Part shown: piece by piece, positions 1 to 52,572 of the stretch | Position numbering within the stretch: the stretch's first letter is position 1 | Layout of the letters: every line of letters begins with the position of its first letter | From: a virus | Taxonomy: Duplodnaviria; Caudoviricetes | Direction: 5' to 3' (one strand) | IMG/VR virus record: IMGVR_UViG_3300032308_000777 | Span: 1-52,572 of that record | Length of the DNA: 52,572 bases | Notes under the pieces: model-generated | The model's database searches: none | Seen by the model: only the letters and a program-made list of their open reading frames with translations | What the model was told of the DNA's origin: nothing | Program-made: the position numbers and the translations under genes

Positions 1-123
1 CAAGCTGGCCAAGCTGCTCAAGGGCACTCAGGAGACCCTGCCGGCAGCAGAGCGTCAGGCCAACCTTGCCAAGTTCATTGAGCCTAGCAAGGTGCAGCAG
101 CGCCTGTACCACGGCACCACTGC
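1..123. repeat. Terminal direct repeat, copy 1 (identical to 52450-52572); circular assembly overlap
   Basis: First 123 nt match the last 123 nt exactly and an ORF reads through the junction in frame. Confidence 0.95.
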
Positions 124-3100
124 CACTGAGGGCGGCAAGAAGCAGGAGGCCATCCGCCGCTTCAAGCCCAGCAAAGAGGGCGCACTCGGCTCTGGCGTCT
201 ACATGACACCCAAGCCCACTTACGCCGGCGAGTACACCAGTGGGGCTGGCGGCAACATGCTGCCGGTCTATGCCCAGATCAAGAACCCTCTGGTTATTGA
301 GGGCAAGGGCGACCCGATGATCGAGGCGCTGATCAAGCTCGGGATCGATGAGAACAAAGCCGTCAGTATGGTGGAGCGGGCCTACGAGAACAAGGGCTAC
401 ATCGGCAAGGAGGTGGAGTCCCGTGCCCGTGCTGCCGGCTACGACGGCCTGATGCAGTACCGCGACGGCGACCTGAGCGAGGTGGTGTCCTACAACCCCA
501 ACGCGGTCAAGTCGGCCATTGGCAACAAGGGTACATACGACACCAACAAGCCCGACCTGAACGAGGCCGCTGGTGGTGCTGTTCATATGCAGGCCGGTGG
601 TATTGCTCGGTTGCTCAATGCTGGAAAGGGCGCGAAGAAGACCCCGCCTGCCGCTGAGACAAAAATCATCCAGGCCCCAACGGTAGTAGTTCCCAGCAAG
701 TTGAGCAACGTCAAAGAGGCGGTGCGTCAAAGCAAGGGCGACTACGGCGCTCGGCGGGTTGAGCGTGCTGCCGACGAAATCCCGAACCTTGAGCGGATGT
801 ACAAGGAAGAGGGGCTTCGCTCCGCCTTCACTGGTGACAACGCTCAGGCTTTGATGACCATGAACCCTGCGGACTTTGAAAAGTTTGCACTGCCATTGGT
901 CAAAAGCAAGGGGGCCAGAGGCCCCATGAGCAGCAGCGGGGAAGTCGACAAGTACACGCTACCCACTGACGAATACGTCCAGTACCTCCAGGGGTTACGC
1001 GGCGGCTTTTCGGATGTTCCGTTTTTGGGCATCAACAAAGAAGAATACGGTCTGCCGCTCAAGCCTTTTATTTCGGGCCACGAGGGGCGTCACCGTAGCC
1101 GAGCTTTGGCACAGTCCGGTCAGCCCACAAGTCTGGTTCGACTGGTTCCCCGCGCTGAGTTGCGTGAGCCATTCCCGCGCCGTACTCAGGAAGAGTACAT
1201 CCAAGCGTTGCGTGATGAACTGGACTTGACTGGCAACTTGGTCATGCCTGAAGGGGGTGCCGGATCCGCGGTTGTTCTGCCTGACATTTACGCCAAGGGT
1301 GGCGAAGTCCGCATGAAGAAGGGTGGCGAACCGGTTGATCCGCGCTTCCGCACTGCTGGCGGTGACCCGCTCAATGAGTTCGTCCCCCCGCGCTACCGCA
1401 GTGCTGGCCGCCGGCCGGAGTCGCAGCAGGATCGCGAGGCATCAAAGAACGTTCCGGTGGCTGTTGCCCGCGGTCTGGTGTCTGGTTCCCTGGGTTTGCC
1501 GGCAGACTTACTGAACCTGCCCGGTGCTATTTATTCCGGTGTCACCGGCAAAGAATCCTACGAGTTGCCGTTCGGTTCCGAATACATTGAGAAGCGCCTA
1601 CCCTTCCGCGGCGCGAGCCAGACGCCGGTAGGTGAGTTGTTCACCGGGTCTGGCCAGTTGGCTGGCGGCTTCTACACCGGCCCAGGATCTGGCGCTAGGG
1701 CTGCGATGGCCGTACCCAAGGCGATCAAGCGGGCTGTTCAAGACTTTGCTATGGCTTCGACCGAGGGCGTCCCTCGGATGTTCATCGGCCCCAAGGCCAA
1801 GACATGGGATCGGGCCAAGGCAGACGCTGCCGCCCGCCTGGAGCAGGAGGGAAGAGATCCTGTGGATATCTGGCGTCAGACCGGCACCTTCCGCGGCGCT
1901 GACGGCATCCAGCGCCAGGAGATCAGCGACGTTGGGGCGATCTACCGCAACCCGACGGATCTCAAAGAGTTGGGCAAGCAGAAGAAGCAAGAGGCCCTTG
2001 ATCTACAGCAGCGTATGGTCACGCCGATGGGCCAGAAGGACATGTTCCCCAAGGCCCTTACGGAGGCCAGAAAGCCTGCCCGAGAGCAAGTCAAGCGCCT
2101 GAAAGAAGAGGCCGACGAGCTTGGCCGCTTCTCGGATGTCCGTGGCCAGAGCGCCAAGTTTGTGCTGGAGCATCCCGAGTTGTACCGGGCATATCCTGAG
2201 CTTGCGGACATAAATGTCTTGCAAGGTGGCCGTGGCGTTGGAAACGAGAGAGCATCATTGATAGGTGGTAAGAACGACATGGAGATGGAGGTCACCCAGT
2301 CGGGCTTGAGACAAAATCCGCGCTCGAGCATGCTCCACGAGATGCAGCACGCCGTTCAGACTCTAGAGGACATGGCGCCCGGTGGACTCCCGCGGATGGC
2401 TTTCCAAGACCCGAAGGCTTTTGAGATCTTGAAAGACTTGCGAGCCAAGGCGTCAACTCCTATGAGCTTTGATGAGTACGCCGAGCGGTATTCCCATCTG
2501 GCCAACAAGGAAGCCGGGTATCAGGATTACCTGAAGTCCATCCCTGGCATCGTCAAGGGCATGGACCGCGAGCTTCAGAGCCAAGCCGCGATGGAATACT
2601 ACAAGCGGCTGGCTGGTGAGGCAGAGGCCAGGGCTACCCAGACACGCGAGGGGATGACCGCAAGTCAGCGAGCGCAAGATTTCCCGTATGGCAGCTACGA
2701 CGTTCTGCCCGAAGATCTGATCGTCAAGCCGGTAAAAGAAAGCGGAATTCAGGCTCAAATTGATTTTGACCAATTAAAGTCCGGTGGAATTGAAGTTCCG
2801 TCTGCCGGGTTCAGCAAGGAAGACAAAGTCAAGCTGCGACCGCTTTATAACCAGGGCTTGATCCGGGTTGAAGAGATAGGCGGCAAGAAAATGATTGTTC
2901 CGGGCAGGGGTGCTTGGTACGAGTTTGCGACACCAGAACAAAGAACAACGCTTGATTCTTTGCAAAGAAGCGATGGCGTTAGAGACCTCACATTGATGGG
3001 CCCCACCGAAAGCCTTCTCAATTCGGCGCAAGCCAGCTTCTTTGATTTTGAAATTGTTCCCGGGGTCAGAAATGTCCCCATTAAAAATCTTGAGCCGCTC

Positions 3101-4822
3101 TTGCCTGGATATGATTCGCCAAATGAGATGAGAAGGATTCAAGACCTTTCTGATCAGATTAAAGAGTCCAAACAAATTGAGCCTCTTTTCATTGGTGTTG
3201 ACCCGACTGGCTCTCAGTACATTATGGAGGGACAGCACAGAATTCGAGCGTTGAAGGCGCTTGGATATGATGAGGTTCCGGCTCGAATTGTTGTGGACAT
3301 GGATGACATTGAAAAAGCCAGCGGCGGCGAGGTGAAGATGGCCGGCGGTGGTTTGTCAAAAGTTGCCATAGAGGCCATGTCTAAATTAAAGGGCATGAGA
3401 AAAGAATTCGTTGACAATGCCGCTGAACAAGCTCGATATAAAAAAGAAACAGCACATATATCAACCAAAGATTTGCCAAGCTTTGAAGAATGGAAAGCCC
3501 AGCAGATCAACGTTACTCCTGAGAACATTGAGCAGTTGAGGAAAGAGACCGGCAATCGGGCCGGAGGCGAGGTCAAAATGCAAGCCGGTGGTGCGGCCGG
3601 GATGATCAAGAACTTGCTCAAGGGCGCTCAAAAGGCCGAGAAGGTTGAGCATCCCCTAGTGTTCCCTCGGGCAGAGCCAAAGACCAGGGAGCAGATTCGA
3701 CCCATCGCCCAGCGTGTGTCCGAACAGATGACTGGTGAGTTCGTCCGCCAGAACCCCAAGGTCACCACGAACCCGGCAGGCAAGTCCCGCAAGCAGTTTG
3801 AGCGCGAGCGGAACATCCCTCTTGAGACTCGCAACGTCGTGCCCGAAAGAACGGCGCCGGTGTTGGACTACGAGAAGTTTAAGGACTACGCGATTGTCGG
3901 CGTCCCAGGCGATCCATCAATGGGTGGTGTAGCCAAGGCCGGCAGCCTGAGTGAGTCGGCCAAGCCAACGGTCGAGCTTACCCGCGTGGGAGACATTACG
4001 CCAGATTCCCCTGTGCCACTGTTTGGTGGCCCTCGCTTTGGTGATGACGAGAAGTTCTGGGCTTCCAACATCGGCGCTGCCAAGCCCATCCAGACCAACG
4101 TCACCGAGCTTTCTGAGTTATACGACTCGCCGGTGCTTGGCAAGTACATCAAGATGGCGCCCGACTCGGCCAACTTTGCGATCCACAATCTTGACTCCTT
4201 GCTTGCAATCCAGCGACCCGAGCGACTGAGCCCAGGAAAGATGGAGCAGTTGAACAAGGTGATCCGCGAAGGTTCTCCAAAGTATGGCAAGTTCCCGAAC
4301 TTCCCAGGGTTTGATGACCCCGTCGATGTTCTGCTTCAGTCGCAATTGAACTCCAAGCTGAGAAAGCACATCGCCGAGACCCTGACCAAGCCGACGATCA
4401 CCGACGAGTTGGGGCTGCCAAATGGCCTTGATGTGGTGACCGCCATCACGCACCCAGAACTCAGAAATTTGGAGACGGGCGTCAGTGGATTTTCTGTCGG
4501 CAGAATGCAGCCCGGCGCTGCTCTCAGGGCTGGCGAGTCATCTCACCCGACCTACGACACGGACATCCCTGGCGCCATGATTGGCCGCAGCAAGTACCCG
4601 ACTCCTTATGAGATCGCGTTTCCTGACACCACTGCATACGCTCGCAGTCAACTCAAGCCCGGCGTGCAGGAGTTCAACATGATGAAGTTGCTTGGCCCGC
4701 GTGAGCGCATTGACCAGCAATACATTGACGAGATGAAGATGTTCGAGGAACTGATGAAGCAGTACACCGGCAAGAAAAAGGGCGGCGCTGTTGGCGGCTT
4801 GTCCGCAGTTGAAAAGGTTTGA
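2..4822 (+). CDS. Large polyvalent protein, 3' part (true start 52262, ~1669 aa): ART-PolyVal-like ADP-ribosyltransferase, ParB/Srx-like, LPD23-like, zincin metallopeptidase, second ParB/Srx-like and unknown C-terminal domains
   Basis: LYHGT...GVYMT...PVYAQIKNPL (ART-like); GHEGRHR and MEGQHRIRAL (ParB/Srx); MFIGPKA...IWRQTG...GADG...EISD (LPD23-like); HEMQH...YKRLAGEAEAR (zincin); frame open from position 2; lies between terL and portal. Confidence 0.8.
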   Translation, partial: KLAKLLKGTQETLPAAERQANLAKFIEPSKVQQRLYHGTTATEGGKKQEAIRRFKPSKEGALGSGVYMTPKPTYAGEYTSGAGGNMLPVYAQIKNPLVIEGKGDPMIEALIKLGIDENKAVSMVERAYENKGYIGKEVESRARAAGYDGLMQYRDGDLSEVVSYNPNAVKSAIGNKGTYDTNKPDLNEAAGGAVHMQAGGIARLLNAGKGAKKTPPAAETKIIQAPTVVVPSKLSNVKEAVRQSKGDYGARRVERAADEIPNLERMYKEEGLRSAFTGDNAQALMTMNPADFEKFALPLVKSKGARGPMSSSGEVDKYTLPTDEYVQYLQGLRGGFSDVPFLGINKEEYGLPLKPFISGHEGRHRSRALAQSGQPTSLVRLVPRAELREPFPRRTQEEYIQALRDELDLTGNLVMPEGGAGSAVVLPDIYAKGGEVRMKKGGEPVDPRFRTAGGDPLNEFVPPRYRSAGRRPESQQDREASKNVPVAVARGLVSGSLGLPADLLNLPGAIYSGVTGKESYELPFGSEYIEKRLPFRGASQTPVGELFTGSGQLAGGFYTGPGSGARAAMAVPKAIKRAVQDFAMASTEGVPRMFIGPKAKTWDRAKADAAARLEQEGRDPVDIWRQTGTFRGADGIQRQEISDVGAIYRNPTDLKELGKQKKQEALDLQQRMVTPMGQKDMFPKALTEARKPAREQVKRLKEEADELGRFSDVRGQSAKFVLEHPELYRAYPELADINVLQGGRGVGNERASLIGGKNDMEMEVTQSGLRQNPRSSMLHEMQHAVQTLEDMAPGGLPRMAFQDPKAFEILKDLRAKASTPMSFDEYAERYSHLANKEAGYQDYLKSIPGIVKGMDRELQSQAAMEYYKRLAGEAEARATQTREGMTASQRAQDFPYGSYDVLPEDLIVKPVKESGIQAQIDFDQLKSGGIEVPSAGFSKEDKVKLRPLYNQGLIRVEEIGGKKMIVPGRGAWYEFATPEQRTTLDSLQRSDGVRDLTLMGPTESLLNSAQASFFDFEIVPGVRNVPIKNLEPLLPGYDSPNEMRRIQDLSDQIKESKQIEPLFIGVDPTGSQYIMEGQHRIRALKALGYDEVPARIVVDMDDIEKASGGEVKMAGGGLSKVAIEAMSKLKGMRKEFVDNAAEQARYKKETAHISTKDLPSFEEWKAQQINVTPENIEQLRKETGNRAGGEVKMQAGGAAGMIKNLLKGAQKAEKVEHPLVFPRAEPKTREQIRPIAQRVSEQMTGEFVRQNPKVTTNPAGKSRKQFERERNIPLETRNVVPERTAPVLDYEKFKDYAIVGVPGDPSMGGVAKAGSLSESAKPTVELTRVGDITPDSPVPLFGGPRFGDDEKFWASNIGAAKPIQTNVTELSELYDSPVLGKYIKMAPDSANFAIHNLDSLLAIQRPERLSPGKMEQLNKVIREGSPKYGKFPNFPGFDDPVDVLLQSQLNSKLRKHIAETLTKPTITDELGLPNGLDVVTAITHPELRNLETGVSGFSVGRMQPGAALRAGESSHPTYDTDIPGAMIGRSKYPTPYEIAFPDTTAYARSQLKPGVQEFNMMKLLGPRERIDQQYIDEMKMFEELMKQYTGKKKGGAVGGLSAVEKV

Positions 4823-4825
4823 CCT

Positions 4826-7363
4826 ATGGCTACAGAATTCCCCATTGACCCTGAGTTCAATCGTTTCGTTGGAGGCGAGCCCCAGGACCAAGACGACGAA
4901 GAGGGCGTCATCGTTGACATGCCCATGGACGAAGCAGAGATTGAGGAGCTTCCAGACGGCTCGGCCATCGTCCGCATGGATAGCAAGGGGCCGATGGAGG
5001 ATCAAGACTTCTACGCCAACCTAGCAGACGGCGACGCCACCAGCGCATATGACCTCGACAAGATGGCCCTGCGTTACATCGAACTGGTTGAGAAGGACAA
5101 AGAGGCCCGCAAACAGCGCGACAAGCAGTACGAAGAGGGCATCAAGCGCACCGGCATGGGCAACGACGCCCCTGGTGGAGCCAACTTCCAGGGCGCATCG
5201 AAGGTCGTTCACCCCGTAATGGCCGAGGCATGCATTGATTTTGCAGCTAGGGCCATCAAGGAGATGTTCCCGCCGGACGGCCCGACCAAGACCAAGATCC
5301 TGGGCGACGTTACTGAGGAGAAAACTGCGTCTGCCGAGCGCAAGCGCGACTACATGAACTGGCAATTGACCGAGCAGATCGAGGAATTCCGCGACGAGCA
5401 GGAGCAATTGCTCACCCAACTGCCTCTTGGTGGCTCGCAATACCTCAAGCTCTGGTACGACGAGAAGAAAAAGCGTCCCTGTGCGCAGTTTTTGCCCATC
5501 GACAACGTGCTTTTGCCCTTCGCATCGGCCAACTTCTACACCGCCCAGCGTTTTACTGAGGTTGACGACATCTCCGAGTGGGAATTCAAGCGCCGGATTG
5601 AGGCTGGGCTGTACAGAGACACCGCTCTGACCCGCGCAACGATGGACCCGGAGCCTACCGCGTCCCAAAAGGCCAACAACAAGATCGAAGGCAAGTCCCC
5701 GAACGAGAACGAGGACGGTCTGCGCCGGGTTTACCACGTCTACACATGGCTGGAACTTGAGGACGACCCGATCACCAAGGGCGATATGGCCCCGTACATC
5801 CTGATGATCGACGATCTGTCGACCGAGGTCATCGGTTTGTACCGGAACTGGGAGGAAGGCGACGACACGATGACCAAATTGGACTGGGTCATCGAGTTCA
5901 AGTTCATTCCTTGGCGTGGCGCCTACGCTGTTGGCCTGCCGCAGCTTATTGGAGGTCTCTCCGCGGCCCTTACAGGCTCTTTGCGGGCCCTTTTGGACTC
6001 TGCCCACATCAACAACGCTGCGACGCTCCTGAAGCTCAAGGGCGGCAAGATTTCTGGGCAGTCCCAGGAGGTCGAAGTCACCCAGGTTGTGGAGATCGAG
6101 GGCGCCCCAGGCGTGGATGACGTGCGCAAGCTGGCCATGCCCATGCCATTTAACCCGCCTTCGCAGGTGCTGTATCAGCTTTTGGGCTGGTTGACCAACG
6201 CCGCCAAGGGTGTGGTGACCACGGCCGAGGAAAAGATCGCCGACGTCAACTCCAACACCCCTGTCGGCACCACCCAGGCGCTGATTGAGCAGGGCGCGGC
6301 TGTTTTCTCGTCTATTCACGCCCGTTTGCACGAGTCTCAGGGGCGCGTGCTGCGTGTTTTGAGCCGGATCAACCGCTGGTACCTGGACGACATGCAGCGT
6401 GGCGAGGTCGTCGAGGATTTGGACATCAAGCGCGAGGATTTCATGCGGATCACCGACGTGATTCCGGTGTCCGACCCCCACATTTTCAGCGAAACCCAGC
6501 GGATGGCCCAGACCCAGGCGGTTATGGCCATCATGGACAAAAACCCGGACCTGTTCAACAAGCGGGCGGTCATTCAGCGCTTCCTCAAGCAGATCAAGGT
6601 GCCCGGCATCAACGAACTGATGACCGACGTGCCCTCTCCGGTCAAGCAGGACGCCGCCAACGAGAACGTAGCGATGGCCATCGGGCAGGCGGCCTTTGCT
6701 TACCCCGAGCAGGACCATTTGGGCCACATCCAGACGCACCTGGACTTCGCCAAGAGCCCGATCTTCGGCTCCAACCCAATGATTGCGCCTTCGTACCTGC
6801 CAAAGGCGGTGGATCACATCAAGCAGCACATTGTGCTGTGGTACCTCAACCGCATGAGCGGCTACGTCCAGAAGGCCATCGGCGGCAAGATGCCCGAGTA
6901 CGAGTTGCACAACGACCCGAAGATCCTAGACCAAATGTTCGGCGCCGCATCGCAGCATGTTGAGATGGATGCGGACCAGACCCTCAAGGGAATCCTGCCT
7001 GTCATCCAGCAACTCATGCAGGGCTTGCAGCAATTCAAGCCCCAACCGCAGATGCCGCCTGATGTCAAGGTTTTGCTGGATACCAGCATGGCCGAGACCC
7101 AACGCCGGCAGGCCCGCGATCAGGCCGAGATGCAACTCAAGGACAAGGAGCTTGCTGCAAGGATTCAGATGGACATGCAGGAGCTTGAGCAGAAGCAAGA
7201 GCGCGAGATGGAGGCCATGCAACTGAAGCTGGCCATCGCCCGCGGCGACAACGAGATGAAAGAGCGCATCGAGACAGCCCGCCTAACGCGAGATGCGGCC
7301 AAGCTCAACTTCGAGCAGGTCAAGGCTGTACAACCCCAAGGAGGCCAGTATGGCTATGAGTGA
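4826..7363 (+). CDS. Portal protein
   Basis: 845 aa; HPVMAEACIDF, RDYMNWQL and PVGTTQALIEQG motifs typical of podovirus-like portals; coiled-coil C-terminus; position. Confidence 0.85.
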   Translation: MATEFPIDPEFNRFVGGEPQDQDDEEGVIVDMPMDEAEIEELPDGSAIVRMDSKGPMEDQDFYANLADGDATSAYDLDKMALRYIELVEKDKEARKQRDKQYEEGIKRTGMGNDAPGGANFQGASKVVHPVMAEACIDFAARAIKEMFPPDGPTKTKILGDVTEEKTASAERKRDYMNWQLTEQIEEFRDEQEQLLTQLPLGGSQYLKLWYDEKKKRPCAQFLPIDNVLLPFASANFYTAQRFTEVDDISEWEFKRRIEAGLYRDTALTRATMDPEPTASQKANNKIEGKSPNENEDGLRRVYHVYTWLELEDDPITKGDMAPYILMIDDLSTEVIGLYRNWEEGDDTMTKLDWVIEFKFIPWRGAYAVGLPQLIGGLSAALTGSLRALLDSAHINNAATLLKLKGGKISGQSQEVEVTQVVEIEGAPGVDDVRKLAMPMPFNPPSQVLYQLLGWLTNAAKGVVTTAEEKIADVNSNTPVGTTQALIEQGAAVFSSIHARLHESQGRVLRVLSRINRWYLDDMQRGEVVEDLDIKREDFMRITDVIPVSDPHIFSETQRMAQTQAVMAIMDKNPDLFNKRAVIQRFLKQIKVPGINELMTDVPSPVKQDAANENVAMAIGQAAFAYPEQDHLGHIQTHLDFAKSPIFGSNPMIAPSYLPKAVDHIKQHIVLWYLNRMSGYVQKAIGGKMPEYELHNDPKILDQMFGAASQHVEMDADQTLKGILPVIQQLMQGLQQFKPQPQMPPDVKVLLDTSMAETQRRQARDQAEMQLKDKELAARIQMDMQELEQKQEREMEAMQLKLAIARGDNEMKERIETARLTRDAAKLNFEQVKAVQPQGGQYGYE

Positions 7364-7502
7364 TCAAGAGCAAAAAGGTATCAACGTGCCCCAGAGGAAG
7401 CGCATCGCCATGGGCGAGAAGCTTGACGGCTCGAGCATGCAACCCAAGGGCCAGTCTGGCTCTAAACCTCAAGGAGGTCTGCAACAAGCGAAGAAAAAAT
7501 GA
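7350..7502 (+). CDS. Small basic hypothetical protein (50 aa)
   Basis: AAGGAGG RBS at 7338-7344 before ATG 7350; overlaps next start. Confidence 0.6.
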   Translation: MAMSDQEQKGINVPQRKRIAMGEKLDGSSMQPKGQSGSKPQGGLQQAKKK

Positions 7503-7684
7503 AAACCATTGGCGACCTGATTGGTGGCATCAAGTCTAGGCAGGCTGAAATAGCCGCGTCCCTCGCTGCTGGTAATGCAGCGAACTGGGAGGCTTACCAC
7601 CGCATGGTCGGACATTACGCGGGCTTACAGGAGGCCCTTGACATCCTAAGTAACCTGATGAGGGAAGATGATGAAAATAAGTGA
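7499..7684 (+). CDS. Hypothetical protein (61 aa) of the portal-GroES interval
   Basis: ATGA overlap; NWEAYHRMVGHYAGL pattern; operon context. Confidence 0.7.
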   Translation: MKTIGDLIGGIKSRQAEIAASLAAGNAANWEAYHRMVGHYAGLQEALDILSNLMREDDENK

Positions 7685-8108
7685 ACCGGTAGCTTTTGAC
7701 GAAGCTGAGTTGGCTTGGGCTTTTCCGAGCGTAGACCCCGGTGCTAAACCTCTTGGCGGACGCATTCTTGTACAGTTGCGCCGCACCAAAAAGAAGGCAA
7801 CAAGCGCTGGGATTATTTTGGTCGAAGAAACCAAAGAGACCGAGAAGTGGCAGAACATGGTGGCCAAGGTCGTCGAGATTGGTCCGCTGGCATTCAAGCA
7901 TCGAGACACGATGCAGGCATGGCCAGAGGGGTCTTGGTGCGCCGTCGGCGACTACATCCGCGTCCCCAAGTGGGGCGGTGATCGTTGGGAAGTCAAAGTC
8001 CCCAACGATGACGATTTTGAGGATCCGGCACTGTTTATGGTTCTGAACGATCATGAGGTGATTGCAAAACTCACCGGTAATCCACTTGCGATGAGGGCCT
8101 TCCTGTGA
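7668..8108 (+). CDS. groES: Phage GroES-like co-chaperonin (Cpn10)
   Basis: KPLGGRILV, TSAGIIL mobile loop, VVEIGP, VGDYI, LNDHEVIA motifs. Confidence 0.85.
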   Translation: MMKISEPVAFDEAELAWAFPSVDPGAKPLGGRILVQLRRTKKKATSAGIILVEETKETEKWQNMVAKVVEIGPLAFKHRDTMQAWPEGSWCAVGDYIRVPKWGGDRWEVKVPNDDDFEDPALFMVLNDHEVIAKLTGNPLAMRAFL

Positions 8109-9046
8109 CTACAGAAAAAGACCAGACCGAAGAAATTTCAGTTGTCGAGGAAAAGGACGGATCGGTCACCGTTCAACTTCCTGACAGCATTGAGTCCCCC
8201 GACGCCCAAGAAGAGCGTGCGGATTCTCAAGACGACGGCGGTGATGAAGATCATCCCGACGATACCGATGCCATCCGCGAGGCAAGGCGCAACCGCCGCC
8301 GGGCCAAGAAGGATTACATCAAGCGCACCAACGAGGAGAAGGATGCCAAGCTGCAAATGCTCGAGCGCCAGAACCGAGACCTGATGGACCGACTGTCCGT
8401 CGTGGAGCGCAAGACTCACGGGGCTGATTTGGCCCGGTTTGAGAAGGCTATTGAGGACGAGGAATATCGTCTGCAATATGCCCAACGCAAAATGCAGGAG
8501 GCCACCGATAACTCGGACGGCGCCGCATTTACCAAGGCCCAGGAGCTTTGGTACGACAGCCGGCGCAAACTGGAGGCGATGCAAAGCTACAAAGAGCGTG
8601 CAGCCAAGGCCGGCGCCCAAGAAAATGCTCCAGCAAATCCCAAATTGGTCAGACTGGCCAATGACTGGATGGAGCGCAATTCCTGGTACAGCCCGGATTC
8701 CGGCGACGAGGACACGGCAATTGCCAAAGTCATTGACAACCGGCTGGTTGCAGAGGGCTGGGATCCTTCGACAAAAGATTATTGGGAAGAACTTGACAAC
8801 CGCTTGCAAAAGCGTTTGCCACACCGTTATACTCGATCACAAGACGAAAGTCCGTCCAGAAGGAGCCCCCGAAGCTTCGTGACTGGGTCGAGTCGTGAGT
8901 CAGCCAACCGCGGAGGCGGCAACGAATTTGTTTTGGAGCCTGAACAGGTCCGAGCAATGAAGGAAGCCGGCTTTTGGGATGATCCTCAAAAACGCAGTCG
9001 GATGATTAAGCGATACGCCCAGGATGCACGAAACAAAAGGAGCTAA
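8105..9046 (+). CDS. Putative capsid scaffolding protein
   Basis: Acidic N-terminus, long coiled coil, WMERNSWY motif, upstream of the capsid genes. Confidence 0.6.
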   Translation: MTTEKDQTEEISVVEEKDGSVTVQLPDSIESPDAQEERADSQDDGGDEDHPDDTDAIREARRNRRRAKKDYIKRTNEEKDAKLQMLERQNRDLMDRLSVVERKTHGADLARFEKAIEDEEYRLQYAQRKMQEATDNSDGAAFTKAQELWYDSRRKLEAMQSYKERAAKAGAQENAPANPKLVRLANDWMERNSWYSPDSGDEDTAIAKVIDNRLVAEGWDPSTKDYWEELDNRLQKRLPHRYTRSQDESPSRRSPRSFVTGSSRESANRGGGNEFVLEPEQVRAMKEAGFWDDPQKRSRMIKRYAQDARNKRS

Positions 9047-9051
9047 ACATT

Positions 9052-9594
9052 ATGGATACACGTCTCAAAAAAACTCTCAACGCCGGCGGCCGTGAGACAC
9101 GATCTTCGCAAGATCAGACCCGAGCCGCTCCCGAAGAGAAGTTCATGTCAGCGCAGGAACGTCGGAAGATGTGGAGCGATGAGTGGACACAAAGTGCGCT
9201 GCCAAAAGTTCCGGATATTCCGGGATGGCACCTTTGCTGGTTATCGACCACCAATGGATACGACAGCATTGATAAGCGGATGCGACTTGGCTATATACCT
9301 GTTAGCGCAGATGAATTGCCAAATTTCGAGAATTACCGCGTAAAGGCTGGCGAAGACATCGGTTTTATCGCATGCAACGAGATGCGCCTGTTCAAGATCC
9401 CAATGGAGATCTATCAGGACATCATGCTGCAAATGCACCATGAGGCTCCTCAAGAGGAGGCGGACAAGATCCGCGTCCAGGCAGAGAATCTTCAGGGAGC
9501 ACGCGATAGCTCAGGGAAATCCTTGGGTGCGGTTGAAGGCGAGGGATTTGGCAATTTCGACCGAACTGTGAAATCCCCTGTATTTCAGGGATAA
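9052..9594 (+). CDS. Hypothetical head-module protein
   Basis: 180 aa ORF in the head operon; PDIPGWHLCWLS...RLGYIPV. Confidence 0.7.
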   Translation: MDTRLKKTLNAGGRETRSSQDQTRAAPEEKFMSAQERRKMWSDEWTQSALPKVPDIPGWHLCWLSTTNGYDSIDKRMRLGYIPVSADELPNFENYRVKAGEDIGFIACNEMRLFKIPMEIYQDIMLQMHHEAPQEEADKIRVQAENLQGARDSSGKSLGAVEGEGFGNFDRTVKSPVFQG

Positions 9595-9609
9595 CCAAGG
9601 AGTAAGACT

Positions 9610-10182
9610 ATGTCTGCTACAAATGCTCCGTTCGGCTTGCGTCCTGCGTTCCATCCCTCCGGCTTGGATCGCGCTCAGGCGCTGGCTAACGGTATTGCGT
9701 CGGCTTATAACACCGACATCCTCAAGGGCCAACCCGTCAAGCTCAACTCGAGCGGTGTTCTGGTTGTTGCGGCTGCTGGCGACGCCTTCCAAGGCGCTTT
9801 CGCTGGTGTTGAGTTCACCGACACCACTGGTCGTCGTCGCGTCTCGAACAACTGGCCTGCCAACACGGCATACCAAACCGGTTCGTGCGTGGCATATTTC
9901 TACAACGATCCCAACATCGTTTATGAAATCCAGGCTGCCGGCTCGCTGGCCCAAACCTCTGTCGGCGACATGGCCGATCTGAGCAACACCACCGCTGGTT
10001 CCACTGTGACCGGTCTGTCGCAATGCACTCTGTCCACCACCCTGGCGGGCGCAGGCAACAGCGCACAGATGCTGATCCGTGATCTGGCTCCGTACCCCGA
10101 CAATGAGTGGGGCGATGCGTACACGATTGTTCGCGTAACCATCAACGAGTCGCAGTTCAATGCGTCCGTGAACGCCATCTAA
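9610..10182 (+). CDS. Putative capsid decoration/cement protein
   Basis: NAPFGLRP start, small beta-rich protein just before the major capsid gene, AGGAG RBS. Confidence 0.65.
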   Translation: MSATNAPFGLRPAFHPSGLDRAQALANGIASAYNTDILKGQPVKLNSSGVLVVAAAGDAFQGAFAGVEFTDTTGRRRVSNNWPANTAYQTGSCVAYFYNDPNIVYEIQAAGSLAQTSVGDMADLSNTTAGSTVTGLSQCTLSTTLAGAGNSAQMLIRDLAPYPDNEWGDAYTIVRVTINESQFNASVNAI

Positions 10183-10194
10183 GGAGAGTGAATC

Positions 10195-11109
10195 ATGGCC
10201 GCTCCAATGCGCAGTACCGACTTTCGGTCAATTGTTGAACCTATCCTGAACGAGTGCTTTGATGGTGTATACGACCAACGCACCGACGAGTGGAGCCGAG
10301 TGTTCCGCGAGCAGGAAGGTATCCCCCGTAACTACCACGAAGAGCCCGTCCTGTACGGCTTTGGCGCTGCCCCGCAGTTGCCTGACGGCACCCCCGTCAG
10401 CTATCAGCAGGGTGGTGTGCTGTTCCTCAAGCGCTACGTTTACAACGTGTATGGTCTGGCCTTCGCGCTGACCAAAGTGCTGGTTGAGGACGGTGACCAT
10501 ATCCGTATCGGTCAGGTTTACGCTCGTCACCTCGCCCAGTCTCTGGTCGAGACCAAAGAGACGCTGTCGGCCAACGTGCTGAACCGCGCCTTCAATGCCT
10601 CGTATCCTGGCGGCGACGGCGTGGCTCTGAACAGCGCCTCGCACCCCATCGTCAACGGTACCACCAGCAACCTGCTGGCCACCGCTGCCAACCTGTCGCA
10701 GACCTCGCTTGAGCAGATGTTGATCCAGATCCGTCAGGCTGTGGACAACAACGGCAAGAAGATCCGTCTGGTGCCCCGCCAACTGGTGGTCGCTCCTGGC
10801 AACGTCTTCCAGGCCGAAGTGCTGCTGAAGTCTGTGCTGCGTGCTGGCAACGCCAACAACGACATCAACCCCATCAAGTCCATCGGCTTGCTGGACGAGG
10901 GTGCCGCTGTTCTGTCGCGTCTGACCAACCCCAGCGCATGGTGGGTCCAGACCGACGCTCCCGAGGGCATGAAGCTCTTGATGCGTCGTAAGCTGGAGAA
11001 GACCATGGAAGGTGACTTCGAGACTGATTCGATGCGCTACAAGGCCACCGAGCGTTACGATGTTGGCTTCACCGATTGGCGTGCCATGTATGGCACACCG
11101 GGCGTCTAA
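10195..11109 (+). CDS. Major capsid protein (Mu gpT-like, HK97 fold)
   Basis: 304 aa; GGDGVALNSASHP, PRQLVVAP, DFETDSMRYKATERY motifs; strong RBS. Confidence 0.9.
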   Translation: MAAPMRSTDFRSIVEPILNECFDGVYDQRTDEWSRVFREQEGIPRNYHEEPVLYGFGAAPQLPDGTPVSYQQGGVLFLKRYVYNVYGLAFALTKVLVEDGDHIRIGQVYARHLAQSLVETKETLSANVLNRAFNASYPGGDGVALNSASHPIVNGTTSNLLATAANLSQTSLEQMLIQIRQAVDNNGKKIRLVPRQLVVAPGNVFQAEVLLKSVLRAGNANNDINPIKSIGLLDEGAAVLSRLTNPSAWWVQTDAPEGMKLLMRRKLEKTMEGDFETDSMRYKATERYDVGFTDWRAMYGTPGV

Positions 11110-11113
11110 ACAT

Positions 11114-11140
11114 GAGATGGGGGGCTTCGGCCTCCCTCTC
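11114..11140 (+). terminator. Stem-loop with cUUCGg tetraloop after the capsid gene (weak terminator or stability hairpin)
   Basis: GGGGGC-TTCG-GCCTCC; no U-tract, followed by an RBS. Confidence 0.5.
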
Positions 11141-11154
11141 TACAGGAGAACCAA

Positions 11155-11847
11155 ATGTCAAATCTGCTCGTAACTCGTTTCCCCAACGGGGTAACCAACG
11201 TAGGAGAAGATTCGCCGTTTGCTGATCTGGCAATGCCGGCGCCCACCCTGTTTCACACTTACTTTGAAGATTTCGACTATTACACAGCCGCAAATTGGAC
11301 AGTAACTGAAACGCAGGCGGGCGCTACTCAGGCGTTGACGGACGGTGATGGCGGTCTACTTTTGCTCACCAACACAGCAGCGGACGACGATCTTGTGTCC
11401 TTGCAGAAGGTTGGCGAATCCTTTCGCTTTGCTTCCGGCAAGAAACTGTTCTTTGAAGCTCGCTTCAAAATCAGTGACGCAACCCAATCGGATTTCGTCA
11501 TCGGTCTGCAAATCACTGACAGCACTCCGCTGGATGTCTCTGATGGCGTGTTTTTCATCAAGGCCGACGGCTCTACATCTGTGAGCTTGGTGGTCGAGAA
11601 GAACGGCACCGCCACCACGACTACGTCTGTGGCTACCGTGGCAAATGACACTTTCATTCGCCTTGGTTTTTACTACGACGGCGCATCGGTGATTGAGTAT
11701 TCCGTAAATGGCGTGACCCGAGGAACTTCGGTAACCACCAATTTGGTTGATGACGAAGACTTGACGCCGACTTTTGCGATTCAGAATGGTGAGGCCGTGG
11801 CCAAAACCATGACGGTCGATTACATCTTCGTTGCGAAGGAGCGGTAA
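11155..11847 (+). CDS. Putative virion structural protein (beta-sandwich, lectin-like)
   Basis: TRFPNGVTN start, Thr/Ser-rich, ends VDYIFVAKER; AGGAG RBS. Confidence 0.6.
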   Translation: MSNLLVTRFPNGVTNVGEDSPFADLAMPAPTLFHTYFEDFDYYTAANWTVTETQAGATQALTDGDGGLLLLTNTAADDDLVSLQKVGESFRFASGKKLFFEARFKISDATQSDFVIGLQITDSTPLDVSDGVFFIKADGSTSVSLVVEKNGTATTTTSVATVANDTFIRLGFYYDGASVIEYSVNGVTRGTSVTTNLVDDEDLTPTFAIQNGEAVAKTMTVDYIFVAKER

Positions 11848-11849
11848 TC

Positions 11850-12977
11850 ATGGGTCAATTCAAGCCAATGGTCAAAATGATGACCACTGAGCCCTCGGTT
11901 GAACTGAAGCTCAAAAAAGGCGGCAAGGTTGAGAAGAAGATGCAGATGGGCGGCATGCCCGCTCCTTCAATGCCTGCTCGCGGTGGCATGATGCCCACTG
12001 CTTCCCCTGGGCGGCCTTCGATGGCTGCTCGTCGTCGTGCAATGATGGCTATGCCTGCCGGTGCTGCTCCTGCGGCCCCGGTTGGTATGGCTGGACGCAT
12101 GATGAAAGAGGGCGGCGAGTCCAAAGCCATGCACAAGTCTGAGATGAAGGCTATCAAAGGCCTGAAATCCGAGATGCAGTCCCACAAGGACAAACCTGCA
12201 TCAAAGGCCCACAAGGGCCTGAAGACCGGCGGCATGGCCTGCGCTACGGGCGGTGTAGTCATGGGCCAGGGCGGCTACAAGAAGGGCGGCATAGTTAAGA
12301 TGGCTGGCGTTCCAAAGAGCGGCATCATCAACACCGAAAACCAAGGCGGTGCTTACCGTGACACCATGATGCACACAGCCAAGCCTGATAACTCGCCGGC
12401 CAAAACCGGTGAAGTGAAATTGGGCAACGGCGGTGGGTATGCTACCGGTGGCGTGGCGAAGGCAAACGGCGGCGGATACCGCAAAGGTGGTGCCGCAAAA
12501 AAAGCCTACGCTACGGGGGGTCTTGTTGACACCGGCCGTCCCGTAGCGATGCCCCAGGGTCGCAAGACCCCATCGACTCCCGTGAGCATCAACCAACTCT
12601 CTGGCACCTTCAAGAAAGGCGGCAGTGTCACTGCTGCTCAAGGCCGCTTGCAGAAGAACTTCAAGAGCGAGAACGCTACGGCCATGAAACAGGCCAAGGC
12701 GTACTCCAACGAGGTTTACAGCAAGTACGGCAAGAAGATGAACGAGGGCGGCAAGGTTGACATGTCCAAGGGCGCCTACGACAAATCAATCGGCCCGACC
12801 GAGGAAGAGATGGGCATGGCCAAGGCCATCCGTTCAATTCCTCGCCGGATGATTGAGGGTGCAAAAAGCCTGTTCACCTCAAAAGAGGCTGAAAAGCCTG
12901 CCGGATCTGTTACCAAGACTGAGAAGTCCGTGACTGTGTCTCCTGGCAGAAAACGTGGCGGCGCAGTGAAGTGTTGA
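11850..12977 (+). CDS. Basic low-complexity protein with 12 or more hydrophobic-x-x-GG repeats
   Basis: 375 aa, K/G/M/A-rich; LKKGG, MKEGG, YKKGG, YATGG x2, YRKGG, FKKGG, MNEGG etc.; AAGGAG RBS. Confidence 0.8.
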   Translation: MGQFKPMVKMMTTEPSVELKLKKGGKVEKKMQMGGMPAPSMPARGGMMPTASPGRPSMAARRRAMMAMPAGAAPAAPVGMAGRMMKEGGESKAMHKSEMKAIKGLKSEMQSHKDKPASKAHKGLKTGGMACATGGVVMGQGGYKKGGIVKMAGVPKSGIINTENQGGAYRDTMMHTAKPDNSPAKTGEVKLGNGGGYATGGVAKANGGGYRKGGAAKKAYATGGLVDTGRPVAMPQGRKTPSTPVSINQLSGTFKKGGSVTAAQGRLQKNFKSENATAMKQAKAYSNEVYSKYGKKMNEGGKVDMSKGAYDKSIGPTEEEMGMAKAIRSIPRRMIEGAKSLFTSKEAEKPAGSVTKTEKSVTVSPGRKRGGAVKC

Positions 12978-12982
12978 AACAA

Positions 12983-13010
12983 GGTGGGGGCTTCGGCCCC
13001 CGCTTTCCTT
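12983..13010 (+). terminator. Probable intrinsic terminator
   Basis: GTGGGGGC-TTCG-GCCCCCGC followed by TTTCCTT. Confidence 0.6.
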
Positions 13011-13022
13011 GAGGATTGAAAA

Positions 13023-13802
13023 ATGGGAACATATTCTTCCGCGACCCGTCAGGGCGCGTATGAGCCGTTTGAGTTGCAGGTGGCCCGTGGGCAAGTTGAT
13101 GGACACAAAGCCTTATATCAGTTTGGCATCAATGGTGATGTTGGTACATCTGTTGAAACAGTTTGGGCGCAAGGCGGAACATATGCGTATCCTGCTGCCG
13201 CAACTGTTATGAAAATTTCTAGTTCCAGCGCGGATGACGCGGCGGCTGGGACTGGCGCAAGAACAATTTCAATTGCTGGTCTTGACGCTAACTACAACGA
13301 AATTAGCGAAACAGTAATTCTTAACGGTCAGACCGAAGTCAACACTGTTAATAGTTACTTGCGTATTTCTCGTATGTTTGTTGTTACCGCTGGCTCTGGT
13401 GCAACTGCCGCAGGTACTATTTACGCTGGTACTGGCACTGTTACTTCTGGTGTACCAGCAACCGTTTACGGCATGATTGCCTTTAATGCAAACCAAACGC
13501 AAATGGCGTTTTGGACTGTGCCAGCGGGATACACCCTGTATTTAATGGGAACTTTCTACTCATCTGGAAACGCAACTGCAAACGCATTTACAAACTTCCA
13601 GTTGATTCAACGCCCATTTGGTGGCGTGTTTAGACAGCAAAGTTCTACACGAACACCCGGCAGTGGAGACTTTGTGCTTGACCTGCACACTCCTATTGCT
13701 TTTGCTGAAAAAACTGACATTGAACTTAGGGCTGTTGCTTCAGCAGGGGCTTCTAATGTGTCTGCTGAGTTTGAAGGCATCTACATTAAGAACCCTGACT
13801 AA
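13023..13802 (+). CDS. Putative virion structural protein
   Basis: 259 aa, beta-rich; GTGARTISIAGLDANYNEISETVILNG motif of the kind seen in phage structural proteins. Confidence 0.6.
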   Translation: MGTYSSATRQGAYEPFELQVARGQVDGHKALYQFGINGDVGTSVETVWAQGGTYAYPAAATVMKISSSSADDAAAGTGARTISIAGLDANYNEISETVILNGQTEVNTVNSYLRISRMFVVTAGSGATAAGTIYAGTGTVTSGVPATVYGMIAFNANQTQMAFWTVPAGYTLYLMGTFYSSGNATANAFTNFQLIQRPFGGVFRQQSSTRTPGSGDFVLDLHTPIAFAEKTDIELRAVASAGASNVSAEFEGIYIKNPD

Positions 13803-13804
13803 TC

Positions 13805-14323
13805 ATGCCAAGCAAATCACCAGCCCAACATCGTTTGATGCAAGCCGCCGCCCACACCAAAGGCGGCTTTGGTGGTGTGCCACAAAAGGTCGGCAAAGAA
13901 TTTGTCAAGGCCGACAAAAAAATGAAAGATGGTGGAGTTGTCCAGTCTTTGAAAAAGGCTGGTTTTTATGAGCCATCTAAAAGCAAATCTGAGCGATTGA
14001 AAATTGTCAACGATGTGACGACTAAGCCTCAACGGCTGGGCATGGTTGAGAAGATGTTTTCTGAGAAAAAAATGAAGAGCGGCGGGGTATCTCTTGCTGT
14101 CGGTCGCGGTGAAAAGTTGCCTGTTGAAAAGGGTGCAGGCCTGACGGCCAAGGGCCGGGCGAAGTACAACCGAGAGACCGGTGCAAATTTGAAGGCCCCG
14201 CAGCCGCAAGGGGGCTCCCGCCGGGACTCCTTTTGCGCGAGAATGGGGTCTATTGCGGAGAAGAGCGAAGAGGGCAGCCGTTCTCGAGCCTCCATGAAGC
14301 GTTGGAATTGCCCTGGATGGTGA
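13805..14323 (+). CDS. Basic protein with DUF6321-like C-terminus and two MKxGG motifs
   Basis: GLTAKGRAKYNRETGANLKAP...RRDSFCARM...RWNC; MKDGGVV, MKSGGVS. Confidence 0.6.
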   Translation: MPSKSPAQHRLMQAAAHTKGGFGGVPQKVGKEFVKADKKMKDGGVVQSLKKAGFYEPSKSKSERLKIVNDVTTKPQRLGMVEKMFSEKKMKSGGVSLAVGRGEKLPVEKGAGLTAKGRAKYNRETGANLKAPQPQGGSRRDSFCARMGSIAEKSEEGSRSRASMKRWNCPGW

Positions 14324-14331
14324 GGTAAAGC

Positions 14332-15405
14332 ATGGCCTATTCTGGTACCGTCGGCACGACTGTCATCCAAGTCCAGACCCTGATTGATCACGGGGCGCGT
14401 CGCTGCGGGAAATTGGCCGAGGAGTTGACCTCCGAGCAGCTTCTGAGCGCCAGGGAGTCACTGTACTTCCTGCTGTCGAACCTGATCAACATCGGCATCC
14501 AGTATTGGGCCATCGACAAGAAGGTTTACGGTCTCCAGGCCAACAACTACGTCTACAAGCTTCCCATTGGTGGCAATGATGTGTTGCAGGCGCTGTATCG
14601 CAGGATGAACCGGCCGACCCCAAACAGCACCGGGGGGTATGCCTCAAGTGCCGGCGGCATTGTCGGGAACGCCTTTGACAACAACATCGACACGTCATGC
14701 ACCCAGACATCGGCCAACGGCAACATTTCTGTCAATTACGGCACCGATGATCCGGTTTACATTGGCTCCATCGGCGTTTTGCCGGGCGTTTCTGGTTCCT
14801 TCAACGCTGTTTTTGAGTATTCGGTTGACGGGATCACCTGGAGCACTTTGCTTGCGCCTGGGGTGACTACCTGGGTCAACAACGAGTGGCTCTGGTACGA
14901 CATTGAGGCTGGTCAGACGGTGCAGTATTACCGCATCCGAGAGACCGGCGGCAACACTTTGGTGCTGCGTGAGCTTTATTTCGGCAACAACTCGACCGAA
15001 ATCACGATGGCCCGGCTGAACCGGGACGACTACACCAACCTGCCGAACAAGAACTTCACGGCCAACCAGCCCTTCCAGTTTTGGTTCAACCGGACAATCC
15101 CGCAGTCGGAGATTTACCTGTGGCCGGTGCCTTCGGACCCGTTTGTGCAGATGACGGTCTGGTACTCGCGCCAGATTATGGACGTTGGCGACCTGTACGG
15201 CGAGCTTGAGGTGCCGCAGCGGTGGTTTGAGGCCGTCGTCTTCATGCTGGCTCACCGGATGAGCTTGGAGTTGCCTGGGGTCGATGCGGCCCGCATCCAG
15301 TACCTTGATGGGCAGGCCGACAAGTACCTGGGTCTGGCAGAGGCCGAGGAGCGCGACAAGTCGCCGATCTACTTCGCGCCGAACATACATCCGTACACCG
15401 CGTGA
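14332..15405 (+). CDS. Head-tail adaptor / tail tubular protein with an inserted discoidin (F5/8 type C)-like domain
   Basis: Adaptor-like N- and C-termini (ARESLYFLLSNL, IYLWPVP) flank NAFDNN...YSVDGITWSTL...YYRIR. Confidence 0.6.
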   Translation: MAYSGTVGTTVIQVQTLIDHGARRCGKLAEELTSEQLLSARESLYFLLSNLINIGIQYWAIDKKVYGLQANNYVYKLPIGGNDVLQALYRRMNRPTPNSTGGYASSAGGIVGNAFDNNIDTSCTQTSANGNISVNYGTDDPVYIGSIGVLPGVSGSFNAVFEYSVDGITWSTLLAPGVTTWVNNEWLWYDIEAGQTVQYYRIRETGGNTLVLRELYFGNNSTEITMARLNRDDYTNLPNKNFTANQPFQFWFNRTIPQSEIYLWPVPSDPFVQMTVWYSRQIMDVGDLYGELEVPQRWFEAVVFMLAHRMSLELPGVDAARIQYLDGQADKYLGLAEAEERDKSPIYFAPNIHPYTA

Positions 15406-15416
15406 TTGGTTGATCC

Positions 15417-15761
15417 ATGCCGATCTTCCTTGACACCCTCGGCTACTCTGACATCGCAATCGCAGTATGCGACCGGTGCAAGATGAAGCGCCCGCACGCA
15501 GTGATGCGCAGCGATCCCAACTTTCCTGGATTACAAGTCTGTAATGAAGGGTGCGCCGACAACTTTGACCCCTACCGATTGCCCGCTCGCAAAACCGAAA
15601 GGATAACGATTCGGTTTCCAAGGCCGGACGTTTCGGTTGCGGTCAATCCTAACAATTTGAGTGCTGGTGAGCCTTACGGCGGTGCGGTGTTGTCTCCTGA
15701 GCAAAATATTGACACGCCGGAGAACAACGGCAACCTTGACGGTTTGGAGATCCAGCCCTGA
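15417..15761 (+). CDS. Hypothetical protein with CxxC...C motif
   Basis: IAVCDRC...GLQVC...PRPD; tail operon. Confidence 0.65.
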   Translation: MPIFLDTLGYSDIAIAVCDRCKMKRPHAVMRSDPNFPGLQVCNEGCADNFDPYRLPARKTERITIRFPRPDVSVAVNPNNLSAGEPYGGAVLSPEQNIDTPENNGNLDGLEIQP

Positions 15762-15762
15762 T

Positions 15763-18111
15763 ATGCCAAACATTACCATCACCCAACTGCCTGCGGCCGG
15801 TCCTATTACTGGCACTGAGTCAGTCCCAATCGTCCAGAACGGGCAGACCGTGCGCACGACTGCGGCTGCTTTGGCCGGCTCTCCGGTTCAGACGCAGACC
15901 TTCCTGACGCTCAATCAAGAGCCAACCCTGATCAACAGTCGGGCGCTTTCTGGTGGCACCGGGATCGGCCTGCTTGACGGTGGTGCGCTCTCGACCCTTC
16001 AGATCACGCTCAATGGCACCTCTGGGGCCTTGGAGGGTGCTGGTACAGGGATCATTGTCAAAACCGGCTCTGGGGCCGTTTCTGCCCGTTCTGTGGCGGT
16101 TTCCGGTACCGGACTTGCCATCTCTAACGGATCCGGTGTTTCTGGAAACCCGACGATCTCTCTGAATGGATTGATTTCGGCCATCGCCCAGGTCGGTGGG
16201 ACGGGTCTTTTGGCTTTCCAGAACGGGGCTACCGCAGGCGGCGTGTTGATCGCTGGCACCGCAAATCAGATCAGTGTGGCCAACGGAAATGGCCAGGGTG
16301 GCAATCCGACCATCTCAATGGTTTCTGATCCGATCATCCCAGGCACTGCCGGTATGGTCATCCCGGTCGGCACGGCTGTGCAGGAGCCGGTTGGAGCCCC
16401 AGGACAGTTCCGCTTCAACAGCACCACGCAGACTTTTGACGGTTATGCGTCGGGGCAGTGGAGGCAGTTTTCTCAAGCTGGAGGCGTGACGACATTCAGC
16501 GCTGGCTCTACGGGACTGACTCCATCTGCCGCAACGACTGGAGCCATCACCCTTGGTGGAACGCTCAACGTCTCCAGCGGCGGCACTGGAGCGAGTACGT
16601 TGACCGGGTATCTGGTCGGGAACGGCACGAGTGCTATCACAGCGGTCGCCACGATACCGAATGCCGGCCTGACAAACAGCGCGATCACCATCAACGGGTC
16701 TTCGGTCTCTCTTGGTGGATCGATCACAGTGACGGCCACCGCATCAAATGCGCTGACCATTGGTACGGGTCTGTCTGGGAGCAGCTACAACGGATCAAAC
16801 CCGGTCACCATTGCAATTGACTCGACCGTGGCCACGCTGACGGGCACGCAGACTCTGACGAACAAGAGCATCAGTGGCTCAACGAACACGCTGACCAACA
16901 TCCCGAATGGGGCGCTGACGAACTCTTCAGTGACTGTTGGCACAACCGCCATCTCCTTGGGCGGCTCAAGCGTGACTCTGGGCGGCCTTACATCGGTTGC
17001 GGTAACCCAGGATCCGACGACTGCGCTTCAATTGACCACCAAGCAGTACGTTGACACTTTGGTGGCTTCTGGCATTCATTTTCATCAGCCGGTGAGAGTG
17101 GAGTCGACGATTGCTCTGACTGCAACCTACAACAACGGTGCCTCTGGTGTTGGTGCCACGTTGACCAACGCAGGCACACAAGCCGCACTGGTGCTCGACG
17201 GCGTGACTGTTGCGGTCAATGATCGCGTGCTGATCTATCAGCAAGCCAACCAGACGCAAAACGGCATCTATGTGGTGACGAACGTCGGCTCTGGATCGAC
17301 CAACTGGGTGCTCACCCGTTCTTCTGATGCAGACACCTACGTCATCAACAGCGCCAATGGCCTGAGTGAGGGATCGACGGTTTTTGTGCAGCAGGGCACG
17401 ATTGCAGCAGGTGATACCTACACCTGCAACACCTCTGGCGTCATCACGTTCGGCACAACTAACATTACGTTTGCCCAGGTTTCCGCGGCACAGGTTTACA
17501 GTGCCGGCACCGGCCTGACCTTGACCGGAACTCAGTTCAGCATCACCAACACAGCGGTGACTGCCGCATCGTATGGAAGTGCAAGCTCGGTTGCGACTTT
17601 TACGGTCAATGCTCAGGGTCAATTGACGGCTGCGGCATCGACTGCGATTGCCATCAACGGCAACCAGATCACTTCGGGCACAGTTGGGTCGGCATATATC
17701 AGCGGTTCATACACCGGCATCACCGGGGTTGGTACGCTGACCGCAGGCACATGGAACGCCTCGGCGATCTCTGACATCTACCTTTCGACCATCTCGACTG
17801 CTGGCAAAGTTGCAAACAGCGCCACGACTGCGACGAGCGCGAATACGGCCAGTGCGATTGTGGCCAGGGACGCATCTGGGAACTTCAGCGCCGGGACTAT
17901 CACGGCTGCTCTAAGTGGTAACGCAAGCACCGCAACCACCGCAACAAATGCAACAAACACGGCGATCACAGCCAATTCGACCAATGCGACGAATTACCTG
18001 ACGTTCGTGTCCGCAACCAGTGGAAATTTGCCACAATTGGTGAATTCCAACCTGACGGTAAACCCAAGCACTGGAAGTTTGACAGGCGGGATTCAAGGCG
18101 GGGCATTCTGA
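15763..18111 (+). CDS. Tail fibre protein
   Basis: Start MPNITITQLPAA; G/T/S-rich; TGTQTLTNKSI and DRVLIYQQANQTQNGIYVV fibre motifs; ends IQGGAF. Confidence 0.8.
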   Translation: MPNITITQLPAAGPITGTESVPIVQNGQTVRTTAAALAGSPVQTQTFLTLNQEPTLINSRALSGGTGIGLLDGGALSTLQITLNGTSGALEGAGTGIIVKTGSGAVSARSVAVSGTGLAISNGSGVSGNPTISLNGLISAIAQVGGTGLLAFQNGATAGGVLIAGTANQISVANGNGQGGNPTISMVSDPIIPGTAGMVIPVGTAVQEPVGAPGQFRFNSTTQTFDGYASGQWRQFSQAGGVTTFSAGSTGLTPSAATTGAITLGGTLNVSSGGTGASTLTGYLVGNGTSAITAVATIPNAGLTNSAITINGSSVSLGGSITVTATASNALTIGTGLSGSSYNGSNPVTIAIDSTVATLTGTQTLTNKSISGSTNTLTNIPNGALTNSSVTVGTTAISLGGSSVTLGGLTSVAVTQDPTTALQLTTKQYVDTLVASGIHFHQPVRVESTIALTATYNNGASGVGATLTNAGTQAALVLDGVTVAVNDRVLIYQQANQTQNGIYVVTNVGSGSTNWVLTRSSDADTYVINSANGLSEGSTVFVQQGTIAAGDTYTCNTSGVITFGTTNITFAQVSAAQVYSAGTGLTLTGTQFSITNTAVTAASYGSASSVATFTVNAQGQLTAAASTAIAINGNQITSGTVGSAYISGSYTGITGVGTLTAGTWNASAISDIYLSTISTAGKVANSATTATSANTASAIVARDASGNFSAGTITAALSGNASTATTATNATNTAITANSTNATNYLTFVSATSGNLPQLVNSNLTVNPSTGSLTGGIQGGAF

Positions 18112-18115
18112 GGCC

Positions 18116-18793
18116 ATGTTCTACACATACGCACACTTCAGACCAGACAACTCGGTGTTCTACATCGGGAAGGGCCGTGGTCGTCGTGCGTGGTCAAGGG
18201 ACTATCGCAATAACCATTGGAACCACATTGTTGCCAAGTATCCTGACTACAAGATTGAAATCTTGGCACGATGGGAAGACGAAAAAGAAGCTTTTGCTCA
18301 CGAAGTGTTTTTGATTGAAACTTTTCGGGGCATGGGCGTTCAACTGACAAATGTCACCAATGGTGGAACGGGCGTTGCTGGTTACAAACACACGCCTGAA
18401 TCCATTCAAAAACGATTGGATTCCATGCAAGGATATTTGCCTTCAGAGGAAACTAAGGCAAAAATGCGCGAAGCCCATCTGGGTGAAAAGAATCATTTTT
18501 TTGGGCGCAATCATTCCGAAGAAACAAAAAATCGAATTGCTGAAGCCAAAAAAGCAAACCCATCTAAGCCATGGCTTGGCAAGCCAAGAAATGAAGAGAC
18601 ACGCAAAAAAATTGCTGATGCTTTGAAGGGGCGTGTTGGACACAAACATACTGATGAGTCAAAGCGCAAATTGTCTTTGGCTCATAAAGGCAAAAAACAA
18701 GCATCGCCCAGTGAGGAAACTAGAAAAAAATTGTCTGAATCCATTAAAGCATCATGGATTCTTCGTCGTCAAAAAGTAAGAAAAGAGGTTTAA
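18116..18793 (+). CDS. Free-standing GIY-YIG-like homing endonuclease with NUMOD3 repeats
   Basis: FYTYAH...VFYIGKG; repeated HSEETK/HTDESK; AT-richer than its flanks. Confidence 0.85.
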   Translation: MFYTYAHFRPDNSVFYIGKGRGRRAWSRDYRNNHWNHIVAKYPDYKIEILARWEDEKEAFAHEVFLIETFRGMGVQLTNVTNGGTGVAGYKHTPESIQKRLDSMQGYLPSEETKAKMREAHLGEKNHFFGRNHSEETKNRIAEAKKANPSKPWLGKPRNEETRKKIADALKGRVGHKHTDESKRKLSLAHKGKKQASPSEETRKKLSESIKASWILRRQKVRKEV

Positions 18794-18794
18794 C

Positions 18795-20966
18795 ATGGCC
18801 GCCAGTGGGTATACTCCTATTTTAATTTATGCCAGCGGCACTGCATCCAACGTGCCTTTGGCTGCGAATCTGACCAGCAGCGCATCTGGTGCTGAACTTG
18901 CGCTGAACTACGCGGATGGAAAACTGTATTTCAAGAACAGTTCCGGTGTGGTGACGTTGCTGGCTTCGTCGGCAGGTGCGTCTGGTGATGTGGTTGGCCC
19001 GGCATCTGCCACCGATAACGCTCTGGCGCGTTTTGATCTGACCACAGGCAAGCTGATCCAGAACTCCGTTGGTATCCTGAGCGATGCAGGCGCATTGTCT
19101 GGACTGACTGACATCAGCGCATCTGGCAACGTGACTCTCTCCGGAGGCACCGCAAACGGTGTGGCCTACCTCAACGGCAGCAAAGTCCTGACCACTGGGT
19201 CTGCGCTGACGTTTGATGGGACGAATTTGACTGTCCCTGCGGAGATTTATCGCACTTCGGCAACCAGCTATGTCCGTTTGGCAGGCGGCGATGCAGCGGC
19301 TGCTGGTGCATACGTTTTAGCGTTTGGGCAATCGCATGCTTCAGCCCCCGGAAGACTTTCGCTGGGTACGTCGGGCACCGGCTCTATGCTTTTTGATATT
19401 GGCGGCTCCGAACAAATGCGCCTGACCAGCACAGGGCTGGGTATAGGGATAACAAATCCCGCCAACAAACTGGTGGTTTCAAACGGGGGCGCAAACGGCC
19501 TTGAGATTAACCCAACGTCTGGAGTGAGTAGCGGTGCATCTCTGAACGGGTACAACAGATCGACAAGTGCTTTTACCCCTTTGACGTACACGGCAATAGC
19601 GCACTATTTTCAAACTGGAAGCAGTCCTGCAACAGCAGCCACCCTCGACTCCAGCGGCAACCTGGGTATAGGGACGAGTTCGCCACAAAGCAAAATCCAA
19701 GTCAACCCGACTGGCGCGTATGGAATCGGCACTATATCCAATGCGGGTTTGAATATTTCCCCAACAAACATTACCGGCGGTTTTGCAACTGGTAGCGTGA
19801 TTTGGACAAACTACGCTCTTGGCGGAACTTCTGTAACTGCGTATATTTCTGCTGCTACATATGGCAATAACTACATGGACTTTAGCGCCAGTGGTACGGC
19901 TACGCAGATGCGCCTCGACTCCTCCGGCAACCTGGGCTTGGGGGTGACGCCGAGTACAGGTGGTTATGGAGTTGCATTTCAGTTCGCTCAAGCTGGTGAT
20001 GGCGGCGCTCTTACAGCCCAAGCTATTAGCGCGAACAACTACCCTGTCAATCTGACTGCAAATGCCATCAGCAGCGGTGCATCTACTTGGAAATACTTCA
20101 ACACAGACGCATCTTCAGCCAGTCGCTATCAACAAGTTGCTGGCGCTCACCAGTGGTTCACCGCCCCCTCCGGCACCGCAGGTAACGCTATCACATTTAC
20201 TCAGGCAATGACGCTGGATGCGAGTGGGAATTTGGGGTTGGGAGAAACATCTCCAAGCCAGAGACTTCATGTTAAAACATCTTCTTCTTCAATTTCGCTG
20301 TTTGATTCAACTGAAACTAACGGTGGATTTCTTACATTTTCTAGATCGGGAACGCCAAAAGGATATATAGGAAGTCCGTACCATTTAGTCATTCCAACTG
20401 GGTCAAATGATGACTTTGCGGTACGCGCCGTAAATAATCTGATACTTGTTACCGGCACCGCCGAACGCGCCCGTATCGACTCCAGTGGGAATTTTCTTGT
20501 AGCACAGACAATTCAAGGCCCAGCAAACTCATACAGTATGTGCTACGGGGCTGGCAACACTGGGGGGCTTGACTTGAGCCACCTTAATGGAGCTGCTAGC
20601 GGAACTATGTATGAGCGGTACAACTACAACGCTACAACGATTGGCTCTATCACACAGAACGGCACAACAGGTGTTCTTTACAACATAACCTCTGACCAGC
20701 GGCTGAAAGAAAATATTGTTGACGCCCCGGCAGCATCCAGCCTTATCGACGACATTCAAGTTAGGTCATTCGATTGGAAGTCTGACGGCAGTCATCAGAG
20801 GTATGGTTTCATAGCCCAAGAGCTTGTAGCCGTTGCTCCTGAAGCAGTGCATCAGCCAGTCAATCCTGATGAGATGATGGGTGTGGACTACTCCAAGCTC
20901 GTCCCCATGCTTGTCAAAGAAATCCAATCCCTGCGGCAACGTGTCGCTCAACTTGAAGGAAAGTAA
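18795..20966 (+). CDS. Tail fibre/spike with C-terminal intramolecular chaperone (peptidase S74-like)
   Basis: ELALNYADGKLYFKN N-terminus; xDSSGNLG repeats; TSDQRLKENI...GFIAQEL...VDYSKLVPML. Confidence 0.85.
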   Translation: MAASGYTPILIYASGTASNVPLAANLTSSASGAELALNYADGKLYFKNSSGVVTLLASSAGASGDVVGPASATDNALARFDLTTGKLIQNSVGILSDAGALSGLTDISASGNVTLSGGTANGVAYLNGSKVLTTGSALTFDGTNLTVPAEIYRTSATSYVRLAGGDAAAAGAYVLAFGQSHASAPGRLSLGTSGTGSMLFDIGGSEQMRLTSTGLGIGITNPANKLVVSNGGANGLEINPTSGVSSGASLNGYNRSTSAFTPLTYTAIAHYFQTGSSPATAATLDSSGNLGIGTSSPQSKIQVNPTGAYGIGTISNAGLNISPTNITGGFATGSVIWTNYALGGTSVTAYISAATYGNNYMDFSASGTATQMRLDSSGNLGLGVTPSTGGYGVAFQFAQAGDGGALTAQAISANNYPVNLTANAISSGASTWKYFNTDASSASRYQQVAGAHQWFTAPSGTAGNAITFTQAMTLDASGNLGLGETSPSQRLHVKTSSSSISLFDSTETNGGFLTFSRSGTPKGYIGSPYHLVIPTGSNDDFAVRAVNNLILVTGTAERARIDSSGNFLVAQTIQGPANSYSMCYGAGNTGGLDLSHLNGAASGTMYERYNYNATTIGSITQNGTTGVLYNITSDQRLKENIVDAPAASSLIDDIQVRSFDWKSDGSHQRYGFIAQELVAVAPEAVHQPVNPDEMMGVDYSKLVPMLVKEIQSLRQRVAQLEGK

Positions 20967-20969
20967 ACC

Positions 20970-21275
20970 ATGACCACCCCTACTATCACCTGGACAATCA
21001 CAACCACCAACTACGAAGTCTCCAACGGCTTCATCACAACGGCACATTGGACTGCCACAGCCGTGGATGGAGACTACACAGCCTCCATCTATTCGACTTG
21101 CTCATGGGCTGATGGCACTCCCACAGTCCCGTACAACCAAGTCACTCAGCAAGAAGTGCTGGAGTGGTGCTGGGACTCTGGGGTCTCCAAAGACGCCACT
21201 GAGGCTGCTTTGGCTCAGAACATTGCTCTTCAAAAGAACCCGGTAACTGCAACCGGCGTTCCCTGGTCTGCATAA
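20970..21275 (+). CDS. Small tail-fibre-associated protein
   Basis: TWTIT...VPYNQVTQQEVLEW...GVPW pattern; follows the fibre gene. Confidence 0.7.
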   Translation: MTTPTITWTITTTNYEVSNGFITTAHWTATAVDGDYTASIYSTCSWADGTPTVPYNQVTQQEVLEWCWDSGVSKDATEAALAQNIALQKNPVTATGVPWSA

Positions 21276-21327
21276 TTAATGAGGGCATACCGCTGGCCCT
21301 GACAGCGGCAACTACACGGAGAACGAC

Positions 21328-21486
21328 ATGGACGAACTGAAACTTTCAACGCAACTGATCAACGGCATCTTGCAATACCTGGGCACTCGCCCGTTTGTGG
21401 AAGTGGCTGGCTTGATCAACGAAATTCAGAAGCAGGCCGCTGCCCAAGGGGCGACACCTGTTGAGCAACCAAAAGCAGAAGACTGA
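21328..21486 (+). CDS. Small hypothetical protein (52 aa, MDELKLSTQLINGILQYLGTRPF...)
   Basis: Read by hand; GGAGA RBS; below the ORF-track cutoff. Confidence 0.7.
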   Translation: MDELKLSTQLINGILQYLGTRPFVEVAGLINEIQKQAAAQGATPVEQPKAED

Positions 21487-21488
21487 TC

Positions 21489-21668
21489 ATGACCACCATT
21501 GACGCAACTGATGCACGGCTATCAACGCATGAGGAAGTTTGTGCTCTTCGATACGAGCAAATCAATGCACGTTTGAAGCGAATTGAGGCCATCATGATAA
21601 AGACCGCTGGCATCATGCTTGTGTCGATGGCAGGGACGATCTTCGCGGCGATTTGGATCACAAAATGA
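21489..21668 (+). CDS. Small coiled-coil plus TM protein (59 aa, XhlA-like, lysis-associated)
   Basis: Read by hand: RLSTHEEVCALRYEQINARLKRIE followed by a hydrophobic tail. Confidence 0.7.
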   Translation: MTTIDATDARLSTHEEVCALRYEQINARLKRIEAIMIKTAGIMLVSMAGTIFAAIWITK

Positions 21669-21901
21669 TCCCAAAGGACAAGCTGCAACATTTGGCCATG
21701 GGAGTGGGGTCAGCAGCCGTTTTGGGCGCGATCCACTTCCTTCCCTTGGGGTTGGCCATTGCAGTCGGTGGAATCGTTTTTGGGGCCTTCTACGAGTTCC
21801 AGCAGTGGTATCGTAAAGAGGGACAACCTGACGTTTGGGACGCCATAGCGACCGCTCTGCCCGGTGTTGTCGCTGGTATAGCGTGGGAGCTAATGAAATG
21901 A
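21665..21901 (+). CDS. Small membrane protein (VanZ-like motifs)
   Basis: DKLQH...EFQQ...DVWDAIAT; hydrophobic segments; ATGA overlap. Confidence 0.6.
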   Translation: MIPKDKLQHLAMGVGSAAVLGAIHFLPLGLAIAVGGIVFGAFYEFQQWYRKEGQPDVWDAIATALPGVVAGIAWELMK

Positions 21902-22380
21902 TCGATCCCATCACCGCCCTTGCAGCCGTTTCGTCGGCAGTAAATCTTGTAAAGAAGGCTGTTGCCACCGTACAGGATGTGCAGAGCCTAGGGCCGGTGT
22001 TGGGTAAATACTTCGATGCCAAGGCCCAGGCCATCGAGGTGGTTGAGAAGTCAAAGTCGGGCGGGTTTGCTGGCTCTGCGATGGGCAAGGCGCTTGAGCT
22101 TGAGATGGCGCTTGAGCAGGCCAGGGAGTTTGAAGAGCAGGTCAAGATGCTGTTCTTCCAGAGCAACAAAATGGATGTCTGGATGCGGATCACAGCCCGC
22201 GCCCAGCAGATGGAAGTTGACGCCGCTCATGCAGCCCGTAGGCGCAAGGATGCTGAGAAGAAACGCGCCGAGGAAGTCGAGGAGATGATCACCCTGGTTG
22301 TTGGGGGCGTCATTGCCCTGGCCTCTGCTGGTGTGATTGCCTGGGTGGTAATTCAAATCGTTACTGGGAGCGTTAAATGA
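21898..22380 (+). CDS. Hypothetical protein with C-terminal TM helix
   Basis: MIDPITALAA start; coiled coil; TM; ATGA overlap. Confidence 0.7.
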   Translation: MIDPITALAAVSSAVNLVKKAVATVQDVQSLGPVLGKYFDAKAQAIEVVEKSKSGGFAGSAMGKALELEMALEQAREFEEQVKMLFFQSNKMDVWMRITARAQQMEVDAAHAARRRKDAEKKRAEEVEEMITLVVGGVIALASAGVIAWVVIQIVTGSVK

Positions 22381-22652
22381 ATTGGAGTGACGTACTCAAG
22401 GCGGTCATCCCCATTGTTGTTGCTGCGTTGGCGTGGCTGCTGGGTGAGGTGTCGTCGTTTAACACCCGCCTGACCAAAATAGAGGGGCAGATGCCCGCAC
22501 TGATCACGCCCCAGGGTGTACCCACAGACAGCCCGCTGTCGGCTGACGCCCGGAACAAGCTGAAAGAAGAGCTTTACAAAGACATCCACGATCTTCAGGT
22601 GCGTTTGAAGCTCATGGAAGAACGTCAACAAGTACTCAAGGAGCGCAAATAA
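22377..22652 (+). CDS. Small N-terminal TM protein of the lysis module
   Basis: VIPIVVAALAWLL TM followed by a coiled coil. Confidence 0.65.
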   Translation: MNWSDVLKAVIPIVVAALAWLLGEVSSFNTRLTKIEGQMPALITPQGVPTDSPLSADARNKLKEELYKDIHDLQVRLKLMEERQQVLKERK

Positions 22653-23143
22653 TGGACTTGATAAACATTCTGAAGTCGGTTGCTCCGGGCCTTGCCACGG
22701 CAGTGGCTGGCCCCCTAGGTGGTATGGCCGTCAAAGCCATCGCCGACAAGCTTGGCGTGGAGAATGAGGTAGCTGCTGTTGCCCAGGCTATTGCCGGTGA
22801 TCCAGATGCGGCGCGTAAGCTGGCAGAAATCAATCTTGAACAGTTCAAAGCGGAAGCTGCTGACCGTCATAGCGCCCGTACCATGCAAATTGCTGCGCTG
22901 CAACAAGATGACCGATTTGCCAAAAATTTTATTTATTGGTACGCATGGTTTTGGGCAGTGGGTTCAACAATATATTTTTTCTCGGTGACCTTTTTGGAAA
23001 TGCCGCAAGGTGGGCGTGACTTTGCCAACATCATTCTCGGCTTTCTGTTGGGCACGGCTGTGGCAACGATCATCAGCTTCTTCTACGGGTCTAGTAAATC
23101 CAGCAAAGATAAAACAGATGCATTGGTACAGGAGTTGAAATGA
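22652..23143 (+). CDS. Putative holin (3TM/GTA-holin-like)
   Basis: APGLATAVAGPLGG, DRHSAR, two TM helices, ISFFYGSS; upstream of the endolysin. Confidence 0.7.
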   Translation: MDLINILKSVAPGLATAVAGPLGGMAVKAIADKLGVENEVAAVAQAIAGDPDAARKLAEINLEQFKAEAADRHSARTMQIAALQQDDRFAKNFIYWYAWFWAVGSTIYFFSVTFLEMPQGGRDFANIILGFLLGTAVATIISFFYGSSKSSKDKTDALVQELK

Positions 23144-23643
23144 AAGAACACTTGGCTGATGCAATAAAAAACAACATAAAAAATGCTGTTAAAAAGTTGC
23201 ATCATGGCAAGCAGGGATCTTGTTCTGTTGAAGGTTGTCCGGGTGATGCTTTGGCAAAAGGTTTTTGTAATGCTCACTACATCCGCGCACGAAGAAACAA
23301 AGACATGAGTACTCCTGTGCAAGCTCTTGCCGATTCTTGCATTGACTGTGGCGATCCTTTAAATAATAAAGGCGGGTGGATGCGCTGTGCAAAACACTTT
23401 AAAGTTGCCCGGCAAAAAACAATCAAAGAGGCTCTGGTTGATGCGATGGGTGGATGCTGCCAAAAATGTGGTGGTGTTTTTAGTTTGTCGGTATATGATT
23501 TTCATCATGTTGGTGATAAAGACGAAAACCCGTCGTATTTGATTGCCAATTCCAGCATAGAACAAATTGCCTCTGAAATTGAAAAATGCATTTTGCTTTG
23601 CGCCAACTGTCATAGGATTGAACATGAAAGAAAATTGGACTGA
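23140..23643 (+). CDS. HNH endonuclease with Zn-binding Cys clusters, between holin and endolysin
   Basis: CSVEGC...GFCNAHY; GGCCQKCG; YDFHH; LLCANCHRIEH; AT-rich. Confidence 0.8.
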   Translation: MKEHLADAIKNNIKNAVKKLHHGKQGSCSVEGCPGDALAKGFCNAHYIRARRNKDMSTPVQALADSCIDCGDPLNNKGGWMRCAKHFKVARQKTIKEALVDAMGGCCQKCGGVFSLSVYDFHHVGDKDENPSYLIANSSIEQIASEIEKCILLCANCHRIEHERKLD

Positions 23644-24133
23644 TGCTTTACAACACATCCTTCATTGGGAAGGCGGTTACGTTCATCACAAAGATGACCC
23701 TGGCGGGATGACTAACCTGGGGGTGACCAAACGTGTATGGGAAGAATGGTCAGGCAAACCGGCCACTGAGGCCGACATGCGTTCGCTCACCCCTGAGATG
23801 GTTTCTCCGCTGTACAAAAAGCGGTATTGGGATGCTATTCGCGGTGATGAGCTTCCTGCTGGTGTTGATCTGTGCGTGGTTGACTGCGCCGTTAATGCTG
23901 GCCCTGGCCGGGCTGCTCGGTTTTTACAGCAAGCGGTAGGGGCTACGGTGGACGGCCAGATCGGCCCTAACACTCTGAAAGCTGTTGCAGCGCATGATCC
24001 AAAAGAGATCATCAAAAAGTTCTGCGACCTGCGCGAGGCTCACTACAAGAGCCTGCACACATTTGCCACCTTCGGCAAGGGCTGGATGCGCAGGCTGGAC
24101 TCCACGGAAGCAGACTGCATTGGCATGGCTTAA
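23624..24133 (+). CDS. Endolysin, glycoside hydrolase family 108 with PG-binding domain
   Basis: EGGYVHHKDDPGGMTNLGVT; VDGQIGPNT; FGKGWMRRL. Confidence 0.9.
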   Translation: MKENWTDALQHILHWEGGYVHHKDDPGGMTNLGVTKRVWEEWSGKPATEADMRSLTPEMVSPLYKKRYWDAIRGDELPAGVDLCVVDCAVNAGPGRAARFLQQAVGATVDGQIGPNTLKAVAAHDPKEIIKKFCDLREAHYKSLHTFATFGKGWMRRLDSTEADCIGMA

Positions 24134-24135
24134 TT

Positions 24136-24528
24136 ATGAGTTCCGCCGTCAAAACTGACCCCTCAAAGTGGAAGAGGATCGTTTCCCAGGTCAAGTCCAG
24201 CGGAAAGGGGGGGTCTCCTGGGCAATGGAGCGCCAGGAAGGCCCAGCTTGCCACGCAGAAGTACAAATCTTCCGGGGGGGGTTACAAAGGCCCCAAGAAG
24301 GCGGATAATTCGCTCTCACAGTGGACGAAAGAGGACTGGGGCACAAAGTCTGGAAAGCCGTCCACGCAGGGATCTCAAGCAACCGGCGAGCGGTATCTGC
24401 CCAAAAAGGCACGAGAGAAGCTGACACCTTCTGAATACGCGGCAACCACGCGAGCCAAGAGAGAAGGCATGCGACAGGGCAAGCAATTTGTCCCGCAGCC
24501 CGAATCTATCAAGAAAAAGGTGTGGTGA
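24136..24528 (+). CDS. Basic protein, DUF5872-like
   Basis: KGGSPGQWSARKAQL...YKSSGGGY...WTKEDW...ERYLPKKA. Confidence 0.6.
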   Translation: MSSAVKTDPSKWKRIVSQVKSSGKGGSPGQWSARKAQLATQKYKSSGGGYKGPKKADNSLSQWTKEDWGTKSGKPSTQGSQATGERYLPKKAREKLTPSEYAATTRAKREGMRQGKQFVPQPESIKKKVW

Positions 24529-25163
24529 TGACAGTTGCTGCCGTAATGACGTATGACAGCTTGGTCAACGACATCCAGACCTATCTGGAACGTACCGACC
24601 AAGCCACCCTGGACAAGATCCCCCAGTTCATCATGCTGGCGGAGCAGATCATTGCCGCCGATCTCAAGTTCCTGGGCAATCTGCAAGTGGTCACCAGCCA
24701 GATGGTGCAAGGCGACAACGTGATCGCCAAGCCGGCTCGTTGGCGCAAGACTGTCTCCATGAACGTCACAGTGGCCGGTAAGCGTCAGCCGGTTTTGCTG
24801 CGCACCTACGAGTACATCCGCGAATACTGGCCAGATCCGGCGCAGGAGGATGCTCCAAAGTTCTTCTGCGACTACGACTACGAGCATTGGCTTGTTGGCC
24901 CGACGCCTGACATCGCGTACAACTACGAGGTGCTGTACTACGAGCGCGTGCAGCCTCTTGACTCAGCAAACCAGTCCAACTGGTTCACGCAGTACGCCCC
25001 CCAGGCGCTGCTTTATGGCTCCCTGCTCCAGGCAATGCCGTTCCTTAAGAACGACGAGCGCATGCCGATGTGGCAGGGCAATTACGACCGCATCATCCAA
25101 GTCCTGAAGGAAGAGAACATCACCAGACTTGGTGACCGTCAGGCGATTGCGAGGGATTCATGA
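24528..25163 (+). CDS. Tail tubular/adaptor protein
   Basis: MTYDSLVNDIQTYLER...FIMLAE; GPTPD; LLYGSLLQAMPFLKND (alternative GTG start at 24522). Confidence 0.7.
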   Translation: MTVAAVMTYDSLVNDIQTYLERTDQATLDKIPQFIMLAEQIIAADLKFLGNLQVVTSQMVQGDNVIAKPARWRKTVSMNVTVAGKRQPVLLRTYEYIREYWPDPAQEDAPKFFCDYDYEHWLVGPTPDIAYNYEVLYYERVQPLDSANQSNWFTQYAPQALLYGSLLQAMPFLKNDERMPMWQGNYDRIIQVLKEENITRLGDRQAIARDS

Positions 25164-26395
25164 GCTTTACCAGTCCTTTTACCGGTCAGGTGATCCAGCC
25201 GACGGACGTTTCGTTCCGTGCTATCACTCTGAGCGTCACCACGACCCTGTCCTGGCCGATCAACGGCAGCGACACGGACAATGCCGCGGCCAGGATCATG
25301 AACGTCACGGCCACGGCGGGCAGCTTGCTGCTCAAGATGCCGCCGGCCAATCAGACCTCTGTCGGTCAAGATGCGCTGATCCGCAACGTCGGGGCAACCA
25401 CCTTCACGGTTGCAGACTACAACGGCAACACCATCGTTGCTGTGGCTTCTGGAGAGGCCAAGTACATCTACATCACCACCAATGCCACCACAGCAGGAAC
25501 CTGGGGCATCATCTCCTTTGGTGTGGGAAGCTCGAGCGCAGACGCTGCGACCCTTGCCGGATATGGTCTGAAGGCCATCTCGACGACACTCAATCAGGCT
25601 CATACGGTTCAGACGTTCTCGAGCAACTACACCGCGGTTGCTGCTGACCGAGCGTCTTCCTATGTCTGGACCGGCGGATCTGGGACTTTGGGCGTGACTG
25701 CCGCAACGACCCTTGGCAACGACTGGTTCTTCATGGTGCGCAACGCCGGAACCGGAACCCTGACGGTGACCCCAGCGGGAGGCTTGATCAACGGCGCTGC
25801 GAGCATTGCCTTGCAGCCTGCTGACTCTGCCTTTGTGGTCTGTTCTGGGGCCGCCTTCTTCACGGTTGGATTGGGCCGCAGCACGCAGTTCAACTTCACG
25901 CAGTTGACCAAGGCGGTGGTTTCTGGCTCTTACACCTTGACGGCGTCAGAGGCATCCAATGTGGTGCAGAAGTACACTGGAACTCTGTCCGGCAACGTTA
26001 CGGTCACCCTGCCGCAAACGGTTCAGGTGTACTACATCACCAACCAAACCAACGGTGGTGGGCCTGGGTATCAGATCACGTTCACGACGGGTTCTGGTGG
26101 CGCCACGGCAACCATTCCTGCTGGTCAGCAGGTGATCTTGCTGTGCGACTCTGTCAATTTGCTCAATGCCTCGACGATTGCTGCCGGCGCCGTCAACGTG
26201 TCCTTGGTTGATGGTACTGCTGGAGCACCTTCTCTGAACTTTGCAAATGAAACATCGACCGGTGTTTATCGTCCGGGGTCTGGTGAATTTGGTATTGCTG
26301 TGCTGGGTGCGAAGTATTTTGGTCTGACGACCACTGGGTTGTCTATCACCGGAACGGGGACTTTCAGCAACGGCGTTCAAGGCGGGGCGTTTTAA
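25160..26395 (+). CDS. Tail protein / short fibre
   Basis: T/A/G-rich; DGTAGAPSLNF...TGVYRPG motif; ends VQGGAF. Confidence 0.65.
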   Translation: MSFTSPFTGQVIQPTDVSFRAITLSVTTTLSWPINGSDTDNAAARIMNVTATAGSLLLKMPPANQTSVGQDALIRNVGATTFTVADYNGNTIVAVASGEAKYIYITTNATTAGTWGIISFGVGSSSADAATLAGYGLKAISTTLNQAHTVQTFSSNYTAVAADRASSYVWTGGSGTLGVTAATTLGNDWFFMVRNAGTGTLTVTPAGGLINGAASIALQPADSAFVVCSGAAFFTVGLGRSTQFNFTQLTKAVVSGSYTLTASEASNVVQKYTGTLSGNVTVTLPQTVQVYYITNQTNGGGPGYQITFTTGSGGATATIPAGQQVILLCDSVNLLNASTIAAGAVNVSLVDGTAGAPSLNFANETSTGVYRPGSGEFGIAVLGAKYFGLTTTGLSITGTGTFSNGVQGGAF

Positions 26396-29386
26396 ATGAC
26401 GCAGAAGGTCTTTTCGCTCGACACGCAGGCTGGAATCCAGCGTGACGGAACTGTCTACGACAAGCTCGTCTACAACGACGGGCAGTGGGTTCGTTTTCAG
26501 CGCGGTCGGCCAAGGAAGATCGGTGGGTATCGAGTCATCGCCGACAACCTGAACGGTCCCTCTCGAGGCATTTGGGTCAATTCTCAGGACGCCTTCAGTT
26601 CCATTTTCAGCGGGTACAGCAACGGCCTACAAGTTCTGGTCATTGATGACAACGGAATTGGCGCCGGAGTCACCAATTTCACGCTGTCTAACTTCACCGC
26701 ATCGCCTTTGAACCTTTGGCAGTTTGACGGTTTTTATGACGTTGCTGGGGCTGGTGTTCAAACCATCGTTGCGCATCCTGGCAGAAATCTTGCCGCCATA
26801 GACAGTACCGTTGACACTCCCGTGTTGGCCGGCAACATCAATGGCTCTACGATGTCTCAGATCGGCGTCTTTCAGGATGCTGGAGCCTATCTGAACTCAA
26901 CCACGTCGGTAACTCTTCCAAGTGCAAATACGCTGATCGGGGCGGGTCAAGCGGTAACCGGTACCGGAATCCCCGCAAACACCACGGTCGTATCCAAGAC
27001 CGCTGAGGCTGGATTCCTGTCCGGTGTCTCCATTACAGGGACCAGTGGAACACTGTCCTGCACATCGACATCCGGTCTTTTCATCGGACAAACGGTTACT
27101 GTATCGGGCGCAGAAGTGCCCCAGGCGCTTGCTAGCGTGTCGATCACCGGTACGGGCGGGACGTTCTCCTGTACTGCAACCACGGGCCTGTACGTTGGCC
27201 AATTGCTGACTGTCAGCGGAACCCAGACCGGCACCGCCCTTGCCTCTGTTGCAGTCACCGGAACCGCTGGCCAATGTTCCTGCACGGCGGTCAATGGTTT
27301 GTTCATCGGGCAGGCGGTGGTGGTCTCTGGCACCCTTACGGGCACGGCCACCGGCATTGTCTCGGGTCTGACGTACTACATCATCAGCACCGACGGCACT
27401 TCTACGTTCCAGTTATCTGCGACCCCAGGCGGGACTGCAATTACCACAACGGCAGGCACGACCACCGGCCTTGTCTTCACCGTCAAGCTTTTCACTGGGG
27501 TAACGTCCGGAACCGCTTACTACATCACCGCGACCAACGGCACTTCCACCTTTACTCTGTCCGAGACCTTGGGCGGATCGTCAATTGTGACGGCCACCAA
27601 TAGCGTCTCTGGCCTGACGTTCTCTGTGCCGAAGTCCACCGGCCTCAACTCCGGTCAAACCTACTACATCATCGCCACGAACTACGCGACGACGTTCACG
27701 CTGTCCGCAACGAGCGGCGGATCTGCCGTCACGACCATCGTCAACGCCACGACCGGGCTGATCTTTACCCTAGGCCTGTACACCAAGGTGGTGCTGTCTA
27801 ATGCAGCCACGACCAGCGGCCAGTCAACGCTGACCTTCAACAACAACGTGGAGGTCTCCGGTGGTGTGGTGTCCCTGCACCCGTACCTGTTCGTGTACGG
27901 CAACAACGGATTGATCCGAAACTGCGCGGCAGGCAATTTGCAGGACTGGGTCTCTGCGGACGCCAATGAGACCAATGTAGCCACCGGGAAGATCGTCCAA
28001 GGGTTACCCGTCAGGGGCGGCTCAAACGCGCCTTCTGGGCTGTTCTGGAGCCTCGACAGCCTTGTGCGAGTGTCTTATATCGGCGGGGCTGGTACGCCTC
28101 CCCAGTTCTGGCGTTACGACATCATCAGCAGCCAGTCCTCGATTCTGTCATCGCAGTCGGCAATTGAGTACGACGGCATCTACTACTGGTGCGGTGTTGA
28201 CCGGTTCCTTCTCTACAACGGCGTGGTGAAGGAGATCCCGAACGGCATGAACCAGAACTACTTCTTCGACAACCTGAACTATGTTCAGCGTCAGAAGGTT
28301 TGGGTCACTAAGGTTCCAAGGTACGGGGAGATCTGGTGGTTCTACCCCCGCGGTGATGCGACGGAATGCACGGATGCGATCATCTACAACGTGCGTGAGC
28401 AGATCTGGTACGACGCCGGTCAAGCCCTTGGTGCTCGTCGCTCTGCTGGGTATTTCTCCCAGGTGTTTGCGTTTCCCGTGGCCGCAAACTGGGACGCCAG
28501 CGAAGCCGAGGCGGTTTTTGTTGACACCTTCAACGAAGTTACTGGCAGCGAGTTTTTGTATCTGGACACCTACAACGTGCAGGTTGCTCTCAATCAAGTC
28601 ATCTCCGGATCGAACATCACAACCGGTACAACCGTTGTGGCGATCACCTCGAGCAACATCAAGACTCTTGGTGCAATCACTCCGGGTTCAGGATATGTGA
28701 GTGCCGTGTACACCAACGTGCCCCTTACGGGCGGGTCTGGATCGGGCGCACAGGCAACGATTTCTGTTGTCGGGGGTCAGGTGGCGTCCGTGACTATAAC
28801 GGCCCGTGGGACTGGGTATCAGGTCGGCAACGTCTTGAGTGCGAGTAACACCAATTTGGGTGGATCCGGTTCTGGTTTTTCCATTCCCGTCACTGCGATT
28901 TATGCTCAGGCCATTGAGATGTCTTCTCCTGCCACCGGCAGCGGTGCTGCCTCATTGACGTTCTCAACCCCCGCAGGGCTGGTCCGCTTGTATCAGCATG
29001 AGATCGGCACAGATGAGGTTGAGGGTCAGAACGTGTTGGCCATCCGCAGTTTCTTTGAAACCAGCGACCTGAGTCTGACCGCCGGAGGCCCGTCTCAGCC
29101 TGCTGTGGAGGGACCAAACCGTTGGCTCAGGATTGAGAGGATCGAGCCGGACTTCCTGCAAGAGGGAGAGATGTCCGTAATCGTCACCGGTCGTCCATTT
29201 GCTCAAGGGGAGGACAAGGAATCTGCCCCCTACGTCTTTGGCCCGAACACCGGCAAGGTTGACATGAGGGAGCAGCGACGAGAGCCAAGGCTTCGTTTCA
29301 TCTCTGACGTGGCCGGCGGAAACTATCAGTTGGGCAGGCTGCTCTTGAACGCCGAGGTGGGCGACGTGAGGCCCTATGGCCCTTAA
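26396..29386 (+). CDS. Tail nozzle / tubular protein B-like protein with nested beta-domain insertions
   Basis: GIQRDGT...WVRFQRGRPRKIGG start; YWCGVDRFLLYNG, EIWWFYP, RIEPDF; internal repeats. Confidence 0.75.
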   Translation: MTQKVFSLDTQAGIQRDGTVYDKLVYNDGQWVRFQRGRPRKIGGYRVIADNLNGPSRGIWVNSQDAFSSIFSGYSNGLQVLVIDDNGIGAGVTNFTLSNFTASPLNLWQFDGFYDVAGAGVQTIVAHPGRNLAAIDSTVDTPVLAGNINGSTMSQIGVFQDAGAYLNSTTSVTLPSANTLIGAGQAVTGTGIPANTTVVSKTAEAGFLSGVSITGTSGTLSCTSTSGLFIGQTVTVSGAEVPQALASVSITGTGGTFSCTATTGLYVGQLLTVSGTQTGTALASVAVTGTAGQCSCTAVNGLFIGQAVVVSGTLTGTATGIVSGLTYYIISTDGTSTFQLSATPGGTAITTTAGTTTGLVFTVKLFTGVTSGTAYYITATNGTSTFTLSETLGGSSIVTATNSVSGLTFSVPKSTGLNSGQTYYIIATNYATTFTLSATSGGSAVTTIVNATTGLIFTLGLYTKVVLSNAATTSGQSTLTFNNNVEVSGGVVSLHPYLFVYGNNGLIRNCAAGNLQDWVSADANETNVATGKIVQGLPVRGGSNAPSGLFWSLDSLVRVSYIGGAGTPPQFWRYDIISSQSSILSSQSAIEYDGIYYWCGVDRFLLYNGVVKEIPNGMNQNYFFDNLNYVQRQKVWVTKVPRYGEIWWFYPRGDATECTDAIIYNVREQIWYDAGQALGARRSAGYFSQVFAFPVAANWDASEAEAVFVDTFNEVTGSEFLYLDTYNVQVALNQVISGSNITTGTTVVAITSSNIKTLGAITPGSGYVSAVYTNVPLTGGSGSGAQATISVVGGQVASVTITARGTGYQVGNVLSASNTNLGGSGSGFSIPVTAIYAQAIEMSSPATGSGAASLTFSTPAGLVRLYQHEIGTDEVEGQNVLAIRSFFETSDLSLTAGGPSQPAVEGPNRWLRIERIEPDFLQEGEMSVIVTGRPFAQGEDKESAPYVFGPNTGKVDMREQRREPRLRFISDVAGGNYQLGRLLLNAEVGDVRPYGP

Positions 29387-29636
29387 TCCGGCTCAGGTCT
29401 ATGATCCGCGGTATCACACCTTTGAGTCGTGGGGCTGCCTCATGGTCGAGTTGTATTCGGCGCAGCAGCTTGCGATCCCGGATGCAAGCACCGACTGGAA
29501 AAGGTGGGGCAACGGCCTGGGTGCGATTGACGTGTTCGCCAACGAAGCAATTCCGATGACTGATGCTTTTGACAATTGGTATGACTGGGCAGAGGCTCTA
29601 GTGTCGGCAGTCAATCCTGCGGTTCAAACGACTTGA
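29376..29636 (+). CDS. Hypothetical protein (86 aa)
   Basis: Overlapping ORF in the operon, Trp-rich. Confidence 0.6.
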   Translation: MALNPAQVYDPRYHTFESWGCLMVELYSAQQLAIPDASTDWKRWGNGLGAIDVFANEAIPMTDAFDNWYDWAEALVSAVNPAVQTT

Positions 29637-29643
29637 GGCTGAC

Positions 29644-32600
29644 ATGGCTATTAAAAGAATAGAAGTGCCGGTTAGGTGGGAAACCCAAGGGGATGAAGAT
29701 CTGCCCCCTAATGTCTATTGGGTAAGCGACAAGTACGATGGCCCGTATGGCGGGAACTTTAATACTAAAGAGCAGGCGCTAGCATACGAAAAGTACAAAG
29801 GCAAGCCAGATCAAATCCCTGGGCTGAAGGAGGCTGCTGATGCTGCCACTGGTGTTGACTACTATGATGGTAATGGAGATTTGGTTACATCCATAGACCC
29901 AGCAAAACGTCAGGAGTATATTGACCGCGCAATGAACAGCCCATTAGACTGGGTCGGTCAAAATGTCGACTGGAGTGGCACGGGCTACGGGGGAGATTTT
30001 TCTGCCCTTGATAAACAAGTTCAATTTCTCAAAGACAACAAGTATGACACAAGCACCCTCGACAAGGGTGCATTAAATCAATACAACCTGACCAAGCAGA
30101 TTCTTGACCAGGGCACTACTAGTAAATGGTCTGGCGCTGGCTTTGGCAGCCCCACCGAAAACGCCAAACAGATGGCGCGTGTCTTAAACTCGGCTGGTAT
30201 CGAAGACATCAAAGACTTTGGAAAAATTAAGAAAGATAACTTTCAATTTTTTCCTGTTCAAGAGGAAACTGATTTTCAGGGAAACGGAACAGGTAAATAT
30301 TTTACTGTTGACGTATCTGACAATAAATCTTATGTTGATCCAAAAGATGTTTCACTTCAGCAATTCTACGACCCGGAAGGTTTCTCATACCAAGCACCTT
30401 CTATAAGAAAAAACATAGGCACAGAAGAAGTTTATGGAAACAAAAAAACCAACCAAGCCATAACGCAGGACTACAACGCCGCAGGCGGTAATATTTTTTC
30501 CGGCACATACGCAGGGCATGGCCGTACCAACTATGGGGTGAAGTTTTTAGACGATGGGACGCCTGTTTTCTACACGCAGTTTGGTGGAGACACCAGCAGC
30601 ATGGCAGACATTGCGCCAATCATATCTTTTCTGTCTGTTATTCCATCCCCCCTACAGCCGTTCGCCGCTGCTGCAAATGCACTAATTTCGATTGACAACG
30701 GCAACACCTTGGGGGCCTTGGCTTCTCTTGCCGGCATACCTGGGGTGAGCGAGGCTATCGGAGCGGCTGGTCTTGCAACCGTCGCAGAAGGCATCCAGAC
30801 CGCAAATAAAGTCGTCAACTTGGTCAACGCGGTTGAGTCCGGAAATGTGGTCGCATTGGCCGCCGCCGCTGGCAGTGCGCTTGGTGCTGGTTCTACTGAG
30901 ATTGGAGACACTGGTTTTACGGTGTCTGACGCCATGAAGGCGGCCAATCTTGTCAAGGCAATAGATAGCGGTGATCCGACCTCCATATTTAATGCGGCGG
31001 TTGGCTTTGCTCAGTCTCCAAACATCAACAAGGCTCTCAACAACCAGAGCACGACCATAACGGCTGATGGGCAAAAAGTTGCAGATCTTGTTGACAACAA
31101 TTTTGTCGCCGAGTTAGTCAACCCGAATTCTGACAGTTTTCTTGGAAATTCCGAGTCGAGCATAAACACTGCCTTGGCTTTGGCTAGCGAAGTAAAGCCT
31201 GTCTCCTCGCCAGTTGAGTTTGAGGAAAAACTTCCTGACTTGCTTGCTCCGGTGGTTGTTCCGGGCGCAGAGAATTTGGCCAATCTTATGGGTGGTCAAG
31301 GCGTAAATGTTGCTGGCCCCTTATCGGTTTCGGTTGCGCTGCCGTACAACTTGGAAAACTTGCCAAAAGATTTCCCAGTACCGGCTGGTTACAGGGTTTT
31401 GTCCAGAGAGGAAATGTTTGGCTCCCCTCGAGAGATGCAGGATGCTGGCATTGACGTAAGGTATTCAGACGACATTGACGGTAGGACCGCTCTTCTTGTT
31501 CCAGAGTCAACTGGGAAGATAACGCTTGAAGATGGACAAGTTAATATTGCAACAACGACGCCATTACAAGCTGTTGATCAAGTTCCAAGCGCAATTACAA
31601 GTGGCGGCGCCGCTGACGATGATGCCATAACCACGCTTGCCAATTCTGGCGGCTCCGAGGATGCAGTTACCCTTCTTGGTGAAACTGACAATGTTTCTCA
31701 GCCGGCGCAAGAGCAGCCCGCTGTAACTACGCTTGAGCCGTCTATCACGCCCCCTGAAGCTTTGGTGCCTGACGCATCCAACCCAAACCTAGAGGCCGGT
31801 AAAACGCCCCAGGAGAGGGCCGCAGAGGAGTGGCAACGGTACCTTGATAGCCTAGAGAATAAGCCGGCCGATCTAGACCTTCCTGGATCAACCATTGAGG
31901 CTGGGGAGTACTGGGACGAGTACAACGCGAACCTCAAGCGCATCATGGATAAGGGCGGGTACACCAGCCAGTGGCAGAACGTCAACGGCGACAAAGTCTT
32001 CGTCAACGACGACGGCACGGCCATTGGAATCACTCAGGATGGCGGCACCTACCCCCTGTCTAACACCCAGGTCGAAGAAATGGTCGGTAATGGCCTGCTT
32101 AACACGGCCGAATCTGGGTACGTTGACGCGACCGGTGGGACTGGCAACACCCCAGGCGGGACGCTCGATGAAGACAAAGAAACAGAGAGCCAAGAATGCC
32201 CGGAGGGATACGTTTTTAACCTGAACACTCGAACCTGTGTGCCGGTTGAGGCGGAGCCAGAAAACCCATGCGGCGAGGGCTTTCACTTTGATGAGGCTCG
32301 TGGAATATGCGTTGCTGACACCGACACAAAAGAAGATGAGGAGTGCCCGGAGGGTTACGTCCGCAATCTGAACACTGGTGCCTGCGAGTTGGTTTCTACG
32401 TCACCTCCTCCATCCCGTCCTCCGCCGCCTTCTGCGTCCCCTCCTCCGCCCCCTCCTCCGCCGCCTCGCAGGGTTGTACAAAACCCTACTGTCAATCCAG
32501 CGGAACCTCCGATTTCAAGGGCAATCCCAGACGAGCCGATGCGTCGCATTGGCCTACCTATATACGAGAAAATGTCAAACTTCGAAGGCCCCCTTTCTGA

Positions 32601-33168
32601 TTTTCTTGAAATGGTTCAAAAGGGCTCGTACATTTCAAAACCAACCCCAGAGGTGCAACCCATGCAGCCGAATATGAACCAGCAGCCAGACCGGCTTGAT
32701 CAACCCGACCAGACCGGCGGAAATTACTTCAATTACGGCCAGGAGTCGAGCATCGACAACATCCTGAACCCAGGCGCGTACCAGGGCTTCAAGCAGGGCG
32801 GTATGGCCACACCCCTGATGGCTGCCGGCGGGACGACCCGATACGGCATGAATTCTGGTGGCGCCTTGGATGTAGTTCATCACTCAGGCAAGCCCCGACT
32901 GGACTTCCGCAAGGGTGCCGCGGTGACCGGTAAGGGAGATGGTCAGTCCGATGACATCCCGGCCATGCTTGCGGACGGGGAATTTGTGTTTCCGGCGGAC
33001 GTGGTTGCGGCTCTCGGAAATGGCTCAACCAAGGCCGGAAGCGATAAACTCTACGAAATGATGCATGCGATCAGGGCGTATCACAGGTCGGCCAAGCCAG
33101 AAGACCTTCCTCCGCCGGCCAAAAAGTCGCCGCTGGACTACCTCAAGACCCGTAAAGCAAGGGGATAA
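29644..33168 (+). CDS. Putative internal virion/ejection protein with Cys repeats, Pro-rich linker, GG motifs and a TMP-C-terminal-like domain
   Basis: 1174 aa; CPEGY repeats; FKQGG/MAAGG/MNSGG; GDGQSDDIPAMLADGEFVFPADVV. Confidence 0.7.
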   Translation: MAIKRIEVPVRWETQGDEDLPPNVYWVSDKYDGPYGGNFNTKEQALAYEKYKGKPDQIPGLKEAADAATGVDYYDGNGDLVTSIDPAKRQEYIDRAMNSPLDWVGQNVDWSGTGYGGDFSALDKQVQFLKDNKYDTSTLDKGALNQYNLTKQILDQGTTSKWSGAGFGSPTENAKQMARVLNSAGIEDIKDFGKIKKDNFQFFPVQEETDFQGNGTGKYFTVDVSDNKSYVDPKDVSLQQFYDPEGFSYQAPSIRKNIGTEEVYGNKKTNQAITQDYNAAGGNIFSGTYAGHGRTNYGVKFLDDGTPVFYTQFGGDTSSMADIAPIISFLSVIPSPLQPFAAAANALISIDNGNTLGALASLAGIPGVSEAIGAAGLATVAEGIQTANKVVNLVNAVESGNVVALAAAAGSALGAGSTEIGDTGFTVSDAMKAANLVKAIDSGDPTSIFNAAVGFAQSPNINKALNNQSTTITADGQKVADLVDNNFVAELVNPNSDSFLGNSESSINTALALASEVKPVSSPVEFEEKLPDLLAPVVVPGAENLANLMGGQGVNVAGPLSVSVALPYNLENLPKDFPVPAGYRVLSREEMFGSPREMQDAGIDVRYSDDIDGRTALLVPESTGKITLEDGQVNIATTTPLQAVDQVPSAITSGGAADDDAITTLANSGGSEDAVTLLGETDNVSQPAQEQPAVTTLEPSITPPEALVPDASNPNLEAGKTPQERAAEEWQRYLDSLENKPADLDLPGSTIEAGEYWDEYNANLKRIMDKGGYTSQWQNVNGDKVFVNDDGTAIGITQDGGTYPLSNTQVEEMVGNGLLNTAESGYVDATGGTGNTPGGTLDEDKETESQECPEGYVFNLNTRTCVPVEAEPENPCGEGFHFDEARGICVADTDTKEDEECPEGYVRNLNTGACELVSTSPPPSRPPPPSASPPPPPPPPPRRVVQNPTVNPAEPPISRAIPDEPMRRIGLPIYEKMSNFEGPLSDFLEMVQKGSYISKPTPEVQPMQPNMNQQPDRLDQPDQTGGNYFNYGQESSIDNILNPGAYQGFKQGGMATPLMAAGGTTRYGMNSGGALDVVHHSGKPRLDFRKGAAVTGKGDGQSDDIPAMLADGEFVFPADVVAALGNGSTKAGSDKLYEMMHAIRAYHRSAKPEDLPPPAKKSPLDYLKTRKARG

Positions 33169-33170
33169 AA

Positions 33171-34289
33171 ATGTCATTCCTACAAGGCGGCGCACTGCCG
33201 AACGTCACAGAGACGACTACCGCCACAACCACTCCGACCACGACGGAGTATTCAAAACTCCTCAAAGACGTTGCCGGTGCCGGATCAACCGCAATTGGCA
33301 GGACTGGTGCCGAAAGCATCGCTGGTTATGACCCCCTGCAAACGATGGGGTACAACGCCCTCCCGGGTGCAGTTAACGCCTACCAGCCCGGCTTAGATGC
33401 TGCACAGCAGACCGCCTCCAGGGCAGCGGCAGGCATCACTCCTGGCCGCATTCAGTCGCTGATGAACCCGTACACCACGAACGTGGTCAACGAGATGGCT
33501 CGGCTGTCTCAGCAGAACGTCGAGCGCAACCTGATGCCGAGCATGAGGTCTGGTTTTGTCGGCACTGGTGCCTTGGGTAGTCAGCGCTACGCAAACGCCC
33601 TTGGGCAGTCCATGGCGGACACTCAGGCCAACTTGACTGGGCAGCAGTACGGTGCGCTCTCCAAGGGCTACAGCGAGGCTTTGAAGGGCGCCTTGGATGA
33701 GGCGCAGCTTATGAATTTGTCTGCGAAGACTCAGGGCGATCTTGCAAAAATGCAGCAGCAGCTTGGTGTAGAGGGCGCAGGCGCTTTGACCAAAGCAGGC
33801 GCAGAGCGTCAGGGGTACCAGCAAGCCATTCTTGATGCACCGATGAAGAACGCAAAGAGTGCTGCGGATCTGCTGCGTGGGTACACGATGCCGAGCACTG
33901 AGACGAAGACCTTCACGGGGCCTCGCACTCGAGACTACTACCAGCAGTCGGACCTTGGGAAAATTGGCGGTGTACTTTCCCTGATTGGCGGCGCCAAAGA
34001 AGGTAAAGAGGGAGAAGGCCTCAACAGGCTTTTGGGCATTTTGAGCAAAACGAACGCAAAGGGATCAAGCATTATCAACAGCTTGCTCAATCCTGCGGAC
34101 GCATCAAGCGCAGCAATTGGGCAGGGAGAGACAGAAGCCATGAAGGCTGCCAACGTTCTTGATGACTACAACAAACTAATTTCTGGTTTGCAGAACAATT
34201 ACTCAGACCTTGTTTCATCTGATGTTATTTCTTCGTACAACAACCTTTTTGATGTCTTGGGCGAAGACGATTACTTTACTGGCATCTGA
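33171..34289 (+). CDS. Putative DNA ejection/pilot protein
   Basis: MNPYTTNVV...GALGSQRY motif, Q/A/G-rich helical; position. Confidence 0.6.
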   Translation: MSFLQGGALPNVTETTTATTTPTTTEYSKLLKDVAGAGSTAIGRTGAESIAGYDPLQTMGYNALPGAVNAYQPGLDAAQQTASRAAAGITPGRIQSLMNPYTTNVVNEMARLSQQNVERNLMPSMRSGFVGTGALGSQRYANALGQSMADTQANLTGQQYGALSKGYSEALKGALDEAQLMNLSAKTQGDLAKMQQQLGVEGAGALTKAGAERQGYQQAILDAPMKNAKSAADLLRGYTMPSTETKTFTGPRTRDYYQQSDLGKIGGVLSLIGGAKEGKEGEGLNRLLGILSKTNAKGSSIINSLLNPADASSAAIGQGETEAMKAANVLDDYNKLISGLQNNYSDLVSSDVISSYNNLFDVLGEDDYFTGI

Positions 34290-34313
34290 TAAAAAAGTAA
34301 TGAGGGCTTGAAT

Positions 34314-36212
34314 ATGGCAACAAAAGCAGCAACTTCGGTCTACGCTCCGGGTGAAGATCCGGAATCAATGAAGGCAAATCTTGAGTATCAAGAGGCCCTC
34401 AGAAAACTGACTGAGTCCATTGATCAGCGCAAGAACCGGTTCTTTGATCCGACTTGGCTTGCTGCTGCTCAAGGGTTCCTTGCCCCTGGAGCGCCTGACT
34501 TTTTTGAGTCTCTCGGCCGAGTTGCTGGCAATGTTGGCAAGGCTCAAGAAGCGCAGGTCAAGGAGAATCAAGACATCGCGCAGATGCGCCTGGATCTTGC
34601 TGGCCGAGGCGTAGAGCTTCAGCGTCAGAAGGCCAGGGACGCGATGGTTCGCAGGTTACTTGCCGGGGAGGGGGAGCCTCCTGCCGCCGAGCCACAGGCT
34701 GGGGCTTTACCGGGAACGCCTGGGAGAGCCCGAGGAGCCCTTGCGCAAACTCAAGGCGCAGCCCCAAGCCAAGAGATGGGCCTTCAGATCGCCCCGCCTG
34801 TTCCTGGCATCAGCCGTCAGCAATTCTTTGCTCTTGGTTTGCTTGATAACAAGAGCCCTTCCGACCTTGCCAAAGAGTGGGAAACCATTGTAAGAGGCCG
34901 GCAGCAGGTAAAAGACAACTTCTTGGTTAATGTCGGGACTGGCATAGCCTATGCATTACCGACAGGGCAATTAGAAGAAGTCCAAATCTTCAGCGAAGAT
35001 GGCACTGCAAAAACGTACAGAGTGGCAAGAGATATTGCGGCCGAGTTGAGTGCGTATGCCAAAACGGGAGATGCGGAAAAGTATTTTGCTCTTGCAAAAC
35101 GCATCACGCAGGCCCCTCAAAGGCAAACGGCTCAGGGCGCCGCTGCTCAGTTGCCGCCGGTCGTCGCGCCTGCCGCTGTGCAGGCCCCGCTGACTGCTCC
35201 GACCGTCCCTGCGCTGGCTGCTGTTGCGCCTGCCGCCGTTGCGTCATCGGTTGCTCCTGGATCTTCCCCAGCAAGTCCAGCCCCTCTTCCGCCCGTTGGT
35301 GCGGCCCAAACTGCTGCTCCGGCTCGTATTGCCGATCAGGCTGCCGCCGCCCCACAACTTGCCGCTCAAGCAGCGCCTGCTGCCGTTCCACCGGTTACAC
35401 AGGCCGCCCTTTCCGGTTTAAGGTCGCAAGAGCAAATCGCAGAAGAAAAGCGTCGATCAGAAATTGACCAAGCGGCAGAGACAGAGCGCCGCAAGAAACT
35501 TGCACAGGAAGCCGCCGTCAGAGAGGCCGCAGTTGAGCAGACCGACCGGACTGCCAGAAGCACCTATCAAAGCGCAAGCAAGATTCTGGACTACGTCAAA
35601 AAGAGTCCAAACTTTTTTGGCATCTTTGCTCGTCCCGGGGTTGTGCCTGCAATTGGCGGATTCATTGAGCAGGGTCTTCGAACTCCAACGGGAACGATTG
35701 ATCTGCCTGGGTTCAGGGAGAGCATTACCAAGCTCATGCCGAATGTGCGGCAGCAGGACTTGGACAATGTTGTTCTTGCTGCTGCCGAGCTTGCTGAGAT
35801 TGAGCTTAATTTCAGCCGGCAGTATTTCCAGGGCCAGGGGGCTGTGACGGAAAACGAGCGAAAAATTGTTCGCGCAATTCCTGGCTCGGTCAGTAGTAGC
35901 CCGAGGGTCTTGAAGGCCCGTATGGAGCTTCTGCGGGACAGAGCGCAGTACGACATTGACGTAGCCGATGCCTTCCGCGATTGGCAGAAAAACAATATGG
36001 GCCGGTCTTACTTGGATTTTGAGCGCGAATCTCAGTTGTACAAGGACGTCAAGAAGGACTTTGACAATAAGGCCGCAAAAATCTACAACGGTCTTCCGGC
36101 GATTCCTACCAGGGAAAGGACAGCAGCGCAAAATCGCGCGGCCGGCGCTCCAGGCAATATTGACACGGCCAGCGACACCTTGGAAAACATTCTGAAGAAA
36201 GGAAGACCATAA
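34314..36212 (+). CDS. Putative internal virion/ejection protein
   Basis: Helical, A/P-rich linker, GQGAVTENER motif. Confidence 0.6.
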   Translation: MATKAATSVYAPGEDPESMKANLEYQEALRKLTESIDQRKNRFFDPTWLAAAQGFLAPGAPDFFESLGRVAGNVGKAQEAQVKENQDIAQMRLDLAGRGVELQRQKARDAMVRRLLAGEGEPPAAEPQAGALPGTPGRARGALAQTQGAAPSQEMGLQIAPPVPGISRQQFFALGLLDNKSPSDLAKEWETIVRGRQQVKDNFLVNVGTGIAYALPTGQLEEVQIFSEDGTAKTYRVARDIAAELSAYAKTGDAEKYFALAKRITQAPQRQTAQGAAAQLPPVVAPAAVQAPLTAPTVPALAAVAPAAVASSVAPGSSPASPAPLPPVGAAQTAAPARIADQAAAAPQLAAQAAPAAVPPVTQAALSGLRSQEQIAEEKRRSEIDQAAETERRKKLAQEAAVREAAVEQTDRTARSTYQSASKILDYVKKSPNFFGIFARPGVVPAIGGFIEQGLRTPTGTIDLPGFRESITKLMPNVRQQDLDNVVLAAAELAEIELNFSRQYFQGQGAVTENERKIVRAIPGSVSSSPRVLKARMELLRDRAQYDIDVADAFRDWQKNNMGRSYLDFERESQLYKDVKKDFDNKAAKIYNGLPAIPTRERTAAQNRAAGAPGNIDTASDTLENILKKGRP

Positions 36213-37879
36213 TGGACTTCATGGACCTGATGAACAAGCTGTCCAAGCAGCAGCGCGAGAATGCCGTCCTTGTTGCCACTGCTGCGGCCAAGGCCGGTGT
36301 GGATCCGACCCTTGCTGTCGCCGTTGCCTACCAAGAAAGTCGATTGAACCTGAACCCCGCAAGAGGATCGTCTGGTGAAATCGGCATGATGCAGGTTATG
36401 CCGGCCACCGGCAAAGCCATAGGATTTGATGAGCAGGCGCTCTTGGACCCTCAGAAAAATATTGAGGCCGGCGTTGAGTATCTTCGGCGGGCTTTGGTCG
36501 CAACGGGGAACAATCCAAAACTGGCTGCCGCATACTACAACGGCGGCCCAGGGGCTCTGGAGGCCCTCAAGAGCGGCAAGGAGCCTGATCAAAGGGTGAT
36601 CAACTATGTGCGCTCTCTAAGCTCCTATGGTACTTTTGCAAATGCCCCGCAGGTCCAGCCAAATCCTTCAGGCTCTGATCAGGCAGCGCAGGCAAACCCG
36701 GCTGAAAAAAGACCCCCTGCGGCAGAGACCGACGATGAGATAAAGGGTACCCTGGATGACATGCGCCGAGAAGCTCTCGAACGCAGCGATTTGGATGCTC
36801 AGGAACGCAGACAGGCACAGCTTTACGGCGGAGGTGCCGGTGCAACAATATCCGCCGCAAAGGCGGCTGGTACCGCCGGTGGCTCTTTATTAAAGTCTGC
36901 GGCAAGGGCCTTAGAAGAGGGACGCCAGTCTGCCCGTGGTGCTCCGGTGGCTCCAGTTGCCCCTCCAACCGTTTCTGGGGCCTCTCCTGTCGCCCCTCCT
37001 AGATCACCAGCATCACCTGCCGGCGCAGCGCGGCTGACATCTCCTACGGGTGCGGCTGATGCCGGCAGGATGGCCGCCGGTCAGACCGGCACGATGCCGT
37101 ACAACTATGCCAAGGCAGCAGGCTTGACCGACATTGAGGCTGGCCGAGCTTTAGACATGACGAAGCAGACCGGAGGGGTTCATGACCTTACGACTCAGCG
37201 GCGAGAGGGCATGCAGAGAATTCAGCAGCTTTTCCCAGGAGAGAAGTATGTTGAGAATCCCCGCTTCGGTGGCCTTCTGACTCTTGACCAGGGCGCTGGC
37301 GGTGGTCCCCGGCAGTCCTTTGCTGTTCAGGGGCCTGTCCGTGACGTCCCCCCAGGTACGCTGATGGGGCCAGCCGCGCCGCCGCCTGAAGGCGCTCTTC
37401 GAGAGATTCCGCGCCGCGTACCGGTTCCGACCACAACGGCGCCACAGGCGCCGTCTGGCCTTGATCAGGTTTCGCAGAAATTCTCAAACATGATGAGGGC
37501 AACAGGCGCCGGCCTTGCGGCGGTCGGTCGATATATTGCTCCGCCTCTTACGGTAGCAAGCGCCGCCGGGGAGGGTGTGAACATCGCCCAGCAGTTACGC
37601 CGCCCCTCTTCTTCCGGTCTTGATGTGCTTGGCCAGTCCATGGTTGGAGCGCCACCGCAGCGTGACTACACCAGCATGGGGCTGAGTGGGTTGAACATTC
37701 TTGGTGCAGGTATGTCCTTGTTCCCGACAACCGCCGCAGTTGGCATCCCTTTGAGCCTTGGGACTGCTGCGGCACAGGCCTACAGGGACAATCCAGAGGC
37801 CAGGGAATTTATTCGTCGCAGGCTTCAAGAGGCCGGTCAGGCCCAGGCGTCTGACCCGATGACTGGATTCCCTTACTAA
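36212..37879 (+). CDS. Virion-associated lytic transglycosylase (SLT) protein
   Basis: AVAYQESR, GEIGMMQVMPAT, NIEAGVEYL, AAAYYNGGPG. Confidence 0.85.
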   Translation: MDFMDLMNKLSKQQRENAVLVATAAAKAGVDPTLAVAVAYQESRLNLNPARGSSGEIGMMQVMPATGKAIGFDEQALLDPQKNIEAGVEYLRRALVATGNNPKLAAAYYNGGPGALEALKSGKEPDQRVINYVRSLSSYGTFANAPQVQPNPSGSDQAAQANPAEKRPPAAETDDEIKGTLDDMRREALERSDLDAQERRQAQLYGGGAGATISAAKAAGTAGGSLLKSAARALEEGRQSARGAPVAPVAPPTVSGASPVAPPRSPASPAGAARLTSPTGAADAGRMAAGQTGTMPYNYAKAAGLTDIEAGRALDMTKQTGGVHDLTTQRREGMQRIQQLFPGEKYVENPRFGGLLTLDQGAGGGPRQSFAVQGPVRDVPPGTLMGPAAPPPEGALREIPRRVPVPTTTAPQAPSGLDQVSQKFSNMMRATGAGLAAVGRYIAPPLTVASAAGEGVNIAQQLRRPSSSGLDVLGQSMVGAPPQRDYTSMGLSGLNILGAGMSLFPTTAAVGIPLSLGTAAAQAYRDNPEAREFIRRRLQEAGQAQASDPMTGFPY

Positions 37880-37936
37880 TTCGAGCGTCTCTCCCGCTCG
37901 GATTGCCGTGACTTTGCAGTTGCCCACGGCATTCTT

Positions 37937-37970
37937 ACCCTTCCCTCCGTGTGGAGGGAGGGGGTTTTTT
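37937..37970 (+). terminator. Intrinsic terminator at the end of the late operon
   Basis: CCCTTCCCTCC-GTGT-GGAGGGAGGGG followed by a T-tract; between convergent genes. Confidence 0.85.
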
Positions 37971-38196
37971 ATGGCCTCTGATTCTCTAAAGAGCAGGCCA
38001 CCTCTCGGTTCATGTGGCTGACGATCTTGACGCATCGTTGGTGCTCCTGTCTTGCGATGAGCGGCCTGATGACCGCCTCGAGCTTCTGAGCAAACTGCAT
38101 GATGTCAACGTCGTCTGCGATCAGGGCGTCCTTGCGCTTTTCGTCGGAGTAGAAGAAGACCTGCTTGACCAGTTCTTCGGTGATACAGCTTTCCAT
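37969..38196 (-). CDS. Hypothetical protein (75 aa)
   Basis: GAGG RBS; last gene of the leftward operon. Confidence 0.65.
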   Translation of the reverse strand: MESCITEELVKQVFFYSDEKRKDALIADDVDIMQFAQKLEAVIRPLIARQEHQRCVKIVSHMNREVACSLENQRP

Positions 38197-38203
38197 TGGT
38201 TCC

Positions 38204-38977
38204 TCACTGGTGTTGATGTTTTAGTTGCCAGAACGATAAAAGGTGGGTGAACATCAACCAGCCTCGGTCGAGGTCTTCTGCGCTCCACTCCTTGACGACT
38301 GACAGCCCAAGCACGCTGCGCGATACAAAGACGTTCGCACACCGCGCCTTGGGGATGCCCAGGCCGACCCGGTAGGCCGACAATTGCATTAGATGGTCGT
38401 CGTACCCCTCAACCTTGTCCGGGTCGTCAAAGTCCTTAGTCTTGACGTCGGCCACGATGCCGTCGAAATCAGGCCTTCCAGGCGCATGAAGGTCGCACTT
38501 GCCACCAAACCCCATCTCATGGGCAAACGAGCGCTCTGCGACCCATCCATGCAGTCCAAAGTGGTTGTTGATGACCTTAGTGCAGCCCAGGACGTGCTCG
38601 TGGTGCTTGAAGACCGGATTGCCGTCATAGAAGCCCTGAATTGAGGCATGGATGTCGGTGCCGGCATCGGCCGCGGCGCGTCCTTGCTGCTTGCTGTCGT
38701 CAACGATGCGCTCGATCCAGTCGTCCTCCGGCTCGTCCTGGCGCCTGGGAAGCGTCAGGGCAGCCAGAAGGACTTGCTTTTGCAGCCACTGCATCAGGGC
38801 GGGCTTGGCGGCCACGTTCAGGACGGTAGTGACCGACGGCACGAGGTTGAGCTTTCGGGCGTCCCGGAGGGTGGTGTTCCTCTGCCCGCCCTTGGCCGCC
38901 TCGACCGTGTACATCGGCGCACCGTCTCGGGTGTACCAGTGGTTCGATTCGCTGGCGCGAGGTTCTTTTGCGATCAT
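38204..38977 (-). CDS. PD-(D/E)XK exonuclease (Cas4/lambda-exonuclease-like)
   Basis: PSVTTVL, GTDIH, GFGGKCDL, ADVKTK, QLSAY; GGAG RBS before ATG 38977. Confidence 0.85.
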   Translation of the reverse strand: MIAKEPRASESNHWYTRDGAPMYTVEAAKGGQRNTTLRDARKLNLVPSVTTVLNVAAKPALMQWLQKQVLLAALTLPRRQDEPEDDWIERIVDDSKQQGRAAADAGTDIHASIQGFYDGNPVFKHHEHVLGCTKVINNHFGLHGWVAERSFAHEMGFGGKCDLHAPGRPDFDGIVADVKTKDFDDPDKVEGYDDHLMQLSAYRVGLGIPKARCANVFVSRSVLGLSVVKEWSAEDLDRGWLMFTHLLSFWQLKHQHQ

Positions 38978-38990
38978 CAAAATACTCCAA

Positions 38991-39236
38991 TCATGCTGCT
39001 GCAAGCTTTTCCTGGCGGTTCTTCGCATGCCATGCCTTCATGTAGGCGGAACGCTTGGCCTTCATTTCTGGCGTCCACACCGCCTTCTTGCGCTCCTTCT
39101 TGACCTCCTTTGGGGTCTTGTCGGCCTTGACGATGGCACGAAGGTAGATCACCTCGGCGTTGATGTCTTGAACCAGTGAGGCCAAGCTCTTGATGTCGTT
39201 TTGCAGTTGCTCTTTTTCGCTTTTGGAAATAAACAT
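38991..39236 (-). CDS. Hypothetical protein (81 aa)
   Basis: AGGAG RBS; coiled coil and basic tail. Confidence 0.65.
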   Translation of the reverse strand: MFISKSEKEQLQNDIKSLASLVQDINAEVIYLRAIVKADKTPKEVKKERKKAVWTPEMKAKRSAYMKAWHAKNRQEKLAAA

Positions 39237-39245
39237 GTCGCTCTC

Positions 39246-39602
39246 CTATTTGTTGACGTTGGATCTCCACAGGGTGACATACATCCCGTGGACGGTTCTG
39301 CTTTCAGCCCTTACCGGGCCTACGGCGCTGACAATTCCCTCTTTCGAAGCCTTCTTCGCAATAAACCCCCAGGCTCTTTTGTCGGGGGGCGGTGGAACGT
39401 GCAGGCTGGCTGCACGCACTTGCTCGGTGGTGAACTCAAAGTTCATGCGGGCGAACTGGAGGAAGGACTCAAAAGCCAACTCCTTCCAGTTTTCCCCGGC
39501 GTGATCGGCCGCCACTTTAGCCATGGCGTGTCCGATCTCCAAGCCTGTAAACGGCCTGCCACCGAACATGTCGATGGTCAAATCGTCGCTTGGTATCTTC
39601 AT
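39246..39602 (-). CDS. Hypothetical protein (118 aa)
   Basis: MKIPSDD start next to the upstream stop; PPPPDKRAWG...TLWRS. Confidence 0.65.
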   Translation of the reverse strand: MKIPSDDLTIDMFGGRPFTGLEIGHAMAKVAADHAGENWKELAFESFLQFARMNFEFTTEQVRAASLHVPPPPDKRAWGFIAKKASKEGIVSAVGPVRAESRTVHGMYVTLWRSNVNK

Positions 39603-39603
39603 G

Positions 39604-40245
39604 TCAGAAGGGCACGTCGTCAGCCATATCGTCAAACCCAGAGCCTGACTTTGGTTTTGCTGCATACGCGGACCTCGATTGCCACTCGGGGCTCGACTGA
39701 ATTTTCTCTTGCAGGTTCCTGCTGAAGGTCTCAAACATTTCCATGTCGGGGCTGTCGATGTAGAACAGGCCAAGCTTGTTGAAGCCTTCCGGCAGGCCCG
39801 ACTTCTTGACCGAAGCCAGCACGGGGTTCACCGACATGATGTTGGTGTACTCCTTGCCATTGCTGCCGGCGGACTTTGCCACCGAGAGCATGGCCCAATG
39901 ACCGAGGATGTTCTTGAGTTCAAAGCCGCGAAGCTCGTCCGGAGTGAAGTCTCGGCCACGCCATGCCTGAAGATCCTTGCGCAGGGCGGCCTTCTCACCG
40001 AGAGAGAGGGTGTAGTTCTTCGAGATGCTCAGAGGCTCGCCTTTTTTCGTGATCAGAGGTTTTCCTTTCTCATCTTCACCGTGAACCTCAAAGTGCAACA
40101 TCACCTTGTGCAGGTGTTTGACCTCACCTTGCCACTCTGACTTTTGCGTGCCCAGGTCAACGATGCGGTAGCACCGTGCAAGATGCATACCTGGGGGCAC
40201 TGGGGTAAAGCTGCCTTCAGCGCTATCTTTCGCTACTAAACTCAT
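39604..40245 (-). CDS. Putative single-stranded DNA-binding protein
   Basis: PPGMHLARCYRIVDLGTQ; acidic C-terminal tip DDMADDVPF. Confidence 0.75.
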   Translation of the reverse strand: MSLVAKDSAEGSFTPVPPGMHLARCYRIVDLGTQKSEWQGEVKHLHKVMLHFEVHGEDEKGKPLITKKGEPLSISKNYTLSLGEKAALRKDLQAWRGRDFTPDELRGFELKNILGHWAMLSVAKSAGSNGKEYTNIMSVNPVLASVKKSGLPEGFNKLGLFYIDSPDMEMFETFSRNLQEKIQSSPEWQSRSAYAAKPKSGSGFDDMADDVPF

Positions 40246-40385
40246 TTCTTCTCTCCGGTTAGACCGCATTCATAGCGGATGGTTTTCCAGTCTTCGCTCG
40301 TAGCAGTTCCCGATTGAGCCCGTTCAAGGGCCTCCTCGAGCATTTGCATTCTTTCAAGCATGGCTTGGTGGTACTCGGGGCTCAT
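40242..40385 (-). CDS. Small hypothetical protein (47 aa, MSPEYHQAMLERMQMLEEAL...)
   Basis: Read by hand; ATGA overlaps at both ends. Confidence 0.65.
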   Translation of the reverse strand: MSPEYHQAMLERMQMLEEALERAQSGTATSEDWKTIRYECGLTGEKK

Positions 40386-40579
40386 GCGTCAACCCTTCTG
40401 CTGACGTAGGCCCTGATTCGGTCAATGAGGCCGGGCTTTTGCACCTGCCGCCGATAAAGCAGTGATGACTGAAGCAACTCCATGTCCCTGCTCATCGAAT
40501 AATTTTTCGGTGGCTCGTACATGCAGCCGATCTGCAAGCCTGTCTTTGTTGTGTATGGAACAACATTTCCTTTGTACAT
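40382..40579 (-). CDS. Hypothetical protein (65 aa)
   Basis: AAGGAG RBS; first gene after the leftward promoter. Confidence 0.65.
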   Translation of the reverse strand: MYKGNVVPYTTKTGLQIGCMYEPPKNYSMSRDMELLQSSLLYRRQVQKPGLIDRIRAYVSRRVDA

Positions 40580-40608
40580 CGCATCTCCTTCGCTGTTGGG
40601 GGAACCGC

Positions 40609-40637
40609 AGTGTATCGACTTTAACGCAGCGATACAA
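40609..40637 (-). promoter_or_regulatory. Leftward sigma70-type promoter
   Basis: TTGTAT-N17-TACACT on the minus strand. Confidence 0.65.
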
Positions 40638-40643
40638 CCCCCC

Positions 40644-40680
40644 TTGCAAAGCTTTTTTTTGGTTGTATGATGGCGTTACA
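40644..40680 (+). promoter_or_regulatory. Rightward sigma70-type promoter with overlapping palindromic operator
   Basis: TTGCAA-N16-TATGAT; TGTAT-N7-TTACA at 40664-40680. Confidence 0.6.
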
Positions 40681-40698
40681 ACAACCACTGGAGTCAGC

Positions 40699-40908
40699 AT
40701 GACATTAAAAGAGTATTTTGGAACCAAGAAGCTGGGGGCCAAGACTGAGATGGCCAAGGCTCTTGGCATCAGCCGAACGTGGCTGGCGCTGATCATCAAC
40801 GGTCAGAGGGTGCCCAGCGTAAACCTGAGCGTAGAGATTGAGCGCTACACGATTGGAAGGGTCAAGCGCAAGGATCTGCGCCCGGACGTGTTCGGAGCGA
40901 TAAAGTGA
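40699..40908 (+). CDS. Cro/YdaS-like HTH regulator
   Basis: EMAKALGISRTWL HTH; GRVKRKDLRPDVF; GGAG RBS. Confidence 0.8.
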   Translation: MTLKEYFGTKKLGAKTEMAKALGISRTWLALIINGQRVPSVNLSVEIERYTIGRVKRKDLRPDVFGAIK

Positions 40909-41564
40909 TTTGGTACAAATTCCACCTTGGTGACTACATCACCCACACCACGCATCTGAGCGATGCAGAGGACTTGGCTTACCGCCGCCTGCTGGATTTG
41001 TACTACATAAGCGAGCGTCCAATCCCACTCGATACCGAATCGGTTTCGCGCAAGATCCGCCTTGATTTGGACATAACCGAATCGGTTTTGGTGGAATTCT
41101 TTGAACGTACCGATGAGGGGTATCGAAACCATCGTTGTGATGCCGAAATCGGCAAATATCAGCGTCAGGTCGAGACCAACCGATCCCTCGGGAAGCGAGG
41201 CGGCAGGCCGAAGAAAACCGAATCGGAAACCGAATCGAAACCGAACACGAACCCTAAGAAGATACAGATAAAGAAAGAGAAAGACATATCGTCGGTTGCA
41301 CCGACTGCGTCCAGGTTTGAGGACTTTTGGTCAGTTTGGCCGAACAGCAAACGCAAAGTCGCTAAAACGGCCTGTAAGGCGAAATGGGACCGTCATGCAC
41401 TAGACCCCTTAGCCGACAAAATAATCGCCTCTGTGGCCCGTTTAAAGGCCTCTGAGCAGTGGTTATCGGGGTTTGAGCCGGCCCCGTTGACTTACATCAA
41501 CCAAAAACGGTGGGAAGATGAATCTGGAACCGAATCGGTTTCGATTGGAAGGAGAGTGATATGA
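40905..41564 (+). CDS. Replication initiator, DUF1376/YdaU-like
   Basis: WYKFHLGDY..HTTHLS..EDLAYRRLLDLYY; GKRGGRP; FEDFWSVWP; YINQKRWEDE; internal iterons. Confidence 0.85.
   Translation: MIWYKFHLGDYITHTTHLSDAEDLAYRRLLDLYYISERPIPLDTESVSRKIRLDLDITESVLVEFFERTDEGYRNHRCDAEIGKYQRQVETNRSLGKRGGRPKKTESETESKPNTNPKKIQIKKEKDISSVAPTASRFEDFWSVWPNSKRKVAKTACKAKWDRHALDPLADKIIASVARLKASEQWLSGFEPAPLTYINQKRWEDESGTESVSIGRRVI
41034..41540. repeat. Iteron-like (A)ACCGAATCG(GTT) repeats inside the initiator gene; probable origin
   Basis: Copies at 41034, 41075, 41215, 41227, 41238 (variant) and 41528. Confidence 0.7.
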
Positions 41565-41797
41565 GCGACAAAACAAGCGGGCCAGCGTTTCCAAGCCCTC
41601 GCTGGGAAGGTTGGGGGTCTCCACAAGAAGGCATGACCCTGCGTGACTACTTCGCCGCCAAGGCGATGCCGGCAACGATGACAGAGTTTGAAGACGGATG
41701 GAAGCAGCACGCTTATGAGTCGGAGACATTTTTGCAATGGGCCGCTGAACGCGCCTACGCTATGGCAGACGCCATGTTGAAGGCGAGGGAAAAGTGA
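41561..41797 (+). CDS. Hypothetical phage protein (GMTLRDYFAAKAM family)
   Basis: GPAFP...GMTLRDYFAAKAM...AYAMADAMLKAR. Confidence 0.8.
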   Translation: MSDKTSGPAFPSPRWEGWGSPQEGMTLRDYFAAKAMPATMTEFEDGWKQHAYESETFLQWAAERAYAMADAMLKAREK

Positions 41798-42216
41798 ACC
41801 CGGTCGAGAACCTGCTCCAGAGGCTTGAGAAGGTCAAGGGCCGCAATGGTTCATGGACTGCCCGATGCCCGGCGCACGACGACAAGGGCCCGTCCCTGGC
41901 CATCAAGGCCGCTGAAGACGGCAGGGTGCTGTTGCACTGCTTTGCAGGCTGTGACGTTCACTCGGTGGTCGGAGCGGTCGGCCTAGACATCGGAGACCTG
42001 TTTCCTCCCAAGGACTTTCCCGTCGATGGCAAGCCTGCGATCAAGCCGGCCTTCTACGCAAGCGACCTGATGCGCATCATCGGCTTTGAGGCCCTTGTGG
42101 TTCAGATCGTCGCCTTCGACATAGCCAACAACAAACCCATCAGCGAAGAAACCCGAGAGCGCATGCTCACGGCTTACCAGCGAATCGACGAAGCAATAAG
42201 GTACGCACATGTCTAA
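41794..42216 (+). CDS. Primase-type zinc-binding domain protein (no catalytic domain seen)
   Basis: WTARCPAHDDKGPSL...LLHCFAGC. Confidence 0.75.
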   Translation: MNPVENLLQRLEKVKGRNGSWTARCPAHDDKGPSLAIKAAEDGRVLLHCFAGCDVHSVVGAVGLDIGDLFPPKDFPVDGKPAIKPAFYASDLMRIIGFEALVVQIVAFDIANNKPISEETRERMLTAYQRIDEAIRYAHV

Positions 42217-43219
42217 CGTGAGCATGATTGAGCAGAGGGCGCGTCAACTGGACGAGGCCCGCAAGATCCGGATGATCAAGTCCGAGGACATCGACACCGA
42301 GAAGTACCTCAAAGCGAACGACGTCACCCACAAGGTGCATGAGGCGTCGGTCTGGCTCGAGGAGTTGCAGCAGGAGCTTATCCAGCCGCCGGAGCGTGAC
42401 CAGAGTTCGACCATGCCCTGGCCGAAGACCCACGAGGGTTTTAAGTTCCGCTCAGGCGAGGTGACCCTGTACGCGGGATCTAACGGTGGAGGCAAGTCCT
42501 TGATCACCGGGCAGGTGGCCATGAGCCTGATCAAGCAAGGGCAGCGGGTTTGCATCGCGTCCTTTGAGATGAAGCCCAAGCGCACGATCTACCGGATGCT
42601 GCGTCAGTTCGCTGGTGAGAACATCGAGTTCCCGAAGTACACCGACAAGGCCACCTACATCGGCCGGCTGCTGGAGCGGTTCACCCACTTCAGCCGCGGT
42701 GGGCTGTGGCTTTACGACCAGCAGGGGACTACGTCAAGTCAGCAGGTGATTGCGATGGCCCGGTACTGTGCGATGGAGCTTGACGTGCAGCATGTCTTTA
42801 TCGACTCGCTCATGAAGTGTGTCGCAGGGGAAGATGACTACAACGCCCAGAAGGCGTTCGTTGACGAGTTGACCGCCCTGGCCAGGGATCATCACATTCA
42901 CGTCCATTTGATCCACCACATCCGCAAGCTTGGCAATGAGGAGCAGATGCCTAGTAAGACCGACATCAAGGGCACTGGTGCGATTGCTGATCAAGTGGAC
43001 AACGTGCTGCTGATGTGGAGGAACAAGAAGAAGGAGCACGAGGTGCAGAACGGGAACACGCCCGATCCCCTCAAGCCCGATGCGATCTTGATGTGCGAGA
43101 AGCAGCGCAATGGGGAGGCAGAAGACTGGTACTCCCTGTGGTATCACAAGGACAGCCAGCAGTTCCTCGAGCACGACAACAGCGTGCCGATGGCGTTTGA
43201 TGCGGGGGGCAGGTTTTGA
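42209..43219 (+). CDS. DnaB/T7-gp4-like replicative helicase
   Basis: Walker A GSNGGGKS; SFEM; VFIDSL; HHIRK; KGTGAIADQVDNV; KQRNG. Confidence 0.9.
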   Translation: MSNVSMIEQRARQLDEARKIRMIKSEDIDTEKYLKANDVTHKVHEASVWLEELQQELIQPPERDQSSTMPWPKTHEGFKFRSGEVTLYAGSNGGGKSLITGQVAMSLIKQGQRVCIASFEMKPKRTIYRMLRQFAGENIEFPKYTDKATYIGRLLERFTHFSRGGLWLYDQQGTTSSQQVIAMARYCAMELDVQHVFIDSLMKCVAGEDDYNAQKAFVDELTALARDHHIHVHLIHHIRKLGNEEQMPSKTDIKGTGAIADQVDNVLLMWRNKKKEHEVQNGNTPDPLKPDAILMCEKQRNGEAEDWYSLWYHKDSQQFLEHDNSVPMAFDAGGRF

Positions 43220-43458
43220 ATGAAGATGAGCATCGCTACCGTTGTCTCGTTCGTTGGGTCATCAAGAAAAGGATTGAAGATCGTGATGGTGCGTACCGAT
43301 GGCTCAAGGGTTACGTTGATAAATATGGGAGGCGTATCAAAGGGTGGAATGACCTTCACCCCGAGTCCCGTCTTGAGACGGATGTTAGACTTGAATGGTC
43401 GCTCGGCAACAGGGGTGAAGATGGTGACTGGCGACAAGACAAAAAGGAGTCAACATGA
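43216..43458 (+). CDS. Hypothetical protein (80 aa)
   Basis: EHRYRCLVRWVI...EWSLGNRG; overlaps both neighbours. Confidence 0.65.
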   Translation: MNEDEHRYRCLVRWVIKKRIEDRDGAYRWLKGYVDKYGRRIKGWNDLHPESRLETDVRLEWSLGNRGEDGDWRQDKKEST

Positions 43459-44105
43459 AAATTGATAGAACCGGGATGAGATACGGAAATTTGGTTGTAG
43501 AGGGATGGTCCCACGCTCAGTACAGATCGCCGCGCCATGGCAGTTATCAGTTTTGGCTTTGTAGATGTGACTGTGGCAATTCCAAAATTGTGCTTGCCAA
43601 TAATTTGGTTAAAGGAAACACAAAAAGTTGTGGTTGCAAATCATCAAGATCTTCTTTTGGTCATCGCATCACAACTCACGGCATGTCTGGAACCAAGACA
43701 TACAAGTCGTGGCAAGCAATGAAAGACCGCTGCTATTCCGAATCACACATTGAGTACAAGCGATATGGTGCTGTTGGAATAAAAGTTTGCAAGAGGTGGC
43801 TTGACTCTTTTGAAAATTTTTTACAAGACATGGGCGAAAGACCAAATGGTATGTCTTTAGAAAGAAAAGATTCAAAGAAAAATTATTCACCGTCAAATTG
43901 TAAATGGGCTGATGTTTATGAACAAGCCAACAATAGGAGAAACAACAGAGTTATAACTTGTTTTGGCAAGACTCAAACTCTTGCACAATGGTCAAGGCAA
44001 ATTGGAGTTGGGGCCACCACCATTCATTTAAGAATTAAAAGAGGGTGGAGTGTAGAGATGGCATTAAATTTTAAGGAGAATGGAAATGAACATGGGAAAG
44101 CTTGA
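43455..44105 (+). CDS. Free-standing HNH homing endonuclease
   Basis: WLCRCDCG, TKSCGC, SWQAMKDRC, VCKRWLDSFENF, NYSPSNCKWA; AT-rich. Confidence 0.85.
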   Translation: MKIDRTGMRYGNLVVEGWSHAQYRSPRHGSYQFWLCRCDCGNSKIVLANNLVKGNTKSCGCKSSRSSFGHRITTHGMSGTKTYKSWQAMKDRCYSESHIEYKRYGAVGIKVCKRWLDSFENFLQDMGERPNGMSLERKDSKKNYSPSNCKWADVYEQANNRRNNRVITCFGKTQTLAQWSRQIGVGATTIHLRIKRGWSVEMALNFKENGNEHGKA

Positions 44106-44265
44106 ATGGAATCGAGAAGAGGGCGAGGGTATTGTTCTCTTCACGCCGAAATTTATGACTGAAGACTGGATCGTCCAGCTTGACTCACTGGTCGATTGGA
44201 TCAGGATCTTGCAGGACACCTACGACCAAATGCTTGAACAAATGCACGGAGATGATGATGAGTAA
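44086..44265 (+). CDS. Hypothetical protein
   Basis: AAGGAG RBS; operon context; exact start uncertain. Confidence 0.55.
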   Translation: MNMGKLEWNREEGEGIVLFTPKFMTEDWIVQLDSLVDWIRILQDTYDQMLEQMHGDDDE

Positions 44266-44542
44266 AGTTGAGTTGAGTGATTTTCAAAAGCGGTTTTTTG
44301 CGCAGGGCACTGGCCAGACGCTGTACACCGAGAAGGAGTTCAGCGAGGCCCTGGCTCAGGCCAAGGCGGAGATCATGGCCATCGCCATCCAGACGACAAA
44401 GCAGGCCATCATGATCGAGCGTCAGGCCTGTGCAGAGCTTGTTGCAGAGCTTGCGGCTATGGAGGATGAGGGTGAGACCTCTACCGCCTTGAATAACGCC
44501 GCACGGGCCATCCTGAACCGCATCCCAAGCCAACGTCAATAA
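44258..44542 (+). CDS. Hypothetical protein (ERxACA family)
   Basis: IERQACAELV motif; start among tandem ATGs. Confidence 0.6.
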   Translation: MSKVELSDFQKRFFAQGTGQTLYTEKEFSEALAQAKAEIMAIAIQTTKQAIMIERQACAELVAELAAMEDEGETSTALNNAARAILNRIPSQRQ

Positions 44543-44552
44543 GGAGATTGAA

Positions 44553-44834
44553 ATGAATCAAGCCCAAATTTTTCTGTTCGAAAAAACGTCAACTGAGTTG
44601 ATTGAGCAAGTTTTCAAAAAAGTCAACAAAGCAAGTGAGAAGTACGGTACAGATATGGCGTTTGCTTTGTTGGCAAATGTTGGGCAACTTGCTTGTGGGA
44701 TGGCCTTGTCTTTGCAGGAAGACATTGGAGGTGTAGAGGCCACGAAAGAGACTCACAAAAAAATTTGTGATGCTATCTGGGCCTCTTCTCAAAACTACAA
44801 AATGAAAAGGTCTAAGAGGAATGTAAATGGTTGA
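44553..44834 (+). CDS. Hypothetical protein, AT-rich
   Basis: TAAGGAG RBS; 93 aa. Confidence 0.6.
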   Translation: MNQAQIFLFEKTSTELIEQVFKKVNKASEKYGTDMAFALLANVGQLACGMALSLQEDIGGVEATKETHKKICDAIWASSQNYKMKRSKRNVNG

Positions 44835-45171
44835 CCTGACCCTGCCCTGGCCGCCGTCCACAAACACCTACTGGAGAACTTTCCAGGGGCGCATGATCAT
44901 CAGCGCAAAGGGGCGCGAGTACCGCAAGGCGGTGGCCGATCAGGTGCTGATACAGCGCGGGGCCAAGAACCTTGCCGGCAAGCTTGTGGTGGAGATCGAA
45001 GCCTGGAGGCCTGACAACCGCCGGCGCGATCTGGACAACCTTCTGAAGGCGGCGTTGGATGGCTGCACCCACGCGGGTGTATGGGAGGACGATAGCAACA
45101 TCGTCGACCTGAGAATTTATTGGGCCGAGCATATCGGCGGGATGATCAAAGTGCGCGTGAGGGAGCTATGA
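44827..45171 (+). CDS. rusA: RusA-like Holliday junction resolvase
   Basis: LPWPPSTNTYWR; RRDLDNLLKAALD; WEDDSNI. Confidence 0.9.
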   Translation: MVDLTLPWPPSTNTYWRTFQGRMIISAKGREYRKAVADQVLIQRGAKNLAGKLVVEIEAWRPDNRRRDLDNLLKAALDGCTHAGVWEDDSNIVDLRIYWAEHIGGMIKVRVREL

Positions 45172-45371
45172 GAGCAAAAAAAGTACGATGGTTTACCGGC
45201 ATGAAGGGTAAGGTCGGGATTGCTAAGGTGCTGACTGATGACGGTGACATTGAGTACCGCATCAGTGTTGTCGATGGCTTTCTGGAGCATATGGACGTGC
45301 AGCAGGTTGTGGCCTGGGGCGATCATTTCCCGCATGAGGCGGGCGACTTACTTTTCCCGGAGGAGCAATGA
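45168..45371 (+). CDS. Hypothetical protein (67 aa)
   Basis: ATGA overlaps; GAGGGAG RBS. Confidence 0.6.
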   Translation: MRAKKVRWFTGMKGKVGIAKVLTDDGDIEYRISVVDGFLEHMDVQQVVAWGDHFPHEAGDLLFPEEQ

Positions 45372-45712
45372 CTGAAAAACTAATTGACCCGCAGGCGGCG
45401 GTGGACTTCATGATCGCCAAGTCAAAGGCCTATGCCCAAGCCGAGGCCAACAAGGTTTACATGGAAGAGCTACGCAAGACGATCAAAGCCGAGCAGATGA
45501 TTGAGGCCGAGACGCTTGGCCACAAGACCGCTGCAATGCAGGAGAGGGAGGCGTATGCCAGCCACCGCTACAAGCAGCATCTGCTGGCCCTCCAGCAGGC
45601 CGTAGAGGTGCGTGAGGAGCTTCGCTGGATGCTGATAGCTGCCCAGGCGAGGATAGAAGTATGGCGTTCACAAGAGGCCACGAACCGAGCAGAGGGTAAA
45701 GCGACCATATGA
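45368..45712 (+). CDS. Hypothetical coiled-coil protein
   Basis: GGAGGAG RBS; QEREAYA...IEVWRSQEA. Confidence 0.7.
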   Translation: MTEKLIDPQAAVDFMIAKSKAYAQAEANKVYMEELRKTIKAEQMIEAETLGHKTAAMQEREAYASHRYKQHLLALQQAVEVREELRWMLIAAQARIEVWRSQEATNRAEGKATI

Positions 45713-45876
45713 AGTGCCCACAGTGCGGAGCACCGACGGATGTGAAGTCAACAAAGCATGAGGCGGGTGCGGTCATCCGCAGGCGCATCTGCTTCAATGA
45801 TCACTCATTTGCCACCGAAGAGAAGGCTGTGTCTAAACCAAAACCGAAGAGGAAACCAGTTGACAACAATCGCTGA
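45709..45876 (+). CDS. NrdR-N/Ogr-like zinc-ribbon protein (55 aa)
   Basis: Read by hand: MKCPQCG...IRRRICFNDHSFATEE. Confidence 0.75.
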   Translation: MKCPQCGAPTDVKSTKHEAGAVIRRRICFNDHSFATEEKAVSKPKPKRKPVDNNR

Positions 45877-46156
45877 ACGATGGCACCTGAATGCGGTGGC
45901 AGAGCTTGGCTGCTCTGTCTGCCGGCGCATGGGGTACCCAGGTACTCCTGCCGAGATACATCACCCAAGGGCCGGAACGGGGGCTGGGAGACGCGCAAGC
46001 CACTGGGACGCTATCCCACTATGCCCGGAGCACCATCGCGGCTCTACGGGCCTGCACGGCCTTGGAACGAAGGGCTTTCCCAAGCACTGGGGCTTCACCG
46101 AGGAGGATCTGCTGGCCGACACCAGGGAACTTTTGGGGATTAGGGTTAGTCCCTAG
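45860..46156 (+). CDS. Ref/DUF968-like HNH nuclease
   Basis: VAELGCSVC...AEIHH...IPLCPEHHRG; TTG start with GAGG RBS. Confidence 0.75.
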   Translation: MTTIAERWHLNAVAELGCSVCRRMGYPGTPAEIHHPRAGTGAGRRASHWDAIPLCPEHHRGSTGLHGLGTKGFPKHWGFTEEDLLADTRELLGIRVSP

Positions 46157-46184
46157 AAAATAATTGGGTCTACCTGTTGTGCGT

Positions 46185-46203
46185 TGTAATTTGCTGTTAC
46201 ACT
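46185..46203 (+). promoter_or_regulatory. Palindromic operator overlapping a -10 element
   Basis: TGTAA-N7-TTACA, with TACACT at 46198-46203. Confidence 0.55.
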
Positions 46204-46255
46204 ACCTTCACTGTCAAGCAATAGTGCAAGACAGCCAACAGCGAAGGACAGCGAA

Positions 46256-46546
46256 ATGACCACAGCAATCACCACCAACAGCATCGACAACCTCGGTGCT
46301 CTCCTGGCCCAGATCTCCGACCTCACCAAGCAGGCCGACGCCATCAAGGACAGCCTCAAGGACGAGGCCAGCCTCTCCGGCCAGAAGTCTTTTGAGGGCG
46401 ACCTCTTCAAGGCCACCTACGTTGAGACCAACCGCTCTACGGTTGACTGGAAGGCCATCGCTAAGGCCCTCAACATCCCCGCCGAGCTGATCGCCCAGCA
46501 CACCAACACCACGGCCGTGTTCTCGGTCAAAGTCACCAGCAAGTAA
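46256..46546 (+). CDS. Hypothetical protein (96 aa)
   Basis: IDNLGALLAQI; RSTVDWKAIA; conserved UTR motif upstream. Confidence 0.75.
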   Translation: MTTAITTNSIDNLGALLAQISDLTKQADAIKDSLKDEASLSGQKSFEGDLFKATYVETNRSTVDWKAIAKALNIPAELIAQHTNTTAVFSVKVTSK

Positions 46547-46552
46547 TCAAAC

Positions 46553-46569
46553 GGGGGGCTTCGGCCCCC
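46553..46569 (+). terminator. cUUCGg stem-loop
   Basis: GGGGGC-TTCG-GCCCCC; no U-tract, followed by an RBS. Confidence 0.45.
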
Positions 46570-46582
46570 ATAGGAGAACACC

Positions 46583-46891
46583 ATGCAATACGCAAATCAA
46601 TACGGCTACAGCGATGTGTACCCATTTGAAGTGGTCAAGGTCATCAGCGACAAGACCATCGAGATCCGCGAGATGGACGCGGTGCAGGATGAGTCGGTCA
46701 AGCTCGAGTGGGTGGCCGGTGGCTTTGCCGGGCACTGCGTCAACCAGCGTGATCAGCGGTGGTTCATCTCGAGCAACCCCGAGAACAAGATCATCCGCAT
46801 CCGCCTGGGCAAGCAGGGCTGGAAAGACAAGCATGGCCGCAAGTTCGGCCTGTCCGACAAGCCCACCCGTTTTTACGACTACAACTTCTGA
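46583..46891 (+). CDS. Hypothetical protein (102 aa)
   Basis: AGGAG RBS; YSDVYPFEVV...FYDYNF. Confidence 0.75.
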   Translation: MQYANQYGYSDVYPFEVVKVISDKTIEIREMDAVQDESVKLEWVAGGFAGHCVNQRDQRWFISSNPENKIIRIRLGKQGWKDKHGRKFGLSDKPTRFYDYNF

Positions 46892-46893
46892 CC

Positions 46894-47091
46894 ATGAAAA
46901 ACACCGAAGCAAGCTACATCAACGCCGGCTACCGGCTCGAGAAGGCCATCATTGATGGCAAGACCGACACAGCAATCATTGCGAAGATGCAGAACATCCG
47001 CCTGATGCTCGAGGTCGAAGCAATCGACGAGCACCAGGAAGCCCGCCGCCTTGTCGAGCGGGGTCGCCAGGAGGCAAGGAATGATCGCTGA
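46894..47091 (+). CDS. Hypothetical protein (65 aa)
   Basis: ATG directly after the upstream stop. Confidence 0.6.
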   Translation: MKNTEASYINAGYRLEKAIIDGKTDTAIIAKMQNIRLMLEVEAIDEHQEARRLVERGRQEARNDR

Positions 47092-47554
47092 CAAGCCCCT
47101 GGCACAGTACCACCCCAAGGTGGGAGATCTCTGGCGCAGCCGGCATCAGGAGCCAAATGGCCAGGAGTTCGACGGCTTGCCTGAGTGGATGATCACCGAC
47201 CCGATGCCCCAGGAAGATCTTGCTGACTTGCAGCGCATCATTGGGGAGTTTATCGATGCCCTCACCAAGCGCGAGGCGATGGTGATCAGGATGCGGTTTT
47301 GGGATGAGCTTACGCTTACAGAGTGCGGAGAGAAGCTCGGCGTTACCGGGACGCGGGCGCAGCAGATCTACTCCAATGCCATGCGCAAGCTGCGCCATCC
47401 AAGCATTACGGTGGTTCTTCGCCAATACAGCCAATGGTCACAGTGGTTTACATGGTTTTTGAAAAATGCACAGAGCAAAGATAGGCGCAAGATATACCGG
47501 GCTTTGTGCATGCAATACCCCTGTGATGAACTCGGGTATAGCGTATATCTGTAA
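47081..47554 (+). CDS. Sigma70 region-4 domain protein
   Basis: LTKREAMVIRMRF...TLTECGEKLGVTGTRAQQIYSNAMRKLRHP; AGGAGG RBS. Confidence 0.75.
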   Translation: MIADKPLAQYHPKVGDLWRSRHQEPNGQEFDGLPEWMITDPMPQEDLADLQRIIGEFIDALTKREAMVIRMRFWDELTLTECGEKLGVTGTRAQQIYSNAMRKLRHPSITVVLRQYSQWSQWFTWFLKNAQSKDRRKIYRALCMQYPCDELGYSVYL

Positions 47555-47568
47555 CTTCAGATTACAAT
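47550..47568 (+). promoter_or_regulatory. Palindromic operator overlapping a -10 element
   Basis: TGTAA-N7-TTACA, with TACAAT at 47563-47568. Confidence 0.55.
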
Positions 47569-47608
47569 GGCATCACTGCAATCAGCAGGATAGCGAAGGA
47601 GAAGTGAA

Positions 47609-47782
47609 ATGAACCGCGAAGCATACGAAGTCCTGAACCCCTCGTTTAACGACTTAAACATTGAGCAGCAGATTGAGCATGGCATCAACGACTGGTGTGC
47701 CGAGGGCAAGAGTGGTCACCCCTACTTTGGCCGCACCAAGGCTGAGGCTGAGGCCATCCGTTCACAGTTCAACGACCGTTGA
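47609..47782 (+). CDS. Small hypothetical protein (57 aa, MNREAYEVLNPSF...)
   Basis: Read by hand; AAGGAG RBS. Confidence 0.65.
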   Translation: MNREAYEVLNPSFNDLNIEQQIEHGINDWCAEGKSGHPYFGRTKAEAEAIRSQFNDR

Positions 47783-47812
47783 ATCAGACACCAACAGCGA
47801 AGGAAAAGCGAA

Positions 47813-48028
47813 ATGAACGAACTGGAAACCAAGTTTTACAACGAAGACGGCGAAGTGCGTTACCGCCCGACTTCCGACTACGCAAGCGCCCTGGCCCACG
47901 ACCGTCTGGCCTTCTGCTCTGTTTGCACCGAAGTCCACGACGACATCGGCCCTAACTTCGCGTACTCCTACTGCGGGTACTGCAAGAACGACACCGTATT
48001 TGGACATCTTCACTTCGACAAAATCTAA
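47813..48028 (+). CDS. Small zinc-finger-like protein
   Basis: FCSVC...YCGYC; conserved UTR motif upstream. Confidence 0.7.
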   Translation: MNELETKFYNEDGEVRYRPTSDYASALAHDRLAFCSVCTEVHDDIGPNFAYSYCGYCKNDTVFGHLHFDKI

Positions 48029-48039
48029 GGAGCGACATC

Positions 48040-48219
48040 ATGAAACAAGAACTTGAATTCTCCATCGCCGCCAACGAGGCACGCATCTTCGCCGACTCTC
48101 ACGAGGACGGCCTGTGGCTGTCTATGAACGTGCGAGGCGGCAGCGCCTACACCACTATGAGCAAAGAGGCTGCACGCGAGCTTATCGCCGCCCTGATGCT
48201 GATCGTAGAGGCCGACTGA
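48040..48219 (+). CDS. Small hypothetical protein (59 aa, MKQELEFSIA...)
   Basis: Read by hand; TAAGGAG RBS. Confidence 0.65.
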   Translation: MKQELEFSIAANEARIFADSHEDGLWLSMNVRGGSAYTTMSKEAARELIAALMLIVEAD

Positions 48220-48229
48220 GGAGGCCGAG

Positions 48230-48430
48230 GTGAAGATCGAAAAGAACGTGCCCATACCGAAAAAGTACCCGTTTGCTGGCATGCAGGTGGGCGACAGCTT
48301 CGCCGTGCCGCCGGACGTTAAACGCCCGGCGGTGTCTGTGGCAGCGATGCGCTTTGGCCTGAAACACGGGATGAAATTCACCGTGCGGCAGGTGGCCGAC
48401 AAGACTTTCCGCTGCTGGAGGATTGCATGA
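48230..48430 (+). CDS. Small putative DNA-binding protein
   Basis: IEKNVPIP..YPFAGMQVGDSF...RCWRI; GAGGAGG RBS. Confidence 0.7.
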   Translation: MKIEKNVPIPKKYPFAGMQVGDSFAVPPDVKRPAVSVAAMRFGLKHGMKFTVRQVADKTFRCWRIA

Positions 48431-48660
48431 CTGACAGACAACTGCTTGCGCTGCTGTGCGACTTCTACCAAGTTCAAAGAGAAGTGGTGCTGTCCATGTT
48501 GGATGCGATTGACATGTTTGAGCGCGGGCGAGACATACCTATGTGGTACGCCCTCTTCCAGTGGTGCGAGGCCAAGGATGAGCGGGAAGAGTACTGGGCC
48601 AAGTTCAAGCATCACTACCCCGATGCGATTGCATTGAAGGAGGGCGTGAGCTATGACTAA
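48427..48660 (+). CDS. Hypothetical protein (77 aa)
   Basis: ATGA overlap. Confidence 0.55.
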
Positions 48661-49018
48661 GAAGACACAATCCCAGCGGCTGGCTGGCAACTTAGACATG
48701 TACGCGACGGGAGACAAGCATCAGGGGGACATTGAAGAAGCCGCCGCCATCCGAACCAAAGCTTTGAAGCTGGCTCAAGAAGCACTTCACATGGCTACGC
48801 TGCCATTCCCGATTGATCAGGTAAAAACGCAGCGTGCGCTCGAGGCGGTGGACGACGCACTGGATGCCATGCCACTGTTCAACGACTGGTGCCCGCCCTG
48901 CAACCAGAAGTGTGAGCAGGGGCGACAGTGCCCCAGCCAGGGCGGGGATGGCCTGATCTGGGAGGTGCTGGCAGCCGCGGCATTCTTCATTGCGATCTTG
49001 CTTGCGTGCTTTTTGTGA
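48653..49018 (+). CDS. Hypothetical protein with [15 protein letters not shown] motif and C-terminal TM
   Basis: AAGGAGG RBS. Confidence 0.6.
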
Positions 49019-49042
49019 ATGAAACTTTAAAGGAGAAAATAC

Positions 49043-49477
49043 ATGATTGATTTTGTCTCAACCCATCCAAATGCTGACCAACAGACCGTGGCCTGCGCCC
49101 GGTTGCTGGCTGCCGTGATCGCCCAGGCCATTGAGGACGCATCAAGCAAGCACAGCAGCGGCTCAGAGGCTCAGTCTGCCGTCGCGTGGTTGTTTGATGA
49201 GGACACCAACTTTGCAGGTTATGCCGCCCTGATTGGTGCTGACCCGCAGGCTATGCGCAAGGCCTTGCTGGAGCCCCATAGAAATTCTGACGTTGACCCA
49301 AAGCACAGCCGGTTCGATGAAGGAAGGCGCCGCGTTTTCAGAATTCATCACATAGCCTATCTCAAAAGGCGGCAGTTAGAGAGAGAGGCACAGGAGCAGA
49401 TGGAGGCCGCGACAGATGCGGCAATAACCCAATCGAAACCCAGTCGAAAGCGAATCGGTTATAAAAATACTTTGTAG
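49043..49477 (+). CDS. Hypothetical protein, possible late regulator
   Basis: AAGGAG RBS; LLAAVIAQAIEDA...AVAWLF. Confidence 0.65.
   Translation: MIDFVSTHPNADQQTVACARLLAAVIAQAIEDASSKHSSGSEAQSAVAWLFDEDTNFAGYAALIGADPQAMRKALLEPHRNSDVDPKHSRFDEGRRRVFRIHHIAYLKRRQLEREAQEQMEAATDAAITQSKPSRKRIGYKNTL
49426..49463. repeat. Iteron-like 11-bp tandem array
   Basis: AACCCAATCG AAACCCAGTCG AAAGCGAATCG GTTATA. Confidence 0.6.
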
Positions 49478-49483
49478 AACCTG

Positions 49484-49511
49484 TTGACATTCGTTGCGTC
49501 GGGCGTATACT
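49484..49511 (+). promoter_or_regulatory. Near-consensus sigma70 promoter
   Basis: TTGACA-N16-TATACT. Confidence 0.8.
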
Positions 49512-49517
49512 GCGCAC

Positions 49518-49616
49518 CGTTGCCGTAGGAAGCGACAAGTCGAAGCCGTTTACTCATGCCTCTGCCCTTGTTCAATCAAGGGTTCCTACCAGGGGCAGTA
49601 GTAAACGGCTTTTTTG
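49518..49616 (+). ncRNA. Structured leader RNA/sRNA with possible loop-loop pseudoknot and terminator
   Basis: 12-bp stem 49543-49554/49600-49611 plus T-run; inner stems; GTAGGAA/TTCCTAC complementarity. Confidence 0.6.
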
Positions 49617-49628
49617 TTTCCAGTGGCA

Positions 49629-49830
49629 ACCGCACATCATGCGGTACGTCGGTGGTGATGAATGCGAAACCCCGTGACACGAGCAAGCCAGAGCGGGGGC
49701 GGTGGGCGAATCCCAGAGCCGGGCGGTTGAAAGAAGTCTGGGATGCTGTCGAGGAATGGCTCCATACGGCAGGAAAGCGGGCCCGTGTCTCACGGTATGG
49801 GCTTGCTATGCTCAGAATTCCACCACCGGC
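49629..49830 (+). ncRNA. Putative multi-stem structured RNA
   Basis: Six complementary segment pairs found by eye in a region without a convincing ORF. Confidence 0.45.
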
Positions 49831-49896
49831 AGTCGAAAGAGGATAAAATGCAGGGGCAGGCGAAGCCCTGAAAGTGCATGCGCGATTACCAACAAT

Positions 49897-49946
49897 CAAG
49901 CGAATCAATAGCGAACCGAAACCGAATCAAAACCGAATCGGTTATA
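49897..49946. repeat. Iteron-like 11-bp tandem array
   Basis: CAAGCGAATCA ATAGCGAACCG AAACCGAATCA AAACCGAATCG GTTATA. Confidence 0.7.
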
Positions 49947-50041
49947 GATCAAGCCGAAAGCGGATGCTGCGGACAAGTCCCATGGTCACCGAGACCCAGT
50001 GCAGCGAGTAGGCCCCAACAACTGAGCGAGGAATACGGGTA

Positions 50042-50635
50042 ATGCCAGAAACCGCCAAGAAGACCGCCGCAAAGGCGCCAAAACAGCCTCAGAAGGCCGC
50101 AAAGCCCAAAGCCAAGGGTGAGGTATCCATCGCGCCGCAAAAGCCTATAGAGCCCATAAAGAAGATGGGCCGCCCATCCAAGTACACCCCAGAGATCGCA
50201 CGGCAGATGTGCGAGCTCCTAGCAGATGGAGTCCCCCTAAGACAAATCTGCCGAATGGACGGCATGCCAGCATGGAGAACGGTGTATGACTGGATGACGC
50301 GAGATGAGGCTCTTTCCGCATCCATCGCACGCGCTCGTGAAGTTGGCCAGGATGCCATTGCCGAACAGGTCTGGCTAGACATCAACCTTCCTCCTGAGCG
50401 GATCCTGTCCGAGGGTGGTGGCCGGATCGACTCGGGCTATGTTCAATGGCAGAAGGCCAAGGCCGAGATCGCCCTGAAGCTTCTGGCCAAGTGGAACCCG
50501 AAGCGGTATGGCGACCGGGTTCAATTAGCCGGGGATGCTGACAGCCCAATCAAGATTGAGGCGGAGGTGCAGGCAGAGAACCTGCTGACCGCGATGCTCA
50601 ACAACGTCGAGTTGAAGAAGCAGGCTGATGACTGA
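50042..50635 (+). CDS. terS: Terminase small subunit
   Basis: GRPSKYTPEIA, LRQIC, MPAWRTVYDW, KWNPKRYGDR; directly upstream of terL. Confidence 0.85.
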   Translation: MPETAKKTAAKAPKQPQKAAKPKAKGEVSIAPQKPIEPIKKMGRPSKYTPEIARQMCELLADGVPLRQICRMDGMPAWRTVYDWMTRDEALSASIARAREVGQDAIAEQVWLDINLPPERILSEGGGRIDSGYVQWQKAKAEIALKLLAKWNPKRYGDRVQLAGDADSPIKIEAEVQAENLLTAMLNNVELKKQADD

Positions 50636-52046
50636 CATGGCCGAGATCCTCGCCGACCCGGAGGTCCAGGCGAGTCTCAAGGCGGCTAGGCCGGAGTTCA
50701 GGCTTGCCTGGGCATGGCGGATGTCCTGGTTCCAGGTCCAGCACAAGCATCAGGTGCTGCCTCATGGGGACTGGTGGTCGATCTGGCTGATGCTCGCTGG
50801 CCGCGGTGCCGGCAAGACCCGGACGGCCGCGGAGCAGATCGGCTGGTGGGCCTGGGAGAACCCAGGCACCCGCTGGCTGGTGGCCGCCCCGACCTCGAGC
50901 GATGTCAGATCAACGTGCTTTGAGGGCGACTCCGGCCTGATGACGGTAATTCCCTCTGCCCTGGTTGCCGACTACAACAAGGCCCTCCACGAACTCAAGC
51001 TGATCAACGGCTCGCTCATCAAGGGTATACCCGCATCGGAGCCTGAGCGCTTCCGGGGGCCACAATTTCATGGAGCGTGGTGCGACGAGCTGGCCGCCTG
51101 GGATTACCTTCAAGACGCCTGGGACCAGATCATGTTCGGTGTCCGACTGGGCCAGCGCACCAGGATCATCTGCACCACAACCCCGAAGCCCAAGGACTTG
51201 ATCGTCGAGCTTGTGGGCCGGGAGGGAGACGACGTCGTGCTGACGACCGCCTCGACTTACGCCAACCTTGCGAACCTGTCTGACAACTTCAGGAAGCAGA
51301 TCCTTCAATATGAGGGGACGACCCTGGGCCGCCAGGAGATCTACGCCGAGATCATCGACCCCGAGGAAGGCGGCATCGTCAGCCGGGACATGTTCAAGCT
51401 TTGGCCGGCCGGCAAGGCTTTCCCGAAGTTCGAGTACATCGTCCAGTCCTACGACGTGGCCACTTCCGAGAAGGTGCAGAACGACCCGACGGCCTGCATT
51501 ACCTTTGGCGTGTTCAAGCCCCTAGACGGCCCGATGTCCGCAATGGTCATCGACTGCTGGCAGGAGCGCATGCAGTACCCGGATCTGAGGCCAAAGGTGA
51601 TCGAGGAGTACGAGACGGTCTTCGGCGAGGGCAAGGACAGGAAGCGGGTGGATCTGCTGTTGATCGAGGACAAGAGCGCCGGCATCAGCCTGATCCAGGA
51701 CTTGCAGCGGGCGCACCTGCCCGTGCGGGCCTACAACCCTGGCCGGGCCGACAAGATGCAGCGGCTGAACATCGTCAGCAACATCATCGCCCGCGGTCGG
51801 GTCTGGATACCCGAGTCGGACGCTAGGAAGGGGTTCGTCAAGGACTGGGCCGAGGGGTTCGTGAGCCAGATCTGCTCGTTCCCAGCGACCACTCATGACG
51901 ATTACGTCGATGCCTGCACCCAGGCCCTGCGATATCTGCGGGACGCCGGCTGGCTCGAGATCGACCCGCCGCCTCAGGAAGACTGGGACGACGAGGACTA
52001 TGCCGATACCGGCAGACAACGCAGGGTAAACCCGTATGCAGTCTAA
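50628..52046 (+). CDS. terL: Terminase large subunit
   Basis: AGRGAGKT, RGPQFHGAWCDE, TTTPKP, QSYDVA, IEDKSAG, FPATTHDDYVDA. Confidence 0.95.
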   Translation: MTDMAEILADPEVQASLKAARPEFRLAWAWRMSWFQVQHKHQVLPHGDWWSIWLMLAGRGAGKTRTAAEQIGWWAWENPGTRWLVAAPTSSDVRSTCFEGDSGLMTVIPSALVADYNKALHELKLINGSLIKGIPASEPERFRGPQFHGAWCDELAAWDYLQDAWDQIMFGVRLGQRTRIICTTTPKPKDLIVELVGREGDDVVLTTASTYANLANLSDNFRKQILQYEGTTLGRQEIYAEIIDPEEGGIVSRDMFKLWPAGKAFPKFEYIVQSYDVATSEKVQNDPTACITFGVFKPLDGPMSAMVIDCWQERMQYPDLRPKVIEEYETVFGEGKDRKRVDLLLIEDKSAGISLIQDLQRAHLPVRAYNPGRADKMQRLNIVSNIIARGRVWIPESDARKGFVKDWAEGFVSQICSFPATTHDDYVDACTQALRYLRDAGWLEIDPPPQEDWDDEDYADTGRQRRVNPYAV

Positions 52047-52269
52047 AGATATGAATAAGGCCTGGACGATCACGCCAAACGCGGTCAGTTGCGCAAAGTC
52101 AACGGTGTGCCAGAACCGGCTCGAGTTGCTGGTTGATCCGGGTATGCGGTCGGAGTCTATGGCGAAGTGGGCGCATGCTGCGGTTGATCATTGGCTGGCC
52201 TCGAGGGTGGACTTGACAAGCCCCGACGTTTATGATGTCGGCACTGTGAAAGGGTCCGGACATGGCTAA
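52036..52269 (+). CDS. Hypothetical protein (77 aa)
   Basis: Fills the gap, overlapping the terL stop and the next start. Confidence 0.5.
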   Translation: MQSKDMNKAWTITPNAVSCAKSTVCQNRLELLVDPGMRSESMAKWAHAAVDHWLASRVDLTSPDVYDVGTVKGSGHG

Positions 52270-52572
52270 GGCAATCGAGAAACTCAAGGCGATGGCTAAA
52301 GCGCGGTCGTCTGCGCAAGCGCTCAAGAAGTGGGCCGAGTCCGGCGGTGACGTACCTTTGAACTACAAGGGCCGCGAACATGTCTGGGCCAAGAAGGTCA
52401 AGAAGTTCGCCGAGGGTGGCGAAGCTCAGATGCAGGCTGGAGGGATCGCCAAGCTGGCCAAGCTGCTCAAGGGCACTCAGGAGACCCTGCCGGCAGCAGA
52501 GCGTCAGGCCAACCTTGCCAAGTTCATTGAGCCTAGCAAGGTGCAGCAGCGCCTGTACCACGGCACCACTGC
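52262..52572 (+). CDS. 5' part of the large polyvalent protein (continues at position 124)
   Basis: ATG 52262, MAKAIEKLKAMAK...FAEGGEAQMQAGGIAKL; no stop; in frame with 92..4822 through the terminal repeat. Confidence 0.85.
   Translation, partial: MAKAIEKLKAMAKARSSAQALKKWAESGGDVPLNYKGREHVWAKKVKKFAEGGEAQMQAGGIAKLAKLLKGTQETLPAAERQANLAKFIEPSKVQQRLYHGTT
52450..52572. repeat. Terminal direct repeat, copy 2
   Basis: Identical to 1-123. Confidence 0.95.

Follow-up and report, generated by a model that had tools for sequence, protein, structure and literature searches.

The window, that is, the whole stretch of 52,572 nucleotides analysed here, corresponds to a circular tailed-phage genome of 52.4 kb in circular permutation, with positions 52450-52572 repeating 1-123. 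One gene, read across the ends of the window (Table 1), lies in the order large terminase, polyvalent protein, portal, and related loci fill the same position, referred to below as the slot. Its product combines several unrelated effector domains in one polypeptide (ART-PolyVal, LPD23 and ParB_N) and is encoded by a phage gene adjoining virion genes, in keeping with the polyvalent proteins of phages and conjugative elements (Iyer, Burroughs, Anand, de Souza, Aravind 2017, PMC5512222). The proteins in the main text of that paper are alike in having ART-PolyVal, LPD23, ParB-like and HExxH modules, in lying beside head genes and in being presumed to be delivered together with DNA. Two labels given to the modules by a first-pass annotation are unconfirmed. 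Module 2 had been called ParB-like, for which Pfam, PHROGs, PDB sequences and the Atlas offer no support. The zincin label of a further module has the HEMQH sequence as its sole basis and no Pfam peptidase match; HExxH is present in all 61 of the 61 homologues that have the HEMQH-type module. A MuF anchor domain was not detected by Pfam in the polyvalent protein.

Table 1. Features of the polyvalent protein locus and of the head region in the window
Feature	Position	Strand	Remarks
Large terminase	50628..52046	+	upstream neighbour of the slot gene
Polyvalent gene, 5' part	52262..52572	+	start ATG at 52262
Polyvalent gene, remainder	2..4822	+	joined product of 1669 aa, identical to database protein P0001
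Motif copy 1, FAEGGEAQMQAGG	52406..52444	+	after conserved 47-aa leader; 33.2 bits
ART-PolyVal ADP-ribosyltransferase module	101..535	+	Pfam E 1.4e-16
Motif copy 2, EAAGGAVHMQAGG	563..601	+	directly behind ART domain; 39.7 bits
Motif copy 3, YAKGGEVRMKKGG	1289..1327	+	border of modules 2 and 3; 36.6 bits
LPD23 domain	1778..1930	+	Pfam E 6e-9
HEMQH (aa 842), candidate zincin active-site motif	2336..2350	+	sequence motif; no Pfam peptidase match
ParB_N-like domain	3131..3313	+	Pfam E 1.7e-4, under the Pfam cut-off; PHROGs support
Motif copy 4, KASGGEVKMAGGG	3314..3352	+	abuts ParB_N end; 32.5 bits
Motif copy 5, NRAGGEVKMQAGG	3554..3592	+	ahead of conserved C-terminal domain; 29.2 bits
C-terminal domain, 409 aa, conserved	3593..4819	+	confident predicted fold (pLDDT 86.6); no PDB relative
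C-terminal unit KKKGGAVGG	4772..4798 (aa 1654-1662)	+	16 aa short of the C-terminus; local pLDDT <50
Portal	4826..7363	+	downstream neighbour of the slot gene; no motif
Major capsid protein	10195..11109	+	Pfam Phage_capsid_4; no motif; receptor candidate
Gly/Lys/Met-rich basic protein, 375 aa	11850..12977	+	9 units, 19 GG
DUF6321 protein, 172 aa	13805..14323	+	weak units MKDGGVV and MKSGGVS

A motif of 13 residues with two glycine pairs recurs in the polyvalent protein. All five copies that the first-pass annotation had listed are where it placed them, with their first glycines at residues 52, 254, 496, 1171 and 1251, and so is the terminal KKKGGAVGG. They had also been described as equally spaced, but their distances along the protein are unequal, and what is constant is only the GG-6-GG spacing within each copy. 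The motif is not a product of chance. The pattern GG[EA][VA]xMxxGG occurs five times in the protein against 0.00014 expected from composition; strict matches came to 3 in total over 20,000 residue shuffles and to 19 over 20,000 shuffles that preserved the GG dipeptides, and shuffled proteins reached profile scores of at most 5.2 bits versus 29-40 bits for the real copies. Glycine content by itself, named at the outset as a possible explanation, would therefore give a far rarer motif than is seen. A six-frame scan of the window with GG[EA][VA].M..GG found no match beyond the five copies.

The copies had been said to lie at module boundaries. Indeed, copy 2 starts 10 residues past the end of ART-PolyVal, ParB_N ends one residue before copy 4, and the ends of BLAST segments from 119 homologues cluster at copies 1, 2, 3 and 5; however, two block borders, near residue 650 and at residues 970-1000, carry no motif. 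Among polyvalent homologues the motif is conserved in 103 of 120, giving 213 instances with the consensus [KYMF][AK]xGG[EA]V[HK]M[AQ]xGG, in which V stands at +3 in 171 instances and M at +5 in 160, with Lys in place of Met in 25 of the 213. It persists throughout 56 different module orders among 119 homologues. Furthermore, internal ends of homology segments are 6.4-fold enriched within 15 residues of a motif, and at least three segment ends lie near 262 of 270 internal motifs compared with 38% of random sites, homologue and locus counts here and below being counts of related sequences and not of independent events. Module exchange at the linker, suggested in the first-pass annotation, is thus borne out in the homologues, and these comparisons of sequences support the view that module borders are marked by a specific signal under selection.

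On closer comparison the 13-residue motif consists of two tandem copies of an 8-residue unit, hydrophobic-[AK]-x-G-G-x-V-basic, at a fixed spacing of 8 residues. Units are concentrated near protein ends: of 77 slot ORFs, 54 have their last unit within 30 residues of the C-terminus (6.5 expected), and 42 have their first within 80 residues of the N-terminus (16.7 expected). Leaders ahead of the first unit are conserved, as are the tails after the last unit, which are of the GLSxL type, and where the gene is split both halves bear units near their ends. Half-units number 286 in slot proteins versus 16 after shuffling and 353 versus 9.4 in the family of the basic protein encoded at 11850, as against 13 versus 14 in other known proteins.

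This placement bears on the possibility that the peptide is a passive hinge, a flexible glycine linker that tolerates domain insertion and is conserved by descent, or that aids the independent folding and unfolding of modules during ejection. The peptide is indeed glycine-rich and sits between folded modules, and in the model of the C-terminal domain both flanks (residues 1-16 and 395-409) are predicted with low confidence (pLDDT <50). However, V, M, the basic residue and the aromatic or Lys-Ala prefix show conservation even where the surrounding sequence is non-homologous, free termini retain units, as does a protein that has no domains to link, and the two motif-free borders of the polyvalent protein manage without it. 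We consider a passive hinge improbable.

Related motifs had been noted in three other late genes, and these differ greatly in strength. The 11850 protein is a strong carrier: its first unit is at residue 24 and its last unit stands 5 residues ahead of the C-terminal Cys. The 13805 protein is a weak one, with 1-3 units; its DUF6321 domain also occurs fused behind motif copies in P0252. The 29644 gene, with two weak half-matches at about chance level, is not supported as a carrier. The 11850 family is of low complexity, with ~16% Gly, a net charge of +29 to +46 and 7-11 units containing Tyr/Met/Phe, Lys and Gly-Gly; the Atlas gave no usable match to the 11850 protein. T7 gp7.3 (NC_001604), a small basic virion protein (net +10, 14% Gly, with GG pairs) annotated as needed for infectivity, was considered as a relative and rejected, having no match to the unit pattern; its gene position also differs. 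All 38 of the 38 covered loci have an ORF with at least five units on the downstream side of the capsid gene, every motif-bearing relative examined has an 11850-like protein, and two relatives that have no slot gene retain a short, unit-bearing one. Across 85 related loci, motif matches of at least 15 bits fell 85+9 times in slot proteins and 21 times in the 11850 family, and none was found in 84 portal, 63 terminase, 67 scaffold and 37 capsid ORFs. The head genes of the window further include a GroES-like one at 7668-8108 and those at 8105-9046 and 9610-10182. The motif is also absent from the putative ejection proteins at 29644-37879, which indicates that it is not a general head-targeting signal.

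Judged from sequence matches, the motif is bound to one phage clade. All 77 of the 77 DNA-pattern matches in IMG/VR are in-frame motifs, 73 of them beside the same terminase, portal or polyvalent family, and the profile matched only 202 of 1.84 billion representatives at E<=0.001. Among 50,697 phage records, a motif-bearing match to the polyvalent or the 11850 protein was found in the metagenomic phage MW202545 alone. The matches in genome collections are metagenome bins throughout, with scattered taxon labels, and all motif-bearing relatives are metagenomic. Caulobacter phage RW and four other relatives share the same head genes and have neither the motif nor its carriers, which does not help to single out a receptor. 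Capsid proteins of the related loci are 89-98% identical, and the head genes are inherited together.

The exchange of modules at the motif could also be explained by a nucleic-acid signal, the linker DNA being either a recombination junction, as the first-pass annotation had suggested, or an internal ribosome-binding site and ATG for the production of separate modules. Indeed, GGN-GGN-GAG-GTN-NNN-ATG can resemble a Shine-Dalgarno sequence followed by a start codon, and database protein P0125 starts at the motif Met. However, of the 7-10 residues that are identical between copies, just 3-5 have the same codon, and exact nucleotide runs common to copies reach 5-12 nt at most, so a swapping junction in the DNA is rejected as the main cause of conservation. 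Internal translation starts at the motif are likewise rejected on codon usage. The first Gly is encoded by GGA in 1 of 108 cases and by GGG in 0 of 108, versus 12% and 14% in the background, and the Glu codon GAG is not enriched (29 of 48 versus 67%); Shine-Dalgarno-like codons are thus avoided, and the substitution of Lys for Met noted above also speaks against such starts. Codon usage largely refutes either form of nucleic-acid signal, which is poorly supported and, in our estimate, highly improbable; on the same evidence, conservation of the motif acts at the protein level.

At that level, GG-directed proteolysis has to be weighed. A protease would cut after GG, at one or both GG pairs of each linker, freeing modules in the head or host and trimming short N- or C-terminal pro-peptides from single-module proteins; by analogy with T4 and adenovirus core proteins, it might chop the 11850 protein into small basic peptides. 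Zincin-like peptidases have been proposed as processing enzymes of polyvalent proteins, and P1 DdrB is described as cleaved before packaging, in the main text of the 2017 study (PMC5512222). Sites at module borders and near termini, dense sites in a disordered basic head protein, like a core protein destined for degradation, and a conserved leader before the first unit, as expected of a targeting pro-piece, are all consistent with cutting. Moreover, this polyvalent protein has its own HExxH module, and the motif is somewhat commoner in proteins with such a module (53 of 61) than in those without (96 of 142). However, 58 motif-positive proteins have no HExxH at all, which eliminates an in-cis zincin as the universal processing enzyme, and relatives that have no slot gene still have unit-bearing 11850-like proteins. 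A scan of ~50 window proteins with Pfam and PHROGs, which could miss remote or novel proteases, found neither a prohead protease nor any other protease family. The C-terminal domain, tried as a hidden peptidase, is not recognisable as one: its best PDB fold match has E 0.46, and its BFVD matches are to uncharacterised phage proteins only. No PDB sequence matches the 180-aa protein at 9052-9594, which was considered as a potential hidden protease or receptor, and its model (pLDDT 40) is unusable. Furthermore, capsid, scaffold and portal, the usual substrates of such proteases, carry no site, and cutting requires neither the constant GG-6-GG spacing nor conserved tails past the last GG.

Known glycine-directed processing offers a comparison. 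Adenovirus protease has the consensus (M/I/L)-x-G-G↓x, and ASFV polyproteins are cut at GG↓x. The motif resembles these sites in combining Gly-Gly with a hydrophobic residue further upstream and in occurring in polyproteins and in basic proteins of a core-like kind. Here, however, the hydrophobic residue is 3 before the GG, the fifth position before the cut and not the fourth, and there is a conserved Val two residues past the GG as well as a fixed second GG; an M-x-G-G↓G reading is open to just those copies (55 of 213) that have Gly at +7. Adenain-type sites would be expected in structural or core precursors; among 85 loci capsid, scaffold and portal ORFs have none, and the 11850 protein is rich in units. 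No cognate cysteine protease was found by Pfam and PHROGs in the ~50 window proteins. Double-glycine leaders, which are N-terminal and end in GG, are a poor parallel: the motif is mostly internal or C-terminal, and the window has no C39 peptidase or ABC exporter gene. Of the earlier suggestion that the phage cuts one product into separate effectors, what stands is that cleavage at the motif is possible, as a candidate reading; with no protease found, carriers that have no HExxH and site-free capsid, scaffold and portal proteins, we regard it as rather unlikely.

Sorting into the head, the alternative raised in the first-pass annotation, best matches what is seen: units are placed at protein ends, occur in only two or three proteins of the head module and are kept on split genes. 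As the preferred though tentative reading, we propose that the unit acts as an address or docking tag, recognised by a further phage component, that directs cargo to the head. Each unit would dock on another, conserved head component, candidates being the capsid interior, the portal, the scaffold, the 180-aa protein or the 11850 protein itself, and the tag would get cargo into the procapsid or hold it there, to be ejected along with the DNA. An effector module would then be a cassette with a tag at each end: cassettes fused into one polyvalent protein would place tags at the junctions, and when a gene is split each piece would retain a tag near its termini. The small and strongly basic 11850 protein is packed with the same units. 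Constant GG-6-GG spacing over a 13-residue footprint is more easily understood as an epitope that is bound than as two cut sites that act independently. Apart from this fixed geometry and the missing protease, the evidence for a tag is equally expected of a cleavage site, and both binding rather than cutting and head loading as the purpose are what we infer. Since a single tag per protein would be enough to load it, the cassette argument is needed to account for tags at every border. Among the head proteins considered, no receptor was identified; in a complex prediction, a single job without controls, the capsid protein (30-row alignment) with a 36-aa motif peptide (50-row alignment) gave a score of 0.00 against a mark of 0.32, which weighs on neither side of the binding question.

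The receptor could also be the unit itself. Units of the 11850 protein and of the cargo might associate by weak kinked beta contacts into a cargo-rich condensate or internal body around which the procapsid assembles. The 11850 family is low-complexity, Gly-rich and basic, carries many units and always co-occurs with motif-bearing cargo, and no separate receptor gene sets motif-bearing phages apart from motif-less relatives. However, the basis of this reading is composition alone, strong positive net charge disfavours self-association unless a polyanion is present, and short 11850-like proteins occur in phages that have no polyvalent cargo gene. Such homotypic association seems quite unlikely.

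Among known systems, T4 reportedly uses a capsid targeting sequence on internal proteins and Alt, a short peptide that steers cargo, including an ADP-ribosyltransferase, into the prohead; this signal is said to be a single N-terminal peptide that the prohead protease removes at a Glu site. The units described here differ in being glycine-based, repeated, and internal and C-terminal too, and no prohead protease was found in the window. Encapsulin cargo-loading peptides are short, glycine-flanked sequences of alternating small and hydrophobic residues at cargo termini, which dock inside an HK97-type shell. They are the closest mechanistic analogy, sharing a conserved terminal peptide behind a flexible stretch (tail pLDDT <50), and differ in sequence, in that the phage motif is present in several copies and internally, in that the shell here packages DNA, and in that capsid binding is putative here. 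An encapsulin-like system in tailed phages, in which a glycine-flanked 8-residue unit, single or tandem, docks interchangeable effector cassettes and the disordered, multivalent basic protein on a conserved site inside the procapsid, or co-condenses them there, is conceivable, if somewhat unlikely. The Dar cargo of P1 is similar: as presented in the main text of PMC5512222, it comprises large multi-enzyme proteins that are packaged into the head, with cleavage preceding packaging for some. That main text contains the words 'linker' and 'glycine' 0 times each and appears to describe no conserved inter-module peptide, and literature word searches, which cannot find sequence motifs, returned no prior description of the motif either.

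Polyvalent proteins are regarded as anti-defence arsenals delivered by injection, and a short portable peptide that marks their cassettes in hundreds of related phages offers a handle on head loading and on whether such proteins work whole or as fragments. The motif predicts module boundaries, and it ties the cargo protein to a hitherto unremarked, universally co-occurring basic glycine-rich head protein. It also suggests a route of effector recruitment, whereby a module that gains the tag becomes cargo, and the peptide could be used as a tag to load engineered phage heads. If the encapsulin-like docking were true, any tag-flanked module would be injectable cargo, and the slot between terminase and portal would be explained as a hypervariable effector arsenal.

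The last 123 bases of the window repeat its start exactly. On this ground the window is read as a complete phage genome of 52,449 bp (G+C 55%) in circular permutation; the repeat could instead be a short redundancy at the termini or an overlap left by assembly. The predicted gene layout is podovirus-like: genes for SU10-type adaptor and nozzle proteins, and for large putative ejection proteins, lie further downstream. The GroES-like gene is kept in relatives, Caulobacter phage RW among them. The product encoded in the slot between terminase and portal is a polyvalent protein as meant by Iyer et al. 2017 (PMC5512222).

Coordinates of the linker copies and of the features discussed
Feature	Nucleotides	Residues	Remarks
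Terminal repeat	52450-52572		Exact copy of 1-123
Polyvalent gene	52262, across junction, to 4822 (+)	1669 aa	Product identical to database protein P0001
Linker copy 1	52406-52444	First Gly aa 52	
Linker copy 2	563-601	First Gly aa 254	
Linker copy 3	1289-1327	First Gly aa 496	
Linker copy 4	3314-3352	First Gly aa 1171	
Linker copy 5	3554-3592	First Gly aa 1251	
ART-PolyVal		aa 97-241	Pfam
LPD23		aa 656-706	Pfam
ParB_N		aa 1107-1167	Pfam, below cut-off
C-terminal domain	3593-4819	409 aa	
Large terminase	50628-52046		One side of polyvalent gene
Portal	4826-7363		Other side of polyvalent gene
GroES-like co-chaperonin	7668-8108		Within head module
gp9052	9052-9594	180 aa	Between scaffold and decoration-like genes
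Major capsid protein	10195-11109		After GroES-like, scaffold-like and two small genes
11850 protein	11850-12977	375 aa	Gly/Lys/Met-rich, basic
DUF6321 protein	13805-14323	172 aa	
NUMOD3-type homing endonuclease	18116-18793		Between two tail-fibre-like genes
Putative ejection protein	29644-33168	1174 aa	

All five copies of the 13-aa double-GG linker listed in the first-pass annotation were recovered, and the six frames of the whole window hold no further match. The copies had been called equally spaced, but their spacing along the protein is unequal and only the GG-6-GG spacing within each copy is constant. Composition predicts 0.00014 matches in the polyvalent protein; 20,000 shuffles gave 3 matches in total, and 20,000 with GG dipeptides kept intact gave 19. 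Under a position matrix derived without the window's own protein, the five copies score 29-40 bits, the best score among 60 shuffled proteins being 5.2. A hydrophobic residue, Ala/Lys and the two glycines at positions -3, -2, 0 and 1 recur at +5, +6, +8 and +9, an exact 8-residue period, which makes the linker two tandem copies of the unit hydrophobic-[AK]-x-G-G-x-V-basic. Outside the linker, units more often occur singly.

A search of 5.8 billion proteins returned 443 relatives. Among the best 120 of these, 103 contain at least one GG-6-GG element, and the 213 elements altogether have the consensus [KYMF][AK]xGG[EA]V[HK]M[AQ]xGG, with V at +3 in 171 and M at +5 in 160, about 10 of the 213 being GGxRxSLxGG-type look-alikes within the HExxH module rather than linkers. 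The motif flanks are unconserved, save for a Lys/Ala-rich stretch that follows. In six database proteins (P0003, P0027, P0032, P0048, P0053 and P0109) the look-alike lies ~35 residues upstream of HExxH, in a region that aligns with window aa ~800-815, where the window has GN for the first GG; it may form the edge strand that pairs with substrate in the peptidase-like module.

The first-pass annotation placed every copy at a module boundary, which holds. The ART domain ends 10 residues before copy 2, copy 4 begins at the residue directly after ParB_N, and the ends of homologue BLAST segments on the query cluster at copies 1, 2, 3 and 5, but they also cluster near aa 650 and aa 970-1000, two borders that are motif-free. 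When 203 proteins were compared all against all, 15,780 internal segment ends lay within 15 aa of a motif versus 2,461 expected (6.4-fold enrichment), 262 of 270 internal motifs had at least three segment ends nearby versus 38% of random positions, and the query modules were arranged in 56 different orders among 119 homologues, all of these counts coming from related sequences in which events are not independent. The conserved 'C-terminal' domain is at times N-terminal or central, and in ~20 homologues it is not C-terminal. Proteolytic cleavage at GG would account for a site at every border.

Units are also concentrated at protein ends. In 54 of 77 slot ORFs the last unit is no more than 30 aa from the C-terminus (6.5 expected), and in 42 the first is no more than 80 aa from the N-terminus (16.7 expected). 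In slots that hold two genes, a unit stands either ~20-30 aa after the start or 10-20 aa before the end of each gene, or in both places. Of the six distinct slot proteins in which the search pattern found no unit, four have a degenerate one at the C-terminus. Tails beyond the last unit are conserved as GLSxL/V, and in many slot proteins they finish in Cys-x-Cys and then acidic or His residues (e.g. ...CGCHD, ...CACEE). Database protein P0125 begins at the Met of the motif. Four others (P0140, P0156, P0129 and P0130) stand alone, start within ~6 residues of where the post-second-GG sequence begins in fused relatives and finish with a C-terminal unit. Conserved leaders would suit pro-pieces to be cleaved off.

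For a survey of carriers, 80 related loci were taken from at least 593 IMG/VR matches with the portal as bait, and six more with the C-terminal domain as bait, one of which the portal scan returned again. Among 1,712 ORFs of related loci, 85 matches of at least 15 bits fell in polyvalent-protein homologues, nine in syntenic slot proteins without BLAST similarity to the polyvalent protein and 21 in homologues of the 11850 protein, whereas the ORFs for portal (84), terminase (63), scaffold (67), gp9052-like protein (59) and capsid (37) had no such match. Half-units numbered 286 in slot proteins versus 16 after shuffling, 353 in the 11850 family versus 9.4, which bears out the related motif proposed for that gene, and 13 versus 14 in all remaining proteins with a window homologue. 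Of the other two genes proposed to carry it, that of the DUF6321 protein does encode units, but weak ones only, and the 29644 gene yields two weak half-matches. In database protein P0252, a DUF6321 domain is fused behind true linkers. Near the C-terminus of the putative ejection protein, FKQGGMATPLMAAGG (aa 1049-1063) may be a degenerate copy whose spacing is 10 residues, but its matrix score is not significant.

The 11850 family has 37 distinct members, 312-470 aa long and with a net charge of +29 to +46; the window's own has ~16% Gly and 32 Met. The N-terminus is conserved, 26 of 39 ORFs having their first unit at aa 24, and in 31 of 39 the last unit lies 4-5 residues ahead of a C-terminal Cys, which is almost invariant at the end of these proteins. 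In each of the 38 loci that extend far enough, an ORF with at least five units follows the capsid gene at a distance of no more than 4.5 kb; some of these loci share one contig. The terminal Cys and the Cys-x-Cys tails hint at a disulfide or metal site at the termini of cargo. Cleavage would also explain dense sites in a disordered basic protein.

The five window copies agree in codon at just 3-5 of the 7-10 residues that are identical, and the longest stretches of DNA they have in common are 5-12 nt; thus, the motif is conserved at the protein level, and the suggestion that linker DNA serves as a module-swapping junction is not supported at the level of DNA. Among 108 distinct instances (the window copies and 103 from the loci), the first Gly is encoded by GGC in 59, GGT in 47, GGA in one and GGG in none, against background frequencies in large genes of 12% GGA, 14% GGG and 22% GGT, so GGT is over-used; the motif Glu is GAG in 29 of 48 versus 67% in the background. 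Shine-Dalgarno-like codons are avoided in the motif. Together with conservation at the protein level, this argues both against a signal for DNA recombination and against translation starts inside the gene, and nucleic-acid signals are very improbable, far behind docking or cleavage of the protein.

A degenerate DNA pattern scanned through IMG/VR gave 77 new loci, all with an in-frame motif within a long ORF; 73 also hold the window's terminase, portal or polyvalent family and the remaining four are fragments of 1.5-3.4 kb. With a motif profile, only 202 of 1.84 billion representative proteins, mostly large, matched at E<=0.001. Caulobacter phage RW, described as belonging to a proposed genus Riverwalkvirus (PMC11053796), resembles the window in its portal, GroES-like, scaffold, gp9052-like, capsid (75% identity) and several tail genes, but its terminase adjoins the portal, and it has neither an 11850 homologue nor an ORF with two units. 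The terminase likewise adjoins the portal in ten metagenome bins with capsid proteins 72-79% identical. Two such contigs (L219 and L226) retain a short basic protein with four units and a C-terminal Cys; in four others (L220, L228, L229 and L230) no unit-bearing basic protein was found downstream of the capsid gene, a region they cover. Since L219 and L226 carry it without a polyvalent gene, the unit-bearing basic protein is more widespread than that gene, and it occurs without any polyvalent-borne metallopeptidase. Near-identical capsid genes occur in bins labelled as unrelated phyla (L205-L253; Burkholderiaceae, Akkermansia, Nitrospira, Dehalococcoidia, Bathyarchaeia and others, the closest mostly Betaproteobacteria), evidently phage contigs binned wrongly.

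The C-terminal domain, better conserved than any other module of the polyvalent protein, is modelled as a confident fold (pLDDT 86.6, pTM 0.84), with the 16 residues after copy 5 and its last 15 residues at pLDDT <50; no PDB fold relative was found (best E 0.46), and its BFVD matches are uncharacterised phage proteins only. It also occurs as stand-alone proteins of ~420-470 aa. Across 46 phages the mean column identity of the gp9052 protein is 85%, with H60, C62, C108, H129 and H130 invariant; it has no family or PDB match, and its AlphaFold model has a pLDDT of only 40.

We tentatively favour the unit as a docking or address tag on cargo proteins, because the linker has a 13-residue footprint of fixed geometry, because units and conserved tails are kept even at free termini, and because the motif is independent of the sole peptidase-like module. 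Cleavage at GG is a serious rival, if a less likely one. Iyer et al. 2017 (PMC5512222) proposed zincin-mediated processing of polyvalent proteins; the passages concerned describe no linker motif, and the words 'linker' and 'glycine' have no occurrence in the main text. Word searches on Gly-Gly cleavage in virions and on capsid targeting sequences, which are blind to sequence patterns, likewise turned up nothing about the motif. Cutting by a host enzyme or an unrecognised one is conceivable, but scans of ~50 window proteins with Pfam and PHROGs gave no peptidase hit, the only candidate being the polyvalent protein's own HEMQH module. Such a module occurs in 61 of 203 proteins, 58 motif-positive proteins contain no HExxH whatsoever, and the usual protease substrates, portal, scaffold and capsid, carry no site. 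Both the lack of a recognisable encoded protease and the site-free substrates lead us to prefer docking. That the units are homotypic stickers is improbable, as is a role as passive hinges, each being less likely than docking or cleavage. Tag and cleavage site could also be one: in T4, the head-targeting peptide on cargo is also removed by cleavage. Overall, the data show the motif to be a specific protein-level signal, which must be read by another component and which marks cargo-type proteins of one phage clade at the ends of cassettes.

Follow-up and report, generated by a model that had tools for sequence, protein, structure and literature searches.

A conserved double-glycine peptide marks the module boundaries of a giant phage polyvalent protein

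A 13-residue peptide with two Gly-Gly pairs, which recurs along a giant polyvalent protein of a Caudoviricetes virus, is a real selected signal sited at the module boundaries. Based on the sequence, we consider it possible, short of probable, that the peptide is a processing signal at the module joints. The window, meaning the whole stretch of DNA analysed (52,572 nt), is the complete 52.6-kb virus record IMGVR_UViG_3300032308_000777, whose ends carry a 123-bp direct repeat; the polyvalent ORF therefore wraps from 52262 to the end and on to 4822, encoding 1669 aa. P0007 (1669 aa) is 100% identical to the product. As in polyvalent proteins, several conflict-related domains (ART-PolyVal, LPD23 and ParB_N-like) lie on one chain, and the setting is that of a late or virion gene, with the large terminase gene on one side and the portal gene on the other; 22 of 23 polyvalent-like loci lie next to TerL. 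The ORF, its modules and its neighbours are arranged as follows.

50628–52046, plus strand: large terminase gene (Pfam Terminase_6N/6C), 5' of the polyvalent ORF
52262–52572, plus strand: N-terminal part of the polyvalent ORF, with leader residues 1–51, motif copy 1 and the start of the ART module
52450–52572, equal to window 1–123: terminal repeat, within the polyvalent ORF
2–4822, plus strand: rest of the polyvalent ORF (residues 64–1669), stopping 4 nt ahead of the portal gene
101–535, plus strand: ART-PolyVal ADP-ribosyltransferase module (Pfam PF18760, E 1.4e-16)
1778–1930, plus strand: LPD23 domain (Pfam PF18838, E 6e-9)
2336–2350, plus strand: HEMQH, a zincin-type HExxH sequence motif
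3131–3313, plus strand: ParB_N-like module (below the Pfam cut-off; concordant PHROGs, NCBIfam and PDB Noc matches)
3644–4777, plus strand: folded C-terminal module, the most widespread module across homologues
4826–7363, plus strand: portal gene (PHROG 1216), immediately 3' of the polyvalent ORF

The ParB_N-like module scored 22 bits against a Pfam cut-off of 26.3 and matched PHROG 1033 at E 7e-9; when the polyvalent protein was searched against PDB chains using phmmer, Noc/ParB alone was retrieved (E 0.008). No Pfam or NCBIfam family model matched the HEMQH stretch, and PHROG 13543 (function unknown) spans residues 721–794 of P0001. The C-terminal module gave a weak match to a PUA-like (YTH/ASCH) fold, with a top VIA-align Z of 5.9 (YTH) that is under the trustable level, and Foldseek gave no PDB match at E <= 0.001. 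Five 13-aa copies of the peptide and a terminal copy share one reading frame, and their positions and translations agree exactly with the initial annotation. Two degenerate copies complete the set.

52406–52444, plus strand: copy 1, FAEGGEAQMQAGG, at the joint between leader and ART
563–601, plus strand: copy 2, EAAGGAVHMQAGG, at the joint between ART and module 2
1289–1327, plus strand: copy 3, YAKGGEVRMKKGG, at the joint between module 2 and the LPD23-zincin block
1658–1693, plus strand: degenerate copy, LAGGFYTGPGSG, 5' of a homology boundary at residues ~641–680
2774–2797, plus strand: degenerate copy, LKSGGIEV, at the zincin/ParB homology boundary, residues ~961–1000
3314–3352, plus strand: copy 4, KASGGEVKMAGGG, immediately past ParB_N
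3554–3592, plus strand: copy 5, NRAGGEVKMQAGG, at the joint between a short peptide and the C-terminal module; AlphaFold pLDDT < 50
4772–4819, plus strand: terminal copy and tail, KKKGGAVGGLSAVEKV; pLDDT < 50

The five copies start at residues 52, 254, 496, 1171 and 1251; the copies had been described as equally spaced, which does not hold, the spacings being 202, 242, 675 and 80 aa. Only degenerate copies are present at the module boundaries close to residues 650 and 990. When all six frames of the window were searched with the pattern GG.{3}M.{2}GG, no match was found beyond the five copies. In 20,000 shuffles of the polyvalent protein the mean was 0.0049 copies and the maximum 1, against the five observed. 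All five copies lie outside the Pfam matches (ART-PolyVal, nt 101–535; LPD23, 1778–1930; ParB_N, 3131–3313), and the ends of the BLAST matches for 119 homologues cluster at the copies, in keeping with the initial placement at module boundaries and in no recognised domain. In the AlphaFold model the motif flanks have pLDDT < 50 beside a C-terminal module with a mean pLDDT of 83. The leader was N-terminal in 30 of 30 matches with the motif immediately after it, an order that resembles a propeptide.

Among 120 homologues, the window's own protein included, 88 contain 165 motif copies, essentially confined to positions between modules or to module ends. The consensus consists of two tandem units, [YKMF]-A-x-G-G-[EAD]-V-[HKR]-M-x-x-G-G, and the 8-residue unit reads hydrophobic or Lys, Ala/Lys, x, Gly, Gly, x, Val/Ala, basic. 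Given the rest of the motif, single positions are near-invariant (M in 144 of 173, GG in 144 of 151). This core unit occurred 546 times against 20 +/- 5 in shuffles; with the mapped modules covering 43% of residues, 510 of 542 core units fell outside them, 31 at a trailing edge and 1 inside. The terminal copy KKKGGAVGGLSAVEKV is kept at the C-termini of related polyvalent proteins. The order of modules is permuted among homologues, and modules swap and permute exactly at the linker at the protein level, so the suggested module exchange at this site is confirmed there. One 8-aa unit has been lost cleanly (FAAGG-FAKLAKK compared with FAAGGEAQMQAGGFAKLAKK). Across 80 related loci (1.22 Mb), all 87 copies are read in frame within ORFs of 300 aa or more, and the other five frames contain none.

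Shorter related motifs had also been noted in three other late genes, and we found them in each.

11850–12977, plus strand: Gly/Lys/Met-rich protein of 375 aa with 6 strict core units, ending RKRGGAVKC
13805–14323, plus strand: DUF6321 protein of 172 aa, with a short N-terminal domain, the core units MKDGGVV and MKSGGVS, then DUF6321
32788–33165, plus strand: C-terminus of a tape-measure-like ejection protein (1174 aa; ORF 29644–33168), with the core unit FKQGGMA and further GG units

The Gly-rich protein has an invariant N-terminus, is predicted to be disordered (mean pLDDT 46.9), and matched nothing meaningful among PDB chains. The ejection protein alone ends, after its core GG unit, in a conserved domain of about 60 aa that is common to tape-measure proteins (PHROGs 6090, 23013 and others), an assignment supported by PHROG 6090, by tblastn to tape-measure proteins and by a profile match to Arthrobacter phage RadFad (E 2e-10). 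Homology of this domain to the ends of lambda gpH or T5 pb2C found no support in the profile, which scored lambda gpH at E 250 and did not retrieve T5, so that both count as motif-level precedents only. For ORF 13023–13802, ESM Atlas returned unnamed viral clusters only. As a separate observation, the loop of a Cpn10-like protein (7668–8108) reads KKKATSAGIILVEE; mimicry of the GroES mobile loop is kept only as a faint possibility, since a complex prediction pairing Gly-rich protein residues 118–172 with the apical domain of E. coli GroEL scored 0.01 and speaks neither for nor against it.

We read the motif as a short linear signal, placed in the disordered linkers between all parts of a protein built like beads on a string, with a leader, five independently folding modules and a tail. 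The same unit marks the other proteins expected to be carried in the particle and delivered via the tail. In the processing reading, cleavage at or beside the unit, by a protease that acts in trans or is triggered by assembly, would turn the leader, ADP-ribosyltransferase, ParB-like nucleases, zincin block and C-terminal module into separate products and cut the Gly-rich protein into peptides. What is observed is the motif with its conservation, boundary siting, disorder and confinement to viruses, together with the permuted modules; cutting, its agent and its timing are inferred.

In adenovirus and ASFV polyprotein maturation and in double-glycine leaders, Gly-Gly marks the processing site of a virion precursor or leader. 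The adenain-type register, (M/I/L)-x-G-G-x with the cut after the second Gly, does not fit the window motif, in which the conserved Y/K/M/F stands three places ahead of the first Gly; the adenain-type consensus has its hydrophobic residue one place nearer GG, and two places ahead of the first Gly (adenain P4) Ala occupies 113 of 154 copies. Unlike the adenovirus, ASFV and double-glycine leader sites, the window motif is also conserved after GG. A C39 double-glycine leader does not describe it either, since a 51-residue leader precedes GG but the motif recurs internally and C-terminally, and the scanned late ORFs gave no match to an ABC transporter or C39 domain.

Closer precedents come from proteins that phages deliver. 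The T5 tape measure pb2 is described as cleaved after R1127 (PMC10038345), where the sequence reads FVPR/AEGGMM with the cut at the slash, and this GG is the sole one in the last ~700 residues. A delivered protein thus has A-x-G-G at the joint that is cut in T5 (PMC10038345), and the cut before A-E-G-G is indirect support, by analogy, for cutting at the motif. The lambda gpH protein is reported to be shortened by a ~14-kDa piece within a C-terminal region rich in glycine, with the cut site and protease stated as unknown in the Ur-lambda paper (PMC12617516); this region includes HFATGGF, GYATGGYV and MRDGGLF, so F/Y-A-T-G-G units lie in the Gly-rich stretch where the lambda protein is cut. As described, both cuts separate a C-terminal module (PMC10038345, PMC12617516), and each protein has a single site in contrast with the tandem 13-mer repeated along the window's chain. 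In the Tal protein of the lactococcal phages TP901-1/Tuc2009, a glycine-rich motif joining the structural part to a catalytic module is reported as a proven proteolytic site, and Gly-to-Arg replacements in TP901-1 Tal abolish cutting (PMC11409707). Tal, a tail-tip protein from a siphovirus of Gram-positive bacteria, differs in having a Gly/Asn/Ser run and a single site (PMC11409707). The polyvalent proteins of Iyer et al. 2017 (PMC5512222) are likewise giant late-gene chains with ART-PolyVal, LPD23, zincin HExxH and ParB-like domains, for which packaging, injection and processing into units were proposed. In its main text the words 'linker' and 'glycine' are absent and no joint motif is described (PMC5512222). 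Unlike the polyvalent proteins described there, the window's joints bear a fixed peptide, and such joints do so also where no zincin is encoded.

When we searched 27 late ORFs against Pfam, PHROGs and NCBIfam, no protease was found, including clan-CE and C39 types. The conserved ORF 9052–9594 was empty in Pfam, PHROGs, NCBIfam, ESM Atlas and a 14-sequence profile search of the PDB. The zincin acting in cis cannot be the general protease, because 28 of 119 motif-bearing homologues are without HExxH and the relative MW202545 has 15 core units with no HExxH in any gene-length frame. Cutting at the extreme C-terminal copies (KKKGGAVGGLSAVEKV and RKRGGAVKC) would free just 8–14 residues, and a 13-residue, two-repeat recognition element is unusual for a cleavage site.

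Nearly as likely as processing, which we rate only slightly higher, is a tag for docking or loading that need not be cut, by which the unit would be a sticker for itself or for a conserved virion component such as the portal, scaffold, capsid interior or adaptor. With its 7–11 stickers, the disordered Gly-rich protein would be a multivalent hub, and a shared sticker would bring the polyvalent effectors into the particle together with the DUF6321 and ejection proteins. This would suit motifs at extreme C-termini and right behind the N-terminal leader, and multivalent copies with spacers of variable length. It would also suit the Gly-rich gene, a core gene of the lineage that persists in loci where no polyvalent gene precedes the portal. 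Furthermore, the motif tracks one virion-module type: 71 of 120 sampled motif loci contain a structural homologue of the window phage, and motif genes occupy three fixed slots (TerL-x-portal, capsid-x-adaptor, and beside an ORF26396 homologue), with 22 of 23 adjoining TerL and 12 of 14 adjoining the ORF26396 homologue. The polyvalent proteins of F116 and MW202426, in which the motif is absent, point the same way. T4 internal proteins and Alt carry short terminal capsid-targeting peptides and encapsulins use cargo-loading peptides, in both cases with HK97-fold shells; the T4 cargo includes an ADP-ribosyltransferase, and the T4 peptide is removed afterwards. Unlike the window motif, these peptides are not repeated at every internal joint. 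Against docking, Caulobacter phage RW, whose capsid protein is 75% identical and whose portal is 48% identical, shows no core-unit enrichment (2 against 1.4 expected). Core units likewise flank a domain within a siphovirus tape-measure protein, located in the tail and not the head, which weakens a pure head-sorting tag and argues against a capsid-only role.

We regard as unlikely that the motif is a structural joint only, that is, a conserved flexible hinge that allows folding, unfolding and passage through the portal and tail channel one module at a time. Boundary siting and shuffling would then be by-products, because recombinants would be viable only at joints. The disordered linkers, the permuted module order and the clean loss of one 8-aa unit agree with such a hinge, as do the carriers themselves (tape-measure-like, ejection and polyvalent proteins), all of which are expected to traverse the tail. 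A flexible linker, however, would not require Tyr/Phe, Ala, Val, His/Lys and Met at fixed spacing, residues that are near-invariant across proteins with unrelated modules, and the viral peptide is missing from cellular-genome matches of the same DNA pattern. A clasp formed by strand pairing between a module's two flanks was also considered and rejected, as AlphaFold leaves both flanks of the C-terminal module unstructured.

The linker DNA itself had been put forward as a module-swapping junction. While homology ends between relatives coincide with the motif, selection on the DNA as a recombination junction is very improbable: the five DNA copies share just 20–27 of 39 nt (51–69% identity) with no long identical run, T and C are about equally frequent at the third positions of the motif Gly codons, and conservation tracks amino acids. 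Synonymous codons vary, and thus selection acts on the motif peptide. Internal translation restarts, with GGN-GGN-GAR as ribosome-binding site and the invariant Met as module start codon, would account for that Met and for G-rich codons 9–15 nt upstream, but we give them almost no credence. Among 58 unique DNA copies, GGT or GGC encodes the leading Gly of one pair in 58 and of the other in 56, and GGA/GGG (27% in background) is avoided there, so that GGAGG is avoided and not selected. Amino acids are conserved on both sides of Met, and many of the single units lack a Met.

Polyvalent proteins are regarded as arsenals that are injected together with the phage genome. Our literature search found no paper describing a double-GG joint motif. 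A fixed peptide at every joint is a concrete, mutable handle on how one chain yields many parts, and it lets the modules of metagenomic giant proteins be delimited from sequence alone. With the core unit beside the T5 cut and in the Gly-rich cut region of lambda gpH, an old question becomes testable. More speculatively, and with little confidence, a shared joint code (hydrophobic/Lys, Ala, x, Gly, Gly, x, Val) could mark the dismantling sites of proteins that exit through the tail, namely tape-measure proteins, podovirus ejection proteins and polyvalent effectors, the cut possibly being assembly-triggered or autocatalytic. If true, the code would predict the lambda gpH cleavage site, explain the T5 pb2 site and show a route of polyvalent effector release. 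In a bolder variant, the Gly-rich protein and its clients may use the units as stickers of a cargo-selecting internal capsid condensate. The motif is also a practical viral marker: among peptides encoded by the motif DNA pattern, 81% in viral contigs have F/Y/M/K at −3, against about 7% in cellular genomes.

The record is a complete virus sequence of 52,572 bases, the two ends of which share an exact repeat. The polyvalent gene spans this repeat, so when the record is read linearly the gene is broken in two and copy 1 of its double-GG motif is cut off from the remaining copies. The gene and its surroundings are as follows:

1-123 and 52450-52572: exact 123-bp terminal repeat, spanned by the polyvalent gene
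52262, over the record end, to 4822: polyvalent gene, 1669 aa (the same protein in the database is P0007)
2336-2350: HEMQH zincin motif in the polyvalent ORF
50042-52046: terminase genes, one flank of the polyvalent gene
4826-7363: portal gene, the other flank

By portal similarity, the closest named relatives are the uncultured phage MW202545 (60%) and RW-type Caulobacter phages (48%), with Roseobacter phage CRP-901 and Pelagibacter phage HTVC023P as further close relatives.

All the copies reported in the initial annotation, five of 13 residues plus the terminal one, were recovered with identical coordinates and translations. The equal spacing claimed for them does not hold, as the copies start at residues 52, 254, 496, 1171 and 1251. 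The GG-3-M-2-GG pattern does not occur again in the six frames of the window, and composition does not account for its frequency, since 20,000 protein shuffles gave a mean of 0.0049 copies and a maximum of one against the five seen. In Pfam comparisons, ART-PolyVal, LPD23 and the ParB_N-like stretch all lie between copies and none extends across one, in agreement with the claim that no copy falls inside a recognisable domain.

A word-indexed search returned 443 relatives, of which the 120 listed, the window's own protein among them, were examined. The double motif was present in 88 of these 120, in 165 copies altogether, with the consensus [YKMF]-A-x-G-G-[EAD]-V-[HKR]-M-x-x-G-G. Where the remaining motif was present in these listed relatives, 144 of 173 cases kept Met and 144 of 162 kept Val, and for each Gly pair the figure was 144 of about 151-153. 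The core [FYMLIVWK]-[AK]-x-G-G-x-[VAI] occurred 546 times in the same proteins, compared with 20 +/- 5 in shuffles. The double motif is two of these core units in tandem, and exactly one 8-residue unit is lost in some relatives.

At the protein level, homologue alignment agreed with the proposal that modules exchange at the linker. When the query was compared with 119 homologues, BLAST match ends clustered at all five copies, and also around residues 650 and 990, the sites of degenerate copies. After mapping five of the query modules onto the homologues (43% of all residues), 510 of 542 core units were outside mapped modules, 31 on a module's trailing edge and one internal. Module order varies, with 47 distinct arrangements among the 119 homologues, and when the "C-terminal" module is placed internally, a full double motif replaces the tail KKKGGAVGG.... 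All 30 relatives possessing the 51-residue leader have it at the N-terminus.

An AlphaFold model of the C-terminal module (3644-4777, + strand), based on a 15-sequence alignment, was well folded with a mean pLDDT of 83, and the pLDDT was below 50 in copy 5 (3554-3592; construct residues 1-38) and the terminal copy (417-430). This module is shared more widely than any other in the polyvalent family. Its fold had no clear solved relative, the top match, only a lead, being to YTH/ASCH-type domains (Z 5.9). Weak matches (Z 4.5-5.9) were to YTH, ASCH, EVE/THYN1, Lon-N and McrB-N, domains that read modified nucleic acids; as a lead from the model, the module might act in counter-defence. In some relatives (L015-L019, L023, L027), the polyvalent protein ends in a Cys/His cluster after the terminal GG unit (…LCGCHD, …SCACDD, …SCDCHD), which may be a metal site.

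Related motifs had also been noted in three other late genes, and each carries the core unit:

11850-12977: Gly/Lys/Met-rich protein
13805-14323: DUF6321 protein
29644-33168: ORF29644, carrier at its C-terminus, preceding an SLT-bearing internal virion protein

The core unit was enriched in the ORFs of the window (10 versus 1.5 expected) and of MW202545 (15 versus 1.5), was at background in Caulobacter phage RW (2 versus 1.4) and was absent from CRP-901 (0 versus 1.4). The Gly-rich protein was found in 35 of 80 portal-related loci, these being loci whose DNA reaches that slot, and occurs even where no polyvalent gene precedes the portal. The N-terminus of this protein does not vary, its last residues follow the pattern KKRGG-x-V-x-C, and 7-11 core units are present; the chain is predicted to be disordered (AlphaFold, mean pLDDT 46.9). 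Its length is 310-470 aa with a variable repeat number, 22 of its first 25 residues are invariant, Cys is nearly always last, and 15 consecutive Gly occur in one relative.

A degenerate DNA pattern of the motif matched at least 120 IMG/VR stretches. Among the 123 viral matches listed, F/Y/M/K occupied the unspecified position -3 in 100 (81%) and H/K/R position +4 in 64, compared with 8 (7%) and 14 of 121 cellular-genome matches. With this comparison as a built-in control, the viral matches are genuine instances of the motif, and those in cellular genomes are for the most part chance. The viral carriers among the matches listed included 23 polyvalent-like proteins, 14 proteins whose motif lies exactly 100 residues before the C-terminus, 11 with it at residue 54 and 13 small proteins (85-147 aa). 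Of the 120 motif loci listed, 71 contained a structural homologue of this phage. Carrier genes occupy three fixed slots: terminase-x-portal, capsid-x-adaptor and adjoining the ORF26396 homologue. Neither Pseudomonas phage F116 nor MW202426 has the motif in its polyvalent protein. The small basic carriers consist of a Cys-containing …PSAYA… domain, the double-GG motif and a Lys-rich tail, and in related phages their genes adjoin those for capsid and adaptor:

L089, L092, L108, L111, L121, L133, L155, L161, L163, L175, L189, L200, L207: small basic …PSAYA… carriers

The C-terminal domain of ORF29644 is common to proteins annotated as tape measures. In Arthrobacter phage RadFad, it lies between KKAGGGPV and KFATGGAA (profile match E 2e-10); in the RW counterpart, NMARGGYAV precedes it and the protein ends in YMDGGRV. 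Sequences like the core unit are also found in the last 120 residues of lambda gpH (HFATGGF, GYATGGYV, MRDGGLF), and the sole GG in the last ~700 residues of T5 pb2 lies in FVPRAEGGMM. Since the domain profile did not support homology to either protein, these are motif-level resemblances only. Their relevance comes from T5 pb2, which is cleaved after R1127 (PMC10038345), directly before A-E-G-G. In TP901-1 Tal, a Gly-rich joint is a proven cleavage site (PMC11409707). Positions 32100-32500, within ORF29644, also encode a part of this ejection protein with three Cys-spaced repeats, CPEGY-x-x-NLNT-x-x-C, with weak CBM_14/cEGF matches, and a mostly-Pro run of about 25 residues.

We tentatively favor the motif as a processing signal at module joints, because the joints are exposed and located precisely at the points that would have to separate into distinct products, the N-terminal leader followed by the motif resembles a propeptide, and cuts at like sites in delivered phage proteins have experimental precedents. 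Zincin-mediated processing of polyvalent proteins was proposed by Iyer et al. 2017 (PMC5512222), the main text of which does not contain the words "linker" or "glycine". Literature searches outside supplementary files found no description of the motif. Against processing, no protease was identified in scans of 27 late ORFs, 28 of 119 carriers and all genes of the motif-bearing MW202545 lack HExxH, and a cut at the extreme C-terminal copies would free only a few residues. These last features fit a docking or loading tag, as do the disordered Gly-rich core protein, multivalent in the motif, and the tie of the motif to one type of virion module; such a tag, possible if somewhat doubtful, explains the data almost as well as processing. 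That the motif is a mere hinge is unlikely, since its fixed side chains would be left unexplained.

The five DNA copies have 20-27 of 39 bases in common. Among 58 distinct motif DNA copies from related loci (L003-L082), GGT and GGC were used about equally for Gly, and GGA/GGG occurred at the first Gly of the two pairs in 0/58 and 2/58, compared with 27% of other Gly codons. On these data, the motif is under selection as a peptide and not as DNA, Shine-Dalgarno-like GGAGG being avoided rather than kept. The same data speak against internal translation starts and against the suggested role of the linker DNA as a module-swapping junction, both of which are disfavored. The near-absence of GGA/GGG is consistent with selection against G runs within the gene that are slippery or resemble a Shine-Dalgarno sequence.

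Three other genes were also noted:

7668-8108, + strand: Cpn10/GroES-like gene (Pfam E 1.5e-6), hidden beneath a longer ORF on the opposite strand (7536-8054)
9052-9594, + strand: 180-aa protein, between a scaffold-like gene and the capsid gene
18116-18793, + strand: NUMOD3/homing-endonuclease gene, between tail-fibre-like genes 15661-18111 and 18795-20966

A co-chaperonin after the portal is annotated likewise in RW, CRP-901 and MW202545, and a loop of the Cpn10-like protein, KKKATSAGIILVEE, is loosely like the core unit. Family, PDB and Atlas searches gave no assignment for the 180-aa protein, which may be a head-module enzyme that has so far escaped recognition. Its conservation greatly exceeds that of its neighbors (mean column identity of 80% over 14 phages), with invariant W59-H60-x-C62-W63, C108-N109-E110 and H129. 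The tail-fibre-like gene 18795-20966 ends with a Peptidase_S74 chaperone domain.

Follow-up and report, generated by a model that had tools for sequence, protein, structure and literature searches.

We found that a podophage gene, gene X, ends in a module that is homologous to a module of tape measure proteins (TMPs), a relationship that, as judged from sequence comparison, is real. Gene X lies in a window of 52,572 nucleotides (the whole stretch of DNA that was analyzed) and would be the first gene of an ejection-protein (internal virion protein) cassette consisting of X, gene Y, gene Z, and a lytic transglycosylase protein (Table 1). Our tentative interpretation, for which we see a chance somewhat short of even, is that the module is a ‘hook’ by which a protein that is expelled and forms a conduit would be docked or anchored.

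Table 1. Features of gene X, its C-terminal module, and neighboring genes (positions within the window)
Feature	Positions	Strand	Description or basis
SU10-type head-to-tail adaptor	24522-25163	+	Pfam SU10_adaptor, E 7.3e-24; phrog_2941, virion structural protein
996-aa virion protein directly upstream of X	26396..29386	+	phrog_3287, virion structural protein, E 6e-24
Gene X	29644..33168	+	1174-aa ORF; variable body and conserved C-terminal module
C-terminal 127 aa of gene X and stop	32785-33168	+	Frame 1 translation
Three clustered h-x-x-GG motifs, Gly-rich lead-in of module	32788..32862	+	aa 1049-1053, 1059-1063, 1069-1073
Module core, aa 1088-1149	32905..33090	+	Degenerate F-x-x-G-A, Gly loop, SDD-IPA-x-LA-x-GEFVF, two helices
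Basic C-terminal tail of X (DLPPPAKKSPLDYL + Lys/Arg) and stop codon	33091..33168	+	Conserved in family
Gene Y, 372 aa, starting 2 nt past the X stop	33171..34289	+	ORF
Gene Z, 634 aa, with Ala/Pro/Gln-rich middle	34308..36212	+	ORF; no family by PHROGs, Pfam, NCBIfam, or PDB sequences
555-aa lytic transglycosylase protein, last cassette gene	36212..37879	+	N-terminal transglycosylase domain

The original prediction had described the end of gene X as a TMP C-terminal-like domain in a short-tailed phage, and this description held on both counts, the first by PHROGs, tblastn, and profile matches to TMPs and the second by the SU10-type adaptor. The strings that it quoted (three clustered h-x-x-GG motifs, G-x-G-x-SDD-IPA-x-LA-x-GEFVF, and LYEMM) are present in the frame 1 translation. 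When the 127 C-terminal residues were searched against PHROGs, 11 families were matched at E ≤ 0.1, seven of which are annotated as TMP (best phrog_6090, E 2.9e-6), and a tblastn search of 50,697 phage records gave 27 that match the module, 16 of them beneath an annotated TMP. The module occurs very widely: among 1.84 billion representatives, phmmer found 12,669 with a match at E ≤ 1e-3 (1,732 at ≤ 1e-10 and 223 at ≤ 1e-30), these being cluster representatives, and the 67-aa TMP core was matched by 815 of the 50,697 phage records, with a TMP annotation in 33 of the 40 matches listed. Profile searches, a check proposed with the original prediction, likewise found homology to TMPs. A profile built from podophages only (A1) gave two matches to the Douge TMP gp16 (E 4.2e-6) and one to the JBD30 TMP gp46 at E 0.017; a mixed profile (A2) matched the same two TMPs at 1e-30 and 3e-13, respectively, and aligned with residues 730-792 of lambda gpH (hhalign probability 89.6%, E 1.9e-6). 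The strings that the original prediction gave for lambda gpH are present in its record, with FATGG at 733 and GEFVF at 754, together with LYRLM and with YATGG at 778.

In many siphophage TMPs the module, which has the form [FY]AxGG ... SDxIPAxLSxGE[FY]V and is likewise present in X, sits about 100 residues short of the C-terminus. The distance from GE to the protein end was 83-123 aa in 26 of 30 TMP ORFs and 279-918 aa in the other four, and it is 98 aa in lambda gpH; all 16 GB2A-like podophage proteins showed a distance of 60-62 aa. The existing family models do not single out this region. By Pfam, gene X has no TMP core family (TMP_2, PhageMin_Tail, TP901 core or similar), and in the same scan TMP_2 or PhageMin_Tail was found in bona fide TMPs. 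Tape_meas_lam_C (PF09718) did not match the module at E ≤ 1, and on lambda gpH it covers residues 627-701, upstream of the module. The NCBIfam model TIGR01541 spans gpH 472-813 and gave no match on the module of X, and no Pfam or NCBIfam model isolates the module. TMP motifs have been treated in the older mycobacteriophage literature. Our search of the mainly open-access literature did not find the GEFV motif tied to a tape measure.

The conserved end of gene X is carried by a body that varies strongly. Against 69 relatives, aa ~1000-1174 were common to 92-100% and aa 1-950 to 0-15%, and the best 120 matches ranged in length from 660 to 2052 aa while their last 135 aa were 70-100% identical. 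The body of X contains a Gly/Ala-rich hydrophobic stretch at about aa 320-470 (hydropathy windows 323, 326, and 390), three Cys-pair repeats of CBM_14/cEGF-like type at about aa 840-920, and a polyproline run; Pfam found CBM_14 at 844-869 and a sub-threshold cEGF, and nothing else, in the 1174 aa. The lead-in motifs have the family form K-x-GG ... MA-x-GG ... YA-x-GG, and the SDD-IPA-x-LA-x-GEFVF stretch is, from its alternating pattern, probably a beta-hairpin. Within the core, residues D59, I61, A63, L65, E69, and V71 (numbering of a 130-aa segment, window positions 32776-33165) were invariant in 65 podophage and TMP sequences, an invariance that is inflated, being partly by construction, since the sequences were fetched by exact peptide patterns. 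At the position of the basic tail of X, GB2A-like podophages end in Y-[LM]-x-GG-R-x.

Judged by its gene content, which includes an adaptor of SU10 type, the phage is a podophage. The genes follow the order SU10-type adaptor, 411-aa ORF, 996-aa protein, X, Y, Z, and transglycosylase protein, so that large genes, one of them with a cell-wall hydrolase domain, form a cassette past the adaptor/nozzle genes. Gene order, on which this assignment is based, suggests that the 996-aa protein is the nozzle or tail hub. Tail tube, sheath, and chaperone families were not found in 31 ORFs searched against PHROGs or 21 ORFs searched against Pfam, and, unlike siphophage TMPs, gene X is not flanked by tail chaperone/tube genes and distal-tail/hub genes. 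For gene Y, searches of PHROGs, Pfam, NCBIfam, and PDB sequences gave no match; the N-terminus of Y is conserved within its own lineage, and a related form occurs in the GB2A-like lineage. Residues ~10-175 of the 555-aa protein matched 16 PHROG families (lytic tail protein, transglycosylase, endolysin), and SLT-type PDB chains were matched at E 1e-6. The same cassette, with the module ending its first gene, is found in Caulobacter phage GB2A, Pelagibacter phage HTVC027P, and Synechococcus phage MinM2. In T7, gp11-12 are followed by gp13-16, and the order of adaptor, 996-aa protein, and X-Y-Z-transglycosylase would be analogous to it. In the accessible part of a published comparison (PMC11053796), the table gives a ‘tail tape measure protein’ to no group but RW/GB2A, and the other four podophage groups are the only ones with ‘internal virion proteins’. 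The module explains the pipeline label ‘tape measure protein’ on a podophage gene. As the terminal part of the leading gene in a putative podophage ejection cassette, it would also offer a concrete sequence link between TMPs and podophage internal proteins, which have so far been compared by function.

In the mechanism that we tentatively favor, the last ~125-170 residues of X would constitute a protein-protein docking or anchoring element in which two helices come after a Gly-rich lead-in and a short beta-hairpin. A protein that passes out through the tail and forms the conduit would be held at one end by this hook. The hook end would be fixed to the exit apparatus, which in siphophages would be the hub or distal tail and here the nozzle, the portal, or a neighboring cassette protein, and the variable N-terminal body would be free to differ among phages. 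We infer that X is packaged and expelled, that its module docks, and that the docking partner is among these components. The homology to TMPs, the constant placement, the cassette context, and the conserved end on a variable body all argue for docking. Further parallels come from three other phages, in each case from the portion of the source available to us. Residues 1022-1066 of the JBD30 TMP have been predicted to fold into two helices and a beta-hairpin, a hook by which the TMP would be anchored in the baseplate (PMC11445458), which is a prediction and speculation of its authors; these residues lie inside the stretch matched by our profile (988-1097), and the AlphaFold2 model of the module likewise places two helices past a hairpin-like stretch. 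In T5, cleaved pb2 has its 43 C-terminal residues lodged, after opening, in a crevice between hub subunits (PMC10038345), and in cyanopodophage A4 the C-terminal helix of a large ejection protein inserts into a neighboring ejection protein (PMC12002296).

Structure predictions of the module were of low confidence. Two AlphaFold2 monomer runs had a mean pLDDT of 53.6 and 57.2 and no compact fold; helices 74-80 and 85-105 (130-aa numbering) reached a pLDDT of ~75, and the hairpin had low confidence. A Foldseek search against the PDB with the better model gave 0 matches at E ≤ 10, and a three-copy complex prediction of the 130-aa segment (alignment A2, no controls) scored 0.25 against a mark of 0.42, a value that weighs neither for nor against oligomerization. 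The nearest named cluster in the ESM Atlas, a crAss-virus cargo domain, was rejected, as its value of 0.82 is at chance level and Pfam gave no such match. Among solved structures, the Douge TMP is ordered only at 1658-1699, the JBD30 TMP only in its last 33 residues, and lambda gpH only at 818-849, the module-bearing region 690-817 not being resolved. Since the module is resolved in none of these three structures, it is without rigid order in mature virions.

Several of these results count against docking. The module has not been seen docked in any structure, the T5 hook is parallel by position only and has no detectable sequence relation to it, and the prediction is of low confidence over the hairpin and without Foldseek matches. 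In PHROGs and PDB sequences, X, Y, and Z showed no sequence relation to the ejection proteins of T7 (gp14-16), P22 (gp7/20/16), and A4 (gp26-29). The CBM_14/EGF-like Cys-pair repeats and the polyproline run of X would be more in keeping with an external protein than with one that has to unfold for expulsion, and the near-invariant core could equally mean an enzymatic or host-directed role.

A host-directed role would mean that the module, placed at or close to the end that exits the tail first, acts after expulsion, engaging peptidoglycan, a membrane, or a host envelope protein to seat the conduit, with no docking to a virion protein. The disorder of the module-bearing lambda region in the virion agrees with this, as does the fact that the function of gpHC was stated to be unknown (PMC12617516). 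As far as the accessible text of PMC10038345 goes, TMP C-terminal parts exit first and the cleaved C-terminal piece of T5 acts on the cell wall. Both siphophages and podophages carry the module, and what they have in common is the host envelope and not the tail parts. Cell-wall hydrolase domains are often nearby, exemplified by the SLT domain at 1223-1318 of the REQ1 TMP and by the transglycosylase in the last gene of the cassette of X. The module, however, matched no known wall- or membrane-binding family in Pfam or NCBIfam and contains no hydrophobic segment, and the hosts of its carriers span Gram-negative bacteria, actinobacteria, and cyanobacteria, so that a single ligand would have to be very general. 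We consider host-side action rather unlikely.

It was also considered that the module might mark or drive maturation cleavage of its own chain, by self-processing or by recruiting a protease, as in the conversion of gpH to gpH* and gpHC. The module is the main conserved element of lambda gpHC, and according to a 2025 paper neither what gpHC does nor what catalyzes its release is known; gpH is cut in a Gly-rich region at ~690-710, just upstream of the module at 733-790 (PMC12617516). T5 pb2 is cut after R1127, beside the hook-like stretch and just ahead of A-E-G-G, and the Asp and Glu of the core are invariant among the sampled sequences. Yet the cut lies upstream of the module in lambda and downstream of the hook in T5, and the T5 stretch has no detectable homology. 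Moreover, Pfam, NCBIfam, and PHROGs gave no peptidase or autoprocessing family, other residues stand in place of the Ser/Asp pair in lambda gpH, whose cleavage is documented, and the podophage X proteins have only 60 residues past GE. We consider it improbable that the module marks or drives cleavage of its own chain.

The original prediction went further and proposed that the module reads or cleaves h-x-x-GG in trans. Its premise that no prohead protease is recognizable was borne out, as no peptidase family was found with PHROGs (31 ORFs) or Pfam (21 ORFs); the capsid protein matches fused ‘head and protease’ PHROGs over its capsid part only, and the HEMQH at nt 2336, suggested as an alternative candidate, lies inside a giant polyvalent protein. 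The module itself matched no peptidase, autoprocessing, or other enzyme family in Pfam, NCBIfam, or PHROGs; a fold test for a protease is by itself weak here, as the AlphaFold2 model is of low confidence. Of the proposed catalytic residues, Ser and Asp are not found in every homologue: the HTVC027P module has Ala in place of Ser, and lambda gpH has Lys and Tyr at the two positions. In the JBD30 module the Gly preceding Glu is Asp, and only Glu-Phe/Tyr is retained throughout the module homologues. The h-x-x-GG motif is found at a fixed 21-25 residues ahead of GE in X, GB2A, Nitrincola, and lambda, and because of this fixed spacing it belongs to the module itself rather than being a separate substrate. 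The FLQGG with which the next gene starts is not a conserved GG motif, and the idea that this gene has a GG tag was rejected: in 75 related loci the position reads QG[SADE]PLP, with GG in 1 of the 75.

The GG array on which the trans reading draws is real: the ORF at 11850-12977 contains 13 motifs against 3.1 expected, and with a narrower hydrophobic set 12 against 2.2, a number reached in 0 of 300 shuffles. The array motifs and the TMP flanks also have the extended form h-x-x-GG-x-V in common. The array protein and the module occur together in 5/5 and 5/5 large contigs of their own lineage, as the reading would have it, but this is a single lineage and not independent evidence, and the module occurs without arrays in GB2A-like genomes and in lambda. 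In five complete GB2A-like genomes, the array protein was matched in one only, at a marginal E of 0.009, and no ORF had comparable motif density; among 21 lambda virion and packaging proteins, h-x-x-GG was enriched only in gpH (6 versus 1.7 expected). A role of the module as a reader in GG binding is unsupported, though not disproved, by these comparisons. That it serves as a reader or protease in trans on h-x-x-GG tags of virion proteins (the GG-array protein, the polyvalent protein, and others) we regard as extremely improbable. A broader scheme is also very doubtful, in which h-x-x-GG-x-V would be a docking motif of tail-expelled proteins (GG-array, polyvalent, X, and TMPs) and the hairpin-helix core its partner, the two forming a tag-and-reader system by which these proteins would be ordered, tethered, or processed and which would also underlie the conversion of gpH to gpH* and gpHC.

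Returning to the docking hook, the systems closest to it include phages in culture, and in lambda, JBD30/DMS3, and Caulobacter RW/GB2A the module is a small, mutable target. Lambda gpH resembles X in having [FY]-A-x-GG, a Gly loop, GE-F-V-F, an L-Y-x-x-M helix, and a second Y-A-T-GG within ~730-792. It differs in that the S-D-x-I-P-A part is absent and that ~60 more residues come after this unit, ending in the gpI-binding helix 818-849 (PMC12617516), and it is a true tape measure of a long tail, its gene being next to those for chaperone and tube. The TMPs of Douge (gp16, PDB 8zdo) and JBD30 (gp46, PDB 8rk3) gave the best matches among solved proteins; unlike in X, their module is internal, and Douge has two copies, ~250 and ~700 aa from the end.

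The hook of T5 pb2* (1085-1127) is similar to the role proposed here, being, according to the accessible part of PMC10038345, a short stretch near the TMP C-terminus that keeps the protein, once expelled, anchored in the opened hub. By eye, it shows a D-V-x-M-x-A-x-x-GE-L-x-Y pattern; as a homologue of the module, pb2 1085-1127 was rejected (hhalign E 0.18 with A1 and 0.28 with A2), and the likeness is treated as an analogy only. The T7 gp14-16 and A4 gp26-29 cassettes are like that of X in consisting of large genes past the adaptor/nozzle genes, one of which has a lytic transglycosylase, and unlike it in that no sequence relation was detected. No TMP-type module was reported for T7/A4-type ejection cassettes in the accessible parts of the mainly open-access literature that we searched.

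The closest cultured counterpart is gp065c of Caulobacter phage RW/GB2A, which is annotated as ‘tail length tape measure protein’. It differs from X in its shorter body and in ending with Y-M-D-GG-R-V, and GB2A-like genomes have no homologue of the GG array, as tested on IMG/VR relatives of GB2A. Like X, this 580-aa protein carries the module at its end, 41% identical to that of X, and its gene has two unassigned genes and then a ‘lytic tail protein’ gene behind it.

The strings quoted in the original prediction were all found in the 127 residues plus stop that form the C-terminus of the 1174-aa protein X. In PHROGs, this module matched 11 families, seven of them tape measure proteins (TMPs). 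A tblastn search with the module gave 27 phage records, 16 with the match under an annotated TMP, and phmmer against the whole library gave 12,669 representatives at E<=1e-3. Profile A1, built solely from the window's own podophage family, matched the solved TMP of mycobacteriophage Douge in two places (E 4.2e-6) and the JBD30 TMP at E 0.017; the wider profile A2, which takes in TMP sequences from IMG/VR, matched them at 1e-30 and 3e-13, respectively, and aligned with lambda gpH at 730–792 (probability 89.6%, E 1.9e-6). The strings cited for lambda gpH were present in the lambda record. A 67-aa TMP core occurred in 815 of 50,697 phage genomes, mainly of Mycobacterium, Gordonia, Pseudomonas, and Vibrio phages, and 33 of 40 among the matches listed were labeled TMP. 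Thus, the predicted likeness to TMP C-termini held in PHROGs, tblastn, phmmer, and both profiles, confirming the homology at the sequence level. Pfam has no model for the module (its Tape_meas_lam_C corresponds to gpH 627–701), and NCBIfam TIGR01541 includes it only within the whole C-terminal half of lambda gpH.

The TMP module starts with [FY]-A-x-GG-[HY]-V and a Gly loop, continues with T-S-D-S-I-P-A-W-L-S-N-G-E-[FY]-V, and is completed by a helix, L-N-x-G, and a second [FY]-A-x-GG; because exact peptide patterns were used to retrieve the IMG/VR sequences, part of the core invariance in the alignments is built in. The first GG motif lies 21–25 residues ahead of the core Gly-Glu (GE) in lambda, Nitrincola 1M3-16, GB2A, and X; in X it is degenerate (F-R-K-G-A), with three additional GG motifs upstream. 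The D-x-I-x-A-x-L ... G-E-F-V-F stretch alternates in a way that suggests a β-hairpin. AlphaFold2 placed two helices after it (74–80 and 85–105, pLDDT about 75), and the prediction outside these was uncertain (mean pLDDT 53.6 and 57.2 in two models). Placement along the chain is constant: the distance from GE to the protein end was 83–123 aa in 26 of 30 TMP ORFs, 279–918 aa in the other four, and 60–62 aa in all 16 GB2A-like podophage proteins. Douge gp16 (PDB 8zdo chain S) has two full copies, 955–1032 and 1408–1480, about 450 residues apart, and many Mycobacterium phage records likewise show two module places; the module can therefore be internal and repeated, not solely near the end.

The 52,572-base virus record ends with the same 123 nt that open it; the genome is complete and, given this repeat, circular or terminally redundant, with a length of about 52,449 bp. 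The layout is based on scans of 31 ORFs by PHROGs and 21 by Pfam. Since no tail tube, sheath, chaperone, or peptidase family appeared in these ORFs, the description of a short-tailed phage with no recognizable prohead protease stands. The giant ORF, just 3′ of the large terminase gene, is a polyvalent protein on account of its ART-PolyVal, LPD23, and ParB_N domains and HEMQH zincin motif. The portal and capsid genes flank a gene for a GroES-like Cpn10 co-chaperonin, and three homing/HNH endonuclease genes sit among the structural and replication genes. The two ORFs matching the SU10 adaptor, the second only weakly and under the family cut-off, may represent an adaptor duplication.

Features of the genome and the evidence for them
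Feature	Position (nt)	Strand	Size	Basis
Small and large terminase	50042 and 50628			PHROG/Pfam scans
Giant polyvalent protein	spans record ends (52262 to 4822); HEMQH at 2336	+	~1669 aa	PHROG/Pfam scans
Portal	4826			PHROG/Pfam scans
Cpn10 co-chaperonin	7668-8108	+		Pfam E 1.5e-6
HK97-type capsid protein	10195			PHROG/Pfam scans
GG-array protein	11850-12977	+	375 aa	
Second SU10-adaptor-like ORF	14332-15405	+		E 5.5e-4
Homing/HNH endonucleases	18116-18793, 23140-23643, 43455-44105	+		
Tail fibre	18795			PHROG/Pfam scans
SU10-type adaptor	24522-25163	+		E 7e-24
Virion proteins	3′ of adaptor		411 aa and 996 aa	PHROG/Pfam scans
X	29644..33168	+	1174 aa	
Cys-pair repeats of X	32160-32400	+	aa ~840-920	
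Module of X	32785-33168	+	127 aa + stop	
Y	33171		372 aa	
Y N-terminal pattern	33171-33260	+		
Z	34308		634 aa	
Protein with N-terminal lytic transglycosylase	36212		555 aa	PHROG/Pfam scans
Replication genes	downstream of 555-aa protein			

The module had been proposed to read or cleave h-x-x-GG tags in trans. The GG array itself was verified, with 13 motifs against 3.1 expected (12–13 against 2–3 over the two hydrophobic residue sets used), and its motifs are similar to those flanking the TMP module (h-x-x-GG-x-V). The array protein, encoded 3′ of the capsid gene, is basic and rich in Met, Lys, Gly, Ala, and Pro, is conserved at its N-terminus, and has a Cys at the C-terminus. It had no family in PHROGs or Pfam, is kept in five of five complete relatives (54–75% identity), and could reside inside the head or associate with DNA. 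For the module, no enzyme family and no confident fold were found. The supposed catalytic Ser/Asp are not conserved (Lys and Tyr in lambda gpH, Ala for Ser in HTVC027P), the closest GG motif is itself a fixed element of the module rather than a separate substrate, and the 'FLQGG' of the next gene, taken for a tag, is not conserved, with GG at that position in 1 of 75 loci. Nor is the module tied to GG arrays: five complete GB2A-like genomes carry it with no ORF of comparable motif density and a single, marginal array-protein match, and among 21 lambda proteins the enrichment is in gpH alone. The array protein and module co-occur five of five both ways in the window's lineage, which reflects shared descent. 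The initial observation is thus confirmed and the mechanism not supported by fold and family searches, residues, or array occurrence; a reader or protease acting in trans is highly improbable.

The module also ends the first cassette gene of Caulobacter phage GB2A (gp065c, auto-labeled TMP), which is followed by two unassigned genes and a 'lytic tail protein', and that of same-type cassettes in Pelagibacter phage HTVC027P (gp82–85) and Synechococcus phage MinM2. The RW/GB2A group consists of relatives of podovirus BPP-1. A published table enters 'tape measure' for this group alone and 'internal virion proteins' for the other four podophage groups (PMC11053796). Residues ~1000–1174 of X are common to 92–100% of 69 relatives in the window's lineage, and the first 950 to 0–15%; homologues span 660–2052 aa among the best 120 hits and reach ~3000 aa in the representative list. 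Y starts 2 nt past the X stop, and within a few bases or overlapping in the podophage lineages, both of which conserve its N-terminus (F/L-T-Q/E-G-x-P-x-P ... P-D/E-Y/W-Y-T-D/N-Y; loci L002–L081, L176–L255). The end of X may directly contact the start of Y.

Here, then, a widespread, unnamed TMP module ends a podophage ejection-cassette protein, linking these two protein classes; its mechanism we infer. The conserved end on a variable body, together with published parallels, points to a docking or anchoring piece of a protein that would be expelled and form a conduit, a reading we hold tentatively, at slightly below even chances. Against it, X, Y, and Z matched no characterized ejection protein in sequence searches, and X carries three Cys-pair repeats (Cys ~14 residues apart; Pfam CBM_14 E 7e-6, cEGF under its cut-off) and then a long polyproline run, elements that look extracellular and are unusual in a protein that should unfold and be expelled. 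That the module acts on the host side after expulsion is unlikely.

A docked module was seen in none of the structures, and the docking reading draws on parallels. Lambda carries the module as the conserved portion of gpHC, the fragment reported to be cut off from gpH*, and its region is described as unseen in the resolved gpH (PMC12617516); the finding here thus bears on the role and release of gpHC. A role as cleavage determinant is doubtful, less probable than host-side action. In siphophage TMPs (Douge, JBD30, T5), the last 30–45 residues are described as a trimeric plug in the hub. Once T5 has opened, the C-terminus newly formed on cleaved pb2 is reported to lodge between hub subunits as a hook (PMC10038345), a parallel to the module with no sequence support. 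Such a hook was predicted by the authors for JBD30 TMP 1022–1066 (PMC11445458), inside the profile-matched stretch, and in cyanopodophage A4 a large ejection protein is reported to plug into a neighbor through its C-terminal helix (PMC12002296).
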